This document shows, in pieces, positions 1 through 64,000 of a stretch of DNA of 64,000 nucleotides. The stretch lies in IMG/VR virus record IMGVR_UViG_3300042391_000634, positions 62,001-126,000 of that record; one strand, 5' to 3'. The translations under genes were made by a program, and so were the position numbers. Every line of letters begins with the position of its first letter. Positions within the stretch are counted from its first letter, which is position 1. Under the pieces are notes generated by a model that searched no databases, was not told where the DNA came from, and worked only from the letters and a program-made list of their open reading frames with translations.

Positions 1-181
1 CTGAAGTATTTGTTAGTTTATATTGACCACTTTCAAAAGAGTTAGTTATGTTATAATTTTTAGTAGATGAGTTGGTAATTACAGATGGTAATTCTGTTTT
101 AACAATTCGTTGCTCCTTAATGATTCTTTTAACCATTAACTTCAACTGAGACTCCTTAATTCTTATTACTTTTTTGGACAT
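1..181 (-). CDS. Partial CDS running off the left end; probable virion/head-internal protein
   Basis: Not in the ORF track. ATG at 181 reads MSKKVIRIKESQLKLMVKRIIKEQ..., open to position 1. TATTTATA motif lies 11 nt upstream. Confidence 0.8.
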   Translation of the reverse strand, partial: MSKKVIRIKESQLKLMVKRIIKEQRIVKTELPSVITNSSTKNYNITNSFESGQYKLTNTS

Positions 182-192
182 AAAACTTTATA

Positions 193-226
193 TATAAATA
201 CTATTGTTTTTATAATGGTATTTATA
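193..226. promoter_or_regulatory. Divergent pair of putative late-promoter motifs TATTTATA
   Basis: TATTTATA on the minus strand at 193-200 and on the plus strand at 219-226, each pointing at a start codon. The same motif precedes terminase, portal, protease and scaffold genes. Confidence 0.65.
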
Positions 227-240
227 ATAAAAGAAAGACT

Positions 241-1083
241 ATGTTACTAAAATTAGGATCTGAAGGAGAAGACGTTAAAAAACTCCAAATTAAGTTAGGG
301 GTTGACCCAATAGGTAAGTTCGGACCAAAGACTGAATCTGCAGTAAAATCATTTCAAACAAAACATGGAATAACGCCCGACGGTATTGTGGGTGACGGAA
401 CGTGGTCTAAAATGTTCACAGAAGGGACAGTAAGTGCACCTACGGTAATTACAGAACCAGCACCAATTAAGAGTGTGGGTGGTTTAAAATTAGAGGGATT
501 AAGGGGTCATATACCTGATGCGGTAATTGCTCAAATTCCCGATACGGCGGCCAAATTTGAAATCAATACCCCATTAAGACTTGCACATTTCTTGGCTCAA
601 TGTGGTCACGAAAGTGGTGGATTTAGACTTACAAAAGAAAATTTAAATTATTCGGCAAAAGGATTAAACGGGACATTTAAAAAGTATTTCCCAACACTTG
701 AGTCAGCAACACCTTACGAAAGAAAACCAGAAAAGATTGCAAATAAGGTATATGGTGGAAGAATGGGAAATGGTCCTGAATCTTCAGGAGACGGTGCTAA
801 ATTCTGTGGTCGTGGTTATATTCAATTAACAGGTAAAGACAACTACACTGCATTTGGTAAGTCAATCAATGAAGATATGTCGGCCAATCCCGATAAAGTG
901 GCATCATCTTATGCTTTATTATCGGCGGCTTGGTTCTTTAATAAGAACGGATTACATAAAATGGCCGATGGTGGGGCAACTGATGCGGTTGTAACATCTA
1001 TCACCAAACGAGTTAATGGTGGAACAATTGGTTTACCTGACCGTATTAAACACTTTAAAGAATACTATTCATTGTTATCATAA
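241..1083 (+). CDS. Endolysin: N-terminal peptidoglycan-binding domain plus GH19 chitinase/lysozyme-like domain
   Basis: LKLGSEGEDVKKLQ...FQTKHGITPDGIVG (PG_binding_1). LAHFLAQCGHESGGF, GRGYIQLTGKDNY and ITKRVNGG are GH19 phage lysin motifs. Confidence 0.92.
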   Translation: MLLKLGSEGEDVKKLQIKLGVDPIGKFGPKTESAVKSFQTKHGITPDGIVGDGTWSKMFTEGTVSAPTVITEPAPIKSVGGLKLEGLRGHIPDAVIAQIPDTAAKFEINTPLRLAHFLAQCGHESGGFRLTKENLNYSAKGLNGTFKKYFPTLESATPYERKPEKIANKVYGGRMGNGPESSGDGAKFCGRGYIQLTGKDNYTAFGKSINEDMSANPDKVASSYALLSAAWFFNKNGLHKMADGGATDAVVTSITKRVNGGTIGLPDRIKHFKEYYSLLS

Positions 1084-1110
1084 AAAAAGGGACCATTACG
1101 GTCCCTTTTT
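1084..1110. terminator. Bidirectional rho-independent terminator
   Basis: A-run, GGGACC-attac-GGTCCC, T-run, between convergent genes. Confidence 0.85.
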
Positions 1111-1113
1111 CAT

Positions 1114-2772
1114 TTAGTATGTTTCTCTTATATCTACATCCGTTTCAGGATTAAAATCTGTAATTCTTTGTGTATCATTATCCTCATCATCATTTTTTGG
1201 GTGCATTTTACTACTTAATTCATCCCATTTTTTTGCACCAATAAAATGACCTTTACCTAATTCATTTTCATCATTAACGGGATATACACAATAAAGTGTC
1301 GTATTATCAATATCACCGTTATTTTTTACATATGATTCAACCAAATAATCTTTACCTTGGTCGTCAACATAAAGTAATGTGTTATTTTCATTATATGGAG
1401 GTTCAAATGTGATACCATCATGAATAACCCAATTGTTTTTACCAAAATGATATAAACCAAAACTTTTTTTATTCACTTTACTGTTAAGTAATTGAATTAG
1501 AGGATTATCAATACTGGATCTGGCAACAATGAATTCCTCTCTCATCAAATGTTGATAGATAATACCAACACCCAAATCGGACATATTTTGGTTTACAATT
1601 CTACCATTTTCGTCTAATCTTGAACCTAAAGATTTTATATGTTTATTTAATAAATTAAACTCACTACCAATCATTTTTATAGTTTTCATTAATTCATATG
1701 ATTGGAATTTATCAATAACGTCTCTTGATGTTGTTGTTAAAATATAAAGTTCTCTTAAGTCGAGGTCCATACTTAACCAAGACCTTTCGGTTTTAATTGT
1801 ACCGCCTCTTTCAATATAAGCCTTTTTAATTTCTCTTCTTGCTGCTGCGAATTCGTTTCTTCCTGGTGTTTCAGAAATTCTACTTATTGTGTCTTTATTT
1901 AACAATTCACCTTCATCATATTTAATGTATGTCTCAAATTTCTCTCTATGTTCCGACAACTGAGGATATAATTGAACTACTTGTTCCCATGTTTTTGTAT
2001 TGTCACCATCATTTAATAAACTTGTTACTTTAAATCCAGTATATCTGTTACCTTTATTATCTTGATCATTAACACAATATTGTAATGCTGATAAGTAATA
2101 TTTAAAAACCTCTGAATTTTGATTATCCTTTGGATTTTTTGATTCGTCAATAACAAACCAAAAAGTTCGTTTAGGTCTATAAGAACCCCATAAGTTACCT
2201 CTTGAATCGTTAGTATTTCTACCTGTAACACACCATTGTTGACCTAATCTACCATCTGACCCTTTAAGACTTTCAGTTAATTTTTGTTGATAATAACCGT
2301 ATTTAATTGACTCTCTAGCATCAGATACAAAGTGAACTTTAAAACCTTCCTCATCCACCACCACGTCTCTATCACTTAACCAAAGTTTTTTAGATGCCGC
2401 AACCTTTTCGGGAGAAGAATCTAATTTACCTGCAAATTCATCTTCTTGAGTTGTAAGTGCCTCATCTTTAAATTCATGTAATAAAGATTCAATTTCCTCT
2501 AAAGAATATTGACTAATGTCCATTAATTTTGACGGGTCAAAAGCTGGTAATCCATGATTACCATCATGTCTTAATAAAAAACTGAAAACTGCAGGATTTT
2601 TAGGAGTTAAACCTTTTTGTTTTTCGGAAAATAATGTTAAATCTGTTTCCGCCCTTCTCATTTGTACCGATGTTGGGGTATCCCCAAACCATTTTTTTAA
2701 TAGAAAGTTAAATAATTTCTTATTTTTTACCTCCTCCACTATAACGTCATAGACTAAATCTCGTATGTTCAT
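1114..2772 (-). CDS. Hypothetical protein, 552 aa
   Basis: Long ORF with TATTTATG 4 nt upstream of the ATG. A central WCVTG...WGSY...FWFVID segment has no confident family call. Confidence 0.8.
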   Translation of the reverse strand: MNIRDLVYDVIVEEVKNKKLFNFLLKKWFGDTPTSVQMRRAETDLTLFSEKQKGLTPKNPAVFSFLLRHDGNHGLPAFDPSKLMDISQYSLEEIESLLHEFKDEALTTQEDEFAGKLDSSPEKVAASKKLWLSDRDVVVDEEGFKVHFVSDARESIKYGYYQQKLTESLKGSDGRLGQQWCVTGRNTNDSRGNLWGSYRPKRTFWFVIDESKNPKDNQNSEVFKYYLSALQYCVNDQDNKGNRYTGFKVTSLLNDGDNTKTWEQVVQLYPQLSEHREKFETYIKYDEGELLNKDTISRISETPGRNEFAAARREIKKAYIERGGTIKTERSWLSMDLDLRELYILTTTSRDVIDKFQSYELMKTIKMIGSEFNLLNKHIKSLGSRLDENGRIVNQNMSDLGVGIIYQHLMREEFIVARSSIDNPLIQLLNSKVNKKSFGLYHFGKNNWVIHDGITFEPPYNENNTLLYVDDQGKDYLVESYVKNNGDIDNTTLYCVYPVNDENELGKGHFIGAKKWDELSSKMHPKNDDEDNDTQRITDFNPETDVDIRETY

Positions 2773-2823
2773 ACTACATAAATATATGATAAATACCTTT
2801 TAATTATATAATAGAACTGATTT

Positions 2824-3177
2824 TTATTGGGATATGAACATTTCGGAATTAGTTAATGTTTTTTTTAAGTTAGATACTTTATCCACTAAAGACCTCAATA
2901 ACTCCTCTATCATTAAAATTTCCATTAAAGTATTAACGTTGGTGCTATTAATATCATTAGTTTGACCACCAAATAATGCTAACTTAATAATACCGTCAGT
3001 TTCATTTTTAGATTGTTTCTCTTTTTTTCTTTGGAAATACCTTTTAGAATTTTCCCTTGTACATTCAATACAATAGGGACTATGACCATCCGACTGTTTT
3101 TTGTGCTTGTAAAAATTATCAAGTGGTTTAGGTGTTTTACAACCACAACATCTTTTTTCCTTTTTTTCTTCAGACAT
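2824..3177 (-). CDS. Small protein with a Cys4 zinc-binding N-terminus
   Basis: CCGCKTPKPLDNFYK...YCIEC resembles the N-terminal zinc motif of phage HNH/EndoVII-type proteins. Start moved to MSEEKK (3177) because a promoter lies in the upstream extension. Confidence 0.7.
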   Translation of the reverse strand: MSEEKKEKRCCGCKTPKPLDNFYKHKKQSDGHSPYCIECTRENSKRYFQRKKEKQSKNETDGIIKLALFGGQTNDINSTNVNTLMEILMIEELLRSLVDKVSNLKKTLTNSEMFISQ

Positions 3178-3199
3178 AATTCTATTTTTTATTAAGACA

Positions 3200-3232
3200 C
3201 AAAGGTAATGTATATTAAAAGAAAAACCCAAA
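3200..3232 (-). promoter_or_regulatory. Bacteroidota primary-sigma promoter
   Basis: Minus strand TTTG-N21-TACCTTTG fits the -33/-7 consensus TTTG...TAnnTTTG. Confidence 0.7.
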
Positions 3233-3275
3233 TATCATAAAAAATATTTGGGTATAACTTATATTAAATTATATT

Positions 3276-3641
3276 TTAATAACCACTACCTGTTCCTAAT
3301 CCTAACATACTATTGAACCAATCTAACGCTTTATCGTATAATGGTTTATTTTTATTAATTAAAGATTGCCATAGTTTTTTGTCATTTTCGGGTAACATGT
3401 CCTTACAATCCATCATATGACCTGTTGGTTCACAATTAGGAATAGTTAATTGGTATTTTTTAATTCTATCTGTTAAATCTTTACCTTGAATTTTTTTAGC
3501 GTCTAAGAAAGCTTTCGTACCCGCATTAATTGCCATTTTTTGGTCATCAAGCATTGTTTGTTCTTGTAAATCTTTACTTTCTACGATTTGATTGTCAATA
3601 ATCTTTTTGATTTGGCTTTCTGTGAATATATATTTTTTCAT
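3276..3641 (-). CDS. Hypothetical, probable head-internal protein
   Basis: N-terminus MKKYIFTESQIKKIIDNQIVES shares a motif with several other ORFs in the window. Confidence 0.7.
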   Translation of the reverse strand: MKKYIFTESQIKKIIDNQIVESKDLQEQTMLDDQKMAINAGTKAFLDAKKIQGKDLTDRIKKYQLTIPNCEPTGHMMDCKDMLPENDKKLWQSLINKNKPLYDKALDWFNSMLGLGTGSGY

Positions 3642-3647
3642 AATGTG

Positions 3648-4274
3648 TTACTTTGATTTAAGGTATACTGATAAATATCCAGCTAAACGACTACCTCTCT
3701 CTATTAAAAAATCTTTTTGTGTTTGTGTTAATTTCTTTTTATCTCTATAATCAACACCCATAGTCCCAATACATTTGTCTGTTACAATATCAAATAACCC
3801 AATTACATATGATGAATTAGTCCCCGTTGCCTCTGCTGCCGACTTTAATCCATAAGTTGCAATAGTATCATCTTTAAAATCGGAAATCCACAAATGTTTA
3901 TTTTCCATAATGTAGTTCATTGATCTTGAATATAACGACAAGGGAATGTCCGTGAATAAATGAATTATACTACTAACACCAGGTTTAACGTCCTCATATG
4001 TTATTGAAAACTTTTGAATTGATTTGTTAGTGTGAAGAAAATGACCACCATTGTGAAACTGACTTATCCAAATTCTATCTCCATCTACCATATCTCTTAT
4101 TTCCGATATTTCATCAAAAATAACCAAATTTCTTTCAATGTCATCTTTAACGATGTCTTTTGATAGTGGTTTAGATAATTTAGCTTTTACATACTCAAGT
4201 CCTGCTGGACCAACTAACGCTGTAATAACGGCAACTAAAACCATACCAATCAATTCTATTGTGTGTTGTTCCAT
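3648..4274 (-). CDS. Single-TM protein with a GAF-like C-terminal domain; possible T4 gpT-type holin
   Basis: One N-terminal hydrophobic helix, then RIWISQFHNGG...GTMGVDY in a GAF-like pattern. Late motif upstream. The holin call is inference. Confidence 0.45.
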   Translation of the reverse strand: MEQHTIELIGMVLVAVITALVGPAGLEYVKAKLSKPLSKDIVKDDIERNLVIFDEISEIRDMVDGDRIWISQFHNGGHFLHTNKSIQKFSITYEDVKPGVSSIIHLFTDIPLSLYSRSMNYIMENKHLWISDFKDDTIATYGLKSAAEATGTNSSYVIGLFDIVTDKCIGTMGVDYRDKKKLTQTQKDFLIERGSRLAGYLSVYLKSK

Positions 4275-4504
4275 AGTAATAATTCTATAAATAGTATATT
4301 TTAAAATAAAAAATTGAATTTATTTAAGTTGACTTACTTTAAAACCCAAATTAATTTTTTCCTGACAAATAGACATCCTATTTTTGAGTGTTTTTACAAT
4401 ATATAACTTATTTATTTTTGTTGTCGGGGGACAAAATAAACTTATCTAAATTAATATACGGGAGATTTTACAAACTCCCTTTTTTTATGTATATTAGGTA
4501 AGAT

Positions 4505-5056
4505 ATGAGTAAGATAATTAACTTTTTTGGTGGACCTGGTATAGGTAAATCCACACAAGCATCAGGTTTATTTACCGAGATGAAAAAACACCATATGAGT
4601 GTTGAATATACATATGAGTTCCCAAAAGAAGTTGCGTGGGAAGGAAATGTATCCCAATTAAAAGATCAGTTCTTTATTACCGCAAATCAACATAGAAACA
4701 TTAGTCGTCTTTATGGTAAGGTAGATTATATCATTGTTGATTCACCGATAGTATTGGGTTGTTTCTACGAACAACGATATGGTGAAGGTTATCCCGCATC
4801 ACACTACTCAATGTCAGGTTTAAGTAATTTCCTTTGGAGTTTATTTAAAAGATATGACAACATAAACATATTACTAAAAAGAAATGATGAGACATATGAT
4901 ACAAATGGTAGACTACAGGATTTACAAGAGGCTATTGAAATTGATGATGATATTAAACAAACATTGGATGTTAATCGTATACCTTATAGTGAATTTACTG
5001 TTCATAACGACACTGCTTTGGAGATTTACAAGTATTTAAAAGAAAGCAATTTATGA
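4505..5056 (+). CDS. P-loop NTPase/kinase, NadR-like (AAA_28 type)
   Basis: IINFFGGPGIGKST Walker A and YIIVDSPI Walker B-like. Confidence 0.75.
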   Translation: MSKIINFFGGPGIGKSTQASGLFTEMKKHHMSVEYTYEFPKEVAWEGNVSQLKDQFFITANQHRNISRLYGKVDYIIVDSPIVLGCFYEQRYGEGYPASHYSMSGLSNFLWSLFKRYDNINILLKRNDETYDTNGRLQDLQEAIEIDDDIKQTLDVNRIPYSEFTVHNDTALEIYKYLKESNL

Positions 5057-5688
5057 GAAAAAGTTTATTATTGGTTATTTCTATTTTATTTACAGTCGTA
5101 TTATTTGGACAAGATGTGGTGATATTAAAACATACTAATTACACATCACATTATTCGAAATCAAAGAAATATCCTGTGATGGTTGAGTGGTGGATAACTA
5201 AGGCGAAAATAGGTTGCCCAACCCCATTGGCAAGAAAAGACAATTTTAAACCCGACCCTAAATTACCGTCTGAAACTAATTTATTGGAGGATTATAAAGG
5301 TTCAGGAACCGATAGAGGACATATGATGCCGGCAGCTGAGAATTTGTGTCAAACACCGGCAGTTCAAGACGAATGTTTCTATTTTTCCAATATGGCATCA
5401 CAATATCATTCATTAAATGCTGGAGATTGGAAAAGTGTTGAAATGTTGGAAAGACAAATATCATTACAAAATGATAGTGTTAAAGTATGGTGCGGTAATA
5501 TTGGTGTGGCAAAAAGAATAGGTAGAGTTGCTGTCCCAACAAAATGTTGGAAGGTTATATACGTTGTTAAAACCAAAGAATGGTTATGTTTTTTGTTTGA
5601 TAATAACACATCAAAACCTGACGGTATCAATAACAACAAAGTTGGTAAATCTGATATTGAAAAATTAATAAATTTTAAATTTAAATAA
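5053..5688 (+). CDS. Secreted DNA/RNA non-specific endonuclease (NucA/EndoG family)
   Basis: DRGHMMPAAE catalytic motif, NMASQYHSLNAGDW, and a signal peptide ending VLFG-Q. Confidence 0.9.
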   Translation: MRKSLLLVISILFTVVLFGQDVVILKHTNYTSHYSKSKKYPVMVEWWITKAKIGCPTPLARKDNFKPDPKLPSETNLLEDYKGSGTDRGHMMPAAENLCQTPAVQDECFYFSNMASQYHSLNAGDWKSVEMLERQISLQNDSVKVWCGNIGVAKRIGRVAVPTKCWKVIYVVKTKEWLCFLFDNNTSKPDGINNNKVGKSDIEKLINFKFK

Positions 5689-5897
5689 TGGTTCCTAAAG
5701 AATTAGTAAATTACCAAGATAAATTATATTACATCTACAGAAAACTCAAACCACATCAAGTCAAAGATGGTTATGTTAATGATATTAAAGAGTTGTGGGG
5801 ATGTGATGTCGTGGTTAGGAGTAAACATAACAACGATGATAATCTTTTATTTTTGAGGGAGATAGTGGAACTACAAATTGAGAAAGAGATAATTTAA
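5688..5897 (+). CDS. Hypothetical protein
   Basis: 69-aa ORF translationally coupled to the nuclease gene (TAATG). Confidence 0.7.
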   Translation: MVPKELVNYQDKLYYIYRKLKPHQVKDGYVNDIKELWGCDVVVRSKHNNDDNLLFLREIVELQIEKEII

Positions 5898-6290
5898 TTA
5901 CATATTTTTCTTAATATGTCTAATACATATTTTAGTATATTTTTCTTCATTTCTTCTAGCCTCTCTTTCTAAAGGATTATGTGAATAATAATGAGTTTTT
6001 TCATAATTATTATATCTTGTTCGAGATTGTAAATAATGCGTATATTCATGTATCATAGTTGCAACAATATCATGTATGGTGGTGTTATTTGGTAAATACA
6101 ATGTTATTTTATTTCTCCAAAAACAATAATTTCCATAAATGTCAGAATTTCCAGATTTTCTTTTTCTTTCACTAACATTAAACAAAAGTTTACGTCTTTT
6201 TCTATCGCATAACCCAAAATTATCCTTACACCATTTTAAGGCTTCTTCAGCATAATACACTTTTGACCCTATGTCGATAGTTCTAGCCAT
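5898..6290 (-). CDS. Small HExxH zincin-like metallopeptidase
   Basis: MIHEYTHYLQ plus a downstream PLEREA glutamate. Confidence 0.7.
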   Translation of the reverse strand: MARTIDIGSKVYYAEEALKWCKDNFGLCDRKRRKLLFNVSERKRKSGNSDIYGNYCFWRNKITLYLPNNTTIHDIVATMIHEYTHYLQSRTRYNNYEKTHYYSHNPLEREARRNEEKYTKICIRHIKKNM

Positions 6291-6639
6291 TATCTTGGTC
6301 TTTTTTTATTTTTCTAATTGTTCTTTTAACTGGTTTAACAACCTCATTAACAGAGTCAAAATTTTGAGCGATATCGTTTAGTATGGATGCAAATTCATAA
6401 TTTTCAGATTCTTCATTCTTTTTCCAAAGAACACTAACAAAACTCCTCAATTCATTATCTGTAAGTTTAGCCCTCATTTTAACTGCGTTTTTCATTAACT
6501 TAAGAACCATATATTGAACCCCTAATTTTTTGTCTTGATTTAAAGAGAAGTAATTATTAACTGTCACATTTGATAAAATGGAAGTCGATACAGTCTCCAA
6601 AAATGAAATGAACGACGGATGGTTAATGTTTACATTCAT
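6283..6639 (-). CDS. Hypothetical protein with a UVR-like motif
   Basis: EESENYEFASILND resembles the UvrB/C (UVR) core E.YE.AA.LRD. Confidence 0.6.
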   Translation of the reverse strand: MNVNINHPSFISFLETVSTSILSNVTVNNYFSLNQDKKLGVQYMVLKLMKNAVKMRAKLTDNELRSFVSVLWKKNEESENYEFASILNDIAQNFDSVNEVVKPVKRTIRKIKKDQDNG

Positions 6640-6687
6640 ATGTCTTTTCGTTTTTAATAAATACTTTTATTATTGTTATAAAAATGG

Positions 6688-6720
6688 AAAAGGGGATAAG
6701 TTTTTATAAACTTAACCCCC
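6688..6720 (-). terminator. Rho-independent terminator
   Basis: Minus strand GGGGTTAAGTTT...AAACTTATCCCC followed by TTTT. Confidence 0.7.
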
Positions 6721-6745
6721 TCATATCCAATTTATTAGAAATTAT

Positions 6746-7105
6746 TTATTTCCCCCATTTACCATTCTTTACTAATTGAGCAATAATGGAATAAACCGAT
6801 AAGTCTTGGTAAGTATCATCCACCGCCTCCCCTACGTTGTCCTGAGCCCCTAAAACGACGAGTTGTTTAATCCTTTGAATCTTATCGTTCATTCTGAACC
6901 AAAGTCCCATTTGAGACAATTTACGGTCTTCCTCCTTACTTAAATCCTTACCTAAGGCGATGTTATCGGGACCATAGTTAGACTGTTTTTTACAAAAAGT
7001 CTCATATTGGTCTCTCATTATTTTTTTGAATTCTTTGGTCATTTCAGGGTATTTTTCCTCGATTTCTTTAATGACCGGATTTACTTGTGATTTCTCTTCA
7101 GACAT
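6746..7105 (-). CDS. DUF1599 / nucleotide-modification-associated domain protein
   Basis: FCKKQSNYG...RMNDKIQRI...DTYQDLSVYSII pattern. Confidence 0.75.
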   Translation of the reverse strand: MSEEKSQVNPVIKEIEEKYPEMTKEFKKIMRDQYETFCKKQSNYGPDNIALGKDLSKEEDRKLSQMGLWFRMNDKIQRIKQLVVLGAQDNVGEAVDDTYQDLSVYSIIAQLVKNGKWGK

Positions 7106-7177
7106 AAAATTTCATTTATATTATAATATAATGATTTTCTTTTGTAATACAAAATATTTATATAAAAACATATAGAC

Positions 7178-7423
7178 ATGGCTTCTAAGAAATACCAAGA
7201 AATGCAGGCATCAGGAGAAACTTCAAAAACGTCTCAACCTAAACATAAACAACTTATTAAGATGTTGACTTTCAGAGTTGTACCTGCATATTATAAAGAA
7301 ATTGAAAAAGTGGCTAATCACCAAGATAAAACCGTTTCTAAATTAATTAGAACGTATATTAAAGAAGGAATGAAAAGAGATGGTGAATTAACCGATAAAG
7401 AAGATAAAGAATTTAGTGTTTAA
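7178..7423 (+). CDS. Ribbon-helix-helix DNA-binding protein
   Basis: MLTFRV strand followed by two helices (YYKEIEKVANHQ / TVSKLIRTYIKEGM). Confidence 0.65.
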   Translation: MASKKYQEMQASGETSKTSQPKHKQLIKMLTFRVVPAYYKEIEKVANHQDKTVSKLIRTYIKEGMKRDGELTDKEDKEFSV

Positions 7424-7424
7424 T

Positions 7425-7754
7425 ATGGAAAAACAAATTATTACCGAAAATCAGGTAAAAAATATATTAGATAAAATTTTAATGGAGGATACTTCTAAAG
7501 TTTCTCGTAATGAGTTTAGTAAAGTTCAGTTCAAAATAGAAGAATTACAAAATTCACTTAACGAGACCGTTAAAGAATTAAGAAAATTAGAAGATTCAAT
7601 ACCTTCAGGGTTGCAAATGATTACAAAATCAAGGATTTCAATGATTTCATCTAATTTAAGTAACACACAGAAATTATTATCTATTGTTAAAGATAAAATT
7701 AGAAATTATAAGAGAAATTTATACTCTCAACCTATAGAAGAAAAGAAAAAATGA
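7425..7754 (+). CDS. Coiled-coil hypothetical, probable head-internal protein
   Basis: ATG at 7425 gives MEKQIITENQVKNILDKILMED, the shared N-terminal motif. Confidence 0.7.
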   Translation: MEKQIITENQVKNILDKILMEDTSKVSRNEFSKVQFKIEELQNSLNETVKELRKLEDSIPSGLQMITKSRISMISSNLSNTQKLLSIVKDKIRNYKRNLYSQPIEEKKK

Positions 7755-8086
7755 TAAAATTTAGTGATTTATTGGTAGAATCTGAAAAAATAGGATTTGA
7801 CGAGTTTTCGGCAAAGAGATTAAAGGGTGCAACCAAGATTACTGAAGATTCTAAGAAAAAAGGTGGACCGGCTATGTTAACATACCACCATTTTGTAGTA
7901 AAATTACCGTATTATAAGAAAGCATCCGAAGGTAAGTTCAAATTAGACGAGGCAAAAACAGAATTTAAAGAAAATCTTGATAAATTATGTAAATTGACGG
8001 AAGATGTTAAAATAGACCAAGTAGAATTTCAGAAATTGGTCGGTTTAATTGAGGTTTTGGGTGAATTAATCATAAAACACTCTTAA
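7751..8086 (+). CDS. Hypothetical protein
   Basis: 111-aa ORF overlapping the previous stop (ATGA). Confidence 0.7.
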   Translation: MIKFSDLLVESEKIGFDEFSAKRLKGATKITEDSKKKGGPAMLTYHHFVVKLPYYKKASEGKFKLDEAKTEFKENLDKLCKLTEDVKIDQVEFQKLVGLIEVLGELIIKHS

Positions 8087-8454
8087 AGCAAACCGTCTTT
8101 CTTCTTCATTACTCGTTTTCCCTTTTTTGTTAGAAAAAACATCTCCTCGGTCGTATCATCTTCATATGATTCAACTAAACCCCTATCTTTTAGTTCATAT
8201 AATACACTACCGGCAACGATCTCACGTAAAACAACCTCAAATTCATCGTCATTAAATACACCGAGGAATTCATCGTCTTCGTTTTCCAATTCCCCTAAAA
8301 TAAACTTATCCGTTAGCTTATCTAAAAGGTATTTTTTAGCAAATTCGGTAGATTCAATCTCATAATCCTTAAAAAACTCAGTTTCAATTAAATCACTAAT
8401 AATGTCATTAGTCATCTCTATCACGATTGGTTGGTATATCTTACTCATTATCAT
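8083..8454 (-). CDS. Acidic hypothetical protein, possible winged-helix C-terminus
   Basis: LYELKDRGLVES...FFLTKKGK resembles a wHTH wing. Confidence 0.55.
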   Translation of the reverse strand: MIMSKIYQPIVIEMTNDIISDLIETEFFKDYEIESTEFAKKYLLDKLTDKFILGELENEDDEFLGVFNDDEFEVVLREIVAGSVLYELKDRGLVESYEDDTTEEMFFLTKKGKRVMKKKDGLL

Positions 8455-8560
8455 TAAATTGGTCTATTATAAATAATAATTAAAAAACGCCTAAAAAAGA
8501 AATTTTCATGACTTTTATTTTTCATTTTTTTTTATTATATTAATACAAAATCAATTATAC

Positions 8561-9814
8561 ATGAAAAAAGGAAAAATTTTTGTACAGATAGCATCCTACA
8601 GAGACCCCGAAATGATACCTACCATTGAGGACATGATTAAAAAGGCTAAAAATCCACAAAATTTAACATTTGGTATTTGCTGGCAATATGATAGTAGTGA
8701 ACCTATTACAATGTTTGACGGTATTGAACAATTTAGAGTTAGTAAACATCACTATGGTGAAAGTGAAGGTTTAGGATGGGCAAGACATATTACTAATACA
8801 TTATATGATGATGAAGAATATACATTACAAATTGATTCACATCACAGATTCGTTCAGGATTGGGATGTGATTGTTTTAGAAGATTTTAAACAAGCAAAAA
8901 AATTATCTAAAAAACCTATAATTTCAACATATTGCACACCGTTTAACCCAAAGGAAGATGAAAGTAAATGGAGTCCTACACCTTGTTTAATGTCTCAATA
9001 TGAATTTAGTGGAGATAGATTATTGATGAGTATGCCTTGGTATATTCAAGATTATAAAACAAGAACTAACGTTATTAAAGCAAGAACAATAAGTGGTCAC
9101 TTCTATTTCACTTATGGTAAATTCATTAAAGAAGTTCCGTATGATTCAGATATCTATTTTGGTGGTTACACTGAAGAAACGACATTGAGTGTTCGTGCGT
9201 TTACAAATGGTTATGATTTCTATAGTCCATATCGTATGGTTATGTGGCACGAATATACAAGAAACTACCGTGCCAAACATTGGGACGATCATGGTGTTAA
9301 TAGTGAAACAAAGAAAACAAGTGGCCAACGAGATGTTTACGCTCGTAATAAAACCCGTCAATTATTTGGTACAGAAAACTATGATATTGATATGGGGATA
9401 TATGGTTTAGGAACTGATAGGTCTTTACATGACTATGAAGTTTATGGAGGATTTGATTTTAAAAAATGTGTTATTCAAGATTACACATTGAAGGTTAAAG
9501 AACCACCAAATCCTTCTGATTGGGAAAATCAATTTATAACAAATAAATATGATTTAACGGTAGAATGGGATTTAGAATTCTTTAAGAAATTTGAATTTAC
9601 TAAACCTAAATTTTTAACTTTTGCAATTCACACATCTTCTGGAATAGAATTACATAGAAAAGATTTTACAGTTGAAGAAAATCCACAATATGTTAATTTA
9701 GAAAATAATAAAACTACAGTTAATTTAGAGTGTATTGAGAAACCCGGCAAGATTGTGATGTATTTATTTGATGAAGATAAACAATGGAGCGATAGGTATG
9801 AAAAAACAATCTAA
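8561..9814 (+). CDS. GlcNAc-transferase-like glycosyltransferase (GT60/Gnt1-like GlcNAc family)
   Basis: IFVQIASYRDPE, GLGWARH and LQIDSHHRFVQDWD (DxH), followed by EE..LSVRAFTNGYD. Confidence 0.8.
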   Translation: MKKGKIFVQIASYRDPEMIPTIEDMIKKAKNPQNLTFGICWQYDSSEPITMFDGIEQFRVSKHHYGESEGLGWARHITNTLYDDEEYTLQIDSHHRFVQDWDVIVLEDFKQAKKLSKKPIISTYCTPFNPKEDESKWSPTPCLMSQYEFSGDRLLMSMPWYIQDYKTRTNVIKARTISGHFYFTYGKFIKEVPYDSDIYFGGYTEETTLSVRAFTNGYDFYSPYRMVMWHEYTRNYRAKHWDDHGVNSETKKTSGQRDVYARNKTRQLFGTENYDIDMGIYGLGTDRSLHDYEVYGGFDFKKCVIQDYTLKVKEPPNPSDWENQFITNKYDLTVEWDLEFFKKFEFTKPKFLTFAIHTSSGIELHRKDFTVEENPQYVNLENNKTTVNLECIEKPGKIVMYLFDEDKQWSDRYEKTI

Positions 9815-10992
9815 TGAGAATAGCATTTATAGTAATTGGTAATAGTAGAAGAAGTAACTATCTTAATGGTCACAACTTAAGATATGGTAATGGTGGTGGT
9901 TCAGGAACCGATACAAGTTCAGTATTGGTTGCTGAATACCTTGCAAAACAAGGACACGAAGTTGTCTTTGTTGCAGATAAGTTAGAACCAAAATTAGAGG
10001 AAGAGTATAAAGCAAAAGGTAGAGTTTACATACCAGGGGAAGAATTCTACGGGGTAAAATATACCAACGACAATTTTGATGGAATCGATAACAAAGAGTT
10101 TGATATAGTGGTTAGTATGTTATGGTTCCAAGATTATGATAAATTACCAATTACAGTTACTAAAGGTTTAATTTATTGGTCACATATGCAATGGATTTAT
10201 GGTGTTGACCACATCAAAAATTATGTAAAAAATAATAATCTTTCATTGGGGTTTGTTCATATTTCAGAATGGGAAAAAAAGATGACAGGTGGGTTAACGG
10301 AATCGATTAAAAATAACGAAGTTAATACAAATGTTCAAATTTCATTAATTCCTAATCCTATTATGGATGAAATGATAAATGAAGTCGTTAGTTTAACCCC
10401 AACAAGAAAACCACATAAGTTTATATTTCATGCAGCTTGGGCTCGTGGGGGTAATGTTGCAATTGAAGCTGTTAGAAAATTAGATTATCCTGATACTGAA
10501 TTTCATGCATTTGATTATTTAATGGCAACACATAATCACCAAGATTCATTTTTTAATTTACATAATGGTGTTGATAAGAAAACACTTTTTACTAATATTG
10601 CGGAGAGTGAGTATTTTATTTATCCATTATATACACCATATCAGGATGTACATAAAGACACTTTTTCTTGTGTTGTGGCTGAAGCTATTGCGTTGGGTGC
10701 TATTGTTGTAACATACCCGTTAGGTGCTTTACCTGAAAATTTCGGTGAGTTTTGTCAATGGTTAGATTTTCCTGAAGGTGTAGATGTTGAAAAAATGCAA
10801 AACGAAGCATTAACAAAAGATTTAGAAGGTAAGTTTACTATAACTGATAATATTGTGGAGAAGATAAAATATTTAGAAGAAAATCCACAAATAAAAGAAG
10901 AGTTAAGGAAAAAAGGTAAGGAATCTATCAACTCACGATTTAATGTTAATACAGTCGGCCAAATGTGGACCGATTTAATTAATAAACTATAA
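9814..10992 (+). CDS. GT-B (GT4-like) glycosyltransferase
   Basis: GGSGTDTSSV...LAKQGHEV N-terminus and DTFSCVVAEAIALG...GALPE acceptor-side motif. Confidence 0.8.
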   Translation: MRIAFIVIGNSRRSNYLNGHNLRYGNGGGSGTDTSSVLVAEYLAKQGHEVVFVADKLEPKLEEEYKAKGRVYIPGEEFYGVKYTNDNFDGIDNKEFDIVVSMLWFQDYDKLPITVTKGLIYWSHMQWIYGVDHIKNYVKNNNLSLGFVHISEWEKKMTGGLTESIKNNEVNTNVQISLIPNPIMDEMINEVVSLTPTRKPHKFIFHAAWARGGNVAIEAVRKLDYPDTEFHAFDYLMATHNHQDSFFNLHNGVDKKTLFTNIAESEYFIYPLYTPYQDVHKDTFSCVVAEAIALGAIVVTYPLGALPENFGEFCQWLDFPEGVDVEKMQNEALTKDLEGKFTITDNIVEKIKYLEENPQIKEELRKKGKESINSRFNVNTVGQMWTDLINKL

Positions 10993-10993
10993 T

Positions 10994-11704
10994 ATGAAGG
11001 TACAGGATTTTTTTAAAGAATTGTTTTATATAAATTTAGATTCAAGAACAGATAGAAAAGAACAATTTGAAAGTGAAGTGAGTCAATATGAATTTAATAC
11101 TTTCATAAAAAGATCACCCGCTTGTATCCCAAAAATAGATGATGTTGGTGATGATTATGAATTATTAGGTTATAGAAAACATGGTGCTTGTGGAAGGTCA
11201 CATAAAAATTTAGTACAATATGCGAAAGATAAAAATCTTGAAAATATTTTCGTATTTGAAGATGACGCATCATTTTATAATGATGGTGACACAAGTGCAA
11301 TTGAAATAATTGAAAGTGCTTTGGATACGTTAAATACCATTCCCGATTGGGACTTATTTTATATGGGTGGTATTATTTTTGATGAGAATATAAACAAACC
11401 GTTTGGTAATTTATTAAAGGTAGATAAAATTTTAACAACACACGCTTGGGGAATAAATAAAAAATGTTATGATACTATTTTAAAATATAGACCTGGCGAT
11501 GGTTACACCGAACAATTTGATAGCCCAATTGATGGTAATATTGGTCTTAACACAAATTTAAATAAATTTTTAGCATATCCATTAGCGGTATACCAAAGAC
11601 CAAATATTTTATCAGATTGTGCAATTCGTAGTGATGGTGTTATTTTAAAATCTGACGATGTTAGTCCTTGGATTAGAAATTATAATAAAAATATTAGAAA
11701 ATGA
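10994..11704 (+). CDS. GT25 glycosyltransferase
   Basis: FYINLDSRTDRK, GACGRSH, IFVFEDDA and TTHAWGI motifs. Confidence 0.85.
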   Translation: MKVQDFFKELFYINLDSRTDRKEQFESEVSQYEFNTFIKRSPACIPKIDDVGDDYELLGYRKHGACGRSHKNLVQYAKDKNLENIFVFEDDASFYNDGDTSAIEIIESALDTLNTIPDWDLFYMGGIIFDENINKPFGNLLKVDKILTTHAWGINKKCYDTILKYRPGDGYTEQFDSPIDGNIGLNTNLNKFLAYPLAVYQRPNILSDCAIRSDGVILKSDDVSPWIRNYNKNIRK

Positions 11705-12483
11705 AATTAGGTTTATTTTATCAAACTGGATTTAGATATGTTGCGGCATATAATGCATTAAAACAATTTAGAAAATTTTATCCTGACTCACCTGTGGCAA
11801 TGTATGAAGATAATAGTTTTGTAATGGAACCAATATCTAAAAAATTTAACTGTTCATACAATAGAACAAATTTAAATGGATTTAACGATCCAAACAGTGG
11901 TAGACCAGCATTTAATATTACAACGATTCTTGGTTGGTTTGATAGAGTTTATGATGCTTGTACCACCACTTTAATTGATGTTGATTGGGTAATGAATTTT
12001 GAAGATGATGTTTGGTTTAAAAGAGAAATAAATAGAGAACCATTATATGATTTGTCAGGAATAGGTGGTGTAGGTTGGAATGAAAAATTATATTTATATT
12101 TGGGAACTGAAACAAGGTCAATATATGGATGTGGAGGATCTGTTTTTAATAGACTTAAATTTATTGAGGCTTATAAAAAAATAAAAGATATTAAATGGGA
12201 TGAGGTTGAATTAATAGAAAGGAGACCTCTTGAATGGACGGATAGTGCAATTACATTTTTATTTTTATTTTCTAAATTAAGTGTTGGTCAATGGGAAGAC
12301 GCTCAACAATACAGACACTCAAACATCCCACATATGGGGGATAGATTAGGTTGGCCGGGGACTATGGAGGATTTAGAAAATGAACAGGGGGACATTTCGG
12401 TTATACATTGTTGGAAACCATATTATTACCCAACAAAAGAAGAAATAGATTTAGTTGATTTAGATTTAGAAAAATATAAGTAA
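11701..12483 (+). CDS. Putative GT-A glycosyltransferase
   Basis: VMNFEDDVW DxD-like motif, and position inside the GT cluster. Confidence 0.55.
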   Translation: MKLGLFYQTGFRYVAAYNALKQFRKFYPDSPVAMYEDNSFVMEPISKKFNCSYNRTNLNGFNDPNSGRPAFNITTILGWFDRVYDACTTTLIDVDWVMNFEDDVWFKREINREPLYDLSGIGGVGWNEKLYLYLGTETRSIYGCGGSVFNRLKFIEAYKKIKDIKWDEVELIERRPLEWTDSAITFLFLFSKLSVGQWEDAQQYRHSNIPHMGDRLGWPGTMEDLENEQGDISVIHCWKPYYYPTKEEIDLVDLDLEKYK

Positions 12484-13307
12484 TGCAAAGTAATAATTAC
12501 ATAACAAGTAGATTACAGGGTAGGACTGGAAATATGATGTTTCAAATAGCACATGGGTTTGCTAAGTCATTAGAATATAATAGACAATTTATTGCTCCGT
12601 CACATGAATCTTCTAGTGGACATTTAGAAAAAACATTATTTAGAAAAATAGATTTTAATATAACGCATACACCTTCAGGTGATATATCTAAACATCTATT
12701 TTTACCGTTTCATTATAATGAAATAGAAGAACCATCATTTGATAAACCAACAGTATATGTTGGTTGGTTCCAAAGTGAAAAGTATTTTAAAAAATATACA
12801 GAAGTTATAAAAGATTTATTTTCACCCACATTAGAGTTTATTAATAGAGCTAAAGTAAATTTTCCGTTTTTAGGTAATAGTGTTGTTGGGGCAATAAATG
12901 TAAGGAGGGGAGATTATTTAACACAACCAACTAGACATCCTGTTGTTTCGATTGATTACATAAATGAGGCTTATAAACATTTACCTAAATGTGATTATAT
13001 TTTAGTTTTAAGTGATGATATACCATGGTGTAGAGAAAATATTAAAATAGAAAATGTAATATTTGTTGATAATTATTTAGATTGTGACGGACTATGGTTA
13101 TTATCACTTTGTAATCATTTTATAATAAGTAATTCATCGTTCTCATGGTGGGGAGCTTATTTATCAAATAGTGAAAATAAAAAAGTAATTTCACCAAGTA
13201 CGTGGGTAGGTCCCGATATTGTTGATAATATGGAAGATATTTGGTGTGATAATTGGGTTAAAATACCAACAAAATATAATGAAGGTAAAATAATATTAGA
13301 TATATGA
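12483..13307 (+). CDS. GT11 alpha-1,2-fucosyltransferase-like protein
   Basis: GRTGNMMFQ, INVRRGDY and IISNSSFSWWGAYL are GT11 motifs. Confidence 0.9.
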   Translation: MQSNNYITSRLQGRTGNMMFQIAHGFAKSLEYNRQFIAPSHESSSGHLEKTLFRKIDFNITHTPSGDISKHLFLPFHYNEIEEPSFDKPTVYVGWFQSEKYFKKYTEVIKDLFSPTLEFINRAKVNFPFLGNSVVGAINVRRGDYLTQPTRHPVVSIDYINEAYKHLPKCDYILVLSDDIPWCRENIKIENVIFVDNYLDCDGLWLLSLCNHFIISNSSFSWWGAYLSNSENKKVISPSTWVGPDIVDNMEDIWCDNWVKIPTKYNEGKIILDI

Positions 13308-13858
13308 TAAATGAAAGAGGTTATTGGTTAGAAAAGAACAGTCATGAACACAAATATGATTTACCTCTGAACCAAGAATTAATAAAAATTTTAAAAGAAA
13401 TAAATTGTAAGTCAATCGTTGATTTGGGGTGTGGCCCTGGTTTATACACTAAATCTTTTATTGTAAGTAATTTTGATTGTGAATGTTATGATGGTAATCC
13501 ACATACTCCGAATGAAACGGATAATTTATGTTCAATATTAGATTTATCTGAACCGTTTGATTTAAATAAAAAATTTGATTGTGTATTATCTTTAGAAGTT
13601 GGAGAACATATCCCAAAAGAATATCAAGATATTTTTATTGAAAATTTATTAAGACATTCAAATGGATTAATTATTTTATCGTGGGCCACTATCGGTCAGG
13701 GGGGACATGGTCATGTAAATGAACAACCAAATGATTATATTGAAGGTTTATTAACACCTCACAATTATAAAAGAAATACAGAATATGAAAGTAGATTGAG
13801 GAATAGTGCTCAGTGGTGGTGGTTTAAAAATACCGTTATGGTGTTCCAAAAATATTAA
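13304..13858 (+). CDS. Class I SAM-dependent methyltransferase
   Basis: IVDLGCGPG motif I and FDCVLSLEVGEHI. Confidence 0.88.
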   Translation: MINERGYWLEKNSHEHKYDLPLNQELIKILKEINCKSIVDLGCGPGLYTKSFIVSNFDCECYDGNPHTPNETDNLCSILDLSEPFDLNKKFDCVLSLEVGEHIPKEYQDIFIENLLRHSNGLIILSWATIGQGGHGHVNEQPNDYIEGLLTPHNYKRNTEYESRLRNSAQWWWFKNTVMVFQKY

Positions 13859-13860
13859 AT

Positions 13861-14946
13861 ATGTACGATTACTTAATAGTTGGTGCAGGATTCTACGGAT
13901 CCATTTGTGCACATGAATTAACAAAAAAAGGTTATAAGGTTTGTGTTATTGATAATAGAAACCATATCGGAGGCAATTGCCACACTGAGAACAAAGACGG
14001 TATTAATATACATACTTATGGACCTCACGTATTTCACACATCTAATGAAGAAGTATGGAAATGGATAAATCAATTTGTTGAATTTAATAACTTTACATTA
14101 AGAATTGTTGCAAATTATAAAGGTGAGATTTATGCGTTACCATTTAATATGTGGACATTTAACAAGTTATGGAACGTCGTTACACCTAAAGAAGTGGAAG
14201 ATATAATTAAATCTCAATCAATAGGTATTGATGAACCATCTAATTTAGAAGAACAAGCAATTAAATTGGTTGGTTCGGATATCTATGAAAAATTAATTAA
14301 ACATTACACAGCTAAGCAGTGGAGAAAAGACCCAAAAGAATTACCAAAAGAGATTATCACAAGATTACCAGTTCGTTTAACATACGATAACAATTATTTT
14401 AATGACAAATATCAAGGTATTCCAATTGGTGGATACACACAAATATTTGAAAAATTATTAGATGGTATTGAAGTTAAATTAGGGGTTGATTATTTTAAAG
14501 ATGAATTACCAGAACATAATAAAGTAATTTATACTGGACCAATTGATAAATATTTTAATTACAAGTATGGTGAGTTAGAATATAAAACTACAAGATTTGA
14601 ACATTATATTTTTGGTACGGATAATTATCAAGGTTGTGCCGTTATGAATTATACGGATAGTGAAACAACGCATACGAGAACTATAGAACATAAACATTTT
14701 GAACCTGACGTTAAAACCGAATTAACGTGGGTAACATGGGAATACCCAACACAATATAAAGCAGGAGAAACAGAACCGTATTATCCTGTAAATGACAAAG
14801 AGAATACTGAAATGTATTTGAAATACAAAGAAGAGTCTAATAAGTTAGAGAACATACATTTTGGTGGGAGATTGGCCGAATACAAATATTATGATATGCA
14901 CCAAGTGATATCATCAGCATTAAATTATATAAAGAGTTTTACCTAA
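13861..14946 (+). CDS. glf: UDP-galactopyranose mutase
   Basis: YLIVGAGFYG, HIGGNC, HTYGPHVFH, EPYYP and GRLAEYKYYDMHQ. Confidence 0.97.
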   Translation: MYDYLIVGAGFYGSICAHELTKKGYKVCVIDNRNHIGGNCHTENKDGINIHTYGPHVFHTSNEEVWKWINQFVEFNNFTLRIVANYKGEIYALPFNMWTFNKLWNVVTPKEVEDIIKSQSIGIDEPSNLEEQAIKLVGSDIYEKLIKHYTAKQWRKDPKELPKEIITRLPVRLTYDNNYFNDKYQGIPIGGYTQIFEKLLDGIEVKLGVDYFKDELPEHNKVIYTGPIDKYFNYKYGELEYKTTRFEHYIFGTDNYQGCAVMNYTDSETTHTRTIEHKHFEPDVKTELTWVTWEYPTQYKAGETEPYYPVNDKENTEMYLKYKEESNKLENIHFGGRLAEYKYYDMHQVISSALNYIKSFT

Positions 14947-14995
14947 TATTTATTACTACACCATAAACATATAAACAAAATATAGATGGCCGACG

Positions 14996-15241
14996 GTGAT
15001 AGTAAAAACAGTAAACAAATTAAAAACAAAAGATTCAAGATTGAATTTATACAAAGATACATCTCTAATGTTAGCGATGTTCTTTCTCCCGTTTGGATAC
15101 GACGCTTTATTCAAGTTAATAATGGACATGAGTGGTTCATATTGGGTAGCCGATATCGTTTTCTATTCCATTTCAGGATGTTTTTGGTTATCCTATATAT
15201 TACTTACACGGCACTTAAATAAACAAAAAACCTCCAATTAG
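14996..15241 (+). CDS. Small two-TM membrane protein
   Basis: Two hydrophobic segments (SLMLAMFFLPFGY; VADIVFYSISGCFWLSYILL). GTG start is uncertain. Confidence 0.6.
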   Translation: MIVKTVNKLKTKDSRLNLYKDTSLMLAMFFLPFGYDALFKLIMDMSGSYWVADIVFYSISGCFWLSYILLTRHLNKQKTSN

Positions 15242-15257
15242 GAGGTTTTCTTTTTTT
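15225..15257. terminator. Bidirectional terminator whose loop region carries both convergent stop codons
   Basis: AAAAAACCTCC-aatta-GGAGGTTTT. TAG (+) at 15239-41 and TAA (-) at 15238-40. Confidence 0.75.
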
Positions 15258-15378
15258 CTTCAGGTTTTTTTAATCCTTTTTTTAAATCGTCTTTTTTGAT
15301 TAAATCAGATTTAATTGCTGTTTTATGTTGATCGGAAATTTTCTTTTTTTCCTCATCGGACATTTGTAATATTGCCAT
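15238..15378 (-). CDS. 46-aa Lys-rich protein (not in the ORF track)
   Basis: MAILQMSDEEKKKISDQHKTAIKSDLIKKDDLKKGLKKPEEKKKTS. Starts 2 nt after the upstream stop. Confidence 0.65.
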   Translation of the reverse strand: MAILQMSDEEKKKISDQHKTAIKSDLIKKDDLKKGLKKPEEKKKTS

Positions 15379-15380
15379 AG

Positions 15381-15698
15381 TTATATCGTTTTAGTTTTCA
15401 TTATTTCAATCGAATCATCTTTCTTATGTTTCAACATTTCACATTTTTCATAATCTTCCCTTTCTTCAAATATCCTAATTAACTCATCTACTATTTCAAT
15501 GTAAAGTTGTAAATCATTATCATAAGATAAGATGGTACACGTATTATTATACTCATTTAATATCTCATTGTCAACTGCAACCATAAAATTAGTTACCATT
15601 TCCAATTCATCTTCATCATAGTTGTCATTATGTAAAACTCTTGTTGATTGTAAAAGAAAGTTAATTGACATACTCATATCATTATAAATATCATTCAT
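15381..15698 (-). CDS. Hypothetical protein with a C-terminal UVR-like motif
   Basis: FEEREDYEKCEMLKHKKD. Confidence 0.65.
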   Translation of the reverse strand: MNDIYNDMSMSINFLLQSTRVLHNDNYDEDELEMVTNFMVAVDNEILNEYNNTCTILSYDNDLQLYIEIVDELIRIFEEREDYEKCEMLKHKKDDSIEIMKTKTI

Positions 15699-16066
15699 AT
15701 TTTGTCTTTTAATTTTTTATCTAATATCTTAAAACATTCTATAAACCCTTCAGTTTCAGTCTCATCTCTGGTTGGTTTTGATTCTTGGGTTGGACCAAAA
15801 ACAACACCGTTTTTAAGTGAAACCGAAAATACCCATTGGTTTGGATTATACATTTCGATGGTTAAATACACACCCTCTTTATCAAAAAACTGATAAAGTT
15901 TTTTTGTGTCATATAAACCTAAAGTCGATAGACTAATAATCCCAACATTGGGAAACATGGTATCCTTAAATCTTTGAAATGAGATGGGATACAAATACTC
16001 AATAACATACCAATCCATATGTTTAATTATAAGAAAAATATTTCTATTTTGTATTAATATAAACAA
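15695..16066 (-). CDS. Hypothetical protein
   Basis: ORF coupled to the downstream gene; the true start is probably MDWYV. Confidence 0.65.
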   Translation of the reverse strand: MFILIQNRNIFLIIKHMDWYVIEYLYPISFQRFKDTMFPNVGIISLSTLGLYDTKKLYQFFDKEGVYLTIEMYNPNQWVFSVSLKNGVVFGPTQESKPTRDETETEGFIECFKILDKKLKDKI

Positions 16067-16112
16067 TATTTTTTGATTTTGATTGAAACCATTATAATTA
16101 TGATTATTTACT

Positions 16113-16352
16113 ATGTATATAAGAGAGTTTTATTATAATGACGATAACAGAATGTTATACGTTGAATTTTCCACCGATAATGATGGAGAAGATACCTATA
16201 GGGTATTAGAATTAACCGTAGAGGATGTCATGTATTATTCTCCTAACATCATTCACGAAAGTGATATGTATGATATGGAGGAGAATGATGTGGTTGAGAT
16301 GATTAATCAATATTCAACCGAAAATGATTTACCCGAAGAATCAATTTTGTAA
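16113..16352 (+). CDS. Small acidic hypothetical protein
   Basis: 79-aa ORF with ATG after an AT-rich leader. Confidence 0.7.
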   Translation: MYIREFYYNDDNRMLYVEFSTDNDGEDTYRVLELTVEDVMYYSPNIIHESDMYDMEENDVVEMINQYSTENDLPEESIL

Positions 16353-16364
16353 TATTTATAAAGT

Positions 16365-16736
16365 ATGAGTTTTTTAACTGACGAGAAAAAGGAGATTTTA
16401 GACAAGTTTGTCCTATTTGTGAAGAACGAATTGGAACTTGACTCCGTTCCTACTATTAAGGTTCAAAACAACAGGGATGGTCTAAAAACAACCGCAAACT
16501 ACGATTATACCAAAGAAAACAAGATTATTAAGGTTTGTGCTAAGAACCGAGCACTAGTGGACGTATGTAGAAGTATTGCTCATGAGATGGTTCATCACAA
16601 ACAATTTGAACAAGGTCGTCTAAAAGTCCAGCCACCCGATATAGGTGGTGAGATTGAGGATGAAGCGAACGCAAAGGCTGGCCAATTTATCAAAATGTAT
16701 TCCAAAGAAGACCCAAATATCTACAACGAAGATTAA
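16365..16736 (+). CDS. Small HExxH zincin-like metallopeptidase
   Basis: SIAHEMVHHKQ...EIEDEANA. TATTTATA 4 nt upstream. Confidence 0.7.
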   Translation: MSFLTDEKKEILDKFVLFVKNELELDSVPTIKVQNNRDGLKTTANYDYTKENKIIKVCAKNRALVDVCRSIAHEMVHHKQFEQGRLKVQPPDIGGEIEDEANAKAGQFIKMYSKEDPNIYNED

Positions 16737-16818
16737 AATCTTTATTATTAACCTAAAAAAGGGTATAATTCCCTATGCCAGTATCGTATTCAAAAGTTTT
16801 ATTGGATATTTATAGACT

Positions 16819-18828
16819 ATGAAGTTGGGTTTAACCGAGAAACAATATAATCATTTACTTACCTTAATATCAGAAACAGAATTGGGGGAACAATCAGAAC
16901 CTGAGGCTGGCACATCAAGTACACAGGCTGGAGGTAAAGGTTATCCTGAAGTGGGTAAATGGGAAAGTGGTGTTACAAGAGGACCTGGTAATCAAGTAGG
17001 TGTTACTAAATGGGCCGATGTTGTTGGTTCTAAATTAACAAGGGGTAAAGCTAATCCGTTGAAGGAACAATCTACACCAAATTTAATTCCAATTGGTGAT
17101 AATTACAATAAATTATTTAAAGGTAAAGAAAAACCAACACCTCCAATTCCTGCAATTGAAAAATACCCAAATAATCAACAAATGGATAAAAATGGTAAAA
17201 TTACTTATCCATATGAGAAAAAAAATATGGAGGGTAACTATCTTTATTGGTATTATAAAAGTCCTATAAAATCAATTGCAGATATTAATTTTCAAGATAA
17301 ACTTAATATAAAATACAGACAAGATTTAAATAGTTGGATGATATCTAATATGAATATGACATTAGAAGATTGGGAAAGATATCACGGTAGAAAAAGTAAA
17401 AGTGGTAAAAATGTACCTAAAGGATTTAATCCAGATTTATATGATGAATATCTTTCTAAAGAACAAGACCTAAGAAAAAAAACTTTAGATATGTTAAAAA
17501 AAACCATATCTGGCGACCCAAAAGACAAACAAAAATATGATAATTTAATTAAACAATTAGATAATTTAAAAAAAGAATATAGTAATCCTCAATTTAGTTA
17601 TGGTATAACTAAAGACGAACTAAATCAATATAACCAAAAGAAAAAGTTAATTGACGATTATTATGGTAATATGTTAAAAACTGTTGATGGTGGAAATAAT
17701 TCACAATCTATATTAGAACCAATAAAAAAAGATAACTTATACATTCCTAAAAATATTAACATACCAAATCAAACCGACACACCAAATCAATATAATTTAA
17801 TTAAAAAAGAATGGTCTGAACAACTAAAAACTTTAGATCTTTTATTTGGTAAAGATAATTGGACAAAAGATGTTAGTATTTTGGGTCAAGAATTTGATAG
17901 GATTTGGGATAAGTGGGGGTCAGTAATACAAATCATTGGTAACATTGCAATAATAGCAGTTTCAGGTGGTATTGCGGGGGTGGTTGAAGGTGCGGCCGGT
18001 GCGATTGGATTTACGGTGTCGTCAGGGGCACTTAGAGCAGCATCCCCTTATGTTGCTGATTCTGTATTTAATACGTTAATTGGTACATATGAATCATCAA
18101 GAGGTAAAAATGAAGAAGCATTAATTTCTTTCTTATGTGCAATGGTACCATATGTAACCTATAGTAAAAATATTGGTAAAGTATCCGTTGAAACGGCGGA
18201 AGGGTTATCTAAAAAGATTATATTAAGTAAATTTGATACAAAAGAAAGTATGGATCGATTTATTAAGTCATTAAATCCAGAGGAAAGACATATTTTTAGA
18301 GAAACAATGTCGTTACCTAAAGAAATGATAAAAAGAAATTTTGATTTATCGGTTAAACAAATAGGTAAAACCATAAAAGGTGCGGGATTAAAGGTGACTA
18401 AAGCTGGAATTTCAACTTGGGGTCCGTTATTATTAAAACAACTTAGTGTAGAAGGTGGAATACCAATTTCTGCTGCTATTACAAATGCTCTTTTTAAATT
18501 TATACAAAATAATGAAATGATAAATTTGAGTTCAGATGATTTAATTAAAACTAGACAATATCTTGATGGCAAATTAAAAAATTCGTCACCACCCACCACC
18601 ATGATGGTATCGGATAAAATTGTTGAGGGTGTGGGAAACGGGTTAATTAAAACTTTCTCTGATGTAAAAAACGTAGTAAATGAAATGATATATAATGAAC
18701 CAACAGATGAAGATATTGATTATCTTAATAAGAAATATGGAAAATATGGTTTAAATTTATCAAAATATAAAAAAACTAAAAAAGTAAACCCTATTAGTTC
18801 TTTTAGTGGGTTAAAATTAAACAACTAA
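16819..18828 (+). CDS. Large probable head-internal/ejected protein
   Basis: N-terminal LTEKQY...LISE motif, internal duplication (TRGPGNQ/TRGKANP), and a Gly/Ala-rich hydrophobic hairpin. Late motif 4 nt upstream. Confidence 0.6.
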   Translation: MKLGLTEKQYNHLLTLISETELGEQSEPEAGTSSTQAGGKGYPEVGKWESGVTRGPGNQVGVTKWADVVGSKLTRGKANPLKEQSTPNLIPIGDNYNKLFKGKEKPTPPIPAIEKYPNNQQMDKNGKITYPYEKKNMEGNYLYWYYKSPIKSIADINFQDKLNIKYRQDLNSWMISNMNMTLEDWERYHGRKSKSGKNVPKGFNPDLYDEYLSKEQDLRKKTLDMLKKTISGDPKDKQKYDNLIKQLDNLKKEYSNPQFSYGITKDELNQYNQKKKLIDDYYGNMLKTVDGGNNSQSILEPIKKDNLYIPKNINIPNQTDTPNQYNLIKKEWSEQLKTLDLLFGKDNWTKDVSILGQEFDRIWDKWGSVIQIIGNIAIIAVSGGIAGVVEGAAGAIGFTVSSGALRAASPYVADSVFNTLIGTYESSRGKNEEALISFLCAMVPYVTYSKNIGKVSVETAEGLSKKIILSKFDTKESMDRFIKSLNPEERHIFRETMSLPKEMIKRNFDLSVKQIGKTIKGAGLKVTKAGISTWGPLLLKQLSVEGGIPISAAITNALFKFIQNNEMINLSSDDLIKTRQYLDGKLKNSSPPTTMMVSDKIVEGVGNGLIKTFSDVKNVVNEMIYNEPTDEDIDYLNKKYGKYGLNLSKYKKTKKVNPISSFSGLKLNN

Positions 18829-18860
18829 AATAACTATTTATATAAAATATACAATTGTAA

Positions 18861-20570
18861 ATGATGAAAAAAATATTAATTAATGAGATAAATAGACAGT
18901 TAAAGTTGATGGGTGTTAATAAAATCTTGTCTGAAGGTGTTATAACCAATTGGGCTAGAGATTTTTTTCAAGCGTCTAAAGTTGGTGTTGGGGTTAGTAA
19001 AAGAAACGATCTTATAAAATTATTTGACGAATCTATTAAAGAGGTTCCGATTGGAGGTTTTAAAACTTTTGAGGATTTAGAAAAGAATTTAGATATTTTT
19101 TTTAGAACTGGCAGATCGAACATTGCGGAAAGTGATTATACTAAATTAGCATTAAAAATGCTTGAGAAACTTTCTAAAGAGACTACAAATTATAAACAAA
19201 TATCTGAGATAATGTTTAATGCTTATAGAGGTGTTAATGGAATTGTTGCCGGAACGCCAAGTGGTGATTTAGTTGAAAAGATGATTAGTTTAGCGAAAAC
19301 AGCCGGTAAATCTCCAAATGATTTAAAAGTGTTTAATCAACTATCACAAGACTTAATAAATAGAAAAATTGTTGATCCGTCAATCCCTAATTTAATAAAA
19401 AATATATTTTATAACGCAATAATTCCAAATGACGTTATAAAAACAATGGATGGGTTTGTTACATATTTAAAAGGTTTACCTGGTATAAAACAAATATATG
19501 AAATAAACGCAAAAAAAGAAATGGACCGACTTGGTATGCAATCAACGTTTGACCAAATTGAATCAATTTTAAGACAATTTGATGACTCTCTTATTGGTAA
19601 TAGTGATATTACGTTTGATGAGGTATCAGCAAGAAATACATTATCAAAACTATCTGAAAAAGTTTCTTATGGTAAAAAGGATATATTAAGAATGCTTTGG
19701 TTAGATGTTAAAAAAAGATTACCTCAAACCACAATAACACAACTTGAAGATGCAAATGGTGTATTAAATTATAATAATCTTAATGAATGGTTTACATATT
19801 TTGAAAAGGCAGCAGGGGTTGAGGGAATAAAAAAACCTAACGAATATATTGGTAGACTAACGGCATTAATTAGAATATTTAACGATCCGGTACATTACAA
19901 AGATGTAAAAACATTTGGTAAAATAAAATTAGCGTCAGAAAGACTTATTAATGAATATTTTAAGGGGTCTGCTAGATTAAAAGATGAAATTGCACAAATT
20001 GAGAAGGTAATGGGTAAGAAGGGAAAATTAGGTTATAATATTGGTGAGAGATTAGTTGCATATGTTTTTTATTATCCACTTGTTGGAGCTTTTCTACAAA
20101 CAATAGGTGATTACCTTGAAAACACCGGATCGGTAACAAATGATGGTAAAGGATATAATATACCATTGCTTGGTGTGGTAGGAAAAGATTGGAGCGCTTT
20201 ACATGGAGAGACATGGAATACACCAGGAAAAAGAACAGGGTCTAATCTTGAAGGATTATGGAACTCATTTGCAACAAACTCAAAACAATTTATAAATCCA
20301 TTAAGTGCGAGTTTTCAACAAATAAGTGTTATATCACCAGCACTTGCTGACTTTATTAATAGATTTGCAACAAACAAAGCTGGAGATAATATAGATCTTA
20401 ACGAATTGAATAAAACTAAAAAAGCTATTATTGTAGAACAAACAGATACTTTACAAACAATACAAATTGAAGGTGGAAATGATTCAGAGATTAAAAAATT
20501 TATAGATACTGTAGGTATGGAACCATTGAATAAAACAAATGAAATTTTTAAAATAGATACGACACAATAA
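18861..20570 (+). CDS. Large probable head-internal/ejected protein
   Basis: MKKILINE...KILSE N-terminus, one hydrophobic segment (LVAYVFYYPLVGAFL), late motif upstream. Confidence 0.6.
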   Translation: MMKKILINEINRQLKLMGVNKILSEGVITNWARDFFQASKVGVGVSKRNDLIKLFDESIKEVPIGGFKTFEDLEKNLDIFFRTGRSNIAESDYTKLALKMLEKLSKETTNYKQISEIMFNAYRGVNGIVAGTPSGDLVEKMISLAKTAGKSPNDLKVFNQLSQDLINRKIVDPSIPNLIKNIFYNAIIPNDVIKTMDGFVTYLKGLPGIKQIYEINAKKEMDRLGMQSTFDQIESILRQFDDSLIGNSDITFDEVSARNTLSKLSEKVSYGKKDILRMLWLDVKKRLPQTTITQLEDANGVLNYNNLNEWFTYFEKAAGVEGIKKPNEYIGRLTALIRIFNDPVHYKDVKTFGKIKLASERLINEYFKGSARLKDEIAQIEKVMGKKGKLGYNIGERLVAYVFYYPLVGAFLQTIGDYLENTGSVTNDGKGYNIPLLGVVGKDWSALHGETWNTPGKRTGSNLEGLWNSFATNSKQFINPLSASFQQISVISPALADFINRFATNKAGDNIDLNELNKTKKAIIVEQTDTLQTIQIEGGNDSEIKKFIDTVGMEPLNKTNEIFKIDTTQ

Positions 20571-20579
20571 ATTTAACTA

Positions 20580-21680
20580 ATGGCAAAGAATACAGGAGAA
20601 GAAAGAAGAATATTTTTATTTAAAAATTTTGGTAAATTACTCAAAGTTAATTACAAAAATAAACCAACTAGTTTTGTGGATTTAAATTTAGGAGAAGAAG
20701 CTCCGAAAGGTGCTGGTTGGAATAAATTTATTGAAATGTATTTTAGTGATGAAAATGGAGTATTAACTTTTTTTAAAGATGCAAAAAAACTTTACGGTAC
20801 ATACAACAGTAAAAACCAAACAACTTTACAAAGTATAGTACCAAAAGTTAATTTACAACAGAACGACCCAACCAATATGTTTATTTTTTATGCTTGCGAT
20901 TTAGATTGGGCTAAAGATATTGGATATTGTAATGGAGGAAATAGTTCAACTTTACAGGATTATACCGGTTTTTATAAAATTGAGGGTAATGAACATGTTA
21001 GTGGTGCTGTTATTAATTACGATGAAACTAAACCTGATATTTTAGATGTGACGTTTCCAGATTTGGCGGATGCAAACTTTGGAAATTCCGCAATATTTCA
21101 AAAATATTCTAAAATTGAATTAAGAAAGGTTAATGATTTAAAATTTGACATATATTCACAAGATAAACAAATCAAATTTTCAGAGGTTATATTTAATGCA
21201 AATAAAAAAGAATTTACCTTTAAAATTGCACAAGTCTTTACGGGTAAAGGAGTAAAAGTGGAAGAATCGACACCCACTTCAGATACAGATACAACAGTAG
21301 ATAAGAAAAAAGATACAACATTACCTGTAGAAAAGAAAAAAGATGAAATACCGGTGGTTAGAACCAACACATTACGTTTCAACAATGAAAAGAAAACGTA
21401 TGTGGCAACAAAAAAATGTGACGATTTTCCTTTCACTTTAGGTTGTTCTAATAAATTAATCGGTGATTTAAATGCTGCACTTTTTAATGGAGATAGAATG
21501 AATGATGTTTATAATGATGAATTACAGAATGATTTAGATAATAGTGGTAATTTTGGTATAAATTCTAATATGGAAATTACAAAGAAAATATACGGTGATG
21601 TAATGGATAGATTACGAAAAAGAGGTGTAATAAAAGAAATGGTAAAAAAAGTTTTAAAAGAGTATATTATTAAGAAATAA
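20580..21680 (+). CDS. Hypothetical, probable virion protein
   Basis: Co-transcribed with the two previous genes. C-terminal VIKEMVKKVLKEY motif. Confidence 0.6.
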   Translation: MAKNTGEERRIFLFKNFGKLLKVNYKNKPTSFVDLNLGEEAPKGAGWNKFIEMYFSDENGVLTFFKDAKKLYGTYNSKNQTTLQSIVPKVNLQQNDPTNMFIFYACDLDWAKDIGYCNGGNSSTLQDYTGFYKIEGNEHVSGAVINYDETKPDILDVTFPDLADANFGNSAIFQKYSKIELRKVNDLKFDIYSQDKQIKFSEVIFNANKKEFTFKIAQVFTGKGVKVEESTPTSDTDTTVDKKKDTTLPVEKKKDEIPVVRTNTLRFNNEKKTYVATKKCDDFPFTLGCSNKLIGDLNAALFNGDRMNDVYNDELQNDLDNSGNFGINSNMEITKKIYGDVMDRLRKRGVIKEMVKKVLKEYIIKK

Positions 21681-21690
21681 AGAGTATTTA

Positions 21691-21790
21691 TTTATCAGAG
21701 TTTGGCGGTTTGGTCGCCGTTAAATGATAAACTCTAAAACGAAAAGGAGGTATTCTAAATCTCGACAAAGGGTCTTCGGACCTTTTGTTG
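21691..21790 (+). ncRNA. Candidate small structured RNA ending in a UUCG-capped terminator hairpin
   Basis: AGAGTTT/AAACTCT and GGCG/CGCC stems, then CAAAGGGTC-TTCG-GACCTTTTG. It could be only a structured 3' UTR. Confidence 0.4.
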
Positions 21791-21829
21791 TTTAATGGAC
21801 TTTTTAAAATTATTTATATATATTTTAAT

Positions 21830-23581
21830 ATGAACTTTATAAATTTTGATACAATATACGTTAATGGTTCTTCATTAACTGCAGGTGGTGGTTTATCCGA
21901 TTTTGGGGTTAAACAAGAATATAAAAAACAACATGGGGTTGAGTGGGTTAATGAAAAAGACGTAACATATCCAAAATATATTGCAGACCATTTTGGGGTT
22001 AAATTGGTTCATGATGCGTTTTCAGGTTCTGGAGCACCAAGATTGGTTAGAAGAACATACGAACATATACAAAAAATTGGTTTAGATAATGCAAGAAAAA
22101 CATTGTTTTTATTTGAAATAACGGACCCACCTCACAGAGTTGATTTATATGTGGAAAAGGTAAATGATTACGTTATAACCAATGTAAGATATGATGATGA
22201 TAGAAATATTGGTTCAATATCATCCATACAAATGCAAGACGTTTTAACAAAGGACGGCATAAAATATGACCACGATTACTTTAAAGGTCAAATATCGGAT
22301 GAAGTTAAAGATTACTTATCAAAATATCACAATCCTATAACATACTTTAATAAGTTTGTCGGTGAACTTGTTGGTTTATTTAGTTTTTTAGAAGAAAATA
22401 ATATTGAATATTTTTATTGGTTTGATAATGATTCACTACAAATGCCGTTTAAAGATTTTTATGTTGATTATGATAAAAGAAGAAACTTAAAATTTGGTGG
22501 GTTTAACTGTGTTAACCAATTCTGCACATTCCAAAATATGAGAATATGTGACGAATTAAACGGTGCAAGTGGTGATATGCATCCTGGTTATTTTGGTAAC
22601 AAAAACTTTGCGGAAAAGGTCATTAAAATGATTGAGGGTAAATTAAAACCGACCTTATATGTATTTGGGGATTCCCATACTCAAACATTTGAAAATCATT
22701 TTAAATCGGATTTATCATGGGCTAAACAATATGTAAATCATTTGGGTGAAACACCAAAAAATTATCCTGATTTAATTGCCGAACATTATAATATTGATGT
22801 TGTAAATTATGGTATGGGAGGATGTTCTAATTATACAATATTTGAGTCATTCATAAACAATCATAAAAATATAAAACCAAAAGATTTGGTTGTATTTGGT
22901 TGGACATCAATTAGTAGATTTAGAGTTGCTAATAACGTTAATGACCTTGTCGACATTATTCCGTTTACACCACATCCAAAACAAAATGACGATGTTGAAA
23001 AGAAAACTACGGAACAAATAGCCTACAATAAAGAAACACATTCAGTTTGGTGGACCGAAATTGAAAATTTTGTAAAGATTATTAATCATACATTAAAAAA
23101 TAATAAAGTATTACATTGGACATGGGTTAAACCAGAAAACATTTTACCAACAAGAATATGGTCTCAAGAAAGTATTGATTTAAAACATTCATATATCTTC
23201 AATAATTGGAACGAGTCAGAACCAAAAGTTCAAGAATTAATGAGAAAAAATTGTGATTATTTAGTTAATCTTACTGAAAATATAGATTTAAATGAATTAA
23301 AAACATTTGCGGAAAATGATAAAAGAATAATTTTTTATAACATTGAATTATGTAATGAGGAAAAAAGACAATTTGTTTTTCATAATTTTAAAATAAAACA
23401 TTACCAATCAAGAAACTTTAAAAAAGATTGTTATCAACATTTCATTCCATATAAAAAATATCAAAGCATACTTGAAGAAACCAATGGTGCCGTTGATGAT
23501 CTACACATTGGTAGATTTGGACACGTAGAACTATCGAAAGATTTAATTAAAGAATTTGAAATGAAAAAACCCATCAATTAG
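21830..23581 (+). CDS. Tandem SGNH/GDSL-like domain protein
   Basis: Block I motifs NGSSLTAG and FGDSHTQ, and block V DMHP and DLHI. Start at MNFINF (21830), 11 nt after TATTTATA. Confidence 0.65.
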   Translation: MNFINFDTIYVNGSSLTAGGGLSDFGVKQEYKKQHGVEWVNEKDVTYPKYIADHFGVKLVHDAFSGSGAPRLVRRTYEHIQKIGLDNARKTLFLFEITDPPHRVDLYVEKVNDYVITNVRYDDDRNIGSISSIQMQDVLTKDGIKYDHDYFKGQISDEVKDYLSKYHNPITYFNKFVGELVGLFSFLEENNIEYFYWFDNDSLQMPFKDFYVDYDKRRNLKFGGFNCVNQFCTFQNMRICDELNGASGDMHPGYFGNKNFAEKVIKMIEGKLKPTLYVFGDSHTQTFENHFKSDLSWAKQYVNHLGETPKNYPDLIAEHYNIDVVNYGMGGCSNYTIFESFINNHKNIKPKDLVVFGWTSISRFRVANNVNDLVDIIPFTPHPKQNDDVEKKTTEQIAYNKETHSVWWTEIENFVKIINHTLKNNKVLHWTWVKPENILPTRIWSQESIDLKHSYIFNNWNESEPKVQELMRKNCDYLVNLTENIDLNELKTFAENDKRIIFYNIELCNEEKRQFVFHNFKIKHYQSRNFKKDCYQHFIPYKKYQSILEETNGAVDDLHIGRFGHVELSKDLIKEFEMKKPIN

Positions 23582-24239
23582 ATGGGTTTTTATTTATTCT
23601 ACCTAATTTCCATCCTGTTGGTATTATCCCCATCATTTTTATTTTTTTATTTTTAATACCATTATTAATCCATTGAGAACCATATTGTGAATTTGATTCG
23701 CCAATACCTTGTCCTTTTTTTGATGATTTTATTTTCTCAATTGTTTCAGGTTTATGTTTTTTACCTTCCCAAGAATAATATTCTTGTATTGGTTTCATTT
23801 CACCCATTTGATATCTTTTTTTATTTGATTCAGATATTTGTGTAGAACGTTTTTTTCGATATTCTTCATCTGTTTTTAATCTTTCACTATGTTTTAACCC
23901 AGCAGCTTGGGAACATTTAAATTGATGTTTTTGATTGTTAAACCCACCTGAACCACCAGGTTTCATATTATAACAATTAACATCGTAAACATATTCTTCG
24001 GTGACAATTTCCTTTTCTCTTTGAATTAAAATTTCTCTATTTTTACACCATTCAATTATTTCAATTTTAAAATTTTCTTCACCATATTTTCTAATCGCAT
24101 ATCTTAAACTTTTACCACTACCTAAATAACCATCTTTTAAATTACTTGTTGAATGCATACCAATATAAAACTTATTGTTAAGTAAATTGGTTGTTTTATA
24201 AATGAAGTGGTATTTTTTTAACTTAATTGAGTTCGACAT
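23574..24239 (-). mobile_element. Free-standing GIY-YIG homing endonuclease (Seg-like) with NUMOD3-like repeats
   Basis: FIYKTTNLLNNKFYIG...YLGSG...E...YN and WEGKKHKPETIEKI. Lies immediately downstream of the tmRNA. Confidence 0.9.
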
Positions 24240-24262
24240 ACTAATAAATATGTCGAAAACTC
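24229..24262 (-). promoter_or_regulatory. Hairpin sequestering the endonuclease start codon, with a late-like promoter in its arm/loop
   Basis: Minus strand GAG-TT-TTCGACATA tttattag TATGTCGAA-CTC. ATG is in the 3' arm and TATTTATT overlaps the loop. Confidence 0.6.
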
Positions 24263-24274
24263 AAAAAAGTCGAG

Positions 24275-24679
24275 GGTGGAGACGAGGGGAGTCGAACCCC
24301 TGTCCGATCCGCCGTACCATAAATGGACTACACGTTTATTCAATTAGTTCACAATTGACAAATATTTGGTTCCTATTTTGACATCGTAACCAATAACTGT
24401 GTCGAGTTCACTTTAAGGTAGCCCTCTGAACGAGACCTTTGACACATTTTAAGTGGTATCATCACTGTGGGGACTTCTGTTCCTAGGTTATATGTCCTTC
24501 GACCCGAGTGTAGTTTCGCCTTAGGCTACTGCTACAGTAGAAGTTGCGATTAAACCGCAAGCTTCCATGTTTGTATAAACGTTGTCGTTTAAATTTTACC
24601 ACCATAGATTTAAGTCATAGATGACATCTGACTACGTGCCCATTTACCATACCAACGCCCGTCAATTCCAGGCGTCCCC
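24275..24679 (-). ncRNA. ssrA: tmRNA
   Basis: 5' GGGGACGCCTGGAATTGAC pairs with 3' GGTTCGACTCCCCTCGTCTCCACC, including the G3.U70 alanine identity pair. Internal tag ORF AAC GAC AAC...GTA GCC TAA at 24589-24521. Confidence 0.95.
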
Positions 24680-24688
24680 ATTTATAAT

Positions 24689-24720
24689 CAAATATAGATA
24701 AAAAAGGGTTAAAAAACTAA
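24689..24720 (-). promoter_or_regulatory. Bacteroidota-type promoter for the tmRNA
   Basis: TTAG-N20-TATATTTG, 9 nt upstream of the mature 5' end. Confidence 0.6.
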
Positions 24721-24755
24721 TTTTAACCCTGAATAACATATATGTTAGAAAAAAA

Positions 24756-24953
24756 TTACTTAGTAGTAGTTTTCTTAGCTTTTGGAGCTTTGTCAGTTAC
24801 TTTTTTAACTTTAGCTTTAACTTCAGCCACTTTCTCTTTAACAACTGCAACTTCAGCAACAACCTCAGTTTCTAATTGTTGTAATTCAACCGCTTTTTCA
24901 GCCATTGTTCCAGCACCTAAAATTTTCTTAATTAAATCAATAATTTTTTTCAT
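24756..24953 (-). CDS. 65-aa protein with a Lys/Ala-rich basic tail
   Basis: ...VKAKVKKVTDKAPKAKKTTTK. TATTTATA 14 nt upstream. Confidence 0.7.
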   Translation of the reverse strand: MKKIIDLIKKILGAGTMAEKAVELQQLETEVVAEVAVVKEKVAEVKAKVKKVTDKAPKAKKTTTK

Positions 24954-24996
24954 AAATTTTCTTTTTATATAAATATATCAAAAAACGACTAAATTG

Positions 24997-25677
24997 TCAA
25001 GAGGTCAATGGGAGAGATTTTTCATATAACGCCTCAAAAAACAACTTGTTCTTTTCCCATTTTTTATTGGTCATACCTACAGATTTATGGGTAACCCCAA
25101 ATCTTGTTGTTAAACCAATCTTAACCCCATCCAAAAAGTTTTCAACACAGAAGGAAATATCGTAGAAATGAAACCCTTCAAACTGTTCGTTAAATTCCTT
25201 CTTTATACGTCCTTTATGAACCGCAAAGAATAAACCATCCACTATTACCACATCCTTAAGAACGTCGTTAAATACCCCCTTAGAATAGTGATTTACATGT
25301 CTTTTACCCTCATGAAGATGACCAACCACACCAAACATATTCTCACGGTTTTGCCACCACATTCCACTTGTTAATTTATCGGTTCCAGCAATACCGATAA
25401 TTCCATATTCAGGATGTTTATCAAATAACTTAACAATCTTTGGTGTCATGTTTGGTGTTTCCAAAATAAGGTCATCATGCATGAAAACAATGATGTCATT
25501 AACACTTTCTTTTAACCCTTTGTTATAGACTTGTGTTAATGACATTTCACCGTCATTTTCATAAACAAGTATTTCTGTTTTGGGATGTGAAAACATACGT
25601 TCAACATGTTTAACATATTCATCATCAATTTTTCTTGTGGATATCACCACACTTATTGGTTCATTATTCTTCGACAT
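24997..25677 (-). CDS. GT2-like glycosyltransferase
   Basis: YNKGLKESVNDIIVFMHDDL and FHFYDISFC. Start set at MSKNN. Confidence 0.8.
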   Translation of the reverse strand: MSKNNEPISVVISTRKIDDEYVKHVERMFSHPKTEILVYENDGEMSLTQVYNKGLKESVNDIIVFMHDDLILETPNMTPKIVKLFDKHPEYGIIGIAGTDKLTSGMWWQNRENMFGVVGHLHEGKRHVNHYSKGVFNDVLKDVVIVDGLFFAVHKGRIKKEFNEQFEGFHFYDISFCVENFLDGVKIGLTTRFGVTHKSVGMTNKKWEKNKLFFEALYEKSLPLTS

Positions 25678-26413
25678 AAAGTACTTGTATTTTACCGTTG
25701 ATTTCAATTAAGTCAACAACGATCGGTTTATTAATTGGTCTATAATTGGCTGTACATATTGAGGCATTTACAAATAAAGTTTTTTTACCATATTCAATAC
25801 CGTAACCTTCATGAATATGACCAAATACGTTTACCAATGGATTAATTAAACCAATTCTATTTATCAAACATTCACATCCAACATTTGTATTTGGTTGTCT
25901 CCAATTGTTTACTAAATCTCTATACCCGTTTGGTGGACCGTGTGTAATTAACACATCGGTGTCTTCAGGAATCATATTCCATTTTTCCTGTAATTCAATT
26001 CCTAATCTTGGTAAATTAAATGCCCAATCGTAAAATTCTGGTTGCCAAGGACTACCGTAAAATTTAATAGGTCTTGAGAACTCAGGAGTTTCAATTGTTA
26101 TAAAACTATCTTCTAAATAAGTCACATCGGACTGTGATAAATTCTCAGGGGACATTAAATGATGTAACCAATCGTAATCACCTTTATGATGTGGTTGATT
26201 AACCTTTTCAAAACAAAAATCATGATTACCTGATATAAATATTTTTTCGTCCCATCCACCTAAGTTTTGGAACCAATGAATAAAATCAGTAACGTCTTTT
26301 TCGCCACCTTTGTTTGAGATGTCGCCTGCATGAATTAACACATCACCTTTTGGTAAAGGATGTTCCATCTGATGATGAAGGCTGTGGGTGTCGGATATTA
26401 ATACTAATCTCAT
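25664..26413 (-). CDS. Metallophosphoesterase (calcineurin-like, MPPED2-type)
   Basis: ISDTH, HAGD, SGNHD, ITHGPP and FGHIHE. Start at MRLVL, directly after TATATTTG. Confidence 0.92.
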   Translation of the reverse strand: MRLVLISDTHSLHHQMEHPLPKGDVLIHAGDISNKGGEKDVTDFIHWFQNLGGWDEKIFISGNHDFCFEKVNQPHHKGDYDWLHHLMSPENLSQSDVTYLEDSFITIETPEFSRPIKFYGSPWQPEFYDWAFNLPRLGIELQEKWNMIPEDTDVLITHGPPNGYRDLVNNWRQPNTNVGCECLINRIGLINPLVNVFGHIHEGYGIEYGKKTLFVNASICTANYRPINKPIVVDLIEINGKIQVLYVEE

Positions 26414-26447
26414 AAAACAAATATACAAATTATTTTCGAATATGCAT

Positions 26448-26474
26448 AAAAAAAGTCAGAATTTCTTCTGACTT
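26448..26474 (-). terminator. Terminator closing the large ncRNA
   Basis: Minus strand AAGTCAGA-agaaat-TCTGACTT followed by a T-run. Confidence 0.8.
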
Positions 26475-27400
26475 AATAGGGCCTTAGGTTTTCATAGAGA
26501 ACAAGGTCATTTACCACCACTTTGTTTTTCTAAACAAAGAAAATAAAACTCTGAGAATACAAGTTTTAACAACCGACTTAGGAACATTATTTGTTTCTTT
26601 CCTTTTCCACGAACTTTTGATTCGTACCGATCAATGACGGTCAATTAGATTAACCAATCCTAAAGTCATCAGATACTCTTTTATTACTTATTACTCAACA
26701 AATCTGCCGACCTGTTTCAACCTTGCGGGTTTAGAGAACTTTCTTAAAAATCATATTGGGATTGAGTCCCTTTATGGCCGTGAACCTCTCACGACTAAGT
26801 AGTCACCTGTCTCCAATGACTGACGAACACTTTTTCAGTTTAATTATGATTTTTATATCGTAATAAAAATTTAGTTTCCGAATTAGGAAAGTAGTGGTTC
26901 GTCACCTAGCCAAGTTATCTTTTGAACAACTCGATACTAAACTACTCTCTGAAGTGTCCCCACCTCCATATTTTTGGTTTCCTTCGAAATTAAACCCTTG
27001 GTAGGATTTAGTCAAGGACACTAACAGCACCACCTGTTTTTTGTCATACCTTCCATCTTACGACGCTACGGTTTTAAGACCACCATTGTATTGAATCACG
27101 CAATTGTATAATCGGATAACTATACTTCTCACAAACTAATTCTATGGATTATTCTTATTGGTGTTCCCACCTCAACCAAACAACTCGGATTGCTTGGTCA
27201 TCTAACCATTTCGCTACGGAGTTACCCTCACTACTTCAGGTCAAATGATATTCCACTTGTCTACTCGAGATCCATTACTGAATCCGCAACTTACCCCAAC
27301 CAAGGGTTTGTCACTTTATCCCACTTTCATGGTTTATTTTATTGACTATAGACGGCCAATATTTTTATTCAAAGAACTTTATCTTTTGGGTTATTCACCC
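26448..27400 (-). ncRNA. Large (~900-950 nt) structured non-coding RNA, GOLLD-like candidate
   Basis: No credible ORF, GC above flanks, many hairpins (AACC-CGCAA-GGTT, GGGA-CTCAA-TCCC, GAGTTGTTC-AAAA-GATAACTT), own promoter and terminator, next to tRNAs. Family identity rests on size, context and recollection only. Confidence 0.65.
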
Positions 27401-27440
27401 TTCTTTTACAAAGATAAGAAATGTTTTCTAATATTCCAAA
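27368..27440 (-). promoter_or_regulatory. Bacteroidota promoter plus boxA-like antiterminator
   Basis: TTTG(27440-37)-N20-TATCTTTG(27416-09), then AGTTCTTTGAA at 27378-68. Confidence 0.75.
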
Positions 27441-27656
27441 TTATTTAGAAACTTTTTTAGATTTTTTTTCTTTTTTAATTTCATATGATCCACCCATGTC
27501 ATGACCAACTTCCACATTCTCTTTTGGAGATGGGGATGCTACACCTCTCCACTCTGATTTTGTTGTGTATTTCCATGTTGTACCAGCCATTTGATAAGCT
27601 TGTTTTTCGTCAACTCTGATGATATTTCCAGTTTTAGTATTTTTTAAACACTTCAT
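27441..27656 (-). CDS. Hypothetical protein
   Basis: 71-aa ORF MKCLKNTKTGNIIRV with TTTG-N19-TATATTAT upstream. Confidence 0.75.
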   Translation of the reverse strand: MKCLKNTKTGNIIRVDEKQAYQMAGTTWKYTTKSEWRGVASPSPKENVEVGHDMGGSYEIKKEKKSKKVSK

Positions 27657-27704
27657 ATTTTTTGTTTTTAATAATATAGGAAATTTTTGTTAAAAAACAA
27701 AATA

Positions 27705-27817
27705 ATCAATAGGAACAGTTCCTTCACTTCTGTCTTGTATCTCCGTAGCAGTCAGCACTATTGATATTTGATGGATGAAAAACATCTATTCTTCTTGCGG
27801 ACTTCCATCGGAGTCCC
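27705..27817 (-). ncRNA. Candidate structured intergenic RNA
   Basis: ATCAATAG/CTATTGAT (27705-12/27758-65) and GGACT/AGTCC stems in a GC-enriched gap. Confidence 0.35.
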
Positions 27818-27822
27818 ATATC

Positions 27823-28050
27823 TTACAAAAACTTATTTCGGTTTATTCTTGTCTCTTCAGCCTCTTTATACCAACGAATCCAAGTTAATGAAACATCAAC
27901 GGGGGCAAGTATCCAAGCCATTACTAAAACCATGATAGTATCTAATTCTGGTGAACCACCTGTTGGGTCGTTAGAATATCTTTTGTCTAAATTTTTAAAC
28001 AATTGATACAAACAATAAATAACACAAATAACATAATAACCTATAAACAT
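27823..28050 (-). CDS. Small two-TM membrane protein
   Basis: Two hydrophobic stretches separated by a DPTGGSPE linker. Confidence 0.7.
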   Translation of the reverse strand: MFIGYYVICVIYCLYQLFKNLDKRYSNDPTGGSPELDTIMVLVMAWILAPVDVSLTWIRWYKEAEETRINRNKFL

Positions 28051-28063
28051 AACTTTTAATTTT

Positions 28064-28414
28064 TTATTTCCAAAATAACGATATAATAATAATTGTGAAA
28101 GCCAACAGTAATTGAACTGATGTTTTCATTGTGAACAGTTGACCAAAATGATATGGATATAAAAATGATGCAATAAAAATACCTGTTACAAAAAATATAA
28201 ATCTATTACTCCACATTTCACCATTAAACGCCTTTACACCATAATGAGATGCTTTAATCCACAAGAATGTACATCCAACAGCAATTAAATAGGGCCACGG
28301 GGTCTTAATCCAATTTTCCATTTTAAATTGCCAATACATTATATACCAATGACCAACTGATCCTAATAGGAAAAGTGATATTGATGTAAGCAAATTAAAA
28401 ATTTGTGGTTTCAT
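28064..28414 (-). CDS. Four-TM small membrane protein (SMR/DMT-like size)
   Basis: 116 aa from MKPQIF with four hydrophobic helices. The upstream ORF extension overlaps tRNA-Glu and was discarded. Confidence 0.7.
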   Translation of the reverse strand: MKPQIFNLLTSISLFLLGSVGHWYIMYWQFKMENWIKTPWPYLIAVGCTFLWIKASHYGVKAFNGEMWSNRFIFFVTGIFIASFLYPYHFGQLFTMKTSVQLLLAFTIIIISLFWK

Positions 28415-28452
28415 GATAATAATATACGAAAAATATTCCAATAAACAAAATG

Positions 28453-28524
28453 TATTCTCGACGGGATTCGAACCCGTATTACCTCCGTGAAAGGGAGGTG
28501 ACCTAACCCTTAGTCGACAAGAAC
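28453..28524 (-). tRNA. tRNA-Glu(TTC)
   Basis: Cloverleaf; CCTCC-CT TTC AC-GGAGG anticodon arm; GGTTCGAATCC T arm; CCA not encoded. Confidence 0.93.
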
Positions 28525-28766
28525 AAATAATCACTCAAATGGGTATTTGTTATAATATCACAATTGTTGCGCTATACTCTGGTTAATTACTCCGTCTGTA
28601 TCCAACAGCTTTATGTTGGCTTATAATTGGCTACTTTATTATAACTCACATTTTTATTTGTGATTAAAAATCCTCGTCTTTCCGAGGTGCCAAACAACCT
28701 TAGTCTCAATCTACTCTTCCGATTGTTAATCGTGTAGTGGATCCTCCCCATTAGACTTTTGGTTCG

Positions 28767-28853
28767 CGGAAGCGCAGGGATTCAAACCCCGGTTACAGTT
28801 TCCCGTAAAGCAGTTTTCAAGACTGCCGCATTCGATCGCTCTGCCACGCTTCC
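28767..28853 (-). tRNA. tRNA-Ser(TGA)
   Basis: GGAAGCG/CGCTTCC acceptor, GCAGT-CT TGA AA-ACTGC, long variable arm, T loop TTTGAAT. Confidence 0.92.
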
Positions 28854-28856
28854 ATT

Positions 28857-29045
28857 GACACCTTTATTTATCCAACTCACAGGTGTCTTAGCTGTCCCCT
28901 TTCGGGTTAGGAATAGACCATTGGGTTACTATATTTACCCCTTATAGTAGACGGTCAATCTAAATAGAACCTTGTCCTATCATCAGTTCCATATGGTCGT
29001 CAAACCACTTCTCTTCATATTGGACATACTATTCGGTGACTAACC
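28857..29045 (-). ncRNA. Candidate structured RNA between tRNA-CAT and tRNA-Ser
   Basis: GGTTAG/CTAACC and GAATAG/CTATTC close a ~140-nt multibranch; extra CCC-GAAA-GGG and GACACCT/AGGTGTC hairpins. Confidence 0.45.
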
Positions 29046-29053
29046 GAACCGTG

Positions 29054-29126
29054 TGGACCCGGAGGGGTATGATCCCCCGACCTCGACATTATGAGTGTCT
29101 TGCTCTACCAGCTGAGCTACAAGTCC
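29054..29126 (-). tRNA. tRNA with CAT anticodon (Ile2 or elongator Met)
   Basis: GGACTTG/CGGGTCC acceptor (G1-C72, so not initiator), GACA-CT CAT AA-TGTC, atypical T loop ATCATAC. Confidence 0.88.
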
Positions 29127-29129
29127 TAT

Positions 29130-29516
29130 TAGTCTTTTCCTTACCTCTTAATAATCACATTGCCATCCCGGTGTTACTGCCGGGTGCTTACCACTTGCGT
29201 GGAGTGATTATCACATTAATGTTTGATTCCAATCCAACTTAAATTGCACCATCCGATTCATTGATCTGGTTGACAAAGTCCTCGATTGGATTAGTCTCAA
29301 AAAGTTACAGGTTTTTTGTACCATCTATGTACATCATGACCGAAGTTTGGTTGGATTTACATCACGTCTCAGCAAACTTTACTCGGTGGTTACATTTTCG
29401 TATTGGGGTAATTATTCCCGACTTATAGTAACTCTACCCTCACCGCCCTACCTCGCGAGTCAGACGGATCTTTTGGGATTCATAGACAGTGGGGTTACAC
29501 CACCGTCGTCACCTGT
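29130..29516 (-). ncRNA. Candidate ~385-nt structured RNA between tRNA-Thr and tRNA-CAT
   Basis: ACAGGT/ACCTGT closes a 210-nt domain with GACGGTGG/CCACTGTC and AAGTTTG/CAAACTT stems. A 3' three-way junction has ATAATCAC/GTGATTAT, CCAC-GCAA-GTGG and CCCGG/CCGGG. Confidence 0.55.
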
Positions 29517-29518
29517 TG

Positions 29519-29590
29519 AGCCTCCACTCGGAATCGAACCAAGTTATCATGATTACAAGTCATGTGCATCGCCATCAATGCTTTAGAGGC
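29519..29590 (-). tRNA. tRNA-Thr(TGT)
   Basis: GCCTCTA/TGGAGGC acceptor, CATGA-CT TGT AA-TCATG, GGTTCGATTCC. Confidence 0.93.
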
Positions 29591-29606
29591 TTATTTTATA
29601 TCAATA

Positions 29607-29659
29607 TGTCAAAGAACCACTTATTTCACAAAGATAATTAATAAATTCGGATATACAAA
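29607..29659 (-). promoter_or_regulatory. Bacteroidota promoter plus boxA-like element heading the tRNA operon
   Basis: TTTG(29659-56)-N19-TATCTTTG(29636-29), then GGTTCTTTGACA at 29618-07. Confidence 0.75.
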
Positions 29660-29678
29660 ATTATTTTTAATCTTTTAC

Positions 29679-29708
29679 AAAAAACCCTCACTTTTTAGGG
29701 TGAGGGTT
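29679..29708 (-). terminator. Terminator after the PhyH gene
   Basis: AACCCTCAC/GTGAGGGTT stem with a T-run on the minus strand. Confidence 0.8.
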
Positions 29709-29728
29709 ACTAATATACCAATATATCA

Positions 29729-30511
29729 CTATTCTCCCCAATGTTTATCTCTAAGTTCATAGATATCAATTGGTTCACGTTTCATATGACTTCCTTGATT
29801 GTAAAAAGCACCTTTTTTCAAGAAACCACCTAAAAAGTTTCTTCTCATTCTGTTTGAGTTGTTAGCTTCCGACCCGTGTACACAATGTGAGTGTAATAAA
29901 ACCACTTGTCCTTTTTTTAGGATTCCTTCTATTTTACGGAAATCATGTCCTTCAGGCATGATACAAGGTTTACCTCTTTCATTTCTCCAAAAAGATGGGT
30001 TAGTTTTTGCTCTTTCTTCGTCAATCTCAATAGGTAACGTTTGTAATCTATGTGAACCCTCGTAGTTCCAAACTGACCCATTACCGTCGTCGTGATTGTC
30101 TAACGCTAATGCTGTATTAATAATTTCATTGTGTTTACAACCCGTGTAAAAGGCGTTTTGGTGCATATCTCTACCTAATTGTCCCGGTGGTTTAAAGTAT
30201 GCCCAACTTTGCATCCCAACAATTTCACCTTCCATTAAAAACTGACAAGCCTCAATTAATTTAGGATGAACATATAGTTTTGCAAGTTTATCGGATAATT
30301 TATGTGGATATGCAAATGGATCCCATTCACCCCACTCCTTACCATCGTCTGTTAACGTTCCTTTTCTCTCCTGACGTAAACGTTCAAGTTCGTCATTGAT
30401 TTCATCACATTCTTCTTCGGTTAAGAGTTCTAATGCTGTAAATCCTCGGTATCTCCAATCAAATGTCATTTGTTGAATTTCCAATTCTGTGAGATGTTTA
30501 AAATTTCCCAT
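29729..30511 (-). CDS. PhyH-family 2-oxoglutarate/Fe(II) dioxygenase
   Basis: YFKPPG...MHQN, ALALD...NG, GQVVLLHSHCVHGS..N.SNRMRR. Confidence 0.85.
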   Translation of the reverse strand: MGNFKHLTELEIQQMTFDWRYRGFTALELLTEEECDEINDELERLRQERKGTLTDDGKEWGEWDPFAYPHKLSDKLAKLYVHPKLIEACQFLMEGEIVGMQSWAYFKPPGQLGRDMHQNAFYTGCKHNEIINTALALDNHDDGNGSVWNYEGSHRLQTLPIEIDEERAKTNPSFWRNERGKPCIMPEGHDFRKIEGILKKGQVVLLHSHCVHGSEANNSNRMRRNFLGGFLKKGAFYNQGSHMKREPIDIYELRDKHWGE

Positions 30512-30623
30512 AATAATTTATTTAATATTATAATATAGGTTATTTTTTTATGAAAACAAAATTTTTTCAATAAAATAACTCATGAGTTTCATCAGTAGAC
30601 CAATTTATTAGTATTTATAGACA

Positions 30624-30654
30624 GACAAAAAATAAACGTATCTCTCTCAAGATA
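30624..30654 (+). repeat. Direct repeat copy 1
   Basis: GACAAAAAATAAACGTATCTCTCTCAAGATA; 28/31 identical to 44591-44621. Lies just after TATTTATA (30612-19). Confidence 0.85.
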
Positions 30655-30706
30655 TTATGTATTATATTAATATGTAGTTCTGAGAGAATTTTAAACTTGG
30701 AACAGT

Positions 30707-31354
30707 ATGGAAAAATTAAGAACATTAACAAACAACATTGGTGAAAAAATCTTTTTAGGTTTTTTATACTTTGCAATAACATGGGTAATATTAGCCGTCA
30801 TATTCGGTATATCCATGACATACTTGGAATTAGCAGGTAAAACGGAAACAACAAGAAACATAGTAAATTGGATTGATTGGAGAATTGATGGCACGTTTAA
30901 AAACTTACCTGAAAACATGTGGTATAATGCTGAAGACCATATTTGGGTTGAAAGTGTTACCAATGAGGTTAAGATGGGTAAATTGGCTGGAAATAGAAAT
31001 TTAGCTTTCGGTGTAAAAAATACATTGGAAGAATTCTTACAGGAAAAGGGTTATGATTTAACACCTTCAGCCCCATACAAATTAAAAGTTCAAATAATCT
31101 ATTTGGATGTTCTAACTACAAAAAAGAACATTTCTGTTTTTCATAAAAATGAAGAAGAAGTTGTCATTCGTATGAAAGGAACTTTATATAAGGATGGTAA
31201 AAAAGAAAAGGAAATAATGGTTGAAGAGTCATCTTCAGAAATATCAATGTCAACATTAATTGTAGATGAGGGTGGGAAATTTAATCAAACATCTTTAAGT
31301 AATGCTTTAAAAAAATCGGCGGATAAATTAATAACCAAATTATTTGATAAATAA
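30707..31354 (+). CDS. TM-anchored exported protein, partial paralog of the CsgG-like gene at 40979
   Basis: N-terminal TM. C-terminal KFNQTSLSNALKK parallels KFNQSTISIATKK in 40979..41698. Confidence 0.55.
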   Translation: MEKLRTLTNNIGEKIFLGFLYFAITWVILAVIFGISMTYLELAGKTETTRNIVNWIDWRIDGTFKNLPENMWYNAEDHIWVESVTNEVKMGKLAGNRNLAFGVKNTLEEFLQEKGYDLTPSAPYKLKVQIIYLDVLTTKKNISVFHKNEEEVVIRMKGTLYKDGKKEKEIMVEESSSEISMSTLIVDEGGKFNQTSLSNALKKSADKLITKLFDK

Positions 31355-31356
31355 TC

Positions 31357-33006
31357 ATGAAAAAACTATTAACGCTACTTGGAATACTAGTAATATCCAT
31401 AGCAACAAATGCACAATTAACGGTTAATCAATCAGTAACACCAACAACAGGATTAAAGGTTGGTGATACAGTTTCGGTAAAATACACAGTTGCAAGAGGT
31501 ACAACCACACCTCGTTATTTTTGGTTAAGATATCAATTTAACAATAAGGCACTTGCATATGTTTCAACAACGTTCTCACAAGGAACGTCGGTTCAAACAT
31601 TCTACACAGGTTGGTCGTCTTATAAGTTTACCTCAAGTGCCGCAAATAGTATTACAGCTAAAGATTTATATTCACAATATCTAATATCTCCATGGGGTTA
31701 TGCAACTAATGCAGATTGGAATGTTGGTCAATTAACAGTTCAAAGAACAGACGCTTCAATCAATGGAGATGTTGCAACTCAAAAATATGTAATTAAAGAT
31801 TTGGGAGCATATACCGACATCCACAAATTAGACTTATCATATTCAATTGACGCAACAAGTGCATACATTACACCAATTACGACTGACCCAGGTACAATGT
31901 CTTTAACAAATGTCGTGGGTAATACGTCTCAGTTCAAACTAAGAGTTTTATTCCCAACAGGATATGATATTACATCACATACGGTTGCTTTATTCCCAAT
32001 AAAAACAGATGGAACAATTGATTTTAATGTAACCCCTATTGCAACTAAAGTATTGGATGCAAGTGGTGAGGCGACATTTACAACAGAAGTTAAAGTGGGT
32101 GATAGTTTGGCGGTGTGGATGTATGGAGCAACAGGAAAAACTTTTATGAATAACATTATAACAGTATCGGATGCATATAAAGCATTTTTAGGTATTTCAC
32201 AAACGGATATTGCGGGTGTAAAAACTTATTTTACAAGACCACAATTACAAAAAAATATAGGACAAATTACAAAGAGTAAAGGTGTATTTAGTGAAAGTGA
32301 TTCATATTATATGTTTGCTTATGTAATGGGTATTGCTAATGTAAAAGATAGTGCATGGATTCCATTGAGTACAAATAGTGGTTTATTCAAATGGTATAGT
32401 GGTTTATTAAATCAAAGTTGGTTAGATGGTATACCTACTTACAAAACAAAAGTAACATCATCAAATCAATCGGTAGATATGGTATACGCATGGGGTGGTG
32501 ATTTGGATTGGTCTCATTCATCTGACCCCGATGTAATTGCATCTAGAATTGCCGCAGGAACTTACGCAAATTCAATTAATCCAAACGAACAAACTATAAA
32601 AACATTTTCAGTTCAATCAATGGCATACACACCTGTAATTGAAAAGGCAACATTAGGATTAGTTTCAACAATTTCTAACGGTAAAGTTGTTTTAACAGGA
32701 ACATTAACAAAAGACGGATTGGCGGGTTTAGAGGTAATCTTACAATATGACAATTCAAAATTAACATTTGAAAATATATCATTTGACGCTGGTCCAAATG
32801 TAACTAACTTCTCAACAAACGGAGATGGTAGATTAACATTCGGTTCTATGGATCAAATGAAAACAGGTAGAATTAAAATAGGAACACCTTACAAATTAAC
32901 TTTTACACCAAAAGAAACCATAACAAATACTGCAGGTTTATTCTATACAGTTTTAGCTGACGCGGTTGATGGAAACGGAAACAAGATTAATTTGATTGTT
33001 GAATAA
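31357..33006 (+). CDS. Secreted beta-rich protein with a dockerin-like segment and C-terminal cohesin-like domain
   Basis: Signal peptide ATNA-Q. ITVSDAYKAF and W.GDLDWSHS match paralog 33010. LAGLEVILQYDNSKLTF is a cohesin-like strand pattern. Confidence 0.55.
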   Translation: MKKLLTLLGILVISIATNAQLTVNQSVTPTTGLKVGDTVSVKYTVARGTTTPRYFWLRYQFNNKALAYVSTTFSQGTSVQTFYTGWSSYKFTSSAANSITAKDLYSQYLISPWGYATNADWNVGQLTVQRTDASINGDVATQKYVIKDLGAYTDIHKLDLSYSIDATSAYITPITTDPGTMSLTNVVGNTSQFKLRVLFPTGYDITSHTVALFPIKTDGTIDFNVTPIATKVLDASGEATFTTEVKVGDSLAVWMYGATGKTFMNNIITVSDAYKAFLGISQTDIAGVKTYFTRPQLQKNIGQITKSKGVFSESDSYYMFAYVMGIANVKDSAWIPLSTNSGLFKWYSGLLNQSWLDGIPTYKTKVTSSNQSVDMVYAWGGDLDWSHSSDPDVIASRIAAGTYANSINPNEQTIKTFSVQSMAYTPVIEKATLGLVSTISNGKVVLTGTLTKDGLAGLEVILQYDNSKLTFENISFDAGPNVTNFSTNGDGRLTFGSMDQMKTGRIKIGTPYKLTFTPKETITNTAGLFYTVLADAVDGNGNKINLIVE

Positions 33007-33009
33007 TTT

Positions 33010-35619
33010 ATGAAGAAACTATTAGTAGTATTATTTTTATTTATATCATTTTTAGGGTTTGGTCAGTCAGTAACGGCCCCAGACCCTAAATCATTTACTG
33101 TGAATACCACAGGACAAGACGCTAGTGGATTTTCATTAAGTGGATTTAGTGCAACATCTACTTTATTAGCTTCAATCAGTTTAGTTAATCCACCATCGGG
33201 AACTACATTCTATCTTAACACAACAACAGGTTTAATTGCCGCAAGTGGATTTACTTTAAGTGGTAATAAAACACGTTTAGTGGTAACTGGAACGATGGCA
33301 AGTATTAATACCGCATTAGCATCTCTAAAAATAAATACAGGAACAATAATAGGAGACATAAATATTTCAGTAGCAACAACTGTCAATCCCGTTGGGTTTT
33401 ATTATAATGGAGTAAACGGACATTTTTACAAACCGGTAACTACTGGTACAACATATACAAACGCAAGATCATCATCACTATTAACAACATTCAAAGGACA
33501 GACGGGTTATTTACTAACACTAACATCATCATCGGAAGATTTATTTATTCAAGCTAATGTACCACAATCAAATATATGGTTTGCGGCAACGGATGAAGTA
33601 ACTGATGGAACTTGGGTAATTGATGCGGGTCCTGAAAAGGGGACTGTGATGAAAACATCCAACGGACCAACTGCCGGAAACCGACCAGGTGTATATAATA
33701 ATTGGGCAAATGGTGAACCAAACGGATATAATCATAGTGAGGATTATGCGGTAACAAAATGGAATGGTAACCAATGGAATGATTTATCAAACAATTGGAG
33801 TAACCCATATGTAATTGAATATGGAACTTGGTCTAATCCCGATGATGCTACATTTACAGAATTTTATACCAATTCAGTAACACATTCAAACGGAGAAACT
33901 ATAAAAGCATTATTTGGATTTAAGTTTAATACTTCAATAGATAAAACAAAATTCTTAGCACAGATATTCAAAAGAAACGACACATATTCAAATTGGGCGG
34001 CGGCGGATGGTTATAAATCATTGAGTGGTTTGGGTAAAGTATTTCTTTCAAACCAAATAGATACTTCAAAGATTTATACAACTGGCATTCCATTAACAGC
34101 AGGAACATCCGATATGCAACAATTTAATGAATCGGATATTGGTAAGATATATAGAATAACAATAACAGGTACAACAGGTGGAGCAATATGGGGAACTGAT
34201 ATCTATACAAGTGATTCATATATTTCAGCTGCAGCGGTACATGCTGGTGTAATATCAAACGGACAAACAAAAGAAGTTTATATTAAAGTAGTGCAAGGAT
34301 TAAATGAATATATCGGATCAACTCGTAATGGAGTATCAACATCTGGTTATGGTGGTTGGGGGTTAAGTTATCAATTCGTATCAGCACCGGCATCATATAA
34401 AGCAACTATATCACCAGGAGGTGTTGAATGGTCTTATACAAATCCAAATGCAAGTTGGTTAAATGGTAATAGTAGATTGTTAATTGACATGAGACAAGTT
34501 GGAAGTATAGATCCAACTAAAATATCAAATGTAAAAATATTAGATGCATATGATGGACCGGTTACATACACATCTCATGATGCTAATGGTTGGGCAATAT
34601 ACACAGTTCCATCTCCATTAACAAAGGTAACTGACGGAACTTCGGCGTATAATCAATATATTAGAAATATGAATGGTTCAAATACCGAATATGCATTTGC
34701 ATGTGGTATTGGACTTACTCAACAAGGTGCGTTCAAACAACACAAAATGGAATTACAAGAATATGATAGTACACAATTAAAAACTTTATATAATAGTATT
34801 GTAACAGTATCAGATGTGTATTTGGCGTTTAAGGAATTGGCAAATGGCGGTATATTCGGAAATCAAAGTGGTAATGAATTTGGGTATGGTATTCAATATA
34901 AAAACGCAGATGTAAATGACGATGGTTTATTTAATGAAGCGGATTGTTTCAAATTATTACAAAACTTAACAGGTGTTCAAGATTTAGTTAGTAGTTACAC
35001 CTTAGATAATACAATACGTTTAATACCTGATTCAATTTATAATAAAATTGGTAAATCTACTTGGAAATCGTTTCAAAATTTTTCAGGAAAAACTTATAAT
35101 TTTAGTTTATTAGATAATGTAATAAGTTATAACTACGATTTGGCTGTTAGTTGGAAAGGTGACGTAAACTTATCTCATTCAGCAACTCCCCCGTCAAATA
35201 ATATTACAACGATGACAGTTAGAACATCAATGAGTACACCAATATCAACTGACATCAACGCATCTATTATGACCGAAGTAATTGGTGATAGTGTTTATGC
35301 TTACATCACATTTGACCCATTACAACAAAACGTGGTAGGAACTCAATTTCAATTAAACTATGATAATTCGGTCTTAAATTTTAAAGGAATACAATTTACC
35401 ACAAAAGGTTCACCTACCAACTATGCAACCAACAAGGGTAATTACATTAATTTAGGTTCGTTGGTAAGTGATGGTAGTACAAGTTTGGATAACACAACAA
35501 CATATAAGATTTCATTTTCGGCAAATACAAAATTGGATAACATATTGGGTTTAATTTCAATAGGTTCAACGGATGCGGTTAATAAAGATGGAAAATCATT
35601 AAAAATAAAAATAAATTAA
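33010..35619 (+). CDS. Secreted multidomain adhesin-like protein: C-type lectin, LCCL, dockerin-like and cohesin-like domains
   Basis: Signal LGFG-Q. NGHFY...YLLTLTS...W...NNWANGEPN...WNDL (CLECT); IWGTDIYTSDSYISAAAVHAGV...STRNGV (LCCL); NADVNDDGLFNEADC (dockerin/EF-loop); VGTQFQLNYDNSVL (cohesin-like). Confidence 0.7.
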   Translation: MKKLLVVLFLFISFLGFGQSVTAPDPKSFTVNTTGQDASGFSLSGFSATSTLLASISLVNPPSGTTFYLNTTTGLIAASGFTLSGNKTRLVVTGTMASINTALASLKINTGTIIGDINISVATTVNPVGFYYNGVNGHFYKPVTTGTTYTNARSSSLLTTFKGQTGYLLTLTSSSEDLFIQANVPQSNIWFAATDEVTDGTWVIDAGPEKGTVMKTSNGPTAGNRPGVYNNWANGEPNGYNHSEDYAVTKWNGNQWNDLSNNWSNPYVIEYGTWSNPDDATFTEFYTNSVTHSNGETIKALFGFKFNTSIDKTKFLAQIFKRNDTYSNWAAADGYKSLSGLGKVFLSNQIDTSKIYTTGIPLTAGTSDMQQFNESDIGKIYRITITGTTGGAIWGTDIYTSDSYISAAAVHAGVISNGQTKEVYIKVVQGLNEYIGSTRNGVSTSGYGGWGLSYQFVSAPASYKATISPGGVEWSYTNPNASWLNGNSRLLIDMRQVGSIDPTKISNVKILDAYDGPVTYTSHDANGWAIYTVPSPLTKVTDGTSAYNQYIRNMNGSNTEYAFACGIGLTQQGAFKQHKMELQEYDSTQLKTLYNSIVTVSDVYLAFKELANGGIFGNQSGNEFGYGIQYKNADVNDDGLFNEADCFKLLQNLTGVQDLVSSYTLDNTIRLIPDSIYNKIGKSTWKSFQNFSGKTYNFSLLDNVISYNYDLAVSWKGDVNLSHSATPPSNNITTMTVRTSMSTPISTDINASIMTEVIGDSVYAYITFDPLQQNVVGTQFQLNYDNSVLNFKGIQFTTKGSPTNYATNKGNYINLGSLVSDGSTSLDNTTTYKISFSANTKLDNILGLISIGSTDAVNKDGKSLKIKIN

Positions 35620-35624
35620 AAATT

Positions 35625-35906
35625 ATGGAATTTAATTTTGGATATGATGAAATGAAAAATTTTATCATTAAAAGTGGAAAATATAAAATTGTAAATGTTA
35701 AGTGTTTTAATCAAGTTCCTGGTAACTGGTATAATGGTTTCCGATATACGGAAGAAGAAGTATATGTAGAAGTGGCTTATCTAATAGATGATATTGAAAC
35801 TGAAAAATGGTTATTTAATGATGGATATAAACGAAAAGATATTCTGCAGGGGAGGATTGAATTAGCTTTTCACACAGAGATGAAAAATAAACTATTAAAT
35901 TTATAA
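35625..35906 (+). CDS. Hypothetical protein
   Basis: 93-aa ORF within the operon, no signal peptide. Confidence 0.7.
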   Translation: MEFNFGYDEMKNFIIKSGKYKIVNVKCFNQVPGNWYNGFRYTEEEVYVEVAYLIDDIETEKWLFNDGYKRKDILQGRIELAFHTEMKNKLLNL

Positions 35907-35911
35907 TATAA

Positions 35912-36799
35912 GTGAAAAAAATATTATTAATTATATCATTAGTTTTAATTGGTTTTGTTGCAAACGCACAAACGCCTGATACATTACAACTATCAGCAAA
36001 AGAATTATTTGGAGAAAGTGGTGATTGGAATAACTTAGGTATATTAGAGTCGTATATTGATTTTTCAAAAGATGTTCTTTCATCCTCAAATTTATCAGTA
36101 GGTGTAATTGGAAAACAAGTATCTACTACCTTAAATTTAGGATATAGTAAATCATCTAAAAATGGTAAATGGGGTCACTCATTCGCATCATCAATAAATC
36201 CTATATGGAATTATTATGGAGTAGGATATGGGTTCAGTAGAAATACGAATACAAGAACTACTACATTACAATCATTTTATTCAACCGATTTTGATTTTCA
36301 AAAAGATATTTCTCTATCATTTATTGATGTATTCAGAACTAAAAAGTTTGGAACATTTGGTTATAGTGTGATTGCGTCAAAATCGTTTTGGGGAAGTTAT
36401 CAAGGTCAATGGGAAGGAAAATATATAGTAGATGAAAATGGTGATTTTAAAGATTTAATATATCCACAAATGCCATCATCAAGTCAAATTAGTTATAGAG
36501 GTATGGCAATGTATACGTATACATTCAAAACAAAGAGAGTAAACATCTCACCACAAATATTTGCAATGAGTGATATCTACAAAGTATTCAAAGATGGGAC
36601 TGAATCGGATTTAGCATATGTGGATGATTTCAATTTGGACTTATATTATGGCACATCTATTGATTGGAAAATAACTAAAAAATTTGTATTGAATACTAAT
36701 GTTAGATATAACACAACTTGGGATAAATTAAGTGAATCGGTTGGGTATAAAAAGAGTAATCCAATTCTATTTATGATAGGAACAAACTTTCAATTTTAA
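35912..36799 (+). CDS. Putative outer-membrane beta-barrel protein
   Basis: Signal VANA-Q, alternating amphipathic strands, C-terminal FMIGTNFQF ending in Phe (BAM-type signal). Confidence 0.7.
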   Translation: MKKILLIISLVLIGFVANAQTPDTLQLSAKELFGESGDWNNLGILESYIDFSKDVLSSSNLSVGVIGKQVSTTLNLGYSKSSKNGKWGHSFASSINPIWNYYGVGYGFSRNTNTRTTTLQSFYSTDFDFQKDISLSFIDVFRTKKFGTFGYSVIASKSFWGSYQGQWEGKYIVDENGDFKDLIYPQMPSSSQISYRGMAMYTYTFKTKRVNISPQIFAMSDIYKVFKDGTESDLAYVDDFNLDLYYGTSIDWKITKKFVLNTNVRYNTTWDKLSESVGYKKSNPILFMIGTNFQF

Positions 36800-36802
36800 A
36801 AT

Positions 36803-37156
36803 ATGAAACGTATTAAAATTATATTATTGTGTTGTTTGGTTTTTATATTATCATGTAAAAAAACGATTCCGTTTACACCTGTGTCACCGACAAATGTGGA
36901 ATTTTTCTCCTTATCTGAAAATAAGGTAAAAAACGGGGATGTTATTAATATTAATTTAACTACAGTAGGAACATATACTTTAACAATGATTGACACGGTT
37001 CAAAACCAAGTAGTATCAAGGGAAAGATTTACTGGTAAAGTAGGATTAAACTCTCTTAAAATATTTACTAATACCTTACCGACAAAAAACCTAAGTGTCG
37101 TATTAAAGGATCAAAATAATAATCAAATAGGTAAAACAAGAATAATTATAAATTAA
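36803..37156 (+). CDS. Lipoprotein with a small Ig/T9SS-CTD-like domain
   Basis: Lipobox ILSC-KK; GTYTLTMID...GLNSLKIFTNTLP...KIIIN-like end. Confidence 0.6.
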   Translation: MKRIKIILLCCLVFILSCKKTIPFTPVSPTNVEFFSLSENKVKNGDVININLTTVGTYTLTMIDTVQNQVVSRERFTGKVGLNSLKIFTNTLPTKNLSVVLKDQNNNQIGKTRIIIN

Positions 37157-37168
37157 AAAAGACAAAAA

Positions 37169-37537
37169 ATGAAAAAAGTATCTCTCGTACTCTTTGGATT
37201 AATCTTCCTTGTTGGTTGTAGAAAAGTAGACATACCAATGCAACCACAAGTGATTAGCGACAACCTTAAAATCTCAAGTTCAGTGGGATTAAAATTAGAA
37301 ACTTCATTTATAACAAATGAAGTTGCGATGAACATAAAAAGTGATGTTGCACAAACCGTAACCGTTAAGATTTTTGATATTTCCAACAGAGTGGTATCAA
37401 AATCAACAAGTGAGGTTAAGGTTGGTGATAACATTTTAAGGGTGTATACATCCGCTTTACCGTCTTCATCATATAGGATTGCATTATATGATGTTGCGGG
37501 TAATATGTTAGGAATTACTGATTTTAATAAAATTTAA
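37169..37537 (+). CDS. Lipoprotein with a T9SS-CTD-like domain (paralog of the previous gene)
   Basis: Lipobox LVGC-RK; VTVKIFDISNRVV...GDNILRVYTSALPSSSYRIAL resembles the Por secretion C-terminal sorting domain. Confidence 0.6.
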   Translation: MKKVSLVLFGLIFLVGCRKVDIPMQPQVISDNLKISSSVGLKLETSFITNEVAMNIKSDVAQTVTVKIFDISNRVVSKSTSEVKVGDNILRVYTSALPSSSYRIALYDVAGNMLGITDFNKI

Positions 37538-37569
37538 GATAATTATATAAAGACAAAAAACACAAAATT

Positions 37570-37884
37570 ATGGCAGAAGAACAAGAAAAATCAGAAAGTA
37601 CCGGTGGTTCAATTAAGAACATAATTATCGGTTTAGTAAGCACTATCACATTAGGTGTGGGTGGTTGGTTTACAACAAAATTAACAGGTGGTGACGAAAA
37701 AGAGGCTCCCGTTCAACAAGCGGCACCTGTAATCAACATTACCAATTCACAAACTCAACAAGCGAGTGGTGGTAAAACTGTAATCATTAACAAAGGTGGA
37801 GACGGTAGTGCTAAACCTGTACCAGCACCAAAACCTAAGAAAAAAGAAGGTGATGAGTTTAAAGAAGAGGCACCTAAGTGGTAA
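37570..37884 (+). CDS. Single-TM protein with a Pro/Lys-rich tail
   Basis: IIIGLVSTITLGVGGWF TM; tail KPVPAPKPKKK. Confidence 0.7.
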   Translation: MAEEQEKSESTGGSIKNIIIGLVSTITLGVGGWFTTKLTGGDEKEAPVQQAAPVINITNSQTQQASGGKTVIINKGGDGSAKPVPAPKPKKKEGDEFKEEAPKW

Positions 37885-37909
37885 TTTAACATAAAAAAAT
37901 TTATATAAA

Positions 37910-38530
37910 ATGGCAGACAAACAACCACCAAGTGGTTTTAAGGATTTATTAAGTAATATGATGGCCAGACGATGGTACATCACAGCATTGGTATTGGGTG
38001 GATTTATGTTAATTATAGGGGGTATGTTCTTCGCTATATTAAGTAAATCGGAAATAGCAGGAGAATGGAAAGAACTTTTATTATTGTTATTGGGTGCGTT
38101 CATCGGTAGTTATGGTAAAATCATTGACTATTGGTTTAGTGATACTGATAAGGATAAGATGTTAGTTCAGAAAATGGATGAGGAGGATGGTACAACATTA
38201 AGTAATACTGCGGATTTACCTGTAACTCCACCAAATAATACTCCATTAATACCTGATGCGTTTGTACAAGCAGCAAAAAATGCACATGAAATCAATTTAA
38301 TAGAAGCCAACAAACCAAAAGAAGAAATTAAAGTTGAATCACCAAAACCAACACCGAGAACTGGTGTTGAAGTAGATGAAGATGGTGATGGAACTATGGA
38401 TGGTATTGATTTTGACGGTGACGGAAAAATTGACATATATTTCGCACACAGACAATGTGAACACGTATGGGGTGATTTAGATGGTGATGGTACTGAAGAG
38501 TGTTTAAAATGTGGTAAAATAAAAGATTAA
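37910..38530 (+). CDS. Two-TM protein with DxDGDG Ca-binding loops and a Cys/His C-terminus
   Basis: Two TMs; DEDGDG, DFDGDG, DLDGDG; CEH...CLKCG. Confidence 0.7.
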   Translation: MADKQPPSGFKDLLSNMMARRWYITALVLGGFMLIIGGMFFAILSKSEIAGEWKELLLLLLGAFIGSYGKIIDYWFSDTDKDKMLVQKMDEEDGTTLSNTADLPVTPPNNTPLIPDAFVQAAKNAHEINLIEANKPKEEIKVESPKPTPRTGVEVDEDGDGTMDGIDFDGDGKIDIYFAHRQCEHVWGDLDGDGTEECLKCGKIKD

Positions 38531-38586
38531 AATGTAGAAATACATACGGAAGGATAAAATAAACAAAAGACAAAAAATAAAAAACT

Positions 38587-38835
38587 ATGACATTTAAACA
38601 ATGGGTTATTGAACTTTTCAAAGATGAAAGAGGTTCTATTTCAGTTAAACCAGTTATTGCATTTATAGGAGCATTATTCCTATGTGTTACTATGGTTTTA
38701 AATTCGTTCTCTCACGCGGATTTTGCTCCATCACCTGAATTGGTGAATGCGGTGATGTTAATCACGGGAATCGGAATGGGTGCAGATACTTTGGATAAAT
38801 TCTCTCACAAAAAGAAAGAAGAAACAGAAGGTTAA
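38587..38835 (+). CDS. Small two-TM protein, holin-like
   Basis: 82 aa, two TMs, charged C-terminus KKKEETEG. Function is inference. Confidence 0.5.
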   Translation: MTFKQWVIELFKDERGSISVKPVIAFIGALFLCVTMVLNSFSHADFAPSPELVNAVMLITGIGMGADTLDKFSHKKKEETEG

Positions 38836-38841
38836 TACGAA

Positions 38842-38866
38842 AGGGAGTTAAAAACTCCCTTTTTTT
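38842..38866 (+). terminator. Rho-independent terminator
   Basis: AGGGAGTT-aaa-AACTCCCT then TTTTTT, followed by TATTTATA at 38870. Confidence 0.85.
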
Positions 38867-38887
38867 ATGTATTTATATTAAAAGAAT

Positions 38888-39961
38888 ATGATAAAAGAAC
38901 AAATTCCTACAGGTTGGCAAGGTGGTTTTCCCTCTGAAAATCAAAATCAAATGCTATATCCTACTACAGATTTAACTTCATTACCTATGTTAGGTAATAT
39001 GGATAACATTAATTTACTACAAAGACAATGGGGTGTTAAATGGCCAATGTTTAGTTGGAATACCCTAAATGGGGAAAAAGACCCAAAACGTTGTTATGTA
39101 CAATTTGCTCCTTATATTTCAAGAATAGGATATACCAATGAAGGTAGAATTTATTCCATAATCTGTCCTCAACAAGGGATGTGGATTGGAGATGAGATTT
39201 GTATCAATGTGGAAGTAACAGTTACGGGACAAAGAGGATGGGTTAATGAAGACACAAAGGAAATTGCTGCGGATATGATGGTTGAGGGAAAAATTTGGTT
39301 AACACCAGGTGAAAATCAAGGTGGTCTATTAAGAGCAATTTGGCCATTATTAAAATACAGTTCTCGTAAGTATCCTATCAACAAAGAAAATGCTATTCGT
39401 GTTTTAACACATCTACCAGGAAATCCTAAAGAACCTATATTTCAACTCGGAAAGGGTTTATCACCAAGATTTAAGAATCCTGATTTTGCCATAAAGGAAG
39501 AAGCATATAGTACAGGACATATCAATGTAGAAATAGGAGGAATGGTAACAACAAGTGATCACAAATTAGATAAGTTTAATCAATACTTTTTAAATCTTTT
39601 TAACTTAGGTACGGGTAATATGTTACAAAAGGGTAATGTATTATCGTGGAATTTATTTTTTGATTCACCTGAATTAGTTTCAGTTCCTGAATGGCAAAAT
39701 CACGCTGACTATTGGCGTACTTCCATAGGTGCACATCACGGTTCACCAGGTGGTGAGGGAACAAGTCCAAGATATTTTGATGGAACCTATTTTGATACCA
39801 AAAATTTCGCCATTAAAGAGGTCATAAAAGATATTTTAGAACACGTTGTAAAAAACTCCACATTGAGAAAGGGTTTAATATTACTTGTAGAATATTGTCC
39901 TAAAACAATATTTGATATATTCTTAAAGAAAGGTGATCAATCTAAAACAAAAACACAATAA
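38888..39961 (+). CDS. Hypothetical protein, 357 aa
   Basis: Long ORF after a late motif; no recognised family. Confidence 0.8.
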   Translation: MIKEQIPTGWQGGFPSENQNQMLYPTTDLTSLPMLGNMDNINLLQRQWGVKWPMFSWNTLNGEKDPKRCYVQFAPYISRIGYTNEGRIYSIICPQQGMWIGDEICINVEVTVTGQRGWVNEDTKEIAADMMVEGKIWLTPGENQGGLLRAIWPLLKYSSRKYPINKENAIRVLTHLPGNPKEPIFQLGKGLSPRFKNPDFAIKEEAYSTGHINVEIGGMVTTSDHKLDKFNQYFLNLFNLGTGNMLQKGNVLSWNLFFDSPELVSVPEWQNHADYWRTSIGAHHGSPGGEGTSPRYFDGTYFDTKNFAIKEVIKDILEHVVKNSTLRKGLILLVEYCPKTIFDIFLKKGDQSKTKTQ

Positions 39962-39964
39962 ACT

Positions 39965-40201
39965 ATGGAAGAAGAATTAATTGGGTCAATTAAATTATTT
40001 GCAGGGGGCTACGCTCCTCAAGGATATGTAGAATGCAACGGACAATTATTAAACATAAGGGAAAATGAGGCGTTATATGTATTACTGCAAGATAGATACG
40101 GAGCAACACCAAATTTATTTGCAGTACCTAAAATGGAACCACCTATGGATGGTATGAAATACATAATAGCCACTCGTGGTATATGGCCAGCAAGACAGTA
40201 A
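39965..40201 (+). CDS. Stand-alone phage tail-collar domain protein
   Basis: IGSIKLFAGGYAPQGYVECNGQLL...ALYVLL...YG. Confidence 0.85.
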   Translation: MEEELIGSIKLFAGGYAPQGYVECNGQLLNIRENEALYVLLQDRYGATPNLFAVPKMEPPMDGMKYIIATRGIWPARQ

Positions 40202-40225
40202 TATTATAACAAAAACAAATACACA

Positions 40226-40969
40226 ATGACAAAAAACGAAATACTATACAATGTCGGTTTAACCGAGAAAGTATATTCAGAACAAAAAGACATTGATTTT
40301 AAAGCACAAAGATTAAAATTAATTAAATGGATTGACGATAAAAAAACAGATACACAAGGATTTGTTGCCACAAAGGATAAATCTATCTATATCGTTTGGA
40401 GAGGAAGTTCTTCTAAAAAGGATTTCCAAAACGACGCATCAATTGATAAAGTTCCATTTGTTCAAGATGGTGAAAAAGTTCACATTGGATTTAAATCATC
40501 TTGGGACGCTGTTAAAGACGAAACTTATAAATCATTTGAAAAAGCATTATCCACATTAGGTGGAGAAGGCGAAGTTGATAATATTATTGTTTGTGGACAC
40601 AGTTTGGGTGCTGCAGTTTCTACCTTGTGTGCGTATGAGATATATTCAATTTATAAATCAAATAAGATTATATGTTGTACTATCGGTAGTCCAAGAGTTG
40701 GTAATAAAGTATTCAAACAAAACTTTGATAAATCATCAATTGAATCATTGAGAATCGTTCATAATAACGACGTGGTAACACATTCTCCATATATTGGATA
40801 CTATCACGTCAATCAGATGTTACGTATCGATAGTGAGGGTAATATTAAGAAGTTCATGATTGATTGGGAACGTGCTTGGAATTATTTTAAATCTATGGTA
40901 ACGGGTAAGAACATTAAAGACCACATGACCGATGGATATATCAGTTCATTAAATAAATGGAATCCCTAA
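40226..40969 (+). CDS. Class 3 lipase (alpha/beta hydrolase)
   Basis: IYIVWRGS, VHIGF, CGHSLGAA nucleophile elbow, IGSPRVGN, NDVV, DH. Confidence 0.92.
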   Translation: MTKNEILYNVGLTEKVYSEQKDIDFKAQRLKLIKWIDDKKTDTQGFVATKDKSIYIVWRGSSSKKDFQNDASIDKVPFVQDGEKVHIGFKSSWDAVKDETYKSFEKALSTLGGEGEVDNIIVCGHSLGAAVSTLCAYEIYSIYKSNKIICCTIGSPRVGNKVFKQNFDKSSIESLRIVHNNDVVTHSPYIGYYHVNQMLRIDSEGNIKKFMIDWERAWNYFKSMVTGKNIKDHMTDGYISSLNKWNP

Positions 40970-40978
40970 AAAAAATAT

Positions 40979-41698
40979 ATGAAAAAATTATTAATATTAT
41001 TAAGCGTTTGTTTAGTAGGTCTTGTTGCAAATAGTCAAACAATAGGTTCAACAAAAACCGAACAATATAAAGCAGATTTTGAAAAGAAAAGAGACATAAG
41101 TGCGTACATGGACTACGATGGTCCTCAAATACCCATCCAAATACTAAAGGCGGGTATTTCTGATGAGATGTACGAGATGTATCCTGAATTAAAAGAAAAA
41201 CGTGTTGGTTTGGGTGTTGCTAACATTTCAATGGAATACCTTGAAAACTTAAACAGATTCAAATTTACCGAGGATAAGACAGAAATTAAGAATAGGATGG
41301 TAAAACAATTTCAAGCATCTGCGGCAGGTATTTCCGAGAATAAATTAGATGGACGTGGTAAAATCAATTTGGCGAAGTATTTTGTTACGATTGAGTGTTA
41401 TGACTACTCGGTGTCAGAAGATGAAACTATCAACCTAAAAGACGGTATTAAAGACAATATGGTGACTCGTATAGGTCTTCAGGTTAGATTTACTGACGCT
41501 GAGACAGGTGTCTTGTTTGGTGGGTCAGGTTTAGGTGAGGCAACAACAAAAAGAGAACTAACTCTTTTATCCGATGCAACAGTTGACCCAATTAAATTTA
41601 ATCAATCAACAATTAGTATTGCAACGAAGAAAGCTTTAGACATTGCATGCGCTAATATCCTTGATAGAATGATTAAAAAAGGTATATTCACGAAATAA
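40979..41698 (+). CDS. Secreted CsgG/HfaB-like protein
   Basis: Signal VANS-Q; GLGVANI...NRFKFTE...AKYFVTIECYDYS...IGLQVRFTDAETG follows the CsgG-family layout. Confidence 0.55.
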   Translation: MKKLLILLSVCLVGLVANSQTIGSTKTEQYKADFEKKRDISAYMDYDGPQIPIQILKAGISDEMYEMYPELKEKRVGLGVANISMEYLENLNRFKFTEDKTEIKNRMVKQFQASAAGISENKLDGRGKINLAKYFVTIECYDYSVSEDETINLKDGIKDNMVTRIGLQVRFTDAETGVLFGGSGLGEATTKRELTLLSDATVDPIKFNQSTISIATKKALDIACANILDRMIKKGIFTK

Positions 41699-41931
41699 TG
41701 AAATACGAAGTAGTGGACGTTCCACAAAATAATCCTTGCGAAAATTGTACACCATGTATGAGATTAAAATTAATGGAAATGGGGTTTATACATGGGCAAG
41801 AAATTGAAATAAGTGAAAAGAAACTTGGGCTTTATTTAGTAAATATTATATCCGATGGAGGACAGATAGATTCGACTGTAGCACTCAGACAAGAAGAATT
41901 AGATAGAATATGTTTAAAAGGGGTTTTATAA
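41698..41931 (+). CDS. FeoA (SH3-like) domain protein
   Basis: RLKLMEMGFIHGQEIEI...VALRQEE. Confidence 0.75.
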   Translation: MKYEVVDVPQNNPCENCTPCMRLKLMEMGFIHGQEIEISEKKLGLYLVNIISDGGQIDSTVALRQEELDRICLKGVL

Positions 41932-41941
41932 CCCCTTTTTT
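41916..41941 (+). terminator. Rho-independent terminator
   Basis: AAAAGGGGTT-ttat-AACCCCTTTTT, followed by TATTTATA at 41944. Confidence 0.8.
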
Positions 41942-41955
41942 AATATTTATATTAT

Positions 41956-42135
41956 ATGAAAAAGTTTAAGAGAGTTCACGACGATAAAGTTTTCTTTGGT
42001 GTGTGCAGTGGTTTAAGTCACCGTACCAATGTTGACCCATTAGTTTGGAGGTTGTTGTTCTTTTTTTTAATATTTTCACCAGTCCCAATAATAACCGGTT
42101 ATTTACTAACCACAATTTTAACTGAAACAGTATGA
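41956..42135 (+). CDS. PspC-domain membrane protein, 59 aa (not in the ORF track)
   Basis: MKKFKRVHDDKVFFGVCSGLSHRTNVDPLVWRLLFFFL... has the PspC GVC.GL...DP..R signature. Confidence 0.8.
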   Translation: MKKFKRVHDDKVFFGVCSGLSHRTNVDPLVWRLLFFFLIFSPVPIITGYLLTTILTETV

Positions 42136-42977
42136 AAAAGGTTTTATTAGTTACAGGATTAACAATATTGTTAATTTTAATCTGTGCAATAATGTTGAAG
42201 GCTCAAGTATCAACTTGGAGACAAACTGGTGGAAGTGTTCCGGCATCATCACAAACATCACAATCAACTCAAACAAGAGTTCAACCATCTATACCACAAC
42301 AACAAAATGTGAGTAGTTGGAGAAATAATCAACCGCAACAACCTAATCCAGACCCACGTGGTAGAGTACGTGTTCAAAATTGGAATAGAAATAATCAATT
42401 TGGTTACTATTGGGGTAATTGGGGATGGTATCAACCAATGCCTTACATTTGGTATGATGATTTTGGATGGAGACAAAGAAGTATAATTCATATCTATGAA
42501 AATGGAAAAAGAGATACAATCCCATCAAAACCTGTATTGTTTTCAGTTGGACTTGGTCATACTACTAATAAACAGGCAAATTGGTGGGGAATGATCGGTA
42601 GAGATAAATTATATTTTATTTTAGATTATGTAATGACTTATGATATTGACCATAACCAATACTATCCATATGGTAAAATTAATAATGTAGATTTTCCACT
42701 CGATCCAAATGATTTTATAAAAGAAGGAACATTATATTTTGGTATGGGTAAAAAAGTTAATGGATTTGGTATTCATACTATGATAGGATTTGGTAACGAA
42801 GTAATTAGATATCAAGGTAAAGATGACTTGGGAGGTATTTCATTTCCAAAATCAAAATCAAATTTTACAACATTTAAAATTGGATTAATAAAAGAATTTA
42901 AAATTATTACAATAAAATTAGATGCTGACCCAATAAGAGGATATACACAAATAGGAATAGGCTTGAATAACAAATAA
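42132..42977 (+). CDS. Secreted protein: low-complexity Q/N/P/W N-terminus plus probable OM beta-barrel
   Basis: Signal MLKA-Q; amphipathic strands ending YTQIGIGLNNK. Confidence 0.6.
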   Translation: MKKVLLVTGLTILLILICAIMLKAQVSTWRQTGGSVPASSQTSQSTQTRVQPSIPQQQNVSSWRNNQPQQPNPDPRGRVRVQNWNRNNQFGYYWGNWGWYQPMPYIWYDDFGWRQRSIIHIYENGKRDTIPSKPVLFSVGLGHTTNKQANWWGMIGRDKLYFILDYVMTYDIDHNQYYPYGKINNVDFPLDPNDFIKEGTLYFGMGKKVNGFGIHTMIGFGNEVIRYQGKDDLGGISFPKSKSNFTTFKIGLIKEFKIITIKLDADPIRGYTQIGIGLNNK

Positions 42978-44557
42978 TGAAGAAATATATTATCTCTCTC
43001 CTAATATTATTTTTTTGTGGTGAGTCGTTTGGTCAAACCATAACACAAACATATATCGATCCGTGTGATCAAAAGGTATATGTGGTTATTATTCCATTCG
43101 GACAAAATCAAACTATTGCAGTTATTAGAGGTAAATCTAAAATTGTAACATTATCGGATATCAGTAGTGGTGCATTTCAAACATGGGTCAATAGTGTATT
43201 TGCAACTCCATGTCCACAAAACGAAACAATTAGATTAGCACAAGAAGCCGCTGCGAGGGCGGCTGCGGATGCTGCGGCAAGGGCTGCTGCTGATGCTGCG
43301 GCAAAAGCTGCGGCGGATGCTGCCGCAAAGGCCGCGTCAGATGCTGCGGCAAAAGCTGCTGCGGATGCTGCAGCATCAAGTGCATCATCTGCGGCAAGTA
43401 ATTCGGCATCTACCGCAGCTTCATCGGCAGCAAGTTCAGCGGCAAGTTCTGCCGCGAGTGGTGCCGCTGGTGGAGCTGCAAGTTCTGCTGCGGCAAGTGC
43501 ATCAACACCACCACCAATAACAGCACCACCTCCACCTGCTGCGGCACCTCCACCAGCAAGTAGTTCATCATCACCACCTCCTGCAAGTGGTGGTAGTTCA
43601 TCATCGAGTAGTGGTGGAAGTTCTTCTTCATCGGAAACTAAAACAGAAACTAAAACTGAAGCAAAAACAGAAAGTAAAACTGAGGAAACTAAAACAGAAA
43701 GTAAAACAGAAGAAAAGAAAACAGAAAGTAAAACAGAAGAAAAGAAAGAAGAATCAAAAACTGAAGAAAAGAAAGAAGAATCAAAAAAGGAAGAAACTAA
43801 AAAAGAGGAGGAGAAGAAAGAAGAAAGTAAAAAAGAAGAAGAGAAAAAGAAAGAGGAAGAGAAAAAGAAAAAAGAGGAAGAAAAGAAAAAACAAGCAATA
43901 ACAAATCCATTACTTTTATCTTCTGATTTAACAACAGCACAAACGGTGGATAATAGATATTTGGTGCAAATTTCTATGGGTGTAAGTAAATCATCTATGG
44001 CTGGCGATGAAAGCTTTAGTGGGGGATTGACAATTAATAGTGATTTAAGTTCAATTGTAACAACTGGTGGATACACTAAAATGGCAATGACAGAAGATGG
44101 TAATTTAGATGCCATACATTCGTATGGAACCGCGTTCGCATATCTTGCAGGAAATTACATGAATTTATTAGGTTATACTTGGATTAAACCAACACCTAAA
44201 AAAGGAACATTTGGTTATAATGTTGGTGTTATTAATTTATTTCTTAAAAACGATAAGGGTGGTTTTGATTATAATATGGCATCGTCAGCAATTGCATTTT
44301 GGACTAAACCATATGTTTATTCTAAAAAACTAACAGTATCACCACAGGTGTTCACAATGTTCTCACCTATCTCTTGGAATAGTGTTACAGGAGTATCGAC
44401 GGTTAACAGACATATGGGATTTTTATTAGGTAGTTCTTTTGATTATAAATTAACCAAAAGATTTGGATTTAGTTTTAACTACAAAATGAGTGGTAACACA
44501 AAACCTGGTTCTCCGTTCTTAAGTAATTTCTTGATAGGTAGTAGAATGATGTTGTAA
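42977..44557 (+). CDS. Secreted protein: long Ala/Ser/Pro/Lys-Glu linker plus probable OM beta-barrel
   Basis: Signal ESFG-Q; (AAADAAAK)n, PPPA and (ESKTEEKK)n tracts; C-terminal alternating strands ending FLIGSRMML. Confidence 0.65.
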   Translation: MKKYIISLLILFFCGESFGQTITQTYIDPCDQKVYVVIIPFGQNQTIAVIRGKSKIVTLSDISSGAFQTWVNSVFATPCPQNETIRLAQEAAARAAADAAARAAADAAAKAAADAAAKAASDAAAKAAADAAASSASSAASNSASTAASSAASSAASSAASGAAGGAASSAAASASTPPPITAPPPPAAAPPPASSSSSPPPASGGSSSSSSGGSSSSSETKTETKTEAKTESKTEETKTESKTEEKKTESKTEEKKEESKTEEKKEESKKEETKKEEEKKEESKKEEEKKKEEEKKKKEEEKKKQAITNPLLLSSDLTTAQTVDNRYLVQISMGVSKSSMAGDESFSGGLTINSDLSSIVTTGGYTKMAMTEDGNLDAIHSYGTAFAYLAGNYMNLLGYTWIKPTPKKGTFGYNVGVINLFLKNDKGGFDYNMASSAIAFWTKPYVYSKKLTVSPQVFTMFSPISWNSVTGVSTVNRHMGFLLGSSFDYKLTKRFGFSFNYKMSGNTKPGSPFLSNFLIGSRMML

Positions 44558-44590
44558 AAAAAATCCCCGAAGTAGAAACCTCGAGGATGT

Positions 44591-44621
44591 GACAAAAAAT
44601 AAATGTATCTCTCTCCTGATA
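44591..44621 (+). repeat. Direct repeat copy 2
   Basis: GACAAAAAATAAATGTATCTCTCTCCTGATA; 28/31 identical to 30624-30654. Confidence 0.85.
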
Positions 44622-44645
44622 CTTTACTAATATATTAATTAGATT

Positions 44646-44981
44646 TCAAGAAGTCAATTCTTTATGTAAATTTAATACTTGACCACACATTTCATAATCT
44701 TCATTTTCTTCAAAAAAAGGTAATATATCTCTTTTTAAAACAATTGTTTCATTACGATGAAATTCAAATTCAGTGTTCCAATCTGCATTTTTAAATTTAG
44801 CGGAAATCTTTAAGACTAAAGATTTTTCTTTAGTGTTTTTAAACTCCTCAAAAATTTCAATTATTGATTTATAAATTTCTTCTTTATTTGGGCCATAAAA
44901 ATCTTTCCAATCTCTATACAAACCATTAATAATCAATTCTTTGTAAGGTTTTTTGTTTGATTTTTGAGCATTTTTTTCCAT
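44646..44981 (-). CDS. Hypothetical protein with a C-terminal UVR-like motif
   Basis: FFEENEDYEMCGQVLNL. Confidence 0.6.
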   Translation of the reverse strand: MEKNAQKSNKKPYKELIINGLYRDWKDFYGPNKEEIYKSIIEIFEEFKNTKEKSLVLKISAKFKNADWNTEFEFHRNETIVLKRDILPFFEENEDYEMCGQVLNLHKELTS

Positions 44982-45035
44982 TGGGTAAGTTTTAGTTTAG
45001 ATTATAAAGTTAGTAAATATTATTAATAAAAAAAA

Positions 45036-45515
45036 TTATTTTTTACTACGGTCCCATTTAGCCTTTCTTAACTCAGGGGATATTAAATGACTCTCATCTA
45101 TTGTATGTTCAATTTTAACGTTTATACAGGTTTGGGGTAAACTACAATTTTTTAAATAATTGTTAATATATCCCATCATATTAGCACTACCAATAGGGTT
45201 TGCCGAATGAATATAAACCTGGGGTAAAGGTATTTTTTCATTCATACTTTCAGCAACCAAATACCTACAACAATCCATACCAGTTTTTTCTTCTATGTTG
45301 TTATAATCCAACATATAATTATTTTTTACATTTGTATAATATTCTATCATGGCACCTTCACCTAAATCATGATCTAAAGATATTACATCAAAATTACCTA
45401 AACTATGTAATTTAATTGCAGCCACAAATTCATCGTAATTACGGGCAATAACCCAATCCTCAGCATTAGGGGTTCTAACGTCATCGAGATATAATCTCTT
45501 TTTTTCAATTTTCAT
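45036..45515 (-). CDS. Cyclic-phosphate-processing receiver-like domain protein
   Basis: LYLDDVRTP, SLDHDLG, TGMDC..YL and HSANPIG; adjacent to the RNA ligase. Confidence 0.75.
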   Translation of the reverse strand: MKIEKKRLYLDDVRTPNAEDWVIARNYDEFVAAIKLHSLGNFDVISLDHDLGEGAMIEYYTNVKNNYMLDYNNIEEKTGMDCCRYLVAESMNEKIPLPQVYIHSANPIGSANMMGYINNYLKNCSLPQTCINVKIEHTIDESHLISPELRKAKWDRSKK

Positions 45516-46575
45516 CTTTCTTAAAAGGTTTTTCGTATTTAGGTTTCATTATTCTCCATATAATATGTTCATATGGTTTTCCGTCCCACATGGCAAACAT
45601 AATTGGTCTATAATAAGATTCTACATCACATTTTTCTAAATGTAATGCAAAGTCTTTTTTTGATGGTGTAACTTCTTTATCGTTATATTTTCCATATTTA
45701 AAATAGTCCACAACCTTACCACAATGATTTGATATATTATACATACCATATTCAAAAGAACTTACTTGTTGTTTAACCCATTTATAAAATTCATCGGGAA
45801 CCCTATCTAAAAATTCATCCATAGGTTTTCCTTCTTTCATTAATTCCCAAATATCTTTTGATGAAAAATTTGTTAAAATTTTGTGAAGACGTTTATATTC
45901 TTCTCCTTTGATTTTCATACGAAAACCATTCTTAAATTTAATTACATATCCCTCTCTATCTTTACTAATTTCTTCTTTAAGTAAGTCGTATCCTTCACCC
46001 CATGTTTTATATGTTGTTACAACCTCAAAGCCCGAGTCTTGTGTCCAAAATAAACTACTATCAGGTATTTCTTCACCTGTTTCAGTATGAATCGCACCAA
46101 GAACAACTAATTTTTCTTCACCTTTATAATCAACAACAATTCTATTTTCAGGATAAATAATTTCAAATAAATATGTATTGTCTTTTCTCCATGCACTGAT
46201 GTCATGTCTATCAAGAATTTCTTTTCCTTTAATTGATTGTGGTGATGTGAAGGATCCGCGTGTAGCCATTATCCATTCATTTTCATAATTAAAAAGAATA
46301 CCTAAAGATCCATCCATCTTTTCATAGACAACGTAATTTTCATTAGGAATATCTTCTGGTTTATGTTCTTCGTAATTAAAAAATTTCTTAAATGGTCTTG
46401 CAACAATATCACCTTTTGAATTGGTAACTAATCCACGGCATTGTAAAGTAATATCATCCCACAATCTTTCGTATTGAACTTTAGGAGAATAATTCCATAT
46501 AGTCAAATCTTTAGTAGGATGTGTTTGTTTATGTAACAAACCATCATTATGATATTTCTCTAAAATTTCTAACAT
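45505..46575 (-). CDS. T4 Rnl1-type RNA ligase
   Basis: YEKMDGSLG (motif I), FEII (III), EGYVIKF (IV), KIK (V). Start at MLEIL, coupled to the upstream stop. Confidence 0.9.
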   Translation of the reverse strand: MLEILEKYHNDGLLHKQTHPTKDLTIWNYSPKVQYERLWDDITLQCRGLVTNSKGDIVARPFKKFFNYEEHKPEDIPNENYVVYEKMDGSLGILFNYENEWIMATRGSFTSPQSIKGKEILDRHDISAWRKDNTYLFEIIYPENRIVVDYKGEEKLVVLGAIHTETGEEIPDSSLFWTQDSGFEVVTTYKTWGEGYDLLKEEISKDREGYVIKFKNGFRMKIKGEEYKRLHKILTNFSSKDIWELMKEGKPMDEFLDRVPDEFYKWVKQQVSSFEYGMYNISNHCGKVVDYFKYGKYNDKEVTPSKKDFALHLEKCDVESYYRPIMFAMWDGKPYEHIIWRIMKPKYEKPFKKDEN

Positions 46576-46817
46576 TAGTTTATTATTTTGTGGAATCCGA
46601 TGTTGTATGTATATTTTAACCAATTAAAGGACAAATATATCCCACATATTTTGTTTTTCCAAATTGATACATGAGAATCTGGTTGACATGTTTCAAAATA
46701 AAAATAAACAAAAGGTAATGGATATAATGACCATTGGTTTCTAAGTAAGTTAGCGTGAAATTTCATCTTTGGTTTTGGATTTATGGACTCAATAAAAGAA
46801 ACAATAAATTGACTCAT
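46575..46817 (-). CDS. Hypothetical protein
   Basis: 80-aa aromatic-rich ORF filling the gap between kinase and ligase with abutting ends. Confidence 0.6.
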   Translation of the reverse strand: MSQFIVSFIESINPKPKMKFHANLLRNQWSLYPLPFVYFYFETCQPDSHVSIWKNKICGIYLSFNWLKYTYNIGFHKIIN

Positions 46818-47246
46818 CTATAACTTTATTTCAAACCTATTCTTCATTTGTTGGAGTTTATTTTCAGGCACTCCGTGAATATTTTGATTTCCGTGTCTAT
46901 TTTCAACAATTACCGTATGAACTCTATAATTGTATCTTTCTGCCATTTTAAAATATTCATCCATTTCCCATTCTTGGGTAAATGTGTTTGCCACAACAAT
47001 ACGTGCAATTTCTTGTCTCATTCTTTCTGAACATCTAAATTGACAATAATTATGAGCTTCTTTTATTTTGGAACCATCAAAAATATAATCACCATTATCA
47101 TCCACAAAAAAATCATCAGCTGATAAAACTTCTTGCGGATTATTATTTGGTTGTTGTAAAATGATATTAGCTAATGTTGATTTCCCTGAACCGGAAACAC
47201 CCCTTAAAAGTATTAAGTCACCTTTTATTTCGTTTACATTATCCAT
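46818..47246 (-). CDS. P-loop polynucleotide kinase-like protein (AAA_33)
   Basis: LLRGVSGSGKST, LSADDFF, VANTF, NIHGVP. Confidence 0.85.
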   Translation of the reverse strand: MDNVNEIKGDLILLRGVSGSGKSTLANIILQQPNNNPQEVLSADDFFVDDNGDYIFDGSKIKEAHNYCQFRCSERMRQEIARIVVANTFTQEWEMDEYFKMAERYNYRVHTVIVENRHGNQNIHGVPENKLQQMKNRFEIKL

Positions 47247-47302
47247 AGATAAAAATTTAAATTAAAAAATAGGGGGTAGATATTTCACAACCCCCTAATT
47301 CC

Positions 47303-47515
47303 TTATTTTACAGCTTCAAGAGATACTGGTTTTTCAGCGTCTTCTTTTACCACTTCAGCTTCCACTGTTGGAATTTGAGCTGTTGTAGAATCTGTTACAC
47401 CAACTGATGCAGAATCTACTGTTGAGTCAGTTGTTTGAGTTGCGGTTGACCCTGAACCACATGCTGTTAGTGTAAGTGCTACACCAAGAGCCAAGATAAA
47501 TGTTACTTTTTTCAT
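47303..47515 (-). CDS. Small lipoprotein with a disordered Thr/Asp-rich tail
   Basis: Lipobox LTAC-GSG; own TTTG-N19-TATATTTA promoter. Confidence 0.75.
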   Translation of the reverse strand: MKKVTFILALGVALTLTACGSGSTATQTTDSTVDSASVGVTDSTTAQIPTVEAEVVKEDAEKPVSLEAVK

Positions 47516-47559
47516 ATATAGTAAATATATGAAAGTTTAACGATAAAACAAAATTCAAT

Positions 47560-47670
47560 AAAAAAACCCCAACGAGATGTCGGGGTTTAAGGTCTTTCGG
47601 TGGGTTCAACCCCACTTAATTTAAGAAACGAAAAGGTTATCGACAAAGAGAACCTACAGAGATATAAATA
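47560..47670 (-). ncRNA. Candidate ~100-nt small RNA: late motif, two hairpins, terminator
   Basis: TATTTATA (47670-63), GTGGG/CCCAC hairpin, AAACCCC/GGGGTTT terminator with T-run. It could be only the clpC 3' UTR. Confidence 0.4.
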
Positions 47671-47704
47671 TATATAATTTTACTAAAAAGTAAACTATTT
47701 ATGA

Positions 47705-49717
47705 TTATTTTTTAGAAATTAATAATTTTTCGTCTTTATATTTCAAAATGTATTGTTCATTTTCTAAAATATTACCTTTTAATATTTCTTCACTTAAAAA
47801 ATCTTCACAAAGATTTTGTATAATACGTTTTAGTGGACGAGCACCATACTCTTCTTGTGAATTTAATTCGTAAATTCTATTAGTAACTGTTTTATCAAAA
47901 TTAATTTTATAATTTTTATCGGTTAATCTTTTATTTAATCTACCAACTTCAATATTAATAATTTTCTTTAATGTTTCATCATTTAAAGAGTTAAATAAAA
48001 TAACATCATCAACACGATTTAAAAACTCTGGATTGAATTGTTGTTTTAGTGCTTTTTGAATCATTGTTTTTCTAACCTCATATTGTTGTTCTTCACTTGA
48101 TGATGTTTTAAACCCAACACCCCCACCTAATTCAGATACTTTCTTAGCACCAACATTTGATGTCATGATAATAATCGTATTTGTGAAATTAATTTTTCTA
48201 CCGAATGAATCTGTTAAATGACCTTCATCTAAAATTTGAAGTAGAATATTAAAAACATCTTTATGAGCCTTCTCAATTTCATCGAATAAAATCACAGAGA
48301 ATGGGTTATTTTTAACTTTCTCAGTCAACTGACCTCCTTCATCATAACCAACATAACCAGGAGGAGAACCGATTAATTTTGATACATTATGTTTTTCCAT
48401 ATACTCACTCATATCCACACGAATAATTTTATCGGAGTCACCAAATAAAACCTCAGCAATTGATTTTGCTAAAAATGTTTTACCAACTCCCGTTGACCCT
48501 ATGAATATAAATGAACCAATTGGTTTATTCGTTTCTTTAATACCAACACGATTTCTTCTAATTGATTTTGAGATTGTTTTAATTGCCTCATCTTGACCTA
48601 TTACTTTTGCTGATAATATATCCTCAAGTTGTAATAACTTTTTAGTCTCTTTAGTATCGAGTTTAGTAATTGGAACTCCTGTCATATCTGTAACAATGTT
48701 ATATACATCATCTAAAGTAACTGGAGTTTTATTATCCTTTTGTTTGTTTGACCATTTTAATTTTTCATCGTCTAACTTAGTTGTTACTTTTTTCTCCTCA
48801 TCACGTAGTTTTGCCGCTTGTTCGTAATTTTGACTTTTAACAACTTGAACTTTTCTTTCTTTAATATTGTCAATTTCTTTTTTTAATTTTTCAATCGACT
48901 CAGGAATTTTAGATGAAACTCTTTTTTCGGAACCCAATTCATCTAATACATCGATTGCTTTATCTGGAAATTGTCTATCTGTAATGTAACGACCTGAAAG
49001 TTTAACAATTGTTTCTAATACACCTTCCTCATAACTTACTTTATGAAAGTCTTGATATGATGTGGTTAAGTTTTTAAGAATTTCTAAAGTTTCTTCTTCT
49101 GTTGGTTCATTCAATATTATTTTTTGAAAACGACGAACTAAAGCTGCATCTTTTTCAATATGTTTTTTAAACTCGTCAAAAGTTGTTGCTCCAATACATT
49201 GTAATTCCCCTCTTGCTAATGCTGGTTTTAAAATATTGGCGGCGTCCATGGCACCACTTGCATTACCAGCACCAACCATAGTATGTAATTCATCAATGAA
49301 GATGATTACATTAGGTGCCTCTTGTAATTCATTAATGATTGCTTTAATTCTCTCTTCAAATTGACCACGATACTTTGTGCCGGCAACTAATGAGGTTAAA
49401 TCTAACGACATAATACGTTTGTCAATAAGATTGGGAGGACAATCACCTTTGTAAATCATTAACGCTAATTTTTCAACTAACGCAGATTTACCAACTCCCG
49501 CTTCTCCAACAATAACGGCGTTGTTTTTCTTTTTACGAGAAAGAATTTGTGCAATTCTTTTTACCTCCTTGTCTCTACCGACAACGGGATCAATTTTACC
49601 TTCTTCGGCCATCTTAATAAGATCACGAGAGAAGTTATCTAAAATTGGTGTGTTAGAACCCTTTCTAACTTTTTTTGGGTTTGTGGTTGGACCATCTTCA
49701 AAAAAATCTACTGACAT
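47705..49717 (-). CDS. clpC: ClpC-type Hsp100 AAA+ chaperone lacking the N-terminal domain
   Basis: Two AAA modules (GEAGVGKS, GSTGVGKT), short UVR M-domain NYEQAAKLRD, VGF ClpP-docking loop; only ~22 aa precede LDNFSRDL. Confidence 0.9.
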   Translation of the reverse strand: MSVDFFEDGPTTNPKKVRKGSNTPILDNFSRDLIKMAEEGKIDPVVGRDKEVKRIAQILSRKKKNNAVIVGEAGVGKSALVEKLALMIYKGDCPPNLIDKRIMSLDLTSLVAGTKYRGQFEERIKAIINELQEAPNVIIFIDELHTMVGAGNASGAMDAANILKPALARGELQCIGATTFDEFKKHIEKDAALVRRFQKIILNEPTEEETLEILKNLTTSYQDFHKVSYEEGVLETIVKLSGRYITDRQFPDKAIDVLDELGSEKRVSSKIPESIEKLKKEIDNIKERKVQVVKSQNYEQAAKLRDEEKKVTTKLDDEKLKWSNKQKDNKTPVTLDDVYNIVTDMTGVPITKLDTKETKKLLQLEDILSAKVIGQDEAIKTISKSIRRNRVGIKETNKPIGSFIFIGSTGVGKTFLAKSIAEVLFGDSDKIIRVDMSEYMEKHNVSKLIGSPPGYVGYDEGGQLTEKVKNNPFSVILFDEIEKAHKDVFNILLQILDEGHLTDSFGRKINFTNTIIIMTSNVGAKKVSELGGGVGFKTSSSEEQQYEVRKTMIQKALKQQFNPEFLNRVDDVILFNSLNDETLKKIINIEVGRLNKRLTDKNYKINFDKTVTNRIYELNSQEEYGARPLKRIIQNLCEDFLSEEILKGNILENEQYILKYKDEKLLISKK

Positions 49718-49739
49718 ATGTTATAAGTTTAATTCAATA

Positions 49740-49771
49740 CAAACATAACACAAATAATACTAAAAAACAAA
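49740..49771 (-). promoter_or_regulatory. Bacteroidota promoter for clpC
   Basis: TTTG-N20-TATGTTTG. Confidence 0.7.
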
Positions 49772-49776
49772 CGTGA

Positions 49777-49818
49777 GACAAATTGTCAAAAAGTTTTTAA
49801 TTATTATGACAAGTTGTC
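49777..49818. promoter_or_regulatory. Two GACAA-N-TTGTC palindromes, candidate operator
   Basis: 49777-87 and 49808-18, 31 bp apart, between divergent clpC and hsp20. Confidence 0.5.
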
Positions 49819-49873
49819 CAAATGTATTCGTTGGCAAATTTTTTGTTTATATGAAGGTATAAAACAATATAAT

Positions 49874-50230
49874 ATGATAACATTATTTAAAGACCCATTT
49901 TTTAGAGGATTGGATACGAAGGGATTTCTATCTACTCCTGAAACTAACATCGAAAAAGATGAATTAGGATACACGGTATCCATAAGTGTACCTGGATTAA
50001 CAAAGGACAACTTAAAAATTTTAACCAAAGAAGGTGTATTAAAAATTACCTATCAAAAAGAAGAGAGTGATAATACACATCATTTTATTGGAAGTTTTGT
50101 GAAATCCTATAATATTCCAGAAGATGTTAAAGAAAAAGATATCGAAGGAAAAGTTGAAAATGGAGTTCTAACTCTCTCATTACCAATTGATAAGAAGAAA
50201 AGTTTGGAGAGATTGATTTCATTAAATTAA
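49874..50230 (+). CDS. Small heat-shock protein (Hsp20)
   Basis: SVPGLTKDNLKI, FVKSYNIPEDV, GKVENGVLTLSLP. Start at MITLF. Confidence 0.93.
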   Translation: MITLFKDPFFRGLDTKGFLSTPETNIEKDELGYTVSISVPGLTKDNLKILTKEGVLKITYQKEESDNTHHFIGSFVKSYNIPEDVKEKDIEGKVENGVLTLSLPIDKKKSLERLISLN

Positions 50231-50235
50231 ATTTT

Positions 50236-50268
50236 TTTGTTTTAAATTTTTTTTTATGGATATATTTG
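50236..50268 (+). promoter_or_regulatory. Bacteroidota promoter for the first KTSC gene
   Basis: TTTG-N21-TATATTTG(CG). Confidence 0.7.
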
Positions 50269-50297
50269 CGTAGATTTATAATATAAAAATTAACACC

Positions 50298-50549
50298 ATG
50301 TCAGTAAAAAAAGAAAAAATCAACGGAAAAATGATTGAGGTTTCAATCAAGTCAACAAGTGTAAACAAAGCAACTTACGACGCTTTAAAAGAAAACTTGA
50401 GAGTATCTTTCGTAAATGGTAGCATTTATGAATACCAAGGAGTTCCATCTACAACTTTTACAAAGTTTAGATTGGCTAAGTCGCAAGGTAAGTTCTTAAA
50501 CGAGAGTATCGTTAAGACTTACAAATACAAAAAAGTTAGAACTATCTAA
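50298..50549 (+). CDS. KTSC domain protein
   Basis: STSVNKATYD...LRVSFVNGSIYEYQGVP...AKSQGKFLNE. Confidence 0.9.
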   Translation: MSVKKEKINGKMIEVSIKSTSVNKATYDALKENLRVSFVNGSIYEYQGVPSTTFTKFRLAKSQGKFLNESIVKTYKYKKVRTI

Positions 50550-50557
50550 TTAAACTT

Positions 50558-50586
50558 AAACCCCTCTAAATGAGGGGTTTATTTTT
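50558..50586 (+). terminator. Terminator between the KTSC paralogs
   Basis: AAACCCCTC-taaat-GAGGGGTTT then ATTTTT. Confidence 0.75.
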
Positions 50587-50623
50587 TGGTATTTATTATC
50601 TATAATATAAAAAACATTATAAT

Positions 50624-50869
50624 ATGGGTATAACATCAGAAAACATTGACGGAAAACTTATTACCGTTATCATCCAATCATCCAATCTTAAAGAGTCTAC
50701 TTACAATACAGAAACTGAAGATTTAACCGTTATATTCAATAACGGAAGTATTTATGAATATAATAAAGTTCCTTGGCAGAAGTTTACCAAATTTAGGTTA
50801 GCGGAATCACAAGGAAAATATTTTAACGAGAATATCGCTAAAAGTCATAATTACACAAAAAAAGGATGA
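50624..50869 (+). CDS. KTSC domain protein (paralog)
   Basis: SSNLKESTYN...LTVIFNNGSIYEYNKVP...AESQGKYFNE. Confidence 0.9.
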   Translation: MGITSENIDGKLITVIIQSSNLKESTYNTETEDLTVIFNNGSIYEYNKVPWQKFTKFRLAESQGKYFNENIAKSHNYTKKG

Positions 50870-51618
50870 GTTTATTTGAAGAACTTATTGAGGACAAAAA
50901 GAAAGACAAACAAATTGTAAAATCTTTCGAAACAAAAGAAACTTTATCTAACCAAATATTTGGGGAAGAAAAAGGTCATTTTGTTATGCGTGACGAAATT
51001 AGAAAAAGATTATTAGAAATTTCAAATGATTTTATTGAGAGTTTGGGTGTTGAATTTTTTATTCACGATGTAGTTCTCACTGGATCTTTAGCGAACTATA
51101 ATTGGTCACAATACTCTGATGTTGATTTACATATCCTTATTGACTTTGAAGAATCCAAATATGAAATGGATATTTTAAAAGAGTTTTTTGATGCAAAGAA
51201 AAACGTGTGGAATGAAAAACATGACATTATAATAAAGGGATATGATGTTGAAATTTATGTTCAGGATGTAAATGAACCACATATTTCATCTGGAGTTTAT
51301 TCAATATTACATAACAAGTGGGAAATTGAACCTAAAAAAGAAACACCAAATATTGACGATAGAAAAATATTAGAGAAGGGAGAAGACTTTGCAAAAAGAA
51401 TAGACCATCTAATTAAAACTCCAAAAGACGTAACAATTGACCATCTTGAAAATCTTAGAAAGAAGATAAAAGAGTTTAGACAGAGTGGTCTCGAATCCGG
51501 TGGAGAATACTCCTATGAAAACCTAACGTTTAAATTATTAAGAAGAAACGGATATATTCAAAAACTTTTAAAGCTAAAAACACAACTAATAGATAAGAAA
51601 TTGTCTATAACACAATAA
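50866..51618 (+). CDS. Pol-beta-superfamily nucleotidyltransferase
   Basis: LTGSLANYNWSQYSDVDLHI and a third acidic residue in YDVEIYVQD. Confidence 0.85.
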   Translation: MSLFEELIEDKKKDKQIVKSFETKETLSNQIFGEEKGHFVMRDEIRKRLLEISNDFIESLGVEFFIHDVVLTGSLANYNWSQYSDVDLHILIDFEESKYEMDILKEFFDAKKNVWNEKHDIIIKGYDVEIYVQDVNEPHISSGVYSILHNKWEIEPKKETPNIDDRKILEKGEDFAKRIDHLIKTPKDVTIDHLENLRKKIKEFRQSGLESGGEYSYENLTFKLLRRNGYIQKLLKLKTQLIDKKLSITQ

Positions 51619-51690
51619 CTATACCTATTTTTTTCTATATATCTATGTATTTATAGGATAAGAATAAGTATATCTTAACAATTTTATAAA

Positions 51691-52677
51691 ATGGCAGAAT
51701 TAAAACCACTAGGAAGTGAAAAATTAAACGGGGACGACAAATTAAAAAGAATCCTTGAGTTAACATACTTCAACAGTAACAAAAATAACAGTCGTTCTTC
51801 GAGTAAACCCGAATTAGTGAAAGAATCTAAAAACGGGGGTGTATATGGTGTCGTTAAAGAAAAAGACGGTTACTATGTAAAGAGAGGATTAAATGAATCA
51901 TCACTCGATTATATCGGTGGGATGTTCATGAAGAACAAGAATAAGTTCTCTTCGTATGCCGAAGCGTTCAAACGACTTGATTTGTTGAAAGGACAAGAGG
52001 AATTACAGGAAGCAACAAAATATGTGTTGAAGCAAAACAAACCTCAACAAGAGGCACCAATTGCTGAACCATCTATGGATTTACCTCCATCACCTGCAGC
52101 TGATGCATCAGGTGACGTTCCTCCCCCACCTGTAGATGGTGGTGCTCCAATGGATACACCTCCTGTTGAAGGTGGTGAAGATGAGGATGGTGGTAAGAGG
52201 TCATCTTATATGGCTGAAGCTCAAAAATATGCTGGTAAATTAGGTCAAGAATTGAGAGATTTACATGATAGAATGGAAAGTGATGATATTAAGTATATTT
52301 TAAACATGGTTATTTCTGCGGTTGATTTAGATAAATTATCTGACGAAGATATTGAGGATATTGCAACTAAATTTGAAAGAGAGGAAGAAGAAGGTGGAAT
52401 GGGTTCAGAAGAACCAACAGGTGAAGAACCTTCACCATCACCTGAAGAGGCCCCTTCAGATATGAACGAATACGATTCAATGTCAGCATTAGATGAGTTT
52501 GTTAATACTCCAATGGATACTAACGAACCATCAGATGTTCAAGATATTGATTTATCAAAATATGCAATTAAAGAAGAAGGAATGGACGATGAAGAAGTTC
52601 AAGAATTAGACTTAGATGAAATGAAAAGTGAAATTAATAACGCAATAGGGTCAACGTTAAGCAAATATTTTAAATAA
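51691..52677 (+). CDS. Acidic/Pro-rich probable head-assembly or internal protein
   Basis: Late motif upstream, in the structural region, with many I/L-x-E sites. Confidence 0.65.
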   Translation: MAELKPLGSEKLNGDDKLKRILELTYFNSNKNNSRSSSKPELVKESKNGGVYGVVKEKDGYYVKRGLNESSLDYIGGMFMKNKNKFSSYAEAFKRLDLLKGQEELQEATKYVLKQNKPQQEAPIAEPSMDLPPSPAADASGDVPPPPVDGGAPMDTPPVEGGEDEDGGKRSSYMAEAQKYAGKLGQELRDLHDRMESDDIKYILNMVISAVDLDKLSDEDIEDIATKFEREEEEGGMGSEEPTGEEPSPSPEEAPSDMNEYDSMSALDEFVNTPMDTNEPSDVQDIDLSKYAIKEEGMDDEEVQELDLDEMKSEINNAIGSTLSKYFK

Positions 52678-52680
52678 AAA

Positions 52681-53082
52681 ATGCATCTAATATATGTCAA
52701 TGAAATTGGGTCAGATTACAAAGGTCAAAAACAATACGAATTCGTATTCAGTGAGACCACTGAAATTGATATGGGTGATTGGTTCGTTATACCTGCTTCG
52801 GCTAACCAACGATCTAAATCGCCTGACATCGAATATGTTGATGTAGTTGGTTTATTGAAAGATACAGATTTACAATTAGAACTTATTCAGAACTCCGATT
52901 ATTTCGGAGTTATTGATGCTGTAGATGGTGTAATTTCGTTGGCTTGGGAAAAGTTTGATTTTGATAATACAGAAGAAAGACTAACATTTAAGTTTGCGGA
53001 ACCAATTGAAAACGTAACAAAAAAATTAAAATCAAGAGGATTTATCCTCTTAAAAGAAGAAATAAAATTCAAGGAATCATGA
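52681..53082 (+). CDS. Hypothetical protein
   Basis: 133-aa ORF in the late operon. Confidence 0.75.
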   Translation: MHLIYVNEIGSDYKGQKQYEFVFSETTEIDMGDWFVIPASANQRSKSPDIEYVDVVGLLKDTDLQLELIQNSDYFGVIDAVDGVISLAWEKFDFDNTEERLTFKFAEPIENVTKKLKSRGFILLKEEIKFKES

Positions 53083-54314
53083 AAAGAACAGAATTAATCG
53101 GAAAACTTTTAAAGGAAGGATTTTCTGAAAAGACATTAGTTAATTTTAGCGATAACCAATTAAAACAATTGGCTTCGAGAGTATTAGGTGAGGGGGAAAC
53201 AGATGAGGACATCATGGTTTCTAAAAATGATCCTGAATTACAGAAAAAAGTTGCCGATGCTAAACAAGGTGGTAAAACCATTGAGACATACGAGGAGTTA
53301 AAAGGTAAACAATCTAAAATTGACAAAAACAAGAATGGTAAAATAGATTCTGATGATTTTGCAATTTTAAATAAAGAGAAGAAAGGTGAGGTTAAAGAAA
53401 CTGAGGACTGTTGTTCAAAATGTGGTGAAAAGACTTGTAAATGTGAAAGTGTAAATGAGGTTGATATGGGTTTAACTATTAAAGGTTCAAAATCAAGTAG
53501 TTCATCTGTATTTGGTGGATCACCTAAAAAACCAAGTTCTCCTAAAAAGAAATCTACCCCTAAGAAAAAGGAAGAAGGTGAAACTGAAGAGGGAGAAGTG
53601 GATGAATCATTAAACGGTCTTATGCTTGGTGTAATTAAAGATAAATTAAGTAAAGATTTAGGTAGAGAACCTGAGAATCACGAAATTGATAAAGCACATG
53701 AAGATTTTGTCAACAGTTGGAAAAAAGACAATGAATCTAAAGAAAAAAAGAAAAAAGGATTCGCAGTAGGGAAACAACCTTCACCAAACTTTAACGGTCA
53801 TAAAAAGAAAGAAGAAGAAAAAGAGGGTGATTATCACAATGAAAGAAGTGAAAAAGCATTAGAGAAATCTAAAGAAGATTTCCCACAACTTAAAAATATT
53901 AAAAAATGTGATGATTGTGGAAAGGTTGAATCTAAATGTAAGTGTAAAAAAGAAGATGTTAAAGAAATAAAAAATTGGGTTAAAGGTTTGGTAGAGAACA
54001 AAGAATTTCATAGCTTTACGTCTAAAAACGAAATTATGGAACTTATTCAAACTAAACTAACTGAATCAAATACAATGGTTCAACACGGACCTAAAGTTAA
54101 AAAAGGACACAACGGTATTCCTGAGTTTATGTCATATGATGCTATTGTAAGTGCGGAACCAAAAACTGCACCATCAAAACCAGCACCATCAACTAAACCT
54201 GGTACAAGACCTACACCAACAAGAAGAGAAGACCCAAGAAAAACTCCTTTTCAACCTGGACCTGGACCAAACCCTAAACCAAAGGCTAAGATAGCTGAGG
54301 AGAAAAAAAAGTAA
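53079..54314 (+). CDS. Charged low-complexity protein with an EF-hand-like loop; probable prohead core/internal protein
   Basis: DKNKNGKIDSDDF; two CxxC...CxC motifs; Pro-rich C-terminus. Confidence 0.6.
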   Translation: MKRTELIGKLLKEGFSEKTLVNFSDNQLKQLASRVLGEGETDEDIMVSKNDPELQKKVADAKQGGKTIETYEELKGKQSKIDKNKNGKIDSDDFAILNKEKKGEVKETEDCCSKCGEKTCKCESVNEVDMGLTIKGSKSSSSSVFGGSPKKPSSPKKKSTPKKKEEGETEEGEVDESLNGLMLGVIKDKLSKDLGREPENHEIDKAHEDFVNSWKKDNESKEKKKKGFAVGKQPSPNFNGHKKKEEEKEGDYHNERSEKALEKSKEDFPQLKNIKKCDDCGKVESKCKCKKEDVKEIKNWVKGLVENKEFHSFTSKNEIMELIQTKLTESNTMVQHGPKVKKGHNGIPEFMSYDAIVSAEPKTAPSKPAPSTKPGTRPTPTRREDPRKTPFQPGPGPNPKPKAKIAEEKKK

Positions 54315-54320
54315 TCTAAA

Positions 54321-55715
54321 ATGCAATTTTCTAAGAAAAAACTGTTATCTTTAATTAAAGAAAATTTGAACGAAATGCCGATGGATTTTGATAGTCAGGA
54401 TAGACCTGACCAAGGGGTGCAAGATAAATTAGCGGCGGGGGAAACTCCACTGAAAAAAATACCTTTCCCAAAAACTGGAAATGAACCTAATAACAATTTC
54501 CAAGAACTTTTAGCTTCAGAAAGATATAAGCAAGTTGTTGATAAGATGAGACAATATACTGGTGCAAATACCCCTATGAGAGGTATGGAAGGATTGACTC
54601 CATTGATGCAACAAATGATGAGTGCTCATAATCAAATTTTATCATTTGAACAAAATCATAGAAGAGAATTAGAACAATTGGCGGTTGAATTAGTTATTAA
54701 GGAATTAGGTGTTCCTGAAGGTTCAGTTCAATATGATGCAAGAATTATTGGTATGGGTGAATTTAACCCTGAAGATTTTGGTCATGACCAAGAAGAAGAA
54801 GGTGGTGAAGAAGGTGGTGAAGAAGAAATGAATTTTGGTAATGAAATTGAAATTGTTAATGATTTAGAGGAACTTGATTTGGAGAAAGCAAAAAGAAGAT
54901 TTATAAATACAATTATACAAGGTGCTTCTAAAAGAGGTCATTACATGTATCATTATGTTGAAGATAGGGTTAGACAAATTGTTGGTAACGATAATATTAT
55001 AGGTTTATATGGTATAATGATGTCAGTAAATGATGCATTATATTGGCAACTACCTGATGATACCATGAAATCAATGGGACAATCTGGTTCGGTTGCTGGT
55101 AGAGAAGATGTAGACAGACAAACAGACCCACCAACAATTAAAGCAAGAGCGGTAAACTTTCCAGTTTTAATTCACGAATTAATTAAAGGAACATTAGAGT
55201 TGGTTGCGTTACAAGGTAGAAAAAGAGATGAGGAAGGTAATGAAGAAGATTTTACTGATGTTGAAGAAAGTGAAGATACATTAGAAAAGGAAATGTGGGA
55301 TTTACGTTTAGGACCAGCAATTTGGGATAGAATTAGATCTAAATTTCCTGAAGATGTGTTAACCGATGAAACTAAAGGAATTATTCAATTAATGGTATTC
55401 CAACATATATTCAAAAAACCAGCAAAGGAATTCTTAGTGTTCATGAAAGAAATAGTTTCCAATTCAGAAAATGGAAATCGTTTAATGGAGACTTTAGTTC
55501 GTGCAATTGAAGAAGATATTAACAATTATGAATACGAAGAAACAATGTCAGAATTTGATGAAGATTTAACAAATATTTCTGACGAAACAGATAACGACGA
55601 ATTAAAGAATTTTATATCAGGAATACCTGGTATTAGTTTATCTAATGATAATGACGAAGAGGATGACGACGATGACCTCTTTAAAGAGTTAGGTTTAGAT
55701 AGACCTACGAAATAA
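54321..55715 (+). CDS. Hypothetical acidic virion-associated protein
   Basis: 464 aa, N-terminal LLSLIKENLNE motif, directly upstream of terminase. Confidence 0.65.
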   Translation: MQFSKKKLLSLIKENLNEMPMDFDSQDRPDQGVQDKLAAGETPLKKIPFPKTGNEPNNNFQELLASERYKQVVDKMRQYTGANTPMRGMEGLTPLMQQMMSAHNQILSFEQNHRRELEQLAVELVIKELGVPEGSVQYDARIIGMGEFNPEDFGHDQEEEGGEEGGEEEMNFGNEIEIVNDLEELDLEKAKRRFINTIIQGASKRGHYMYHYVEDRVRQIVGNDNIIGLYGIMMSVNDALYWQLPDDTMKSMGQSGSVAGREDVDRQTDPPTIKARAVNFPVLIHELIKGTLELVALQGRKRDEEGNEEDFTDVEESEDTLEKEMWDLRLGPAIWDRIRSKFPEDVLTDETKGIIQLMVFQHIFKKPAKEFLVFMKEIVSNSENGNRLMETLVRAIEEDINNYEYEETMSEFDEDLTNISDETDNDELKNFISGIPGISLSNDNDEEDDDDDLFKELGLDRPTK

Positions 55716-55718
55716 TAC

Positions 55719-55748
55719 AAAGGTGGTTTACTTAAACCACCTTTTTTT
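55719..55748 (+). terminator. Terminator before the terminase promoter
   Basis: AAAGGTGGTTTA-ct-TAAACCACCTTT TTTT. Confidence 0.85.
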
Positions 55749-55762
55749 GTATTTATACATAT

Positions 55763-57538
55763 ATGAATACCAGAGCAGAACAATTAATGGAGTATGCTAA
55801 GATTATTAAAGATACCCCATACGCCCTTAGAACATACCTTCAAACATTTGATAATACACAGAAGAAGTATGTTCCAATGGATTTGTTTGAGGACCAAATT
55901 CAATTAATTAAGGATTACGAAGACTACAACGAAAACATCACAAGAAAGTATAGACAGGCCGGCGTTACAACAGTAACAGCTGCATGGTTATCAAAAAAAT
56001 TACAATTAGCAAAACCCGATAATCCTGAGAGAGTTCTACTTATTGCGAACAAACGTGATACTGCGGTGGAGATGGCTAATAAGGTTAGACATTTCTTAGA
56101 ACAATGGCCTGATTGGTTAAATGTTGGGTTCTCACCTGATAAAAACTCAGAGAGTAGATTTAGATTAAATAACGGTTGTGAGGTTAAGGCGGTTGCAACA
56201 TCGGCGGATGCCCTTCGTGGTTATACACCTACCATACTTGTATTTGATGAGGCTGCATATATTGAAGCGGGAGATGATTTTTGGGCTGCATCTATGGCGT
56301 CCCTATCAACGGGTGGTAAGATTATTCTTATTTCCACACCAAATGGTTATGACGCTATCTATTACGGTGTTTACGACCAAGCATTACGTGGAATCAATGA
56401 TTTCCATATAACAGATTTAAGGTGGTTTAAAGACCCTCGTTATACTAAAGATTTACGTTGGATTAAATGTCAAGATATCTGTCACTACATGTTGAATAGA
56501 GAACAGTATAACGACGATGAGGTTGTTTTATATGACTTTGACATGAAAGAATATCTAAAACTTTTAGAGGACGGTTATAAACCGTTTTCATCTTGGTTTG
56601 AGTCAATGTCTAAGAAATTTAAATACGATAGACGTAAGATTGCTCAAGAATTGGAATGTGATTTCTTAGGTTCAGGAGATGGTGTTATCCCTGGTGATAT
56701 TCAAGAGAATATTGCTAAGAACATGATTAGAGAACCTATTGAGAAATACATGCAGGCCACTTTTTGGCAATGGAAAGAACCAATTATCGGTCATCGTTAT
56801 ATTATGGGTGTGGATGTGAGTAGAGGAGATAGTGAAGATTTTTCAGCAATATCAATTATCGATTTTGACGATAGAGAACAAGTTGCAGAATATATCGGTA
56901 AGATACCTCCCGATGACTTAGCTGCGGTTGCATATAAATGGGCTATCTTATATGGTAACGCATTTATCGTAACGGATATTACAGGTGGAATGGGAGTTGC
57001 CACATCAAGAAAATTGACTGAGTTAAATTATAAAAACGTTTATATTGAGGGAATTAATACGCAAAATATTTGGGACTATAATGCTAAGGCGATGGAGAAA
57101 ATACCAGGTCTTAACTTTAATAACAAAAGAACTCAAATTGTTGCTGCGTTTGAAGAACAACTTAGAAAGGGGTTTATTGTTAGATCTGCAAGATTATTAA
57201 ATGAACTTAATACGTTTGTTTATATGAATGGTAGACCTGACCATATGAAAGGAACACATGATGATGCCATTATGGGTATGTCAATGGCATTATATGCTGC
57301 CGATGTATCATTTAATTTATTACAAAAGAATGAAAACGCAAACAAAGCAATGTTAGATTCTTGGACTATGACTGAAAGATCATATGAGACAAGTAAATCA
57401 TTCTATTCATATGGTACTGCATTTGATCAGATAGGGTCGATGGGAACAGATAACAATAGTTTATATTATCAAGATAACTCAAACGTAAGTAAACAAGCAT
57501 ATCAAGAGAATTCATGGTTATTCGGTAAGCGTAAATAA
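55763..57538 (+). CDS. terL: Terminase large subunit (T4 gp17-like)
   Basis: KYRQAGVTT Walker A, LVFDEAAYI Walker B, ISTPNG, QELEC.FLGS, MGVDVSRG and HDDAIMG nuclease motifs. Confidence 0.97.
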   Translation: MNTRAEQLMEYAKIIKDTPYALRTYLQTFDNTQKKYVPMDLFEDQIQLIKDYEDYNENITRKYRQAGVTTVTAAWLSKKLQLAKPDNPERVLLIANKRDTAVEMANKVRHFLEQWPDWLNVGFSPDKNSESRFRLNNGCEVKAVATSADALRGYTPTILVFDEAAYIEAGDDFWAASMASLSTGGKIILISTPNGYDAIYYGVYDQALRGINDFHITDLRWFKDPRYTKDLRWIKCQDICHYMLNREQYNDDEVVLYDFDMKEYLKLLEDGYKPFSSWFESMSKKFKYDRRKIAQELECDFLGSGDGVIPGDIQENIAKNMIREPIEKYMQATFWQWKEPIIGHRYIMGVDVSRGDSEDFSAISIIDFDDREQVAEYIGKIPPDDLAAVAYKWAILYGNAFIVTDITGGMGVATSRKLTELNYKNVYIEGINTQNIWDYNAKAMEKIPGLNFNNKRTQIVAAFEEQLRKGFIVRSARLLNELNTFVYMNGRPDHMKGTHDDAIMGMSMALYAADVSFNLLQKNENANKAMLDSWTMTERSYETSKSFYSYGTAFDQIGSMGTDNNSLYYQDNSNVSKQAYQENSWLFGKRK

Positions 57539-57592
57539 TCTTTAGTTTTTCATAATTTTAGTTTATATTGTAAAGAAAAGTATTTATATATA

Positions 57593-59422
57593 ATGGCAAA
57601 CCAAAATTTAACTGTATTTCAGAAATTAACAAAGATGTTTGGTTATCCGGGAAAACCTCAGGTAACACAAGCGCCTTCATTTAATTTTAATAAAGACGAA
57701 TTATTAAAGACAGACAGTAAAGAAGAATATGAGAAAGCAATGTTACAGGCTCAACAGAGTCAGTATGTTGCAGACAAATGGACTAAATTAGATCAGTCTC
57801 TTTATAATCAATCGGTTTATTATGAACCAAATAGATTGGCGGCATATTACGATTATGAGGCAATGGAGTTTACTCCAGAGGTTTCGGCGGCATTAGACAT
57901 ATACTCGGAGGAGTCCACCACAATGTCAGAAAAGGGTCAAATTTTAACAATATTTTCTGATTCGGATAGAATTAAAGAAATATTAGAGGACCTGTTTAAC
58001 AATAGATTAGATGTTAATACAAACTTACAAATGTGGACTAGAGGTGTTTGTAAGTATGGTGATAATTTTGTTTATTTAAAATTAGACCCTGAAAAGGGTA
58101 TTGTTGGATGTCAACAATTACCGAATATTGAAATAGAAAGACTAGAAGGTGCTGCAGCTAAAGGAACAACTCAAAATAGAGACACAAAGATTCCATCAAG
58201 AGAATTAAGGTTTCAATGGAAAAATAAAGACTTGGAATTTCAAGCATGGGAAATTGCTCATTTTAGATTATTAGGTGATGATAGAAAACTTCCTTATGGA
58301 ACTTCTATGTTGGATAAGATTAGAAGAATTTGGAAACAACTTTTACTTGCTGAGGATGCAATGTTAATTTACAGAACATCGAGAGCACCTGAAAGACGTG
58401 TATTCAAAGTATTCGTTGGTAATATGGACGATAAGGATATTGAATCTTACGTTCAACGTGTTGCTAACAAATTTAAAAGAGACCAAATTTCAGATCCTCG
58501 TAATGGTCAAGTTGATATGAGGTATAATCAGATGGCGGTTGACCAGGATTATTTTATTCCTGTTCGTGACCCATCACAAACTAGCCCAATTGAAACATTA
58601 CCTGGAGCACAAAACTTAGGTGAGATTGCTGATATTGAATATATTCAAAAGAAAATGTTAGCGGCGTTACGTATACCTAAAGCTTTCTTAGGATTTGAAG
58701 AAGTTGTTGGTGATGGTAAGAGTTTAGCATTAATGGATATTCGTTTTGCCAGAACTATTAACAGAATACAAAAATCATTAATACAGGAATTAAATAAAAT
58801 TGCTCTAATTCAATTATACCTTTTAGGTATGGAAGATGAGTTAAATAATTTCTCATTATCATTAACTAATCCGTCGGCACAATCTGATTTATTACGTCTT
58901 GAACAATGGAAAGAAAAGATTACACTTTACAAAGATGCAACATCAGACCAATCACAAGTTGGTATCTTACCTGTATCACATACATGGGCTAAGAAGAACA
59001 TTCTTGGATTTAGTGATTCTGAGGTTATGTTAGATTTACAACAACAACGTTTAGAACGTGCATTAGGATTTGAATTAACGAATACTCAGAATGTTATTAA
59101 ACGTTCAGGTGTGTTTGATGAAGTGGATGCTAAGTATGGTATTCCTGAAGAGGATAGAGAAAAAGCAATGGAAGCTGCAGGTGCAGAAGCCGGTGGAGAT
59201 ATGGGTGGCGGAATGGATATGGGTGGAGGATCACCAGCGGCACCAGCACCAACAGGTGGAGGTGAAGAACCTTTAAGTGAGTCTACCAAATCAAAGAAAT
59301 CAAAAATATTAGGTATGTTGGGTGAAGAAAAGGAAGATTTTAATGTTCTATTTGATATGGAAAGAGCACAACAGAATATTTATGAGATAGAGACTAAAAT
59401 AAATGATATTTTAAACGATTAA
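57593..59422 (+). CDS. gp20: Portal protein (T4 gp20-like)
   Basis: AEDAMLIYRTSRAPERRVFKVFVGN, QDYFIPVR, ETLPGAQNLGEIADIEY...ALRIPK. Confidence 0.96.
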   Translation: MANQNLTVFQKLTKMFGYPGKPQVTQAPSFNFNKDELLKTDSKEEYEKAMLQAQQSQYVADKWTKLDQSLYNQSVYYEPNRLAAYYDYEAMEFTPEVSAALDIYSEESTTMSEKGQILTIFSDSDRIKEILEDLFNNRLDVNTNLQMWTRGVCKYGDNFVYLKLDPEKGIVGCQQLPNIEIERLEGAAAKGTTQNRDTKIPSRELRFQWKNKDLEFQAWEIAHFRLLGDDRKLPYGTSMLDKIRRIWKQLLLAEDAMLIYRTSRAPERRVFKVFVGNMDDKDIESYVQRVANKFKRDQISDPRNGQVDMRYNQMAVDQDYFIPVRDPSQTSPIETLPGAQNLGEIADIEYIQKKMLAALRIPKAFLGFEEVVGDGKSLALMDIRFARTINRIQKSLIQELNKIALIQLYLLGMEDELNNFSLSLTNPSAQSDLLRLEQWKEKITLYKDATSDQSQVGILPVSHTWAKKNILGFSDSEVMLDLQQQRLERALGFELTNTQNVIKRSGVFDEVDAKYGIPEEDREKAMEAAGAEAGGDMGGGMDMGGGSPAAPAPTGGGEEPLSESTKSKKSKILGMLGEEKEDFNVLFDMERAQQNIYEIETKINDILND

Positions 59423-59424
59423 AA

Positions 59425-60162
59425 ATGAATAAATTCGGGGTTATAAAAACCAAACTTTTAAATAAATTAACTGAATCTTACGCTAAAGAAAATAAAGCTG
59501 AGATAAAGAATATTTTAACAACAATTAAAGAAAACAAAGATTTTAAAGAAATGTATTTGTTTTACGAAGAAATTGAAAACAAATACATTGACGATAAAGA
59601 AACTGCAAAGTTATACGTTGAGGGTGTCATTGGTATTTTAAAACAACAAATGGATGACTTAACTATCTTTTGCACGTCATTAAATAAAATGATAAATGTA
59701 GAACAAATTAATGAAAATGAAATATACAATTCATTAGATATTTTAATTGAAAAAGATAGTTTATCAAATATTGAAAAGAAAGTTAAAGCTAAAAAGAAAT
59801 TAGTAGAACATTTAACAACTAAAAAGGAAATTAAAGAATCTAAAGATTCGACGTTAGTTCCGAATGAAAATTTATTAAACGCAGTATTAACAAATAACTT
59901 TAATGCACTTTATTCTAACACATTGTCAGAAACAGAGAAAGGAGAATTAAAAAACATCCTTTCAATTCCTTATGATGAGATTGTTGATAAAACAGGTGAA
60001 TTAAAAGAATCAATCATTAATCAAGTATCAACACTTTTAAGTGAATCAAACGACACGGATTTATCCATTAAATTAAAGGCGGTAAAGGATGAGGTAACTC
60101 AGATGTATCCGTCACGATATAACTACTACAGATTAAACGAATTAAAAAATGGACTTAACTAA
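59425..60162 (+). CDS. Hypothetical protein downstream of portal
   Basis: 245-aa helical ORF 2 nt after the portal stop. Confidence 0.8.
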   Translation: MNKFGVIKTKLLNKLTESYAKENKAEIKNILTTIKENKDFKEMYLFYEEIENKYIDDKETAKLYVEGVIGILKQQMDDLTIFCTSLNKMINVEQINENEIYNSLDILIEKDSLSNIEKKVKAKKKLVEHLTTKKEIKESKDSTLVPNENLLNAVLTNNFNALYSNTLSETEKGELKNILSIPYDEIVDKTGELKESIINQVSTLLSESNDTDLSIKLKAVKDEVTQMYPSRYNYYRLNELKNGLN

Positions 60163-60346
60163 GTCCATTTCTTTTTTGTTCTATATAAATAGCTTTTAAT
60201 TTTTCGGTTCTTTTTTTAACAGAAGGTTTTACAAACTGTTGTCTTGCCCTTAATTTTTGAACTTGCTTTGTTTTTTGAACTTTTTGTTTATAGGTTCTTA
60301 ACGCTGTCTCAATACTTTTTTCTTTAGATAAATCAATAATAATCAT
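60155..60346 (-). CDS. rpsU: Phage-encoded ribosomal protein bS21
   Basis: SIETALRTYKQKVQKT...LRARQQFVKPSVKKR...KAIY matches the bS21 pattern, including the Bacteroidota-type KAxY C-terminus. Confidence 0.93.
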   Translation of the reverse strand: MIIIDLSKEKSIETALRTYKQKVQKTKQVQKLRARQQFVKPSVKKRTEKLKAIYIEQKRNGLS

Positions 60347-60448
60347 ATATAATAAATATACTACAAATATATGAAAATATTTTTGGTATTCCCGTTTATT
60401 TTACTTATTTTTTACTAACACCATAAAATAAAATAATATGAAATATTA

Positions 60449-60874
60449 ATGAAAACAGGTAAGTATATCTCATTAGGGATTTACAATGATGTAAAAATCG
60501 GTTATGGCACCGTAGATTTTAAAAATCTTAAAACCATATATCTTAAATTAAATTCTTGGGTTCAACCAGAAAACGAAACAGATGATTTTATTAATACGAT
60601 TAATAAATCAAGAAGAAAAATAAAAGAAATAATATATAACCTTAAAAATTCTAATTTTAAACAACAATCTATTGTTGATTTGGACATTAGAACAAAGAGT
60701 ATAAAATTAGAAAAAAGGTCTTTTATGAATTTGGAAATAACATTATATGTTGATAAACAGTTCGATGTTAAATCTAAAGATGTTAAAAATAATATAAAAG
60801 AAATCTTATCTCGTGTTATTGAGGAGGGTCTTTCTGATGAAAAACTATTTAATTTCTACAAATCTAAAAAATAA
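60449..60874 (+). CDS. Hypothetical protein
   Basis: 141-aa ORF between bS21 and the prohead protease. Confidence 0.8.
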   Translation: MKTGKYISLGIYNDVKIGYGTVDFKNLKTIYLKLNSWVQPENETDDFINTINKSRRKIKEIIYNLKNSNFKQQSIVDLDIRTKSIKLEKRSFMNLEITLYVDKQFDVKSKDVKNNIKEILSRVIEEGLSDEKLFNFYKSKK

Positions 60875-60912
60875 TAGGGTTATCGATGTATTTATAGTAA
60901 TAAAATCTATAA

Positions 60913-61596
60913 ATGAAGATATTAGGACCAAGAGAACTGGGAACAGGAATTTTAATAGAATACGACGCAGGACACGTATCTCCAGAAGAGAATAGGAAAA
61001 TTATACAGGAAATGAAGGGTGTGGACTTCTCTGAAGACATAATCCTCTATGCTGTTTTACAAAAATTCGATACTCCGAATAAGAACGGAAGGATATATCC
61101 TGAAATGTTACTTAAGAGAGAAAACGAAAAGTATCAATCACTAATTAAAAAGGGTGGAGCATTAAATGAATTAAATCACCCTTCATCTTCACTAATCGAT
61201 TTAGATCGAGTATCACATTCAATTTTAGAAACTTATTGGGATGGTAAAATCCTAATGGGTAAAATTAAGTTATTCACTTCTCCAGGTTGGAAGAAGATGG
61301 GTATCGTTTCAACTAAAGGAGACCAAGCCGCAATGTTATTAATGAACGGAGCAACTTTGGGAATCTCTTCACGTGGTGTAGGATCACTTAAACAAGTTAA
61401 AGGTGAAAACATTGTACAAGATGATTTCGAATTAGTTTGTTTTGACTTAGTATCATCACCATCAACTCCAGGTGCTTATATTTTTAAAGATCCATCAGAA
61501 AGAGACCAATATCAAGAGTCGGAAATTAAAAAACCAACACTTGACAGTAGAATGTCTAAACTTATGGGCAATTTAGATACATTTCTATCTAAATAA
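60913..61596 (+). CDS. gp21: Prohead core protease (T4 gp21-like)
   Basis: NKNGRIYP, ELNHP, DRVSH, GISSRGVGS, FDLVSSPSTPGA. Confidence 0.96.
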   Translation: MKILGPRELGTGILIEYDAGHVSPEENRKIIQEMKGVDFSEDIILYAVLQKFDTPNKNGRIYPEMLLKRENEKYQSLIKKGGALNELNHPSSSLIDLDRVSHSILETYWDGKILMGKIKLFTSPGWKKMGIVSTKGDQAAMLLMNGATLGISSRGVGSLKQVKGENIVQDDFELVCFDLVSSPSTPGAYIFKDPSERDQYQESEIKKPTLDSRMSKLMGNLDTFLSK

Positions 61597-61685
61597 TAAA
61601 CTTTTTAGGGGCAGGAATATTAAAAAACACGATTTTTTATAAAATCGTAGTATTTATAAGGTAATAAAAACAATTAATTTTCACA

Positions 61686-62948
61686 ATGAGCGAAAAATCA
61701 ATTTTAGAACAAGCGTTACTTCAAGTACAAAATCTTGAAGAGGCCGTAAAGCAAAATGCAAAGGGTATACTTGCTTCAACCATGAAACAAGAACTGAATG
61801 ACTTGCTTAAAGAATCATTGGAAGAAGAGGAAGAAGATGAAGTTATGGAACAACCAGAAACTGAAACTGATCCTGAAGGAGAGGAAGAACAAGATGTAAC
61901 AGCTGACGACGAGTCTGCAGATGATGAATCTGAAGATGATGTTGATACAGATGTTGATACAGATACAAACCTCGATAATTTAGATTCAACAGATGACGTT
62001 GATTCGGATGTTGATGCTGACGTTGACATGGATACCGATATGGAATCTATGAGTGACGAAGGTTCAATGGATGATGAAGATGTTATGGATATGACTGGCG
62101 CTTCAGATGATGAAGTTCTTAAAGTATTCAAGGCTATGAAACCAGAAGATGGTATTGTAGTTAAAAAAGACGGTAACAATGTAGAATTCGGTGACGGAGA
62201 AGATGAATACATCATCAAATTAGATGGTGGAGATTCTGGTCTTGATGCTGGTATGGACATGGGAACTGATGTTGATTCTGAAATGGATTCTGAAATGGAT
62301 TCTGAAATGGATTCTGACGTTGATACTGATATGGATACAGATATGGACACAGATGTTGATGCTGATACTGATGTTGACGCTGAAACAGATGAGGAAACAA
62401 TCTATGAAATAGAATTAGACGAGGAAGACGAAATTGAAGAACCTAAAAAAGTTGAAGCTACTGAAGCTGCTCGCACAAAATCAAACCCTCATGGAAACAA
62501 GAATGGTATGAATCGTGCTGGCTTACCAAGTAAAAAAACTTATAAGGCCGGTTCATCAATCAACGAAGAAGTTGAAACATTGAAAAAACAAAATGCTGAA
62601 TATAAAAAGGCGTTAGTGTTATTCAAAGATAAATTAAATGAAGTTGCTGTGTTTAACGCAAACTTAGCTTACGCTACACGTTTGTTCACTGAACATTCAA
62701 CTACAAAACAGGAGAAATTGAATATATTAAAGAGATTTGATACAGTTTCTACTATGAATGAAGCTAAGTCTTTATTCTCAACAATCAAAACTGAATTAGG
62801 TTCAAAAACTACGGTTACCGAATCAGTTGCGAAAAAAATCTCTAACACTCCATCAACATCTTCTTCTACAGAGGTATTATCTGAGTCAAAAGCTTATGAA
62901 AATCCTCAATTCAGTAGAATTAAAGAAATGATGAGAAAAATAAAATAA
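61686..62948 (+). CDS. Prohead scaffolding/core protein (gp22-like) with acidic repeats
   Basis: Position between protease and MCP, highly acidic middle, coiled-coil C-terminus. Confidence 0.8.
   Translation: MSEKSILEQALLQVQNLEEAVKQNAKGILASTMKQELNDLLKESLEEEEEDEVMEQPETETDPEGEEEQDVTADDESADDESEDDVDTDVDTDTNLDNLDSTDDVDSDVDADVDMDTDMESMSDEGSMDDEDVMDMTGASDDEVLKVFKAMKPEDGIVVKKDGNNVEFGDGEDEYIIKLDGGDSGLDAGMDMGTDVDSEMDSEMDSEMDSDVDTDMDTDMDTDVDADTDVDAETDEETIYEIELDEEDEIEEPKKVEATEAARTKSNPHGNKNGMNRAGLPSKKTYKAGSSINEEVETLKKQNAEYKKALVLFKDKLNEVAVFNANLAYATRLFTEHSTTKQEKLNILKRFDTVSTMNEAKSLFSTIKTELGSKTTVTESVAKKISNTPSTSSSTEVLSESKAYENPQFSRIKEMMRKIK
62274..62317 (+). repeat. Perfect 12-bp tandem repeat (GATTCTGAAATG x3.7) encoding DSEM
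   Basis: Read directly; embedded in degenerate DVD/DTDM repeats. Confidence 0.9.
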
Positions 62949-62970
62949 AAAATTAAAACCAATATTAAAA

Positions 62971-64000
62971 ATGGGAGCATTATTAGAAAGCGGTATGGTT
63001 GGTAACATAGGTCTTAAGCACCTACGTGTTATCAAAGAAGATACCATCAAAAAATGGGACGAACTAGGATTCTTAGAAGGTCTAGAAGGTCACCAAAAAG
63101 ATAACATCGCGCAATTGTATGAAAACCAAGCGTCTTACTTAATCAACGAAGCGGCAGTAGCTGATGCGTCTGGTTCTTTCGAGACTGTAGTTTTCCCTAT
63201 CATTCGTCGTGTGTTCTCTAAATTATTAGCTAACGACATCGTGTCTGTTCAAGCTATGAACTTACCAATCGGTAAATTATTCTTCTTCATTCCTAAAATT
63301 CAGGAAAGAACTGGAACAGACCATTACTCACCTTATGGTGGAGCAAATAACGATTTAGGTTTACCTACAAATCCAACATCAGGATACCCTACAACTGCGA
63401 AAAGTCTTTACGATCGTTTTTACGAAGGATCTGACGCTAATGACCAAGGTCTTTTTGATTACTCAAAAGGTAAATATGCGGTAACAAGTTTAGTTGTTAA
63501 CGGTTTTACAACTTTTGCAAATGGTGTTGTAACTACAAGTTCATCTGCTTTAACAAGTGCAACTTGTGTAAACAAATCATATGTAATCATCGAGGTTACA
63601 GGATTTACATCGGCAGGTGCTGGTAAATTAAAAGGTGCTAACGGTAATGAAATGGATTCTGAAGAATTCTTAGCTTCATTACAAGTTACTACTACTGACG
63701 CAGGTTTGTTAGCTCACTTAGGTGTTACTGATTCAACTGCATTACCAATCAATATCGTAACTCAGAAATACGGTAAAGGTATTGTTGAATATGGTGCAAA
63801 AGCAGGTTCTGCTCAAGCTCAATATTATGATGTTTGTGATGCTGACGGTAAAATCTATATTCAAGTTGATCTTGAATCATATAGTGCAACTGCAGGTTTC
63901 ACTCCATTCACTTTAACCGGTTCAACTACACTTGCTACCTCTGAATTAGTTTCAACATTCCGTTTGTATGAGTCTTTAGAATTTGAAGAGCAAATTGGTG
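62971..64000 (+). CDS. gp23: Major capsid protein (T4 gp23-like), truncated by the window end
   Basis: Not in the track. MGALLESG...KKWDELGFLEGL...LYENQASYLINEAA...FPIIRRVFSKLLANDIVSVQAMNLPIGKLFF. Confidence 0.95.
   Translation, partial: MGALLESGMVGNIGLKHLRVIKEDTIKKWDELGFLEGLEGHQKDNIAQLYENQASYLINEAAVADASGSFETVVFPIIRRVFSKLLANDIVSVQAMNLPIGKLFFFIPKIQERTGTDHYSPYGGANNDLGLPTNPTSGYPTTAKSLYDRFYEGSDANDQGLFDYSKGKYAVTSLVVNGFTTFANGVVTTSSSALTSATCVNKSYVIIEVTGFTSAGAGKLKGANGNEMDSEEFLASLQVTTTDAGLLAHLGVTDSTALPINIVTQKYGKGIVEYGAKAGSAQAQYYDVCDADGKIYIQVDLESYSATAGFTPFTLTGSTTLATSELVSTFRLYESLEFEEQIG

What the first reader, a model, noticed from the sequence alone, without database searches (positions are those of the whole stretch)
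8561..14946. Seven-gene glycosylation operon resembling a complete protein O-glycan pathway
Seen: GT60/Gnt1-like, GT4, GT25, GT-A-like, GT11, methyltransferase and Glf genes with abutting stops and starts, none with signal peptides. Established: GT60 enzymes start glycans on hydroxyproline or Ser/Thr (Dictyostelium Skp1 pathway, then extended with Gal and alpha-1,2-Fuc), and Glf supplies UDP-Galf. Inference: cytoplasmic assembly of a methylated Fuc/Galf-containing glycan on virion proteins. Host LPS or DNA modification are alternatives.
Basis: partly seen in the sequence, partly recalled or inferred. Interest (0 to 1): 0.65.

Follow-up and report, generated by a model that had tools for sequence, protein, structure and literature searches.

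The report
Phage mucin-type protein glycosylation operon
A giant lake-water phage carries a seven-gene sugar-adding operon whose first enzyme looks like those that start mucin-type sugar chains on proteins; it most likely coats the phage's own threonine/proline-rich fibre proteins with a strain-specific glycan, though this has not been shown experimentally.

Summary
Seven abutting + strand genes (8561-14946) encode GT60/PF11397, a GT-B/GT4-like enzyme, GT25, an orphan protein, GT11, a SAM methyltransferase and Glf. All are soluble.

The window lies in a complete 335.6 kb lytic jumbo phage from lake water. In 40 related viral loci, GT60 and GT4 are always adjacent. Glf is present in 33 of 41 loci. 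The middle genes are a swappable cassette, so only three genes form the core.

The g1 model matches polypeptide GalNAc-transferases (Z 21.5) and keeps a DxH motif.

The rivals score poorly:
- DNA modification: the genome has no TS-like hydroxymethylase, no TET/JBP enzyme and no C5 DNA methylase.
- Host envelope modification: it has no protein with more than 4 TM helices and no integrase.

The genome encodes at least 7 mucin-like (Thr/Ser-Pro)n proteins and 5 proline-free G-[ST]-S collagen-like fibres. In other lineages, and next to bacterial homologues, such PT-linker genes sit directly beside the GT60 gene (odds ratios 6.8 and 4.0).

Best reading (about 0.5): cytoplasmic Ser/Thr O-glycosylation of phage fibre or decoration proteins. 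The Skp1/hydroxyproline analogy is not supported as a conserved feature. No glycan, acceptor or donor has been shown.

The parts
8455..8560 (+). AT-rich intergenic region upstream of g1, shared with the divergent gene 8083-8454(-). It is the presumed promoter region of the operon.
   Evidence: Sequence. No exact copy of either recurrent upstream motif of this genome (TATTTATA or TAnnTTTG) lies before g1, so expression timing is unknown.
8561..9814 (+). g1, 417 aa. A GT60 (PF11397) GT-A glycosyltransferase and the proposed initiating polypeptide alpha-HexNAc transferase. It carries an extra C-terminal beta-rich domain (about residues 328-417).
   Evidence: PF11397, E 1e-59. AF2 model pLDDT 81.6. 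Foldseek top ~40 hits and VIA-align top 29 entries are all ppGalNAc-Ts, Z 21.5, rmsd 3.6 A, 271 residues. D92-S93-H94 is invariant in 26 homologues.
9814..10992 (+). g2, 392 aa. A GT-B fold, GT4-like (retaining-type) glycosyltransferase. It directly follows g1 in all 40 related viral loci where a g1 ORF was called and is the proposed second-sugar transferase.
   Evidence: Sub-threshold Pfam GT4/GT1 hits. AF2 pLDDT 93.4. Foldseek hits SPS, PimA, MshA and BshA at E ~1e-11. Synteny. Fusions GT4-FkbM (L041) and GT4-GT25 (L022).
10994..11704 (+). g3, 236 aa. A GT25-family GT-A enzyme (beta-galactosyltransferase type) and part of the variable cassette.
   Evidence: PF01755, E 2.5e-7. Family profile A4 against the PDB: procollagen galactosyltransferase 1 at E 3e-13, Mimivirus R655 at E 2e-10. 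E89-D90-D91 invariant.
11701..12483 (+). g4, 260 aa. An orphan phage-only family, possibly a GT-A-like transferase (unverified). It is a rare cassette member, present in only 2 of the 41 loci.
   Evidence: No Pfam, NCBIfam or PDB hit, even with a 29-sequence profile. 80 metagenomic relatives, all unnamed. Invariant E101-D102-D103. Atlas neighbours are viral 'putative glycosyltransferase' clusters.
12483..13307 (+). g5, 274 aa. A GT11 alpha-1,2-fucosyltransferase family protein and cassette member. In other loci it almost always follows a GT25 gene.
   Evidence: PF01531, E 8e-28, covering profile positions 32-297 of 298. Gene order.
13304..13858 (+). g6, 184 aa. A class I SAM-dependent methyltransferase, the proposed sugar O-methyl cap. 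It is a cassette member; other strains carry FkbM-type or Methyltransf_24 enzymes instead.
   Evidence: PF13489, E 3e-7. Alternative methyltransferases in the cassettes.
13861..14946 (+). g7, 361 aa. UDP-galactopyranose mutase (Glf), which supplies UDP-Galf. It is the third core gene, present in 33 of 41 loci.
   Evidence: TIGR00031 equivalog, E 1e-119, 400 bits against a cut-off of 304; PF03275, E 4.5e-74. Synteny.
14986..15222 (+). Small 78-aa ORF with a hydrophobic C-terminal half, lying between Glf and the terminator. It is possibly the last gene of the unit; function unknown.
   Evidence: Small ORFs in the same position occur in L009 and L037.
15227..15249 (.). Bidirectional intrinsic-terminator-like hairpin (9-11 bp stem, T runs on both sides). 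It closes the operon and the convergent genes beyond it.

Best explanation
The operon is a soluble, cytoplasmic, stepwise O-glycosylation pathway of a lytic freshwater jumbo phage.

Proposed steps (all inferred):
1. g1, a GT60 enzyme with the fold and DxH metal motif of the mucin-type polypeptide HexNAc-transferases, puts the first sugar on Thr/Ser. The likely donor is a UDP-HexNAc.
2. The acceptors are the phage's own low-complexity proteins, chiefly the (Thr/Ser-Pro)n 'PT-linker' mucin-like proteins. The proline-free G-[ST]-S collagen-like tail fibres may also be acceptors.
3. g2, a retaining-type GT-B/GT4-like enzyme, adds the next sugar.
4. Because g1, g2 and Glf form the only conserved core, galactofuranose is probably part of the inner glycan.
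5. A strain-specific cassette then extends and caps the chain. In this strain it is GT25 (Gal-type), the orphan g4, GT11 (alpha-1,2-Fuc on Gal) and a SAM methyltransferase (O-methyl cap).
6. Cassette swapping between otherwise nearly identical phages gives each strain its own glycan.

The likely result is a bottle-brush coat on virion fibres that stiffens and protects the linkers and changes what the particle sticks to or is recognised by.

What is shown: the gene families, the folds, the solubility, the synteny, the cassette variation, the presence of candidate acceptors and their neighbourhood association.

What is inferred: the acceptor, the donors, the order of steps and the location on the virion.
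For: 1. Enzyme identity. g1 matches PF11397 at E 1e-59. Its model aligns over residues 1-311 with ppGalNAc-T catalytic domains at Z 21.5. The top 29 entries are all ppGalNAc-Ts, and the next fold scores 16.4. D92-x-H94 is invariant. GT60 enzymes initiate mucin-type O-glycans on Ser/Thr-rich domains in protists (PMC8724618).

2. All seven proteins are soluble.

3. The genome (CheckV 100%) has no ORF with more than 4 predicted TM helices, so it has no Wzx, Wzy, oligosaccharyltransferase, WecA or GtrA/C type protein. It has no integrase.

4. No known route to DNA acceptor bases exists: no PF00303, PF12851 or PF00145.

5. Candidate acceptors in the same genome:
- At least 7 PT-linker proteins, for example C1:193178-198865 (1895 aa, 130 [ST]P) and 238248-241568 (1106 aa, 110 [ST]P).
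- 5 collagen-like fibres carrying about 690 G-[ST]-S triplets and no proline.
- Several of these genes share the TATTTATA upstream motif with the terminase and portal genes, marking them as probable late or structural genes.

6. Neighbourhood association.
- In other phage lineages a PT-linker gene lies immediately next to the cluster. Examples: the L012 978-aa protein with 129 [ST]P upstream and a 254-aa PT protein downstream; the L020-26 PT protein lying between a collagen/S74 tail fibre and GT60; the 343-aa protein of L010/L011.
- Adjacent ORFs carry PT linkers in 21 of 75 cases, against 26 of 479 other ORFs in the same loci (OR 6.8, p 3e-8). The whole-genome background is 2-3%.
- Bacterial g1 homologues, an independent set, show the same bias: 10 of 77 against 14 of 388 (OR 4.0, p 0.002).

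7. Pathway coherence. GT4-GT25 and GT4-FkbM fusions exist, and GT25 precedes GT11 in cassettes.

8. The same genome invests heavily in glycans elsewhere. It has two more GT/methyltransferase/NDP-sugar clusters, one of them beside a tail-fibre gene, plus ADP-heptose genes.

9. Precedent. Virion O-glycosylation by phage-encoded GTs is known in mycobacteriophages (Freeman 2023, as summarised in PMC12619734).
Against: - No biochemical, proteomic or expression data exist. No RNA run holds the locus.
- In this phage's own lineage no PT-linker or fibre gene is adjacent to the operon. The nearest hypervariable fibre-like genes start 1.9 kb downstream and are not PT-rich.
- The neighbourhood statistics are not corrected for phylogeny. 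Fibre genes and glycan genes could share a plastic region for unrelated reasons.
- Collagen-like proteins are absent from the complete related genome G001, so they cannot be the universal acceptor.
- In some lineages the cluster sits beside replication genes: DNA polymerase B in L006-8 and in XacN1/Xoo-sp13, primase in L012.
- A phage Glf has been tied to DNA glycosylation (PMC13326640).
- The operon lacks the putative late-promoter motif.
- A GT-A fold similar to ppGalNAc-T does not by itself prove a polypeptide acceptor.
- The complex prediction of g1 with a PT segment could not be run.
Confidence: 0.5

Rival explanations
1. DNA hypermodification. The transferases build an oligosaccharide, possibly containing Galf, on a modified base of the phage genome to block restriction and CRISPR nucleases.
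For: - Phage GT-A and GT-B enzymes do put diverse glycans on 5hmC (bioRxiv 10.1101/2023.12.21.572611).
- A phage Glf accompanies galactosylated 5-hydroxycytosine DNA in Rhizobium phage RL38J1 (PMC13326640).
- The PDB neighbours of g2 (6kih, 7fg9, 3mbo, 3c4q, 7qsg) are the same generic GT4 hits reported there for DNA arabinosyl- and glucosyl-transferases.
- The cluster lies next to DNA polymerase or primase genes in some lineages and in XacN1/Xoo-sp13.
- Cassette diversification would also fit an arms race with nucleases.
Against: - The complete genome has no TS-like hydroxymethylase or 5hoC synthase (PF00303), no TET/JBP dioxygenase (PF12851) and no C5 DNA methylase (PF00145). Each search returned zero first-look candidates while the controls rang.
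- TS-family genes in G001 and G004 are far from the cluster. Tet_JBP is absent from all four related records searched.
- The closest folds to g1 are polypeptide GalNAc-transferases, not the JGT/TarP-like GT-A of the DNA systems.
- The pathway has five transferase-like genes plus a methyltransferase. To my knowledge, the longest DNA glycans described so far, in the papers read here, have two to three sugars.
Confidence: 0.12
2. Host envelope remodelling. The enzymes alter a host surface glycan (LPS/O-antigen, capsule, or teichoic-acid-like or glycolipid acceptors on the cytoplasmic face) during infection. The purpose could be to block superinfection or to aid release.
For: - GT25, GT11, GT4 and Glf are classic O-antigen and LOS locus components (Pfam descriptions).
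- After the ppGalNAc-Ts, g1 resembles TarS/RmlT wall-teichoic-acid transferases.
- Cassette variability resembles that of O-antigen loci.
- Host flippases could export a phage-altered lipid-linked glycan.
Against: - There is no initiating phosphoglycosyl transferase, flippase, polymerase, ligase or Gtr-type membrane protein. No ORF has more than 4 TM helices.
- There is no integrase, so lysogenic seroconversion is unlikely.
- All seven proteins are soluble.
- The conserved partner of the cluster across lineages is a PT-linker protein gene, not an envelope gene.
- Bacterial g1 homologues are not embedded with g2 or Glf homologues.
Confidence: 0.15
3. Hydroxyproline-linked (Skp1/HRGP-type) glycosylation. 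A phage prolyl 4-hydroxylase converts Pro in the (Thr-Pro)n repeats to Hyp, and g1 acts like Gnt1 on Hyp rather than on Thr/Ser.
For: - GT60 includes the Skp1 Hyp GlcNAc-transferase Gnt1.
- This genome has three PF13640 (P4H-type) 2OG-oxygenase domains and hundreds of Thr-Pro dipeptides.
- The GT25 then GT11 order could mirror the Fuc-alpha-1,2-Gal-beta-GlcNAc core of the Skp1 glycan (established knowledge, from memory).
Against: - PF13640 is absent from the complete related genome G001 and from G002-G004, all of which carry the GT60-GT4 core.
- None of the three oxygenase genes is near the operon. One of them is embedded in an NDP-sugar enzyme fusion.
- The proline-free G-[ST]-S fibres could not use this route.
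Confidence: 0.1
4. Modification of host proteins or of a soluble small molecule (a takeover or anti-defence function) rather than of virion components.
For: - The operon lacks the TATTTATA motif shared by the terminase, portal and fibre genes.
- In this lineage it is flanked by small genes of unknown function.
- GT4-type enzymes occur in 'conflict systems' (the PF20706 hit of another GT in this genome).
Against: - No associated sensor or effector genes were found.
- The recurrent neighbours in other lineages are phage PT-linker and fibre genes.
- A five-enzyme, strain-variable glycan is hard to explain for an intracellular target.
Confidence: 0.08

Closest known systems
Protist mucin-type O-GlcNAc initiation by CAZy GT60 pp-alphaGlcNAc-transferases (Dictyostelium, T. 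cruzi), and the related metazoan GT27 ppGalNAc-Ts
   Same: g1 is a PF11397 member (203 bits) with a GT-A fold, a DxH motif and Z 21.5 to ppGalNAc-T catalytic domains. Candidate acceptors are Thr/Ser/Pro-rich mucin-like repeats. Like GT60, it has no ricin lectin domain.
   Different: The system is encoded by a bacteriophage and acts in a bacterial cytoplasm with no Golgi or signal anchor. It carries an unrelated C-terminal beta domain. It is coupled to a GT4-like enzyme and Glf, which are not part of the eukaryotic pathways. Donor and acceptor are untested.
Dictyostelium/Toxoplasma Skp1 hydroxyproline glycosylation (PhyA, Gnt1, PgtA, AgtA)
   Same: It is cytoplasmic and GT60-initiated, and the presence of GT25 and GT11 makes a Gal then alpha-1,2-Fuc extension plausible.
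   Different: There is no conserved prolyl hydroxylase partner (absent in G001-G004). No Skp1-like single-site target is evident; the candidate acceptors are long repeats. The extension enzymes belong to other families (GT25/GT11, not GT2/GT74/GT77).
Mycobacteriophage virion O-glycosylation (Che8, Myrna and others; Freeman et al. 2023)
   Same: A phage-encoded cytoplasmic GT operon, sometimes with methyltransferases, that decorates the phage's own structural proteins. One protein here (C1:143370-144929) ends in a PT-rich C-terminal tail.
   Different: The host phylum, the enzyme families (no GT60 or Glf is known to me in those phages) and the proposed acceptors (long PT-linker and collagen-like fibres rather than capsid or tail-tube C-termini) all differ. 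In the present case nothing has been shown experimentally.
Giant-virus autonomous glycosylation (Mimivirus fibrils, chlorovirus capsid glycans)
   Same: There are several virus-encoded GT, methyltransferase and NDP-sugar clusters. The fibres are collagen-like and heavily Ser/Thr-rich. The GT25 profile hits Mimivirus R655 (E 2e-10). Glycan gene sets are clade-specific.
   Different: The virus is a tailed bacteriophage with a bacterial host. The initiating enzyme family is different, and the glycan cassette is swapped at strain level.
Phage DNA glycosylation systems (T4 a/b-GT, 5hmC/5hoC glycans, RL38J1 with Glf)
   Same: Phage-encoded soluble GT-A/GT-B enzymes, sometimes with Glf, sometimes near replication genes, and diversifying.
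   Different: The defining base-hydroxylating step (TS-like synthase, or TET plus a C5 methylase) is absent from this complete genome. The fold of g1 is ppGalNAc-T-like, not JGT/TarP-like.

Membership tests
CAZy GT60 / Pfam PF11397 (polypeptide alpha-GlcNAc transferases) | Sequence match to the family model above the curated threshold | tested here: met
   203.2 bits against a cut-off of 21, E 1e-59. All 120 listed relatives carry PF11397.
CAZy GT60 / Pfam PF11397 (polypeptide alpha-GlcNAc transferases) | GT-A fold related to the GT27 ppGalNAc-T catalytic domain, with a DxH metal motif | tested here: met
   AF2 model. VIA-align Z 21.5, rmsd 3.6 A, 271 residues, with the top 29 entries all ppGalNAc-Ts. 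D92-S93-H94 invariant.
CAZy GT60 / Pfam PF11397 (polypeptide alpha-GlcNAc transferases) | Transfers GlcNAc from UDP-GlcNAc in alpha linkage to Thr/Ser or Hyp of a polypeptide | not testable with these tools
   This needs an enzyme assay or glycopeptide MS.
Skp1-type hydroxyproline glycosylation pathway | An obligatory prolyl 4-hydroxylase that creates the Hyp acceptor | tested here: not met
   PF13640 domains exist in this genome but are unlinked to the operon. They are absent from G001 (100% complete) and from G002-G004, all of which carry the core.
CAZy GT4 (retaining GT-B) | Sequence match above the family threshold | tested here: not met
   The best Pfam hits score 17-20 bits against cut-offs of 25-28.5.
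CAZy GT4 (retaining GT-B) | Two-Rossmann GT-B fold closest to GT4 members | tested here: met
   pLDDT 93.4, pTM 0.92. Foldseek hits SPS, PimA, MshA, BshA and PglA at E 1e-11 to 1e-8.
CAZy GT25 | Family model match and an acidic DxD-type motif | tested here: met
   PF01755, 31.2 bits against 24. Profile hits procollagen galactosyltransferase 1 at E 3e-13. E89-D90-D91 invariant.
CAZy GT11 (alpha-1,2-fucosyltransferase) | Family model match over nearly the full length | tested here: met
   PF01531, 97.9 bits against 23.9, covering profile positions 32-297 of 298. Donor and linkage are untested.
UDP-galactopyranose mutase (Glf) | Equivalog-level match with an FAD-binding N-terminus | tested here: met
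   TIGR00031, 399.9 bits against 303.75; PF03275 and PF13450.
GT-A glycosyltransferase (claim for g4) | A recognisable GT-A family match or fold | tested here: inconclusive
   No Pfam, NCBIfam or PDB match, even by profile. hhalign against the GT25 profile gives probability 3.6%, restricted to the EDD motif. Atlas leads are weak.
Phage DNA glycosylation systems | An enzyme that makes the hydroxylated base: a TS-like 5hmC/5hmU/5hoC synthase, or TET/JBP plus a C5 methylase | tested here: not met
   PF00303, PF12851 and PF00145 give no match in the 100%-complete genome.
Wzx/Wzy, ABC-type or Gtr-type envelope glycan pathways | Polytopic membrane components: initiating transferase, flippase, polymerase, ligase or GtrA/C | tested here: not met
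   A hydropathy scan of all 427 ORFs finds at most 4 TM segments in any ORF. No integrase.
Phage virion O-glycosylation (mycobacteriophage type) | Glycan detected on virion structural proteins | not testable with these tools
   The evidence is indirect only: candidate acceptors, neighbourhood association and a shared probable late-promoter motif on the acceptor genes.

The most novel reading that the evidence does not exclude
Tailed phages, and the bacteria that carry g1 homologues next to PT-linker proteins, may possess a cytoplasmic counterpart of eukaryotic mucin-type O-glycosylation. In this reading a GT60/GT27-like enzyme seeds glycans on (Thr/Ser-Pro)n and G-[ST]-S repeats. A Galf-containing core is then extended by a hypervariable cassette. 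The result is glycan-coated, mucin-like and collagen-like fibres on jumbo-phage virions, the bacteriophage equivalent of giant-virus glycosylated fibrils. The family is abundant in lakes, with about 3,800 protein clusters.
Probability: 0.4. Interest if true: 0.8.

Novelty: new variant of a known kind. Interest (0 to 1): 0.62.

Why it matters
Phage-encoded glycosylation of virion proteins has so far been demonstrated only in mycobacteriophages. Elaborate virus-encoded glycan machinery was thought typical of giant viruses of eukaryotes.

If this reading is true, several things follow:
- A very common family of lake jumbo phages builds strain-specific glycans on mucin-like and collagen-like fibres. 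It does so with an enzyme related to the one that starts mucin O-glycans in eukaryotes.
- Many 'hypothetical' phage genes would gain a function.
- The hypervariable region would be explained as a glycan serotype locus of the virion.
- A prokaryotic origin or counterpart for mucin-type O-glycosylation would become plausible.
- Soluble enzymes for glyco-engineering PT-linker peptides would become available.
- The system would bear on how phage particles stick to surfaces, resist proteases and are recognised by hosts or grazers.

Tried and rejected
Searches that gave nothing:
- PDB sequence searches with g1 alone, and with profiles of g1, g2 and g4, were empty or gave only noise.
- g4 stayed unassigned after Pfam, NCBIfam, a 29-sequence profile, hhalign against the GT25 and c9 families, and the Atlas.
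- The downstream hypervariable proteins (16819-23581) had no PHROG hit. Their only Pfam hit was a borderline GDSL/SGNH match.
- tblastn of two PT-linker proteins against cultured phages found nothing.
- Their PDB hits are only low-complexity linker matches.
- No RNA run holds the locus, so expression could not be examined.
- Literature searches for phage GT60 or jumbo-phage mucin-type glycosylation found no prior description. The Freeman 2023 and Cell Reports 2024 papers were not held.

Hypotheses weakened or dropped:
- Collagen-like fibres as the universal acceptor: the complete related genome G001 has no collagen repeat.
- Hydroxyproline as the universal acceptor: P4H-type domains are absent from G001-G004.
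- T4-type late promoter TATAAATA: it is not enriched. Its reverse complement, TATTTATA, is the enriched motif, and it is absent upstream of g1.

Not run:
It gives no evidence either way.

- No other genetic code was used; table 11 gives 95% coding density.
- Read laying was given 5,940 letters.

Full report
**What is there.**
The window is bases 62001-126000 of a single-contig virus record. The record is 335,630 bp long with 31% GC. Its ends overlap, and CheckV rates it 100% complete. PHROGs identify a large terminase and a portal protein in the window. The terminase is distantly T4-like; its best cultured relatives, at 27-30% identity, are Microcystis and Flavobacterium myoviruses and uncultured huge phages. 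The standard code fits, with 95% coding density.

Their junctions range from a 4-nt overlap to a 2-nt gap. A 78-aa ORF (14986-15222) and a bidirectional hairpin terminator (15227-15249) follow them.

**Family assignments.**
- g1 is PF11397/GT60 (E 1e-59).
- g3 is GT25 (E 2.5e-7).
- g5 is GT11 (E 8e-28).
- g6 is a class I SAM methyltransferase.
- g7 is Glf at equivalog level (400 bits).
- The g3 family profile hits procollagen galactosyltransferase 1 (E 3e-13) and Mimivirus R655 (E 2e-10) in the PDB.
- g2 reaches GT4/GT1 models only below threshold. Its AF2 model (pLDDT 93) is a GT-B fold nearest to retaining GT4 enzymes.
- g4 remains an orphan. It has 80 metagenomic relatives, no Pfam or PDB match even by profile, and an invariant E-D-D motif.
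- None of the seven has a signal peptide or a TM helix.

**The first enzyme.**
The AF2 model of g1 (pLDDT 81.6) has a GT-A domain and a separate C-terminal beta-rich domain. Foldseek's first ~40 PDB hits are all polypeptide GalNAc-transferases. VIA-align gives Z 21.5 (rmsd 3.6 A, 271 residues) and its top 29 entries are all ppGalNAc-Ts. The next folds, LARGE1 and B4GALNT1, score about 16. D92-S93-H94, the DxH metal motif of this enzyme class, is invariant in 26 homologues.

According to PMC8724618, GT60 enzymes are the protist counterparts of GT27. They start mucin-type O-glycans on Ser/Thr-rich domains, and the family also contains the Skp1 hydroxyproline enzyme.

BFVD holds similar auto-annotated 'Glycosyltransferase, GlcNAc' proteins from uncultured Caudovirales, Megaviridae and Pandoravirus. 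None has been studied, as far as the literature searches show.

**Conservation and the cassette.**
g1 has about 3,800 relatives (90% clusters) in metagenomes, almost all unnamed. There are 41 loci in IMG/VR.
- In all 40 loci where a g1 ORF was called, g2 directly follows it.
- Glf is present in 33 of the 41 loci.
- Four loci consist of GT60-GT4-Glf only.
- Between g2 and Glf lies a variable cassette. It draws on GT25, GT11, g4, an unassigned family, FkbM-type and other methyltransferases, and DUF3431. GT4-FkbM and GT4-GT25 fusions also occur.
- Phages whose flanks and g1/g7 are 85-99% identical to the window carry different cassettes. In L001-3 even g2 is replaced by a 40%-identical version.
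- A lake-metagenome contig joins 10202 to 12771 with other sequence between, which points to an alternative cassette in nature.

The phage itself occurs, letter for letter, in lake-water metagenomes from several studies.

So the 'seven-gene pathway' is really a three-gene core plus a strain-specific extension and capping set.

**Excluding the named alternatives.**
DNA glycosylation is a serious rival, for three reasons. Phage GTs put diverse glycans on 5hmC. A phage Glf accompanies galactosylated 5-hydroxycytosine. The cluster also neighbours replication genes in some lineages.

However, this complete genome has no thymidylate-synthase-family hydroxymethylase, no TET/JBP dioxygenase and no C5 DNA methylase.

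Envelope glycan pathways need polytopic membrane proteins, and no ORF of the genome has more than four predicted TM segments. There is no integrase, which argues against lysogenic seroconversion.

**Candidate acceptors.**
The genome encodes five tail-fibre-like proteins of 675-1631 aa. One has an S74 chaperone end, and PHROGs return tail-fibre hits. Together they carry about 690 collagen-type triplets that are almost purely G-[ST]-S and contain no proline.

It also encodes at least seven proteins with long (Thr/Ser-Pro)n 'PT-linker' tracts separating small Cys-rich modules. Examples are 1895-aa and 1106-aa proteins with 130 and 110 [ST]P dipeptides. The 1106-aa protein lies among the collagen-like fibre genes.

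Several fibre and PT genes share an upstream TATTTATA motif, 11-30 nt before the start codon, with the terminase, the portal and the putative capsid gene. The motif is found before 34 genes where 2 are expected, so it is a probable late promoter.

**Neighbourhood evidence.**
In other lineages a PT-linker gene sits directly against the cluster.
- L012/13 have a 978-aa protein with 129 [ST]P upstream and a 254-aa PT protein just after Glf.
- L020-26 have a PT protein between a collagen/S74 tail fibre and GT60.
- L010/11, L015-17, L022, L032/35, L034 and L041 show similar arrangements.

ORFs adjacent to the cluster carry PT linkers in 21 of 75 cases, against 26 of 479 for other ORFs in the same loci (OR 6.8, Fisher p 3e-8). 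The whole-genome background is 2-3%.

An independent set gives the same bias. It comprises 53 bacterial loci with g1 homologues of 31-67% identity (mostly 31-46%), from Verrucomicrobiota, Sphingomonadales, Gemmatimonadota, Actinoplanes and others. They lack g2 and Glf partners. Here the figures are 10 of 77 against 14 of 388 (OR 4.0, p 0.002).

These counts are not corrected for relatedness. In the window's own lineage no such gene is adjacent.

Two acceptor ideas are limited by the related genomes.
- Collagen repeats are absent from the complete related genome G001, so they cannot be the common acceptor. PT-linker proteins are present in all three genomes examined in full.
- P4H-type oxygenase domains occur three times in this genome but in none of G001-G004. 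A hydroxyproline (Skp1-type) start is therefore not a conserved feature.

**Wider glycan investment.**
Outside the window the genome holds two further clusters.
- C1:297598-306022 (-) lies beside a fibre gene. It has three GT2-type and two GT4-type transferases, two methyltransferases, DUF3431 and an epimerase.
- C1:261443-270804 (-) has an 870-aa fusion of epimerase, 2OG-oxygenase and an Fcl-like domain, plus an RmlC-like enzyme, a split TPP enzyme and an epimerase.

ADP-heptose genes lie at about 52.5-55.6 kb. This profile resembles giant-virus glycosylation machinery more than a DNA-modification module.

**Verdict.**

The best reading, at about 0.5 confidence, is a cytoplasmic mucin-type Ser/Thr O-glycosylation system. 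It would act on the phage's own PT-linker proteins, and perhaps on the collagen-like fibre or decoration proteins. It would have a GT60-GT4-Glf core and a strain-specific Gal/Fuc/methyl extension.

Acceptor, donors, order of steps and virion location are all inferred. No glycan has been observed.

The rivals are DNA hypermodification (0.12), host envelope remodelling (0.15), a Hyp-linked variant (0.10) and non-virion targets (0.08).

I rate it a new variant of a known kind, namely phage or giant-virus self-glycosylation. It is of real interest because the family is abundant and uncharacterised, and because the hypothesis can be tested directly with a handful of soluble proteins.

Noticed in passing
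window 26548-26949 (-): A GOLLD RNA (Rfam RF02032, 290 bits against a gathering score of 150, full model length). It lies between the tmRNA and the tRNA cluster of this phage.
   Followed up: no
window 24274-24679 (-) and 28452-29590 (-): A phage-encoded tmRNA (Rfam 91 bits; ARAGORN tag peptide ATSTVAVA) and four tRNAs (Glu, Ser, Met, Thr).
   Followed up: partly
genome C1:226505-245424 and 294170-296197 (outside the window): Five tail-fibre-like proteins with about 690 collagen-type triplets that are almost purely Gly-Ser/Thr-Ser and contain no proline. This is an unusual 'collagen' composition, and its triple-helix stability might depend on glycosylation.
   Followed up: partly
genome C1:189925-201934, 237887-241568 and 143370-144929 (outside the window): At least seven mucin-like proteins with long (Thr/Ser-Pro)n linkers between small Cys-rich modules. 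One, of 519 aa, ends in a C-terminal PT tail. Their only PHROG match is phrog_15511, of unknown function.
   Followed up: partly
genome C1:297598-306022 (-) and C1:261443-270804 (-) (outside the window): Two further glycan clusters. The first has three GT2-type and two GT4-type transferases, two O-methyltransferase-like genes, DUF3431 and an epimerase, and lies next to a fibre gene. The second has an 870-aa fusion of epimerase, 2OG-Fe(II) oxygenase and an Fcl-like reductase, plus an RmlC-like epimerase, a split TPP (E1/transketolase-like) enzyme and another epimerase. Together these suggest synthesis of an unusual, possibly branched, deoxy sugar.
   Followed up: partly
genome C1:52519-55590 (-) (outside the window): ADP-heptose pathway genes in a phage: an HldD-like epimerase (204 bits to TIGR02197) and a heptose-7-phosphate kinase domain.
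   Followed up: no
window 16819-23581 (+): Four large proteins (669, 569, 366 and 598 aa) lie 1.9 kb downstream of the operon. They are singletons or poorly conserved even among the closest relatives, so they resemble a hypervariable receptor-binding region. The last has a borderline GDSL/SGNH esterase match. Two of them carry the TATTTATA upstream motif.
   Followed up: partly
whole genome; in the window for example upstream of 55763 (terminase), 57593 (portal) and 61686: Two recurrent upstream motifs. TATTTATA lies 11-30 nt before the start of 34 genes (2.1 expected), including the terminase, portal and fibre genes, and is a probable late promoter. TAnnTTTG lies before 30 genes (10.9 expected). 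From memory, this resembles the Bacteroidota -7 promoter element, which hints at a Bacteroidota host.
   Followed up: partly
loci L042 (Xanthomonas phage XacN1) and L043 (Xoo-sp13); also Stenotrophomonas phages CM1 and RAS14: Cultured jumbo phages carry a g1 homologue (31-36% identity). It is followed not by GT4 and Glf but by a 765-aa carbamoyltransferase, near the DNA polymerase and RNase H genes. In Xoo-sp13 a giant ORF about 8 kb away has PT linkers. These phages are the only culturable handles on the family.
   Followed up: partly
loci L105-L157 (bacterial genomes), for example L131, L125 and L119: Chromosomal g1 homologues in Verrucomicrobiota, Sphingomonadales, Gemmatimonadota, Actinoplanes, Polynucleobacter and others. 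Several lie directly beside proteins with long PT/PS linkers. L105, L106 and L126 look like phage contigs binned into MAGs.
   Followed up: partly
window 42977-44557 (+): A 526-aa protein with an N-terminal signal-peptide-like segment, long Ala/Ser and Lys/Glu/Thr low-complexity tracts, and a C-terminal region that looks like an outer-membrane beta-barrel. This is odd for a phage.
   Followed up: no
window 47705-49717 (-) and 23574-24239 (-): A 670-aa AAA+ ATP-dependent protease homologue (phrog_4871, E 4e-243) and a GIY-YIG/SegE-type homing endonuclease.
   Followed up: no
window 10202-12771, run X7: One lake-metagenome contig at higher depth joins 10202 to 12771, from within g2 to within g5, with other sequence between. 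A co-occurring strain therefore carries a different cassette.
   Followed up: no

What the first reader, a model, noticed from the sequence alone, without database searches (positions are those of the whole stretch)
24521..24592. Phage tmRNA encodes an unusually long, non-LAA tag
Seen: an in-frame TAA at 24598-96 bounds the tag ORF, which reads (L)NDNVYTNMEACGLIATSTVAVA-stop (22-23 aa) and ends AVA, with internal Met and Cys. Established: bacterial tags are usually about 10 aa ending in LAA/ALAA, read by ClpXP/ClpAP. Inference: the tag may redirect rescued peptides to a different protease (for example the phage ClpC), weaken degradation, or compete with host tmRNA.
Basis: partly seen in the sequence, partly recalled or inferred. 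Interest (0 to 1): 0.65.

Follow-up and report, generated by a model that had tools for sequence, protein, structure and literature searches.

The report
Jumbo-phage tmRNA with long tag
A 336-kb phage carries its own complete ribosome-rescue RNA (tmRNA), and its degradation tag is 21 residues long, twice the length of tags in its likely Bacteroidota hosts, and is conserved across a large family of related phages; long, odd-ending tags were already known in other phage tmRNAs, so this is a solid but not surprising find.

Summary
Window 24274-24679 (-) is a full-length tmRNA (Rfam 91.4 bits, gathering score 47).

The tag most likely starts at GAC (24586-24584), not at the upstream Leu/Asn codons, and encodes DNVYTNMEACGLIATSTVAVA, with the stop at 24523-24521.

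In 45 distinct homologous tmRNAs from related phage contigs, most of them large:
- this frame is open for 20-21 codons in all 45;
- the first base is always G and position -4 is always A, the E. coli A86 equivalent;
- third codon positions vary most;
- the 20- and 21-residue forms differ by one in-frame codon;
- conservation collapses right after the stop.

ARAGORN calls only the last 8 residues here.

59 Bacteroidota tmRNAs were surveyed. 58 have 9-10-residue tags ending AA, mostly LAA or MAA; one ARAGORN call is clearly wrong.

The phage has no SmpB, ClpX or Lon. It does encode ClpP, a ClpC-like unfoldase with a VGF loop, and Hsp20.

Routing of the tag to the phage Clp system remains untested. 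Tags ending in VA or VAA are compatible with ClpXP. Long non-LAA tags already exist in mycobacteriophage Bxz1 (25 aa) and Bacillus phage G (13 aa).

Verdict: a new member of a known kind, of moderate interest.

The parts
24274..24679 (-). Complete one-piece tmRNA gene (about 405 nt)
   Evidence: Rfam RF00023 91.4 bits, model positions 1-374. ARAGORN gives 24275-24679. The acceptor stem has an invariant G3.U pair, and the acceptor, T-stem and PK1 helices show compensatory changes in relatives.
24521..24586 (-). Tag reading frame: resume codon GAC 24586-24584, 21 codons (DNVYTNMEACGLIATSTVAVA), stop TAA 24523-24521
   Evidence: The frame is open in 45/45 homologues. G at the first base is invariant. 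Entropy by codon position is 0.44/0.42/0.74. The 20- and 21-residue forms differ by an in-frame GTA codon. Conservation drops sharply after the stop.
24587..24597 (-). 11-nt single-stranded spacer between PK1 and the resume codon (AAAAUUUAAAC), with the invariant A at -4 (24590), the equivalent of E. coli A86
   Evidence: A90 of the tmRNA is invariant in 45/45. Flavobacteriaceae tmRNAs have the same context, UUUAAAC|GGC. A86 sets the frame in E. coli (PMC2481249).
24596..24598 (-).
   Evidence: Sequence. It is replaced by AGA in L004 and its group.
24598..24633 (-). Pseudoknot 1 (helices AGUCA/UGACU and GUCAUC/GGUGGU)
   Evidence: Rfam alignment. Pairs 56-61/78-83 show both-sides changes in 4 of 10 sequences. 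This is the most conserved part of the RNA, with mean entropy 0.36.
24540..24565 (-). Hairpin inside the tag frame (GAAG-C-UUGCG / CGCAA-CUUC; loop contains an out-of-frame UAA). It is probably the helix-5 equivalent, and the frame reads through it.
   Evidence: Rfam aligns it to helix 5. It appears in the single-sequence fold and the family consensus fold. The out-of-frame UAA can be present in at most 9 of 45 relatives.
24689..24696 (-). TATATTTG, a match to the Bacteroidota-type -7 promoter motif TAnnTTTG, 10-17 nt upstream of the mature 5' end
   Evidence: Present in the window. A TAnnTTTG motif starts 17-29 nt upstream of the tmRNA in 43 of 45 distinct relatives; the exceptions are L005 (none) and L075 (at -58). 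That this motif marks Bacteroidota promoters is from my own knowledge.
24701..24730 (-). Terminator-like hairpin plus T-run ending the upstream small ORF (24756-24953), which insulates the tmRNA transcription unit
   Evidence: Sequence. The same GGGTTAAAA...TTTTAACCC hairpin is conserved upstream of the tmRNA in most relatives.
47705..49717 (-). ClpC-like double AAA+ unfoldase (670 aa) with a short UVR middle domain and a GGGVGFKT loop; no Clp_N domain
   Evidence: Pfam AAA, AAA_lid_9, UVR, AAA_2, ClpB_D2-small. PHROG 4871 ATP-dependent protease, E 4e-243. VGF is seen in the translation. Present in 10/10 related large records. Its partner ClpP lies outside the window at genome 212668-213195.

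Best explanation
This is a working, phage-encoded, canonical one-piece tmRNA.

Proposed mechanism:
1. It is transcribed from its own Bacteroidota-type promoter and trimmed. Its 3' CCA is completed by host enzymes, because the gene reads ACCC.
2. Host AlaRS charges it with Ala through the G3.U pair. It is bound by host SmpB, since the phage has none.
3. It enters stalled ribosomes. Translation resumes at GAC (24586-24584), four bases after the invariant A.
4. This adds Ala plus DNVYTNMEACGLIATSTVAVA and terminates at UAA (24523-24521), freeing the ribosome.
5. The tag peptide itself is under selection. Its small-hydrophobic, Ala-terminal end ([V/A]-x-[V/A]-A-COOH) most likely serves as an ssrA-type C-terminal degron for Clp-family proteases. 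These could be host ClpXP, and possibly the phage's own ClpC-like/ClpP.
6. The conserved extra N-terminal half (xNVYxxME.) would be a second recognition determinant.

Shown here: the gene, its structural elements, the reading frame, its conservation, the contrast with Bacteroidota tags, and the phage's protease gene set.

Inferred: charging, SmpB use, tagging, and which protease reads the tag.
For: - Full-length Rfam and ARAGORN hits.
- Invariant G3.U pair; compensatory pairs in the acceptor, T-stem and PK1.
- 45 distinct homologues from more than 100 phage contigs all keep a 20-21-codon frame starting with G (GGC 32, GAC 9, GCA 2, GGA 2) with A at -4.
- Third-position entropy is 0.74 against 0.44/0.42 for positions 1 and 2. 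The other frames are closed.
- pN/pS is 0.57. Entropy is 0.52 in the tag frame and 1.5 just after the stop.
- The 20- and 21-residue forms differ by an in-frame codon indel.
- Flavobacteriaceae tmRNAs have the same resume context (UUUAAAC|GGC) and the same resume position, nt 95-97.
- A conserved TAnnTTTG lies upstream.
- The phage lacks SmpB, ClpX and Lon but has ClpP, a ClpC-like protein and Hsp20.
- ClpP is found in 9/10 and the ClpC-like protein in 10/10 large relatives.
- The last residue is Ala in 45/45. Endings are VAVA 20, KVAA 18, VVA/VVAA 6, VEVA 1.
Against:
- pN/pS of 0.57 on a 54-nt block is only modest purifying selection, and RNA structure within the frame confounds it.
- The host is inferred, not shown. 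One relative's contig sits in a Flavobacterium MAG but another sits in a Terrimicrobiaceae MAG.
- The family profile shows no similarity to any bacterial tmRNA outside the tRNA-like domain.
- Nothing links the tag to a particular protease.
Confidence: 0.7

Rival explanations
1. The tag is an orthogonal, phage-specific degron. Its length and non-LAA end make it invisible to host ClpXP and route rescued peptides to the phage's own ClpC-like/ClpP machine.
For: - The phage encodes ClpP and a ClpC-like unfoldase with a VGF ClpP-docking loop, and these are conserved in relatives.
- The tag has a conserved extra half that is absent from host-type tags.
- There is a precedent for a long tag read by a different protease: the Mesoplasma tag and Lon (PMC9382460).
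- Independent phage lineages also have long non-LAA tags.
Against: - 18 of 45 family members end in VAA, a common bacterial ending. From my own knowledge, the Caulobacter tag ends AVAA and is a ClpXP substrate.
- VA-ending variants of the E. coli tag (LVA) are standard degradation tags (PMC9382460).
- One 75%-complete relative (G349) has no ClpP hit and a ClpC-like gene interrupted by two TGA codons, yet keeps the tmRNA.
- No binding or degradation test was possible.
Confidence: 0.25
2. The tag is short. Translation resumes at GCA (24547-24545), giving ATSTVAVA, as ARAGORN calls it.
For: ARAGORN output for the window and several relatives. GCA is the commonest resume codon in bacteria (own knowledge).
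Against: - That GCA lies 39 nt downstream of the canonical position, inside a hairpin, and has no U-A context at -5/-4.
- It is ACA in L017/L097, and its first base is A in 3 of 45.
- The 13 codons upstream show coding-type conservation and are never interrupted by a stop.
- ARAGORN itself calls the long tag from nt 95 in many relatives.
Confidence: 0.04
3. The real frame is +1. It would begin after the UAA at 24591-24589, read TTTFIQTWKLAV, and stop at the UAA in the hairpin loop, as in typical tmRNAs whose stop sits in the helix-5 loop.
For: Rfam aligns the hairpin loop UUAA to the consensus stop position. ARAGORN picked this frame in L017.
Against: - The loop UAA needs A at tmRNA positions 129 and 130. 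Only 9 of 45 have A at 130.
- The upstream UAA is absent in L005, L008 and L017.
- Variability in this frame peaks at codon position 2.
- ACG as a resume codon breaks the invariant-G rule seen in this family.
Confidence: 0.02
4. The RNA mainly supplies ribosome-rescue capacity, or titrates host SmpB away from the host tmRNA. The long tag would be a by-product of losing the ancestral stop, with no role in proteolysis.
For: - Ribosome release, not tag-directed degradation, is the essential activity of trans-translation (PMC8012679).
- The phage has no SmpB, so it must share the host's.
- The frame reads through a helix-5-like hairpin whose loop still holds an out-of-frame UAA in the window.
Against: - The tag frame is one of the best conserved parts of the RNA.
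- It keeps an invariant Ala terminus, Met7 and Gly11, conservative I/L/V exchanges, and in-frame indels across 45 variants.
- A neutral read-through would decay.
Confidence: 0.1

Closest known systems
Mycobacteriophage Bxz1-group tmRNA (phage-encoded ssrA; listed in PMC4131195)
   Same: - Full-length tmRNA carried by a large lytic phage next to a tRNA cluster.
- ARAGORN tag of 25 aa, ATDTDATVTDAEIEAFFAEEAAALV. From my own knowledge this is about twice the host tag length, and it does not end in LAA.
   Different: - Unrelated phage lineage and host phylum (Actinomycetota).
- No sequence similarity; BLAST against 50,697 phage records gave no match.
- The tag is acidic, not neutral-hydrophobic.
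- The Rfam score is lower (73.9 bits).
Bacillus phage G tmRNA
   Same: A jumbo phage (497 kb) with a tmRNA beside tRNAs. The tag ends in QVA rather than LAA.
   Different: Shorter RNA (about 310 nt) and a 13-aa tag. Firmicute host.
Flavobacteriaceae / Bacteroidota chromosomal tmRNA
   Same: - Same overall size (390-402 nt).
- Same resume position (nt 95-97) and resume context UUUAAAC|GGC.
- Most of the phage family also uses GGC, so Gly is the first tag residue.
- The 5' arm reads UUGAC in both.
   Different: - The tag is 9 aa, G[ED]xNYA[LM]AA, against 20-21 aa in the phage family.
- There is no detectable similarity outside the tRNA-like domain.
Mollicute (Mesoplasma florum) ssrA tag read by Lon
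   Same: A tag much longer than the E. coli one, with a non-LAA end, adapted to a protease other than ClpXP (PMC9382460). It offers a functional analogy for a lengthened tag.
   Different: It is cellular, not viral. The phage encodes no Lon. Adaptation to another protease is not shown here.
tmRNA and SmpB genes of huge phages (Al-Shayeb et al. 2020, PMC7162821)
   Same: Metagenomic phages over 200 kb that carry tmRNA among many translation genes. 2 of 10 relatives of this phage also carry SmpB.
   Different: In the passages that mention tmRNA, that paper reports presence only, from ARAGORN, and does not analyse tags. This family is not described there, as far as I could search.

Membership tests
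tmRNA (Rfam RF00023, one-piece ssrA RNA) | Covariance-model match above the curated threshold over the whole model | tested here: met
   91.4 bits against a gathering score of 47; model positions 1-374. The same locus was found in the whole-genome search.
tmRNA (Rfam RF00023, one-piece ssrA RNA) | tRNA-like domain: 7-bp acceptor stem with a G3.U pair (the AlaRS identity element), T-arm, and a 3' discriminator A plus CCA | tested here: met
   G3.U is invariant in 10/10. Compensatory changes occur at pair 6:406 and in the T-stem. The CCA is only partly encoded in the window (ACCC) and in several relatives, so it must be repaired by a host enzyme; no PolyA_pol family gene is present in the phage.
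tmRNA (Rfam RF00023, one-piece ssrA RNA) | Pseudoknot 1 followed by a short A/U-rich spacer and a resume codon, with a conserved A four bases upstream | tested here: met
   PK1 at 24598-24633. 11-nt spacer. A at -4 and G at +1 are invariant in 45/45. The role of A86 is described in PMC2481249.
tmRNA (Rfam RF00023, one-piece ssrA RNA) | Short open frame ending in a stop and encoding a tag with a nonpolar C-terminus | tested here: met
   21 codons plus TAA. Conserved as a coding frame. The C-terminus is VAVA.
tmRNA (Rfam RF00023, one-piece ssrA RNA) | Partner protein SmpB available | tested here: inconclusive
   No SmpB in this phage. SmpB is present in 2 of 10 large relatives. Host SmpB is presumed; binding cannot be tested here.
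tmRNA (Rfam RF00023, one-piece ssrA RNA) | Alanylation and trans-translation activity | not testable with these tools
   Needs biochemistry or proteomics.
Canonical ClpXP-type ssrA degron (C-terminal LAA-COOH) | Tag ends in L-A-A | tested here: not met
   The window tag ends V-A-V-A. None of the 45 family tags ends in LAA. The terminal Ala and a small hydrophobic penultimate residue are kept.
ClpC-type Hsp100 unfoldase (for the 670-aa protein at 47705-49717) | Two AAA+ modules, a short middle (UVR) domain, a ClpP-docking loop, and an N-terminal Clp_N repeat domain | tested here: inconclusive
   AAA, AAA_lid_9, UVR, AAA_2 and ClpB_D2-small all hit. A VGF tripeptide is present. No Clp_N hit, and the protein is about 140 aa shorter than ClpC (length of ClpC from my own knowledge). 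So it is ClpC-like, not a full member.

The most novel reading that the evidence does not exclude
Large phages have repeatedly evolved tmRNAs whose tags are about twice the host length and avoid the host's LAA ending. Examples are this family, Bxz1 and, in part, phage G. The reason could be that the tag is a bipartite, phage-private degron. It would be read by a phage-encoded unfoldase/ClpP pair, here the N-domain-less ClpC-like protein. The phage would then take over the fate of every rescued nascent chain during infection while borrowing host SmpB.
Probability: 0.15. Interest if true: 0.7.

Novelty: new member of a known kind. Interest (0 to 1): 0.4.

Why it matters
**Annotation.** The work fixes the resume codon and tag of a widespread phage tmRNA family that had not been analysed, as far as I could search. 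The family covers more than 100 IMG/VR contigs and genomes up to about 335 kb. ARAGORN, the standard caller, truncates the tag to 8 residues in roughly half of the members, so pipeline annotations of these phages are wrong.

**Biology.** The phage carries the rescue RNA plus ClpP, a ClpC-like unfoldase and Hsp20, but no SmpB. This gives a clean natural system to ask whether phages re-route trans-translation products.

**Tools.** If the tag proves orthogonal to host ClpXP, it would also be a new degron/protease pair for Bacteroidota genetics.

As it stands, this is a well-supported but ordinary extension of known phage tmRNAs.

Tried and rejected
- **BLAST against GenBank phages.** The tmRNA gave no match against 50,697 records, so no cultured relative is available.
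- **Sequencing runs.** No expression or RNA-end evidence could be obtained, and read laying was not used.
- **Donor lineage.**
  - An nhmmer profile of the 45 phage tmRNAs was run against 30 Flavobacteriaceae and 30 other bacterial tmRNAs. It matched only the tRNA-like ends.
  - BLAST against 301 Bacteroidota genomes matched only the last 30 nt, except for one mis-binned phage contig.
  - The donor is therefore unresolved.
- **TAnnTTTG enrichment.** The motif is not enriched in the window as a whole: 91 matches against 109 expected. It is only about 2-fold enriched upstream of ORFs genome-wide. Only its conserved position upstream of the tmRNA carries weight.
- **RNAalifold on the whole RNA.** It cannot draw pseudoknots. 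It proposes an invariant, unsupported long-range pairing between the tag start and the 3' P2 strand, which I disregard.
- **Rejected readings.**
  - The +1 frame and the short ARAGORN tag: see the rival explanations.
  - An attP-type 3' fragment of a host ssrA gene: the gene is full length, has its own promoter motif, and differs from host tmRNAs.
  - A bacterial contig: the record is an IMG/VR virus with CheckV completeness 100%, and a relative has direct terminal repeats.
- **Not run.**
  - Complex prediction was not used, because the 22-residue tag is below the tool's 30-residue chain size.
  - The large protein searches were not needed.
  - No alternative genetic code was used.

Full report
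**1. What is at the coordinates**

- The window is bases 62001-126000 of a 335,630-bp IMG/VR virus record that CheckV rates 100% complete. The genome has 31.2% G+C.
- ARAGORN finds a tmRNA at 24275-24679 on the minus strand. Rfam RF00023 matches 24274-24679 end to end at 91.4 bits, against a gathering score of 47.
- ARAGORN reports only the last eight residues, ATSTVAVA, starting at a GCA at 24547.

**2. Which frame, and where does it start?**

*Finding relatives.* The glycosyltransferase next door (24997-25707) was used as bait and gave 16 related phage loci. Ten of them hold a homologous tmRNA. Two DNA-pattern scans of viral contigs raised the set to more than 100 loci. These gave 73 tmRNAs, 45 of them distinct.

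*Evidence for the frame.*
The other two frames carry stops in 44 and 42 of 45.
- Mean column entropy by codon position is 0.44 / 0.42 / 0.74.
- Many differences are synonymous: TAT/TAC, TGC/TGT, GTA/GTG, GCA/GCT, GCC/GCT.
- The 20- and 21-residue forms differ by one in-frame GTA codon.
- pN/pS is 0.57.
- Conservation falls from 0.52 bits of entropy inside the frame to 1.5 just after the stop.

*Evidence for the start.*
- The first base of the frame (tmRNA nt 94) is G in 45/45. The codon is GGC in 32, GAC in 9, GCA in 2 and GGA in 2.
- The base four positions upstream (nt 90, window 24590) is A in 45/45.
- This matches E. coli, where the nearly universal A86 lies four bases before resume codon G90 and sets the frame (PMC2481249).
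- The family's commonest context, UUUAGAC|GGC, mirrors E. coli UAGUC|GCA.
- The spacer after pseudoknot 1 is 11 nt, as I count it in E. coli from the primer sequence quoted.
- Flavobacteriaceae tmRNAs have UUUAAAC|GGC at nt 95-97, the same context and position.

*Conclusion.* The tag starts at GAC. The encoded tag is DNVYTNMEACGLIATSTVAVA, 21 residues, preceded by the Ala that the tmRNA carries. The upstream TAA sits in the 3' strand of PK1 and is not conserved.

**3. Rejected readings**

- *The +1 frame.* It is superficially attractive. It starts after a UAA, reads TTTFIQTWKLAV, and stops at a UAA in the loop of a hairpin that Rfam aligns to helix 5. ARAGORN chose it in L017. But that loop UAA can exist in at most 9 of 45 members, and the upstream UAA is missing in several.
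- *The short ARAGORN tag.* It starts at a codon that is ACA in some members, and it ignores 13 conserved, never-interrupted upstream codons.

**4. Is the RNA otherwise intact?**

- The acceptor stem has the G3.U pair in all ten aligned sequences.
- Compensatory changes occur in the acceptor stem (6:406), the T-stem (389:403) and PK1 (56:83).
- The 3' end reads ACCC in the window, and several relatives also lack an encoded CCA. The phage has no CCA-adding enzyme family hit, so a host enzyme must finish it.
- A TAnnTTTG motif starts 17-29 nt upstream of the mature 5' end in 43 of 45 distinct members. L005 has none and L075 has one only at -58. In the window the motif is at 24689-24696.
- The motif follows a conserved terminator-like hairpin that closes the preceding small ORF.

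**5. Host**

Evidence pointing to Bacteroidota, probably Flavobacteriales:
- Shine-Dalgarno-like 4-mers precede only 12 of 275 ORFs, fewer than in an internal control (21 of 275).
- The conserved TAnnTTTG motif. That this is the Bacteroidota -7 promoter motif is from my own knowledge.
- The shared resume context with Flavobacteriaceae.
- One relative's 7.4-kb contig, 85% identical in the tmRNA, is binned into a Flavobacterium MAG. That MAG also has its own ordinary tmRNA with tag GEGNYALAA.

Evidence that weakens this:
- A more divergent member sits on a 1.6-kb contig in a Terrimicrobiaceae MAG.
- The family profile detects no bacterial tmRNA outside the tRNA-like domain.

The host assignment is therefore an inference.

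**6. How unusual is the tag?**

- *Against likely hosts it is unusual.* Of 30 Flavobacteriaceae tmRNAs, 28 are called with a 9-residue tag of the form G[ED]xNYA[LM]AA. The other two are likely ARAGORN miscalls; one is the same tag called one codion late in my reading, i.e. one codon late. All 29 tmRNAs from a phylum-wide sample have 9-10 residues ending in AA.
- *Against the wider record it is not unusual.* Bxz1 has a 25-residue tag ending ALV, and phage G has 13 residues ending QVA. Among bacteria picked up by chance, a Parcubacteria MAG has a 19-residue tag ending MAVA and a Clostridia MAG has 23 residues.
- *Within the phage family.* The endings are VAVA (20), KVAA (18), VVA or VVAA (6) and VEVA (1). 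The last residue is always Ala.
- The window's Asp start and its Cys belong to a small subgroup. The family consensus is GNVYNNME[VI]AG[LI]LATS followed by KVAA or NVAVA.

**7. Protease context**

- The phage lacks SmpB, ClpX and Lon.
- It encodes ClpP at genome 212668-213195.
- It encodes a 670-residue ClpC-like protein at window 47705-49717. This has two AAA+ modules, a UVR middle domain, a VGF loop and no Clp_N domain.
- An Hsp20 gene lies next to it.
- Among ten large relatives, ClpP is present in 9, the ClpC-like gene in 10 and SmpB in 2.
- The Flavobacterium MAG has ClpX and Lon.
- Either protease route is therefore available. Nothing here discriminates between them.
- Ala-terminal tags with V at the penultimate position are established degradation-tag variants in E. 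coli (LVA; PMC9382460). I therefore rate an ordinary Clp-type degron as more likely than a strictly private one. The conserved extra half of the tag still needs an explanation.

**8. Verdict**

- Phage tmRNAs are known (PMC4131195; PMC7162821), and so are long non-LAA phage tags. This is a new, large and well-defined member family rather than a new kind of system.
- Its practical value is a corrected annotation and a testable tag/protease question.

**9.

- Only table 11 was used.
- No broken toxin or animal-virus sequence was involved.
- The costly protein searches were not used.

Noticed in passing
window 26548-26949 (-): A full-length GOLLD RNA (Rfam RF02032, 290 bits, model positions 1-416) lies 1.9 kb upstream of the tmRNA, between it and a tRNA cluster. 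tmRNA, GOLLD and the tRNAs are all on the same strand.
   Followed up: no
window 28452-29590 (-); relatives L004-L017: There is a cluster of tRNA genes (Glu-UUC, Ser-UGA, Met-CAU, Thr-UGU). Relatives carry 4-10 tRNAs at the same place with varying content, so the set turns over quickly.
   Followed up: partly
window 23574-24239 (-): A GIY-YIG (SegE-like) homing endonuclease gene lies directly downstream of the tmRNA (Pfam; PHROG 314, E 4e-40). Most relatives have a plain hairpin terminator right after the CCA. The window, L005, L011 and L069 share a different 3' flank. This suggests a mobile insertion that also removed the encoded terminal A of the CCA.
   Followed up: partly
window 45505-46623 (-) and 46818-47246 (-): A T4 Rnl1-type RNA ligase (PF09511, E 1e-19) lies next to a small AAA_33 kinase-like protein (E 1e-14). 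Together they look like an RNA (tRNA) repair pair, just downstream of the ClpC-like gene.
   Followed up: no
window 49814-50230 (+): An Hsp20/alpha-crystallin small heat-shock protein is divergently placed next to the ClpC-like unfoldase. With ClpP elsewhere in the genome, the phage carries a small proteostasis kit.
   Followed up: partly
relatives G345 (C1:1118-1519) and G346 (C1:297777-298169): Two of ten large relatives encode their own SmpB (138 bits), while the window's phage and the others do not. SmpB carriage is patchy within one phage family.
   Followed up: no
G349:C1:95767-96269: In one relative the ClpC-like gene is split, with two in-frame TGA codons, and no ClpP was found (record about 75% complete). 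This could be a pseudogene, an assembly error or recoding; it was not examined.
   Followed up: no
L151 (Flavobacterium sp. MAG, 7.4-kb contig) and L142 (Terrimicrobiaceae MAG, 1.6-kb contig): Phage-type tmRNAs sit on short contigs binned into bacterial MAGs of the species-representative genome set. The Flavobacterium MAG therefore appears to have two tmRNAs. This is probably phage contamination of the bins, and only weak host evidence.
   Followed up: partly
phage tmRNA family: ARAGORN reports the full 20-21-residue tag for some members, only the last 8 residues (ATS[NT]VAVA) for others, and once the wrong frame. Automated annotations of this family are inconsistent.
   Followed up: yes
L075, L090, L094, L033, L084, L142: A divergent subgroup has tags such as GNTFAKMATLGLTREASVVAA and GKTISKLSTLGLIREESVVAA. 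Length, Gly start, Met, the G-L core and the Ala end are kept, but the rest is replaced. This may mark a different host range.
   Followed up: no

What the first reader, a model, noticed from the sequence alone, without database searches (positions are those of the whole stretch)
26448..27400. ~900-nt ORF-free structured RNA with its own promoter, boxA and terminator
Seen: a complete transcription unit (TTTG-N20-TATCTTTG, boxA-like, terminator at 26448-74) with no credible ORF, raised GC and many minus-strand hairpins. Established: GOLLD (~800 nt) and ROOL RNAs occur near tRNAs in phages, and their function is unknown. Inference: a GOLLD-like or new giant ncRNA expressed early from a host-sigma promoter.
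Basis: partly seen in the sequence, partly recalled or inferred. Interest (0 to 1): 0.75.

Follow-up and report, generated by a model that had tools for sequence, protein, structure and literature searches.

The report
Phage GOLLD RNA with rrn-type leader
The ORF-free stretch is a full-length GOLLD RNA, a known giant phage RNA that builds RNA-only cages, in a 336-kb freshwater jumbo phage. It is abundant in lake metatranscriptomes, and its leader carries the same boxA signal as the presumed host phylum's ribosomal RNA operons, which no paper I could search reports.

Summary

**Identity.** Rfam RF02032 matches window 26548-26949 (minus strand) over the whole model at 290 bits (cut-off 150). The 400 nt upstream are homologous to the 5' cap domain of GOLLD env-38, whose 14-mer nanocage was solved by cryo-EM.

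**Conservation.** 32 distinct homologues from virus contigs define a conserved core at 27357-26548 (810 nt). It has 190 covarying base pairs, about 98% canonical.

**Expression.** Four lake and freshwater metatranscriptomes pile contig depth of 170-13,900 on 26561-27348. Depth on the neighbouring ORFs is about zero.

**Transcription unit.**
- A Bacteroidota-type promoter: TTTG-N20-TATCTTTG at 27440-27409.
- A small leader hairpin.
- A boxA, AGTTCTTTGAATAA, at 27378-27365.
- The core.
- An intrinsic terminator at 26474-26448.

**The boxA.**
- It is present upstream of all 33 GOLLDs of this subfamily, counting GCTC and GATC variants.
- It is upstream of 13 of 14 GOLLDs with a different 5' half.
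- It is upstream of the phage's own tRNA array.
- It is upstream of 16 of 19 Bacteroidota 16S genes.
- It is absent from one Brevundimonas phage GOLLD.

The RNA is a new member of a known kind. Its biological function remains unknown. The rrn-like leader is the only new element.

The parts
27437..27440 (-). -33 element TTTG of a Bacteroidota-type promoter
   Evidence: Sequence and regex. The same promoter architecture lies upstream of most homologues.
27409..27416 (-). -7 element TATCTTTG (consensus TAnnTTTG), 20 nt after the -33 element. The inferred start is near 27404.
   Evidence: The motif pair occurs 34 times in the genome against 15.8 +/- 4.5 simulated. The start site is inferred, not mapped.
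27388..27400 (-). Small leader hairpin GGGT-GAATA-ACCC, directly upstream of boxA. This is the rrn-leader order: hairpin, then boxA.
   Evidence: Sequence. Close relatives keep it with changes such as GGGC/GCCC (L050). The rrn-leader layout is described in PMC13753749.
27365..27378 (-). boxA element AGTTCTTTGAATAA, followed by ATATTG
   Evidence: It is present upstream of all 33 subfamily members (31 as G[TC]TCTTT[GA]A; L024 reads GATCTTTGAAAA) and of 13 of 14 other GOLLDs. The same motif lies upstream of 16 of 19 Bacteroidota 16S genes. Background is 0.04-0.10 per kb per strand.
26950..27357 (-). GOLLD 5' domain (env-38-type cap domain)
   Evidence: nhmmer finds homologues in 43 virus loci. 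97 conserved pairs are 97.7% canonical, 65 with compensatory pair types. Three env-38 blocks match uniquely and in order.
26548..26949 (-). GOLLD 3' domain (Rfam RF02032, model positions 1-416)
   Evidence: 290.1 bits against a gathering score of 150, E 7e-82. 93 conserved pairs, 79 with compensatory types.
26832..26892 (-). A/U-rich variable linker inside the 3' domain. It corresponds to the disordered, inward-pointing linker of env-38 and holds no tRNA here.
   Evidence: It is poorly aligned and variable in A2 and in the Rfam alignment. It is closed by a covarying helix, 26903-26893 with 26831-26822. The role of the linker is described in PMC12286853.
26520..26539 (-). 8-bp A/U-rich hairpin in the 3' trailer, conserved only in close relatives
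   Evidence: Sequence and alignment A2. Metatranscriptome depth is already low here.
26448..26474 (-). Intrinsic terminator: 9-bp stem, GAAA loop, T run
   Evidence: The same terminator lies 69-73 nt after the core in 10 of the 11 closest homologues (counting the window). The 11th locus is cut off 27 nt after the core.

Best explanation
The region encodes a full-length GOLLD RNA: core 27357-26548, 810 nt, minus strand. It sits in a complete 335.6-kb freshwater jumbo phage whose promoters point to a Bacteroidota host.

**Shown here**
- Family membership of both domains.
- A conserved, covarying secondary structure.
- High abundance of this RNA, or close relatives, in lake metatranscriptomes, with silent flanks.

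**Inferred: how it is made**
- Host RNA polymerase starts at a Bacteroidota sigma-A type promoter near 27404.
- The nascent leader displays a hairpin and then a boxA identical to the one in Bacteroidota 16S leaders.
- This boxA recruits host NusB-S10 and, through them, the Nus antitermination complex.
- The 0.8-kb untranslated, highly structured RNA is then transcribed processively and escapes Rho, as rRNA is.
- Transcription ends at the terminator at 26474-26448. The trailer, and probably the leader, are trimmed.

**Inferred from homology with env-38**
- The RNA assembles by itself into a closed homo-oligomeric nanocage.
- The 5' domains form the caps, the 3' domains form the ring, and the A/U-rich linker points inward.

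**What the cage does is unknown.** My preferred guess is a role in phage takeover of translation, such as handling tRNAs or ribosomes. The reasons are that it is always embedded in or next to phage tRNA and tmRNA genes and is expressed like a stable RNA.
For: **Identity**
- Rfam GOLLD scores 290.1 bits over the full model. Homologues score 257-298 bits.
- The 5' domain matches published env-38 blocks uniquely and in order.

**Structure**
- Of 192 predicted pairs, 142 have compensatory changes.
- About 98% of cells are canonical, against 35-42% in slid controls.

**Expression**
- Contig depth is 169-13,931 over 26561-27348 in four metatranscriptomes.
- It is 0-95 in the flanking bins and about 0 over the ORFs at 24985-26363.

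**Promoter and boxA**
- Both are conserved across homologues.
- The pair occurs only twice in the whole genome: here and ahead of the tRNA array.
- The same boxA lies in 16 of 19 Bacteroidota 16S leaders.
- One X17 RNA contig covers the boxA, reaching 27380, and continues upstream.

**Literature**
- The cage structure and unknown function are from PMC12286853.
- The role of boxA in loading NusB-S10 and blocking Rho is from PMC13753749.
Against: - No strand-specific reads or mapped RNA ends. Only assembled contigs were available, and their depth sums close relatives.
- The host is inferred from promoter and boxA type only.
- Binding of Nus factors to this boxA is untested. The complex prediction was not run by the tool.
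- One GOLLD from a Brevundimonas phage has no boxA-like motif, so boxA is not needed by every GOLLD.
- Oligomer state varies among GOLLDs. The literature reports 10-mer and 14-mer forms, so it cannot be read off the sequence.
- The biological function is a guess.
Confidence: 0.9

Rival explanations
1. It is a new class of giant non-coding RNA that only resembles GOLLD superficially.
For: Rfam models only the 3' half. The 5' halves of another GOLLD group (L122-L139) are barely alignable to this one.
Against: The Rfam match covers the whole model at nearly twice the gathering score. The 5' half shares long collinear blocks with GOLLD env-38. Core length of 810 nt against 833 nt, and the tRNA context, also fit.
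Confidence: 0.02
2. The GTTCTTTGAA motif is not a Nus-factor boxA. It is instead part of a promoter, an RNase processing site, or a piece of the GOLLD fold.
For: - TTCTTTG resembles the TTTG-containing Bacteroidota promoter elements.
- Leaders appear to be trimmed from most RNA contigs.
- No binding data exist.
Against: - Its distance to the core varies from 10 to about 130 nt, with unrelated inserts between, so it is not part of the fold.
- It lies downstream of a separate complete promoter in most loci.
- The identical motif sits 80-350 nt upstream of 16S genes across Bacteroidota, where boxA is expected.
- It matches the experimentally bound B. subtilis boxA consensus AUGAUCUUUGAAA.
Confidence: 0.2
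3. The RNA-library signal comes from contaminating phage DNA or from unrelated organisms. GOLLD is then not a discrete abundant transcript.
For: Only contigs, not reads, were laid. Depths sum all contigs at least 90% alike, and strand is unknown.
Against: DNA would cover the neighbouring ORFs equally. Instead their depth is about 0, against hundreds to thousands on GOLLD, in all four runs from four studies. The other stable RNAs, tmRNA and tRNAs, also stand out.
Confidence: 0.05
4. The stretch hides a small protein gene, and the RNA is an mRNA.
For: ORFs of 43-67 aa exist on both strands.
Against: Substitutions among homologues follow base-pair compensation, not codon positions. Indels are not in multiples of three. 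No ORF is kept across the family.
Confidence: 0.01

Closest known systems
GOLLD RNA env-38 (marine metagenome; cryo-EM 14-mer D7 nanocage, PMC12286853)
   Same: Both domains are homologous. Size is similar (810 against 833 nt). The RNA starts at the same GGCCG...TAT.GTC motif. It has an A/U-rich internal linker and sits in a phage-like context next to tRNAs, with tRNA-Met upstream in many relatives.
   Different: It comes from a freshwater jumbo phage. The sequence is diverged, at 2-3 mismatches per roughly 20-nt conserved block. The oligomer number is not known. The leader, with promoter and boxA, was not part of the studied construct.
Rfam RF02032 GOLLD (3' domain model)
   Same: The match covers the whole model at 290 bits, with all helices kept.
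   Different: The model does not cover the 5' domain or the leader. A covarying helix that closes the linker (26903-26893 with 26831-26822) is not in the structure line shown.
rRNA operon leaders (hairpin, then boxA; Nus-factor antitermination complex)
   Same: The leader has the same order of elements and the same boxA sequence as Bacteroidota 16S leaders. In both cases the downstream product is a long untranslated structured RNA.
   Different: It is phage-encoded and precedes GOLLD, and separately the phage tRNA array, rather than rRNA. No boxC-like or RNase III stem was identified. Function is untested.
ROOL RNA
   Same: It is a large phage-associated RNA near tRNAs that forms an RNA-only cage.
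   Different: It is unrelated in sequence and fold, and there is no ROOL match in the window.

Membership tests
GOLLD RNA (RF02032) | Conserved 3' domain matching the Rfam covariance model above its gathering score | tested here: met
   290.1 bits against 150, E 7e-82, model positions 1-416 of 416.
GOLLD RNA (RF02032) | A large structured 5' domain upstream, giving a total length of about 800 nt or more | tested here: met
   The core is 810 nt. The 5' domain has 97 covarying pairs and is homologous to env-38.
GOLLD RNA (RF02032) | Phage or prophage context, usually beside tRNA genes | tested here: met
   The record is a complete 335,630-bp virus. Four tRNAs lie 1.1-2.2 kb upstream and a tmRNA 1.9 kb downstream. 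Relatives have tRNAs directly flanking the RNA.
GOLLD RNA (RF02032) | Variable A/U-rich linker (J13/15) inside the 3' domain | tested here: met
   The variable, poorly aligned A/U-rich stretch at 26892-26832 corresponds to the unstructured model region.
GOLLD RNA (RF02032) | Self-assembly into a homo-oligomeric nanocage | not testable with these tools
   This is known for env-38 (14-mer) and S. agalactiae GOLLD. Here it is inferred from homology only.
GOLLD RNA (RF02032) | Expressed as a discrete RNA | tested here: met
   Contig depth in four metatranscriptomes is confined to 26561-27348, with silent flanks. Strand and exact ends were not determined.
Nus-factor (rrn-type) antitermination site | boxA sequence matching that of the host's rrn leaders, located in the transcribed leader | tested here: met
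   AGTTCTTTGAATAA lies 31 nt after the -7 box. The motif is in 16 of 19 Bacteroidota 16S leaders, and an RNA contig covers it. The exact host is unknown.
Nus-factor (rrn-type) antitermination site | Binding of NusB-S10, and Rho or terminator read-through that depends on boxA | not testable with these tools
   Complex prediction did not fold this kind of complex. It needs biochemistry or a reporter assay.

The most novel reading that the evidence does not exclude
GOLLD genes of Bacteroidota-type and many other freshwater phages are built as miniature rRNA-style operons.

- A conserved boxA in the leader hijacks the host NusB-S10/NusG antitermination complex.
- That complex protects the long untranslated transcript from Rho.
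- It may also act as a co-transcriptional chaperone for folding and cage assembly.

This link between GOLLD and the rrn transcription machinery is not in any paper I could search. It would give the first handle on how these cages are produced in infected cells.
Probability: 0.55. Interest if true: 0.55.

Novelty: new member of a known kind. Interest (0 to 1): 0.4.

Why it matters
GOLLD is one of the largest and most elaborate bacterial or phage RNAs. Its cage structure was solved only in 2025, and its function is still unknown. This locus adds four things:

- a complete transcription unit in a complete jumbo-phage genome;
- a set of 32 full-length relatives that share the env-38-type 5' domain, which Rfam does not model;
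- evidence that this RNA is among the most abundant phage transcripts in lake metatranscriptomes;
- a conserved rrn-type boxA leader, shared with the phage's tRNA operon.

The boxA leader suggests that GOLLD is made by the host's stable-RNA transcription machinery. That is a testable clue to its biogenesis. It is also a practical hint for expressing GOLLD in cells.

Tried and rejected
**Dead ends**
- Complex prediction with NusB, S10 and the boxA RNA. Two Bacteroidota Swiss-Prot references were not held. The B. subtilis job was accepted but not folded, so it gives no evidence either way.
- The genome-contig scan with the 5'-domain 16-mer gave 62 loci. Only one, a 5.9-kb contig binned as Saccharibacteria (L070), holds a GOLLD. 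No host chromosome or prophage was found.
- The Prolixibacteraceae contig of nearly the same length as the phage (L105) is bacterial and carries a 16S gene. The similar length is a coincidence.
- blastn against GenBank phages found only one relative, the 634.8-kb uncultured phage LR745206.
- Weinberg 2009 (PMC4140389) is not held. I could not check directly whether it mentions a boxA.
- A covariance model of the 5' domain was not built, because the model length would exceed the calibration limit.
- The count of structure pairs was not used, because it would need a typed 1125-character structure. A script did the equivalent count.

**Checked and rejected**
- A second exact GTTCTTTGAA at 31739-31748 lies inside an ORF on the other strand and is a chance match.
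- Leader inserts in L037, L045 and L018 have no Rfam match.

Full report
**What is in the sequence.** On the minus strand between 27440 and 26448 there is no ORF longer than 67 aa on either strand. GC is 0.36-0.40 against a genome mean of 0.31.
- TTTG (27440-27437), N20, TATCTTTG (27416-27409);
- a small hairpin, GGGT/ACCC, at 27400-27388;
- GTTCTTTGAA at 27377-27368;
- a terminator stem at 26474-26453 followed by a T run to 26448.

The 810-nt core folds to -211.3 kcal/mol, with z = -3.4 against dinucleotide shuffles.

**Identity.** A scan of the whole window against Rfam gives one strong non-tRNA match: GOLLD (RF02032) at 26548-26949, minus strand. It scores 290.1 bits against a gathering score of 150, E 7e-82, over model positions 1-416 of 416. 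It is the only copy in the genome, which is a 335,630-bp virus record rated complete.

Rfam models only the 3' half of GOLLD. For the 5' half I took a conserved 16-mer from a blastn match to the 634.8-kb uncultured phage LR745206 and scanned the virus contig collection with it. nhmmer with the whole unit then found 43 loci with homologues, 32 of them distinct and full length. Distant members align from 27357 to 26548 and no further. That defines an 810-nt core; across the family the range is 798-868 nt.

The published sequence of GOLLD env-38, the RNA whose 14-mer cage was solved by cryo-EM, is printed in a supplement of PMC12286853. Three of its 5'-domain blocks match the window once each and in the same order: 27330-27312, 27266-27246 and 27160-27138. 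Each has 2-3 mismatches and a chance expectation of 0. env-38 also begins at the same GGCCG motif as the core defined here. So both domains are those of canonical GOLLD. The 'new giant RNA' alternative is excluded.

**Structure.** RNAalifold on the 33-sequence alignment predicts 192 pairs, 142 of them with at least one compensatory double change. My own count on distinct rows gives:

| Domain | Pairs | Canonical cells | Pairs with compensatory types | Slid controls: canonical | Slid controls: compensatory pairs |
|---|---|---|---|---|---|
| 5' | 97 | 97.7% | 65 | 35-40% | 14-27 |
| 3' | 93 | 97.8% | 79 | 37-42% | 18-38 |

The structure was derived from the same alignment, which inflates the contrast somewhat, but the margin is large.

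**Expression.** The stretch is held by many lake and freshwater metagenomes and by six metatranscriptomes. I laid the assembled contigs of four metatranscriptomes, from four studies, on window 24000-29900 at 90% likeness or better:
- 26561-27348: word depth 169-13,931.
- The two flanking bins: 0-95.
- ORFs at 24985-26363: about 0.
- ORFs at 27546-28333: 0-10.
- tmRNA (24197-24787): 13-540.
- Highest tRNA bin: 119.

DNA contamination would cover the ORFs as well, so this is RNA. Several contigs stop matching at 27357, the core boundary, and continue with a different leader. One X17 contig covers the boxA, reaching 27380, and continues 255 nt upstream with unlike sequence. That shows the boxA is transcribed in at least one relative.

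These are contigs, not reads. They carry no strand information and no exact ends, and their depths sum close relatives.

**The leader.** All 33 subfamily members carry (A/C)GTTCTTT(G/A)AA, usually followed by (A/T)TATTG, 10 to about 130 nt upstream of the core; L021 reads GCTC and L024 reads GATC in place of GTTC. Most have a TTTG-N19-21-TAnnTTTG promoter 20-90 nt further upstream. In others a tRNA lies just upstream.

A second GOLLD group was retrieved with a 3'-domain pattern. Its 5' halves barely align to this one. It has the same motif just upstream of the RNA in 13 of 14 distinct loci, there downstream of TTGACA-type promoters. The background frequency of the motif is 0.04-0.10 per kb per strand, so a 150-nt leader would carry it by chance about once in a hundred cases.

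In the whole 335.6-kb genome, a promoter followed within 120 nt by this motif occurs exactly twice. One is the GOLLD unit. The other is the leader of the tRNA array (29659-29609, GGTTCTTTGACATATTG, then tRNA-Thr).

In genomes sampled across Bacteroidota, 16 of 19 16S genes have GTTC(T/A)TTGA within 400 nt upstream, for example AAGTTCTTTGAACATATTGG. The motif also fits the boxA consensus that B. subtilis NusB was shown to bind, AUGAUCUUUGAAA. The order of a hairpin and then boxA is that of rrn leaders (PMC13753749).

It is not universal: the GOLLD of Brevundimonas phage Bajun has none. No paper in the searchable library links GOLLD with boxA or Nus factors. I could not read Weinberg 2009.

**Host and context.** The Bacteroidota promoter pair occurs 34 times in the genome, against 15.8 +/- 4.5 in simulations. 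Together with the boxA type and the freshwater origin of all holders, this points to a freshwater Bacteroidota host. That is an inference.

Neighbouring genes encode a metallophosphoesterase, a family-2 glycosyltransferase and a PhyH-like dioxygenase. The phage's only tRNAs (Thr, Met, Ser, Glu) and its tmRNA all lie within 3 kb of GOLLD on the same strand.

In the eleven closest homologues, counting the window, the same terminator follows the core after 69-73 nt in ten; the eleventh locus is cut off 27 nt after the core. In more distant relatives, tRNAs begin 7-60 nt after the core, and tRNA-Met is often upstream, as for env-38.

**How it most likely works.**
- *Shown:* it is GOLLD, it is structured, and it is abundant as RNA.
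- *Inferred from comparative data and established knowledge of rrn antitermination:* host RNA polymerase starts near 27404. The nascent boxA loads NusB-S10 and the Nus complex. The long untranslated RNA is then made processively and shielded from Rho, and ends at the terminator. The leader and trailer are trimmed.
- *Inferred from homology with env-38:* the RNA self-assembles into a closed cage, with the 5' domains as caps, the 3' domains as the ring, and the A/U-rich linker (26892-26832) inside.
- *Unknown:* the biological role. Its constant association with phage tRNA and tmRNA genes, its stable-RNA style of expression, and the reported ribosome pull-down (cited) make a role in translation takeover my preferred guess, at low confidence.

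**Verdict.** This is a new member of a known RNA family, so the novelty of the finding as stated is low. The conserved rrn-type leader and the metatranscriptome abundance are useful additions that I could not find reported.

Noticed in passing
window 29602-29659 (-): The leader of the tRNA array (Thr, Met, Ser, Glu) has the same architecture as the GOLLD leader: TTTG-N19-TATCTTTG, then GGTTCTTTGACATATTG, 12 nt before tRNA-Thr. These two are the only promoter-plus-boxA units in the 335.6-kb genome.
   Followed up: yes
window 24275-24679 (-): A phage-encoded tmRNA (Rfam 91 bits) has the unusual predicted tag ATSTVAVA*. It reaches depth 13-540 in the four metatranscriptomes. A tmRNA also lies near GOLLD in L045 and, on the opposite strand, next to the GOLLD of Brevundimonas phage Bajun.
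   Followed up: partly
window 28525-28765, 28854-29052, 29127-29517 (-): The spacers between the four tRNAs are 200-390 nt long and GC-rich (0.41-0.45 against 0.31), with no Rfam match at E up to 1. RNA contigs partly cover them. Three runs replace 29338-29387 with the same or nearly the same 16 nt. These could be unrecognised structured RNAs or decayed tRNAs.
   Followed up: partly
window 26893-26903 with 26822-26831 (-): A strongly covarying 10-bp helix closes the A/U-rich linker; for example, one pair reads GC in 19 sequences and AU in 13. It is not in the structure line of the Rfam model shown. It may be a known pseudoknot or linker-closing stem of GOLLD.
   Followed up: partly
L037:~790-930, L018:~6380-6500, L045/L008 leaders: Some relatives carry a 60-90-nt insert between the promoter and boxA. 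In L037 and L018 it contains a hairpin with compensatory changes (AGC...GCT against AGTAA...TTACT). It has no Rfam match. It may be an optional leader module.
   Followed up: partly
window 24972-25000 (-): A near-perfect sigma-70-type promoter (TTGACA-17-TATATT with an extended TG) lies upstream of the 65-aa ORF at 24756-24953. That is odd in a phage whose other promoters look Bacteroidota-type.
   Followed up: no
L122-L139 (virus contigs): A second GOLLD group shares the 3' domain (73-96 bits by nhmmer) but has a different 5' half. It sits behind TTGACA-N17-TAnnnT promoters and the same boxA. This suggests different hosts but the same leader logic.
   Followed up: partly
window 28064-28534 (-): The listed 156-aa ORF overlaps tRNA-Glu (28452-28524). 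The real gene probably starts at the internal Met (MKPQIF...) and encodes a small membrane-like protein.
   Followed up: no
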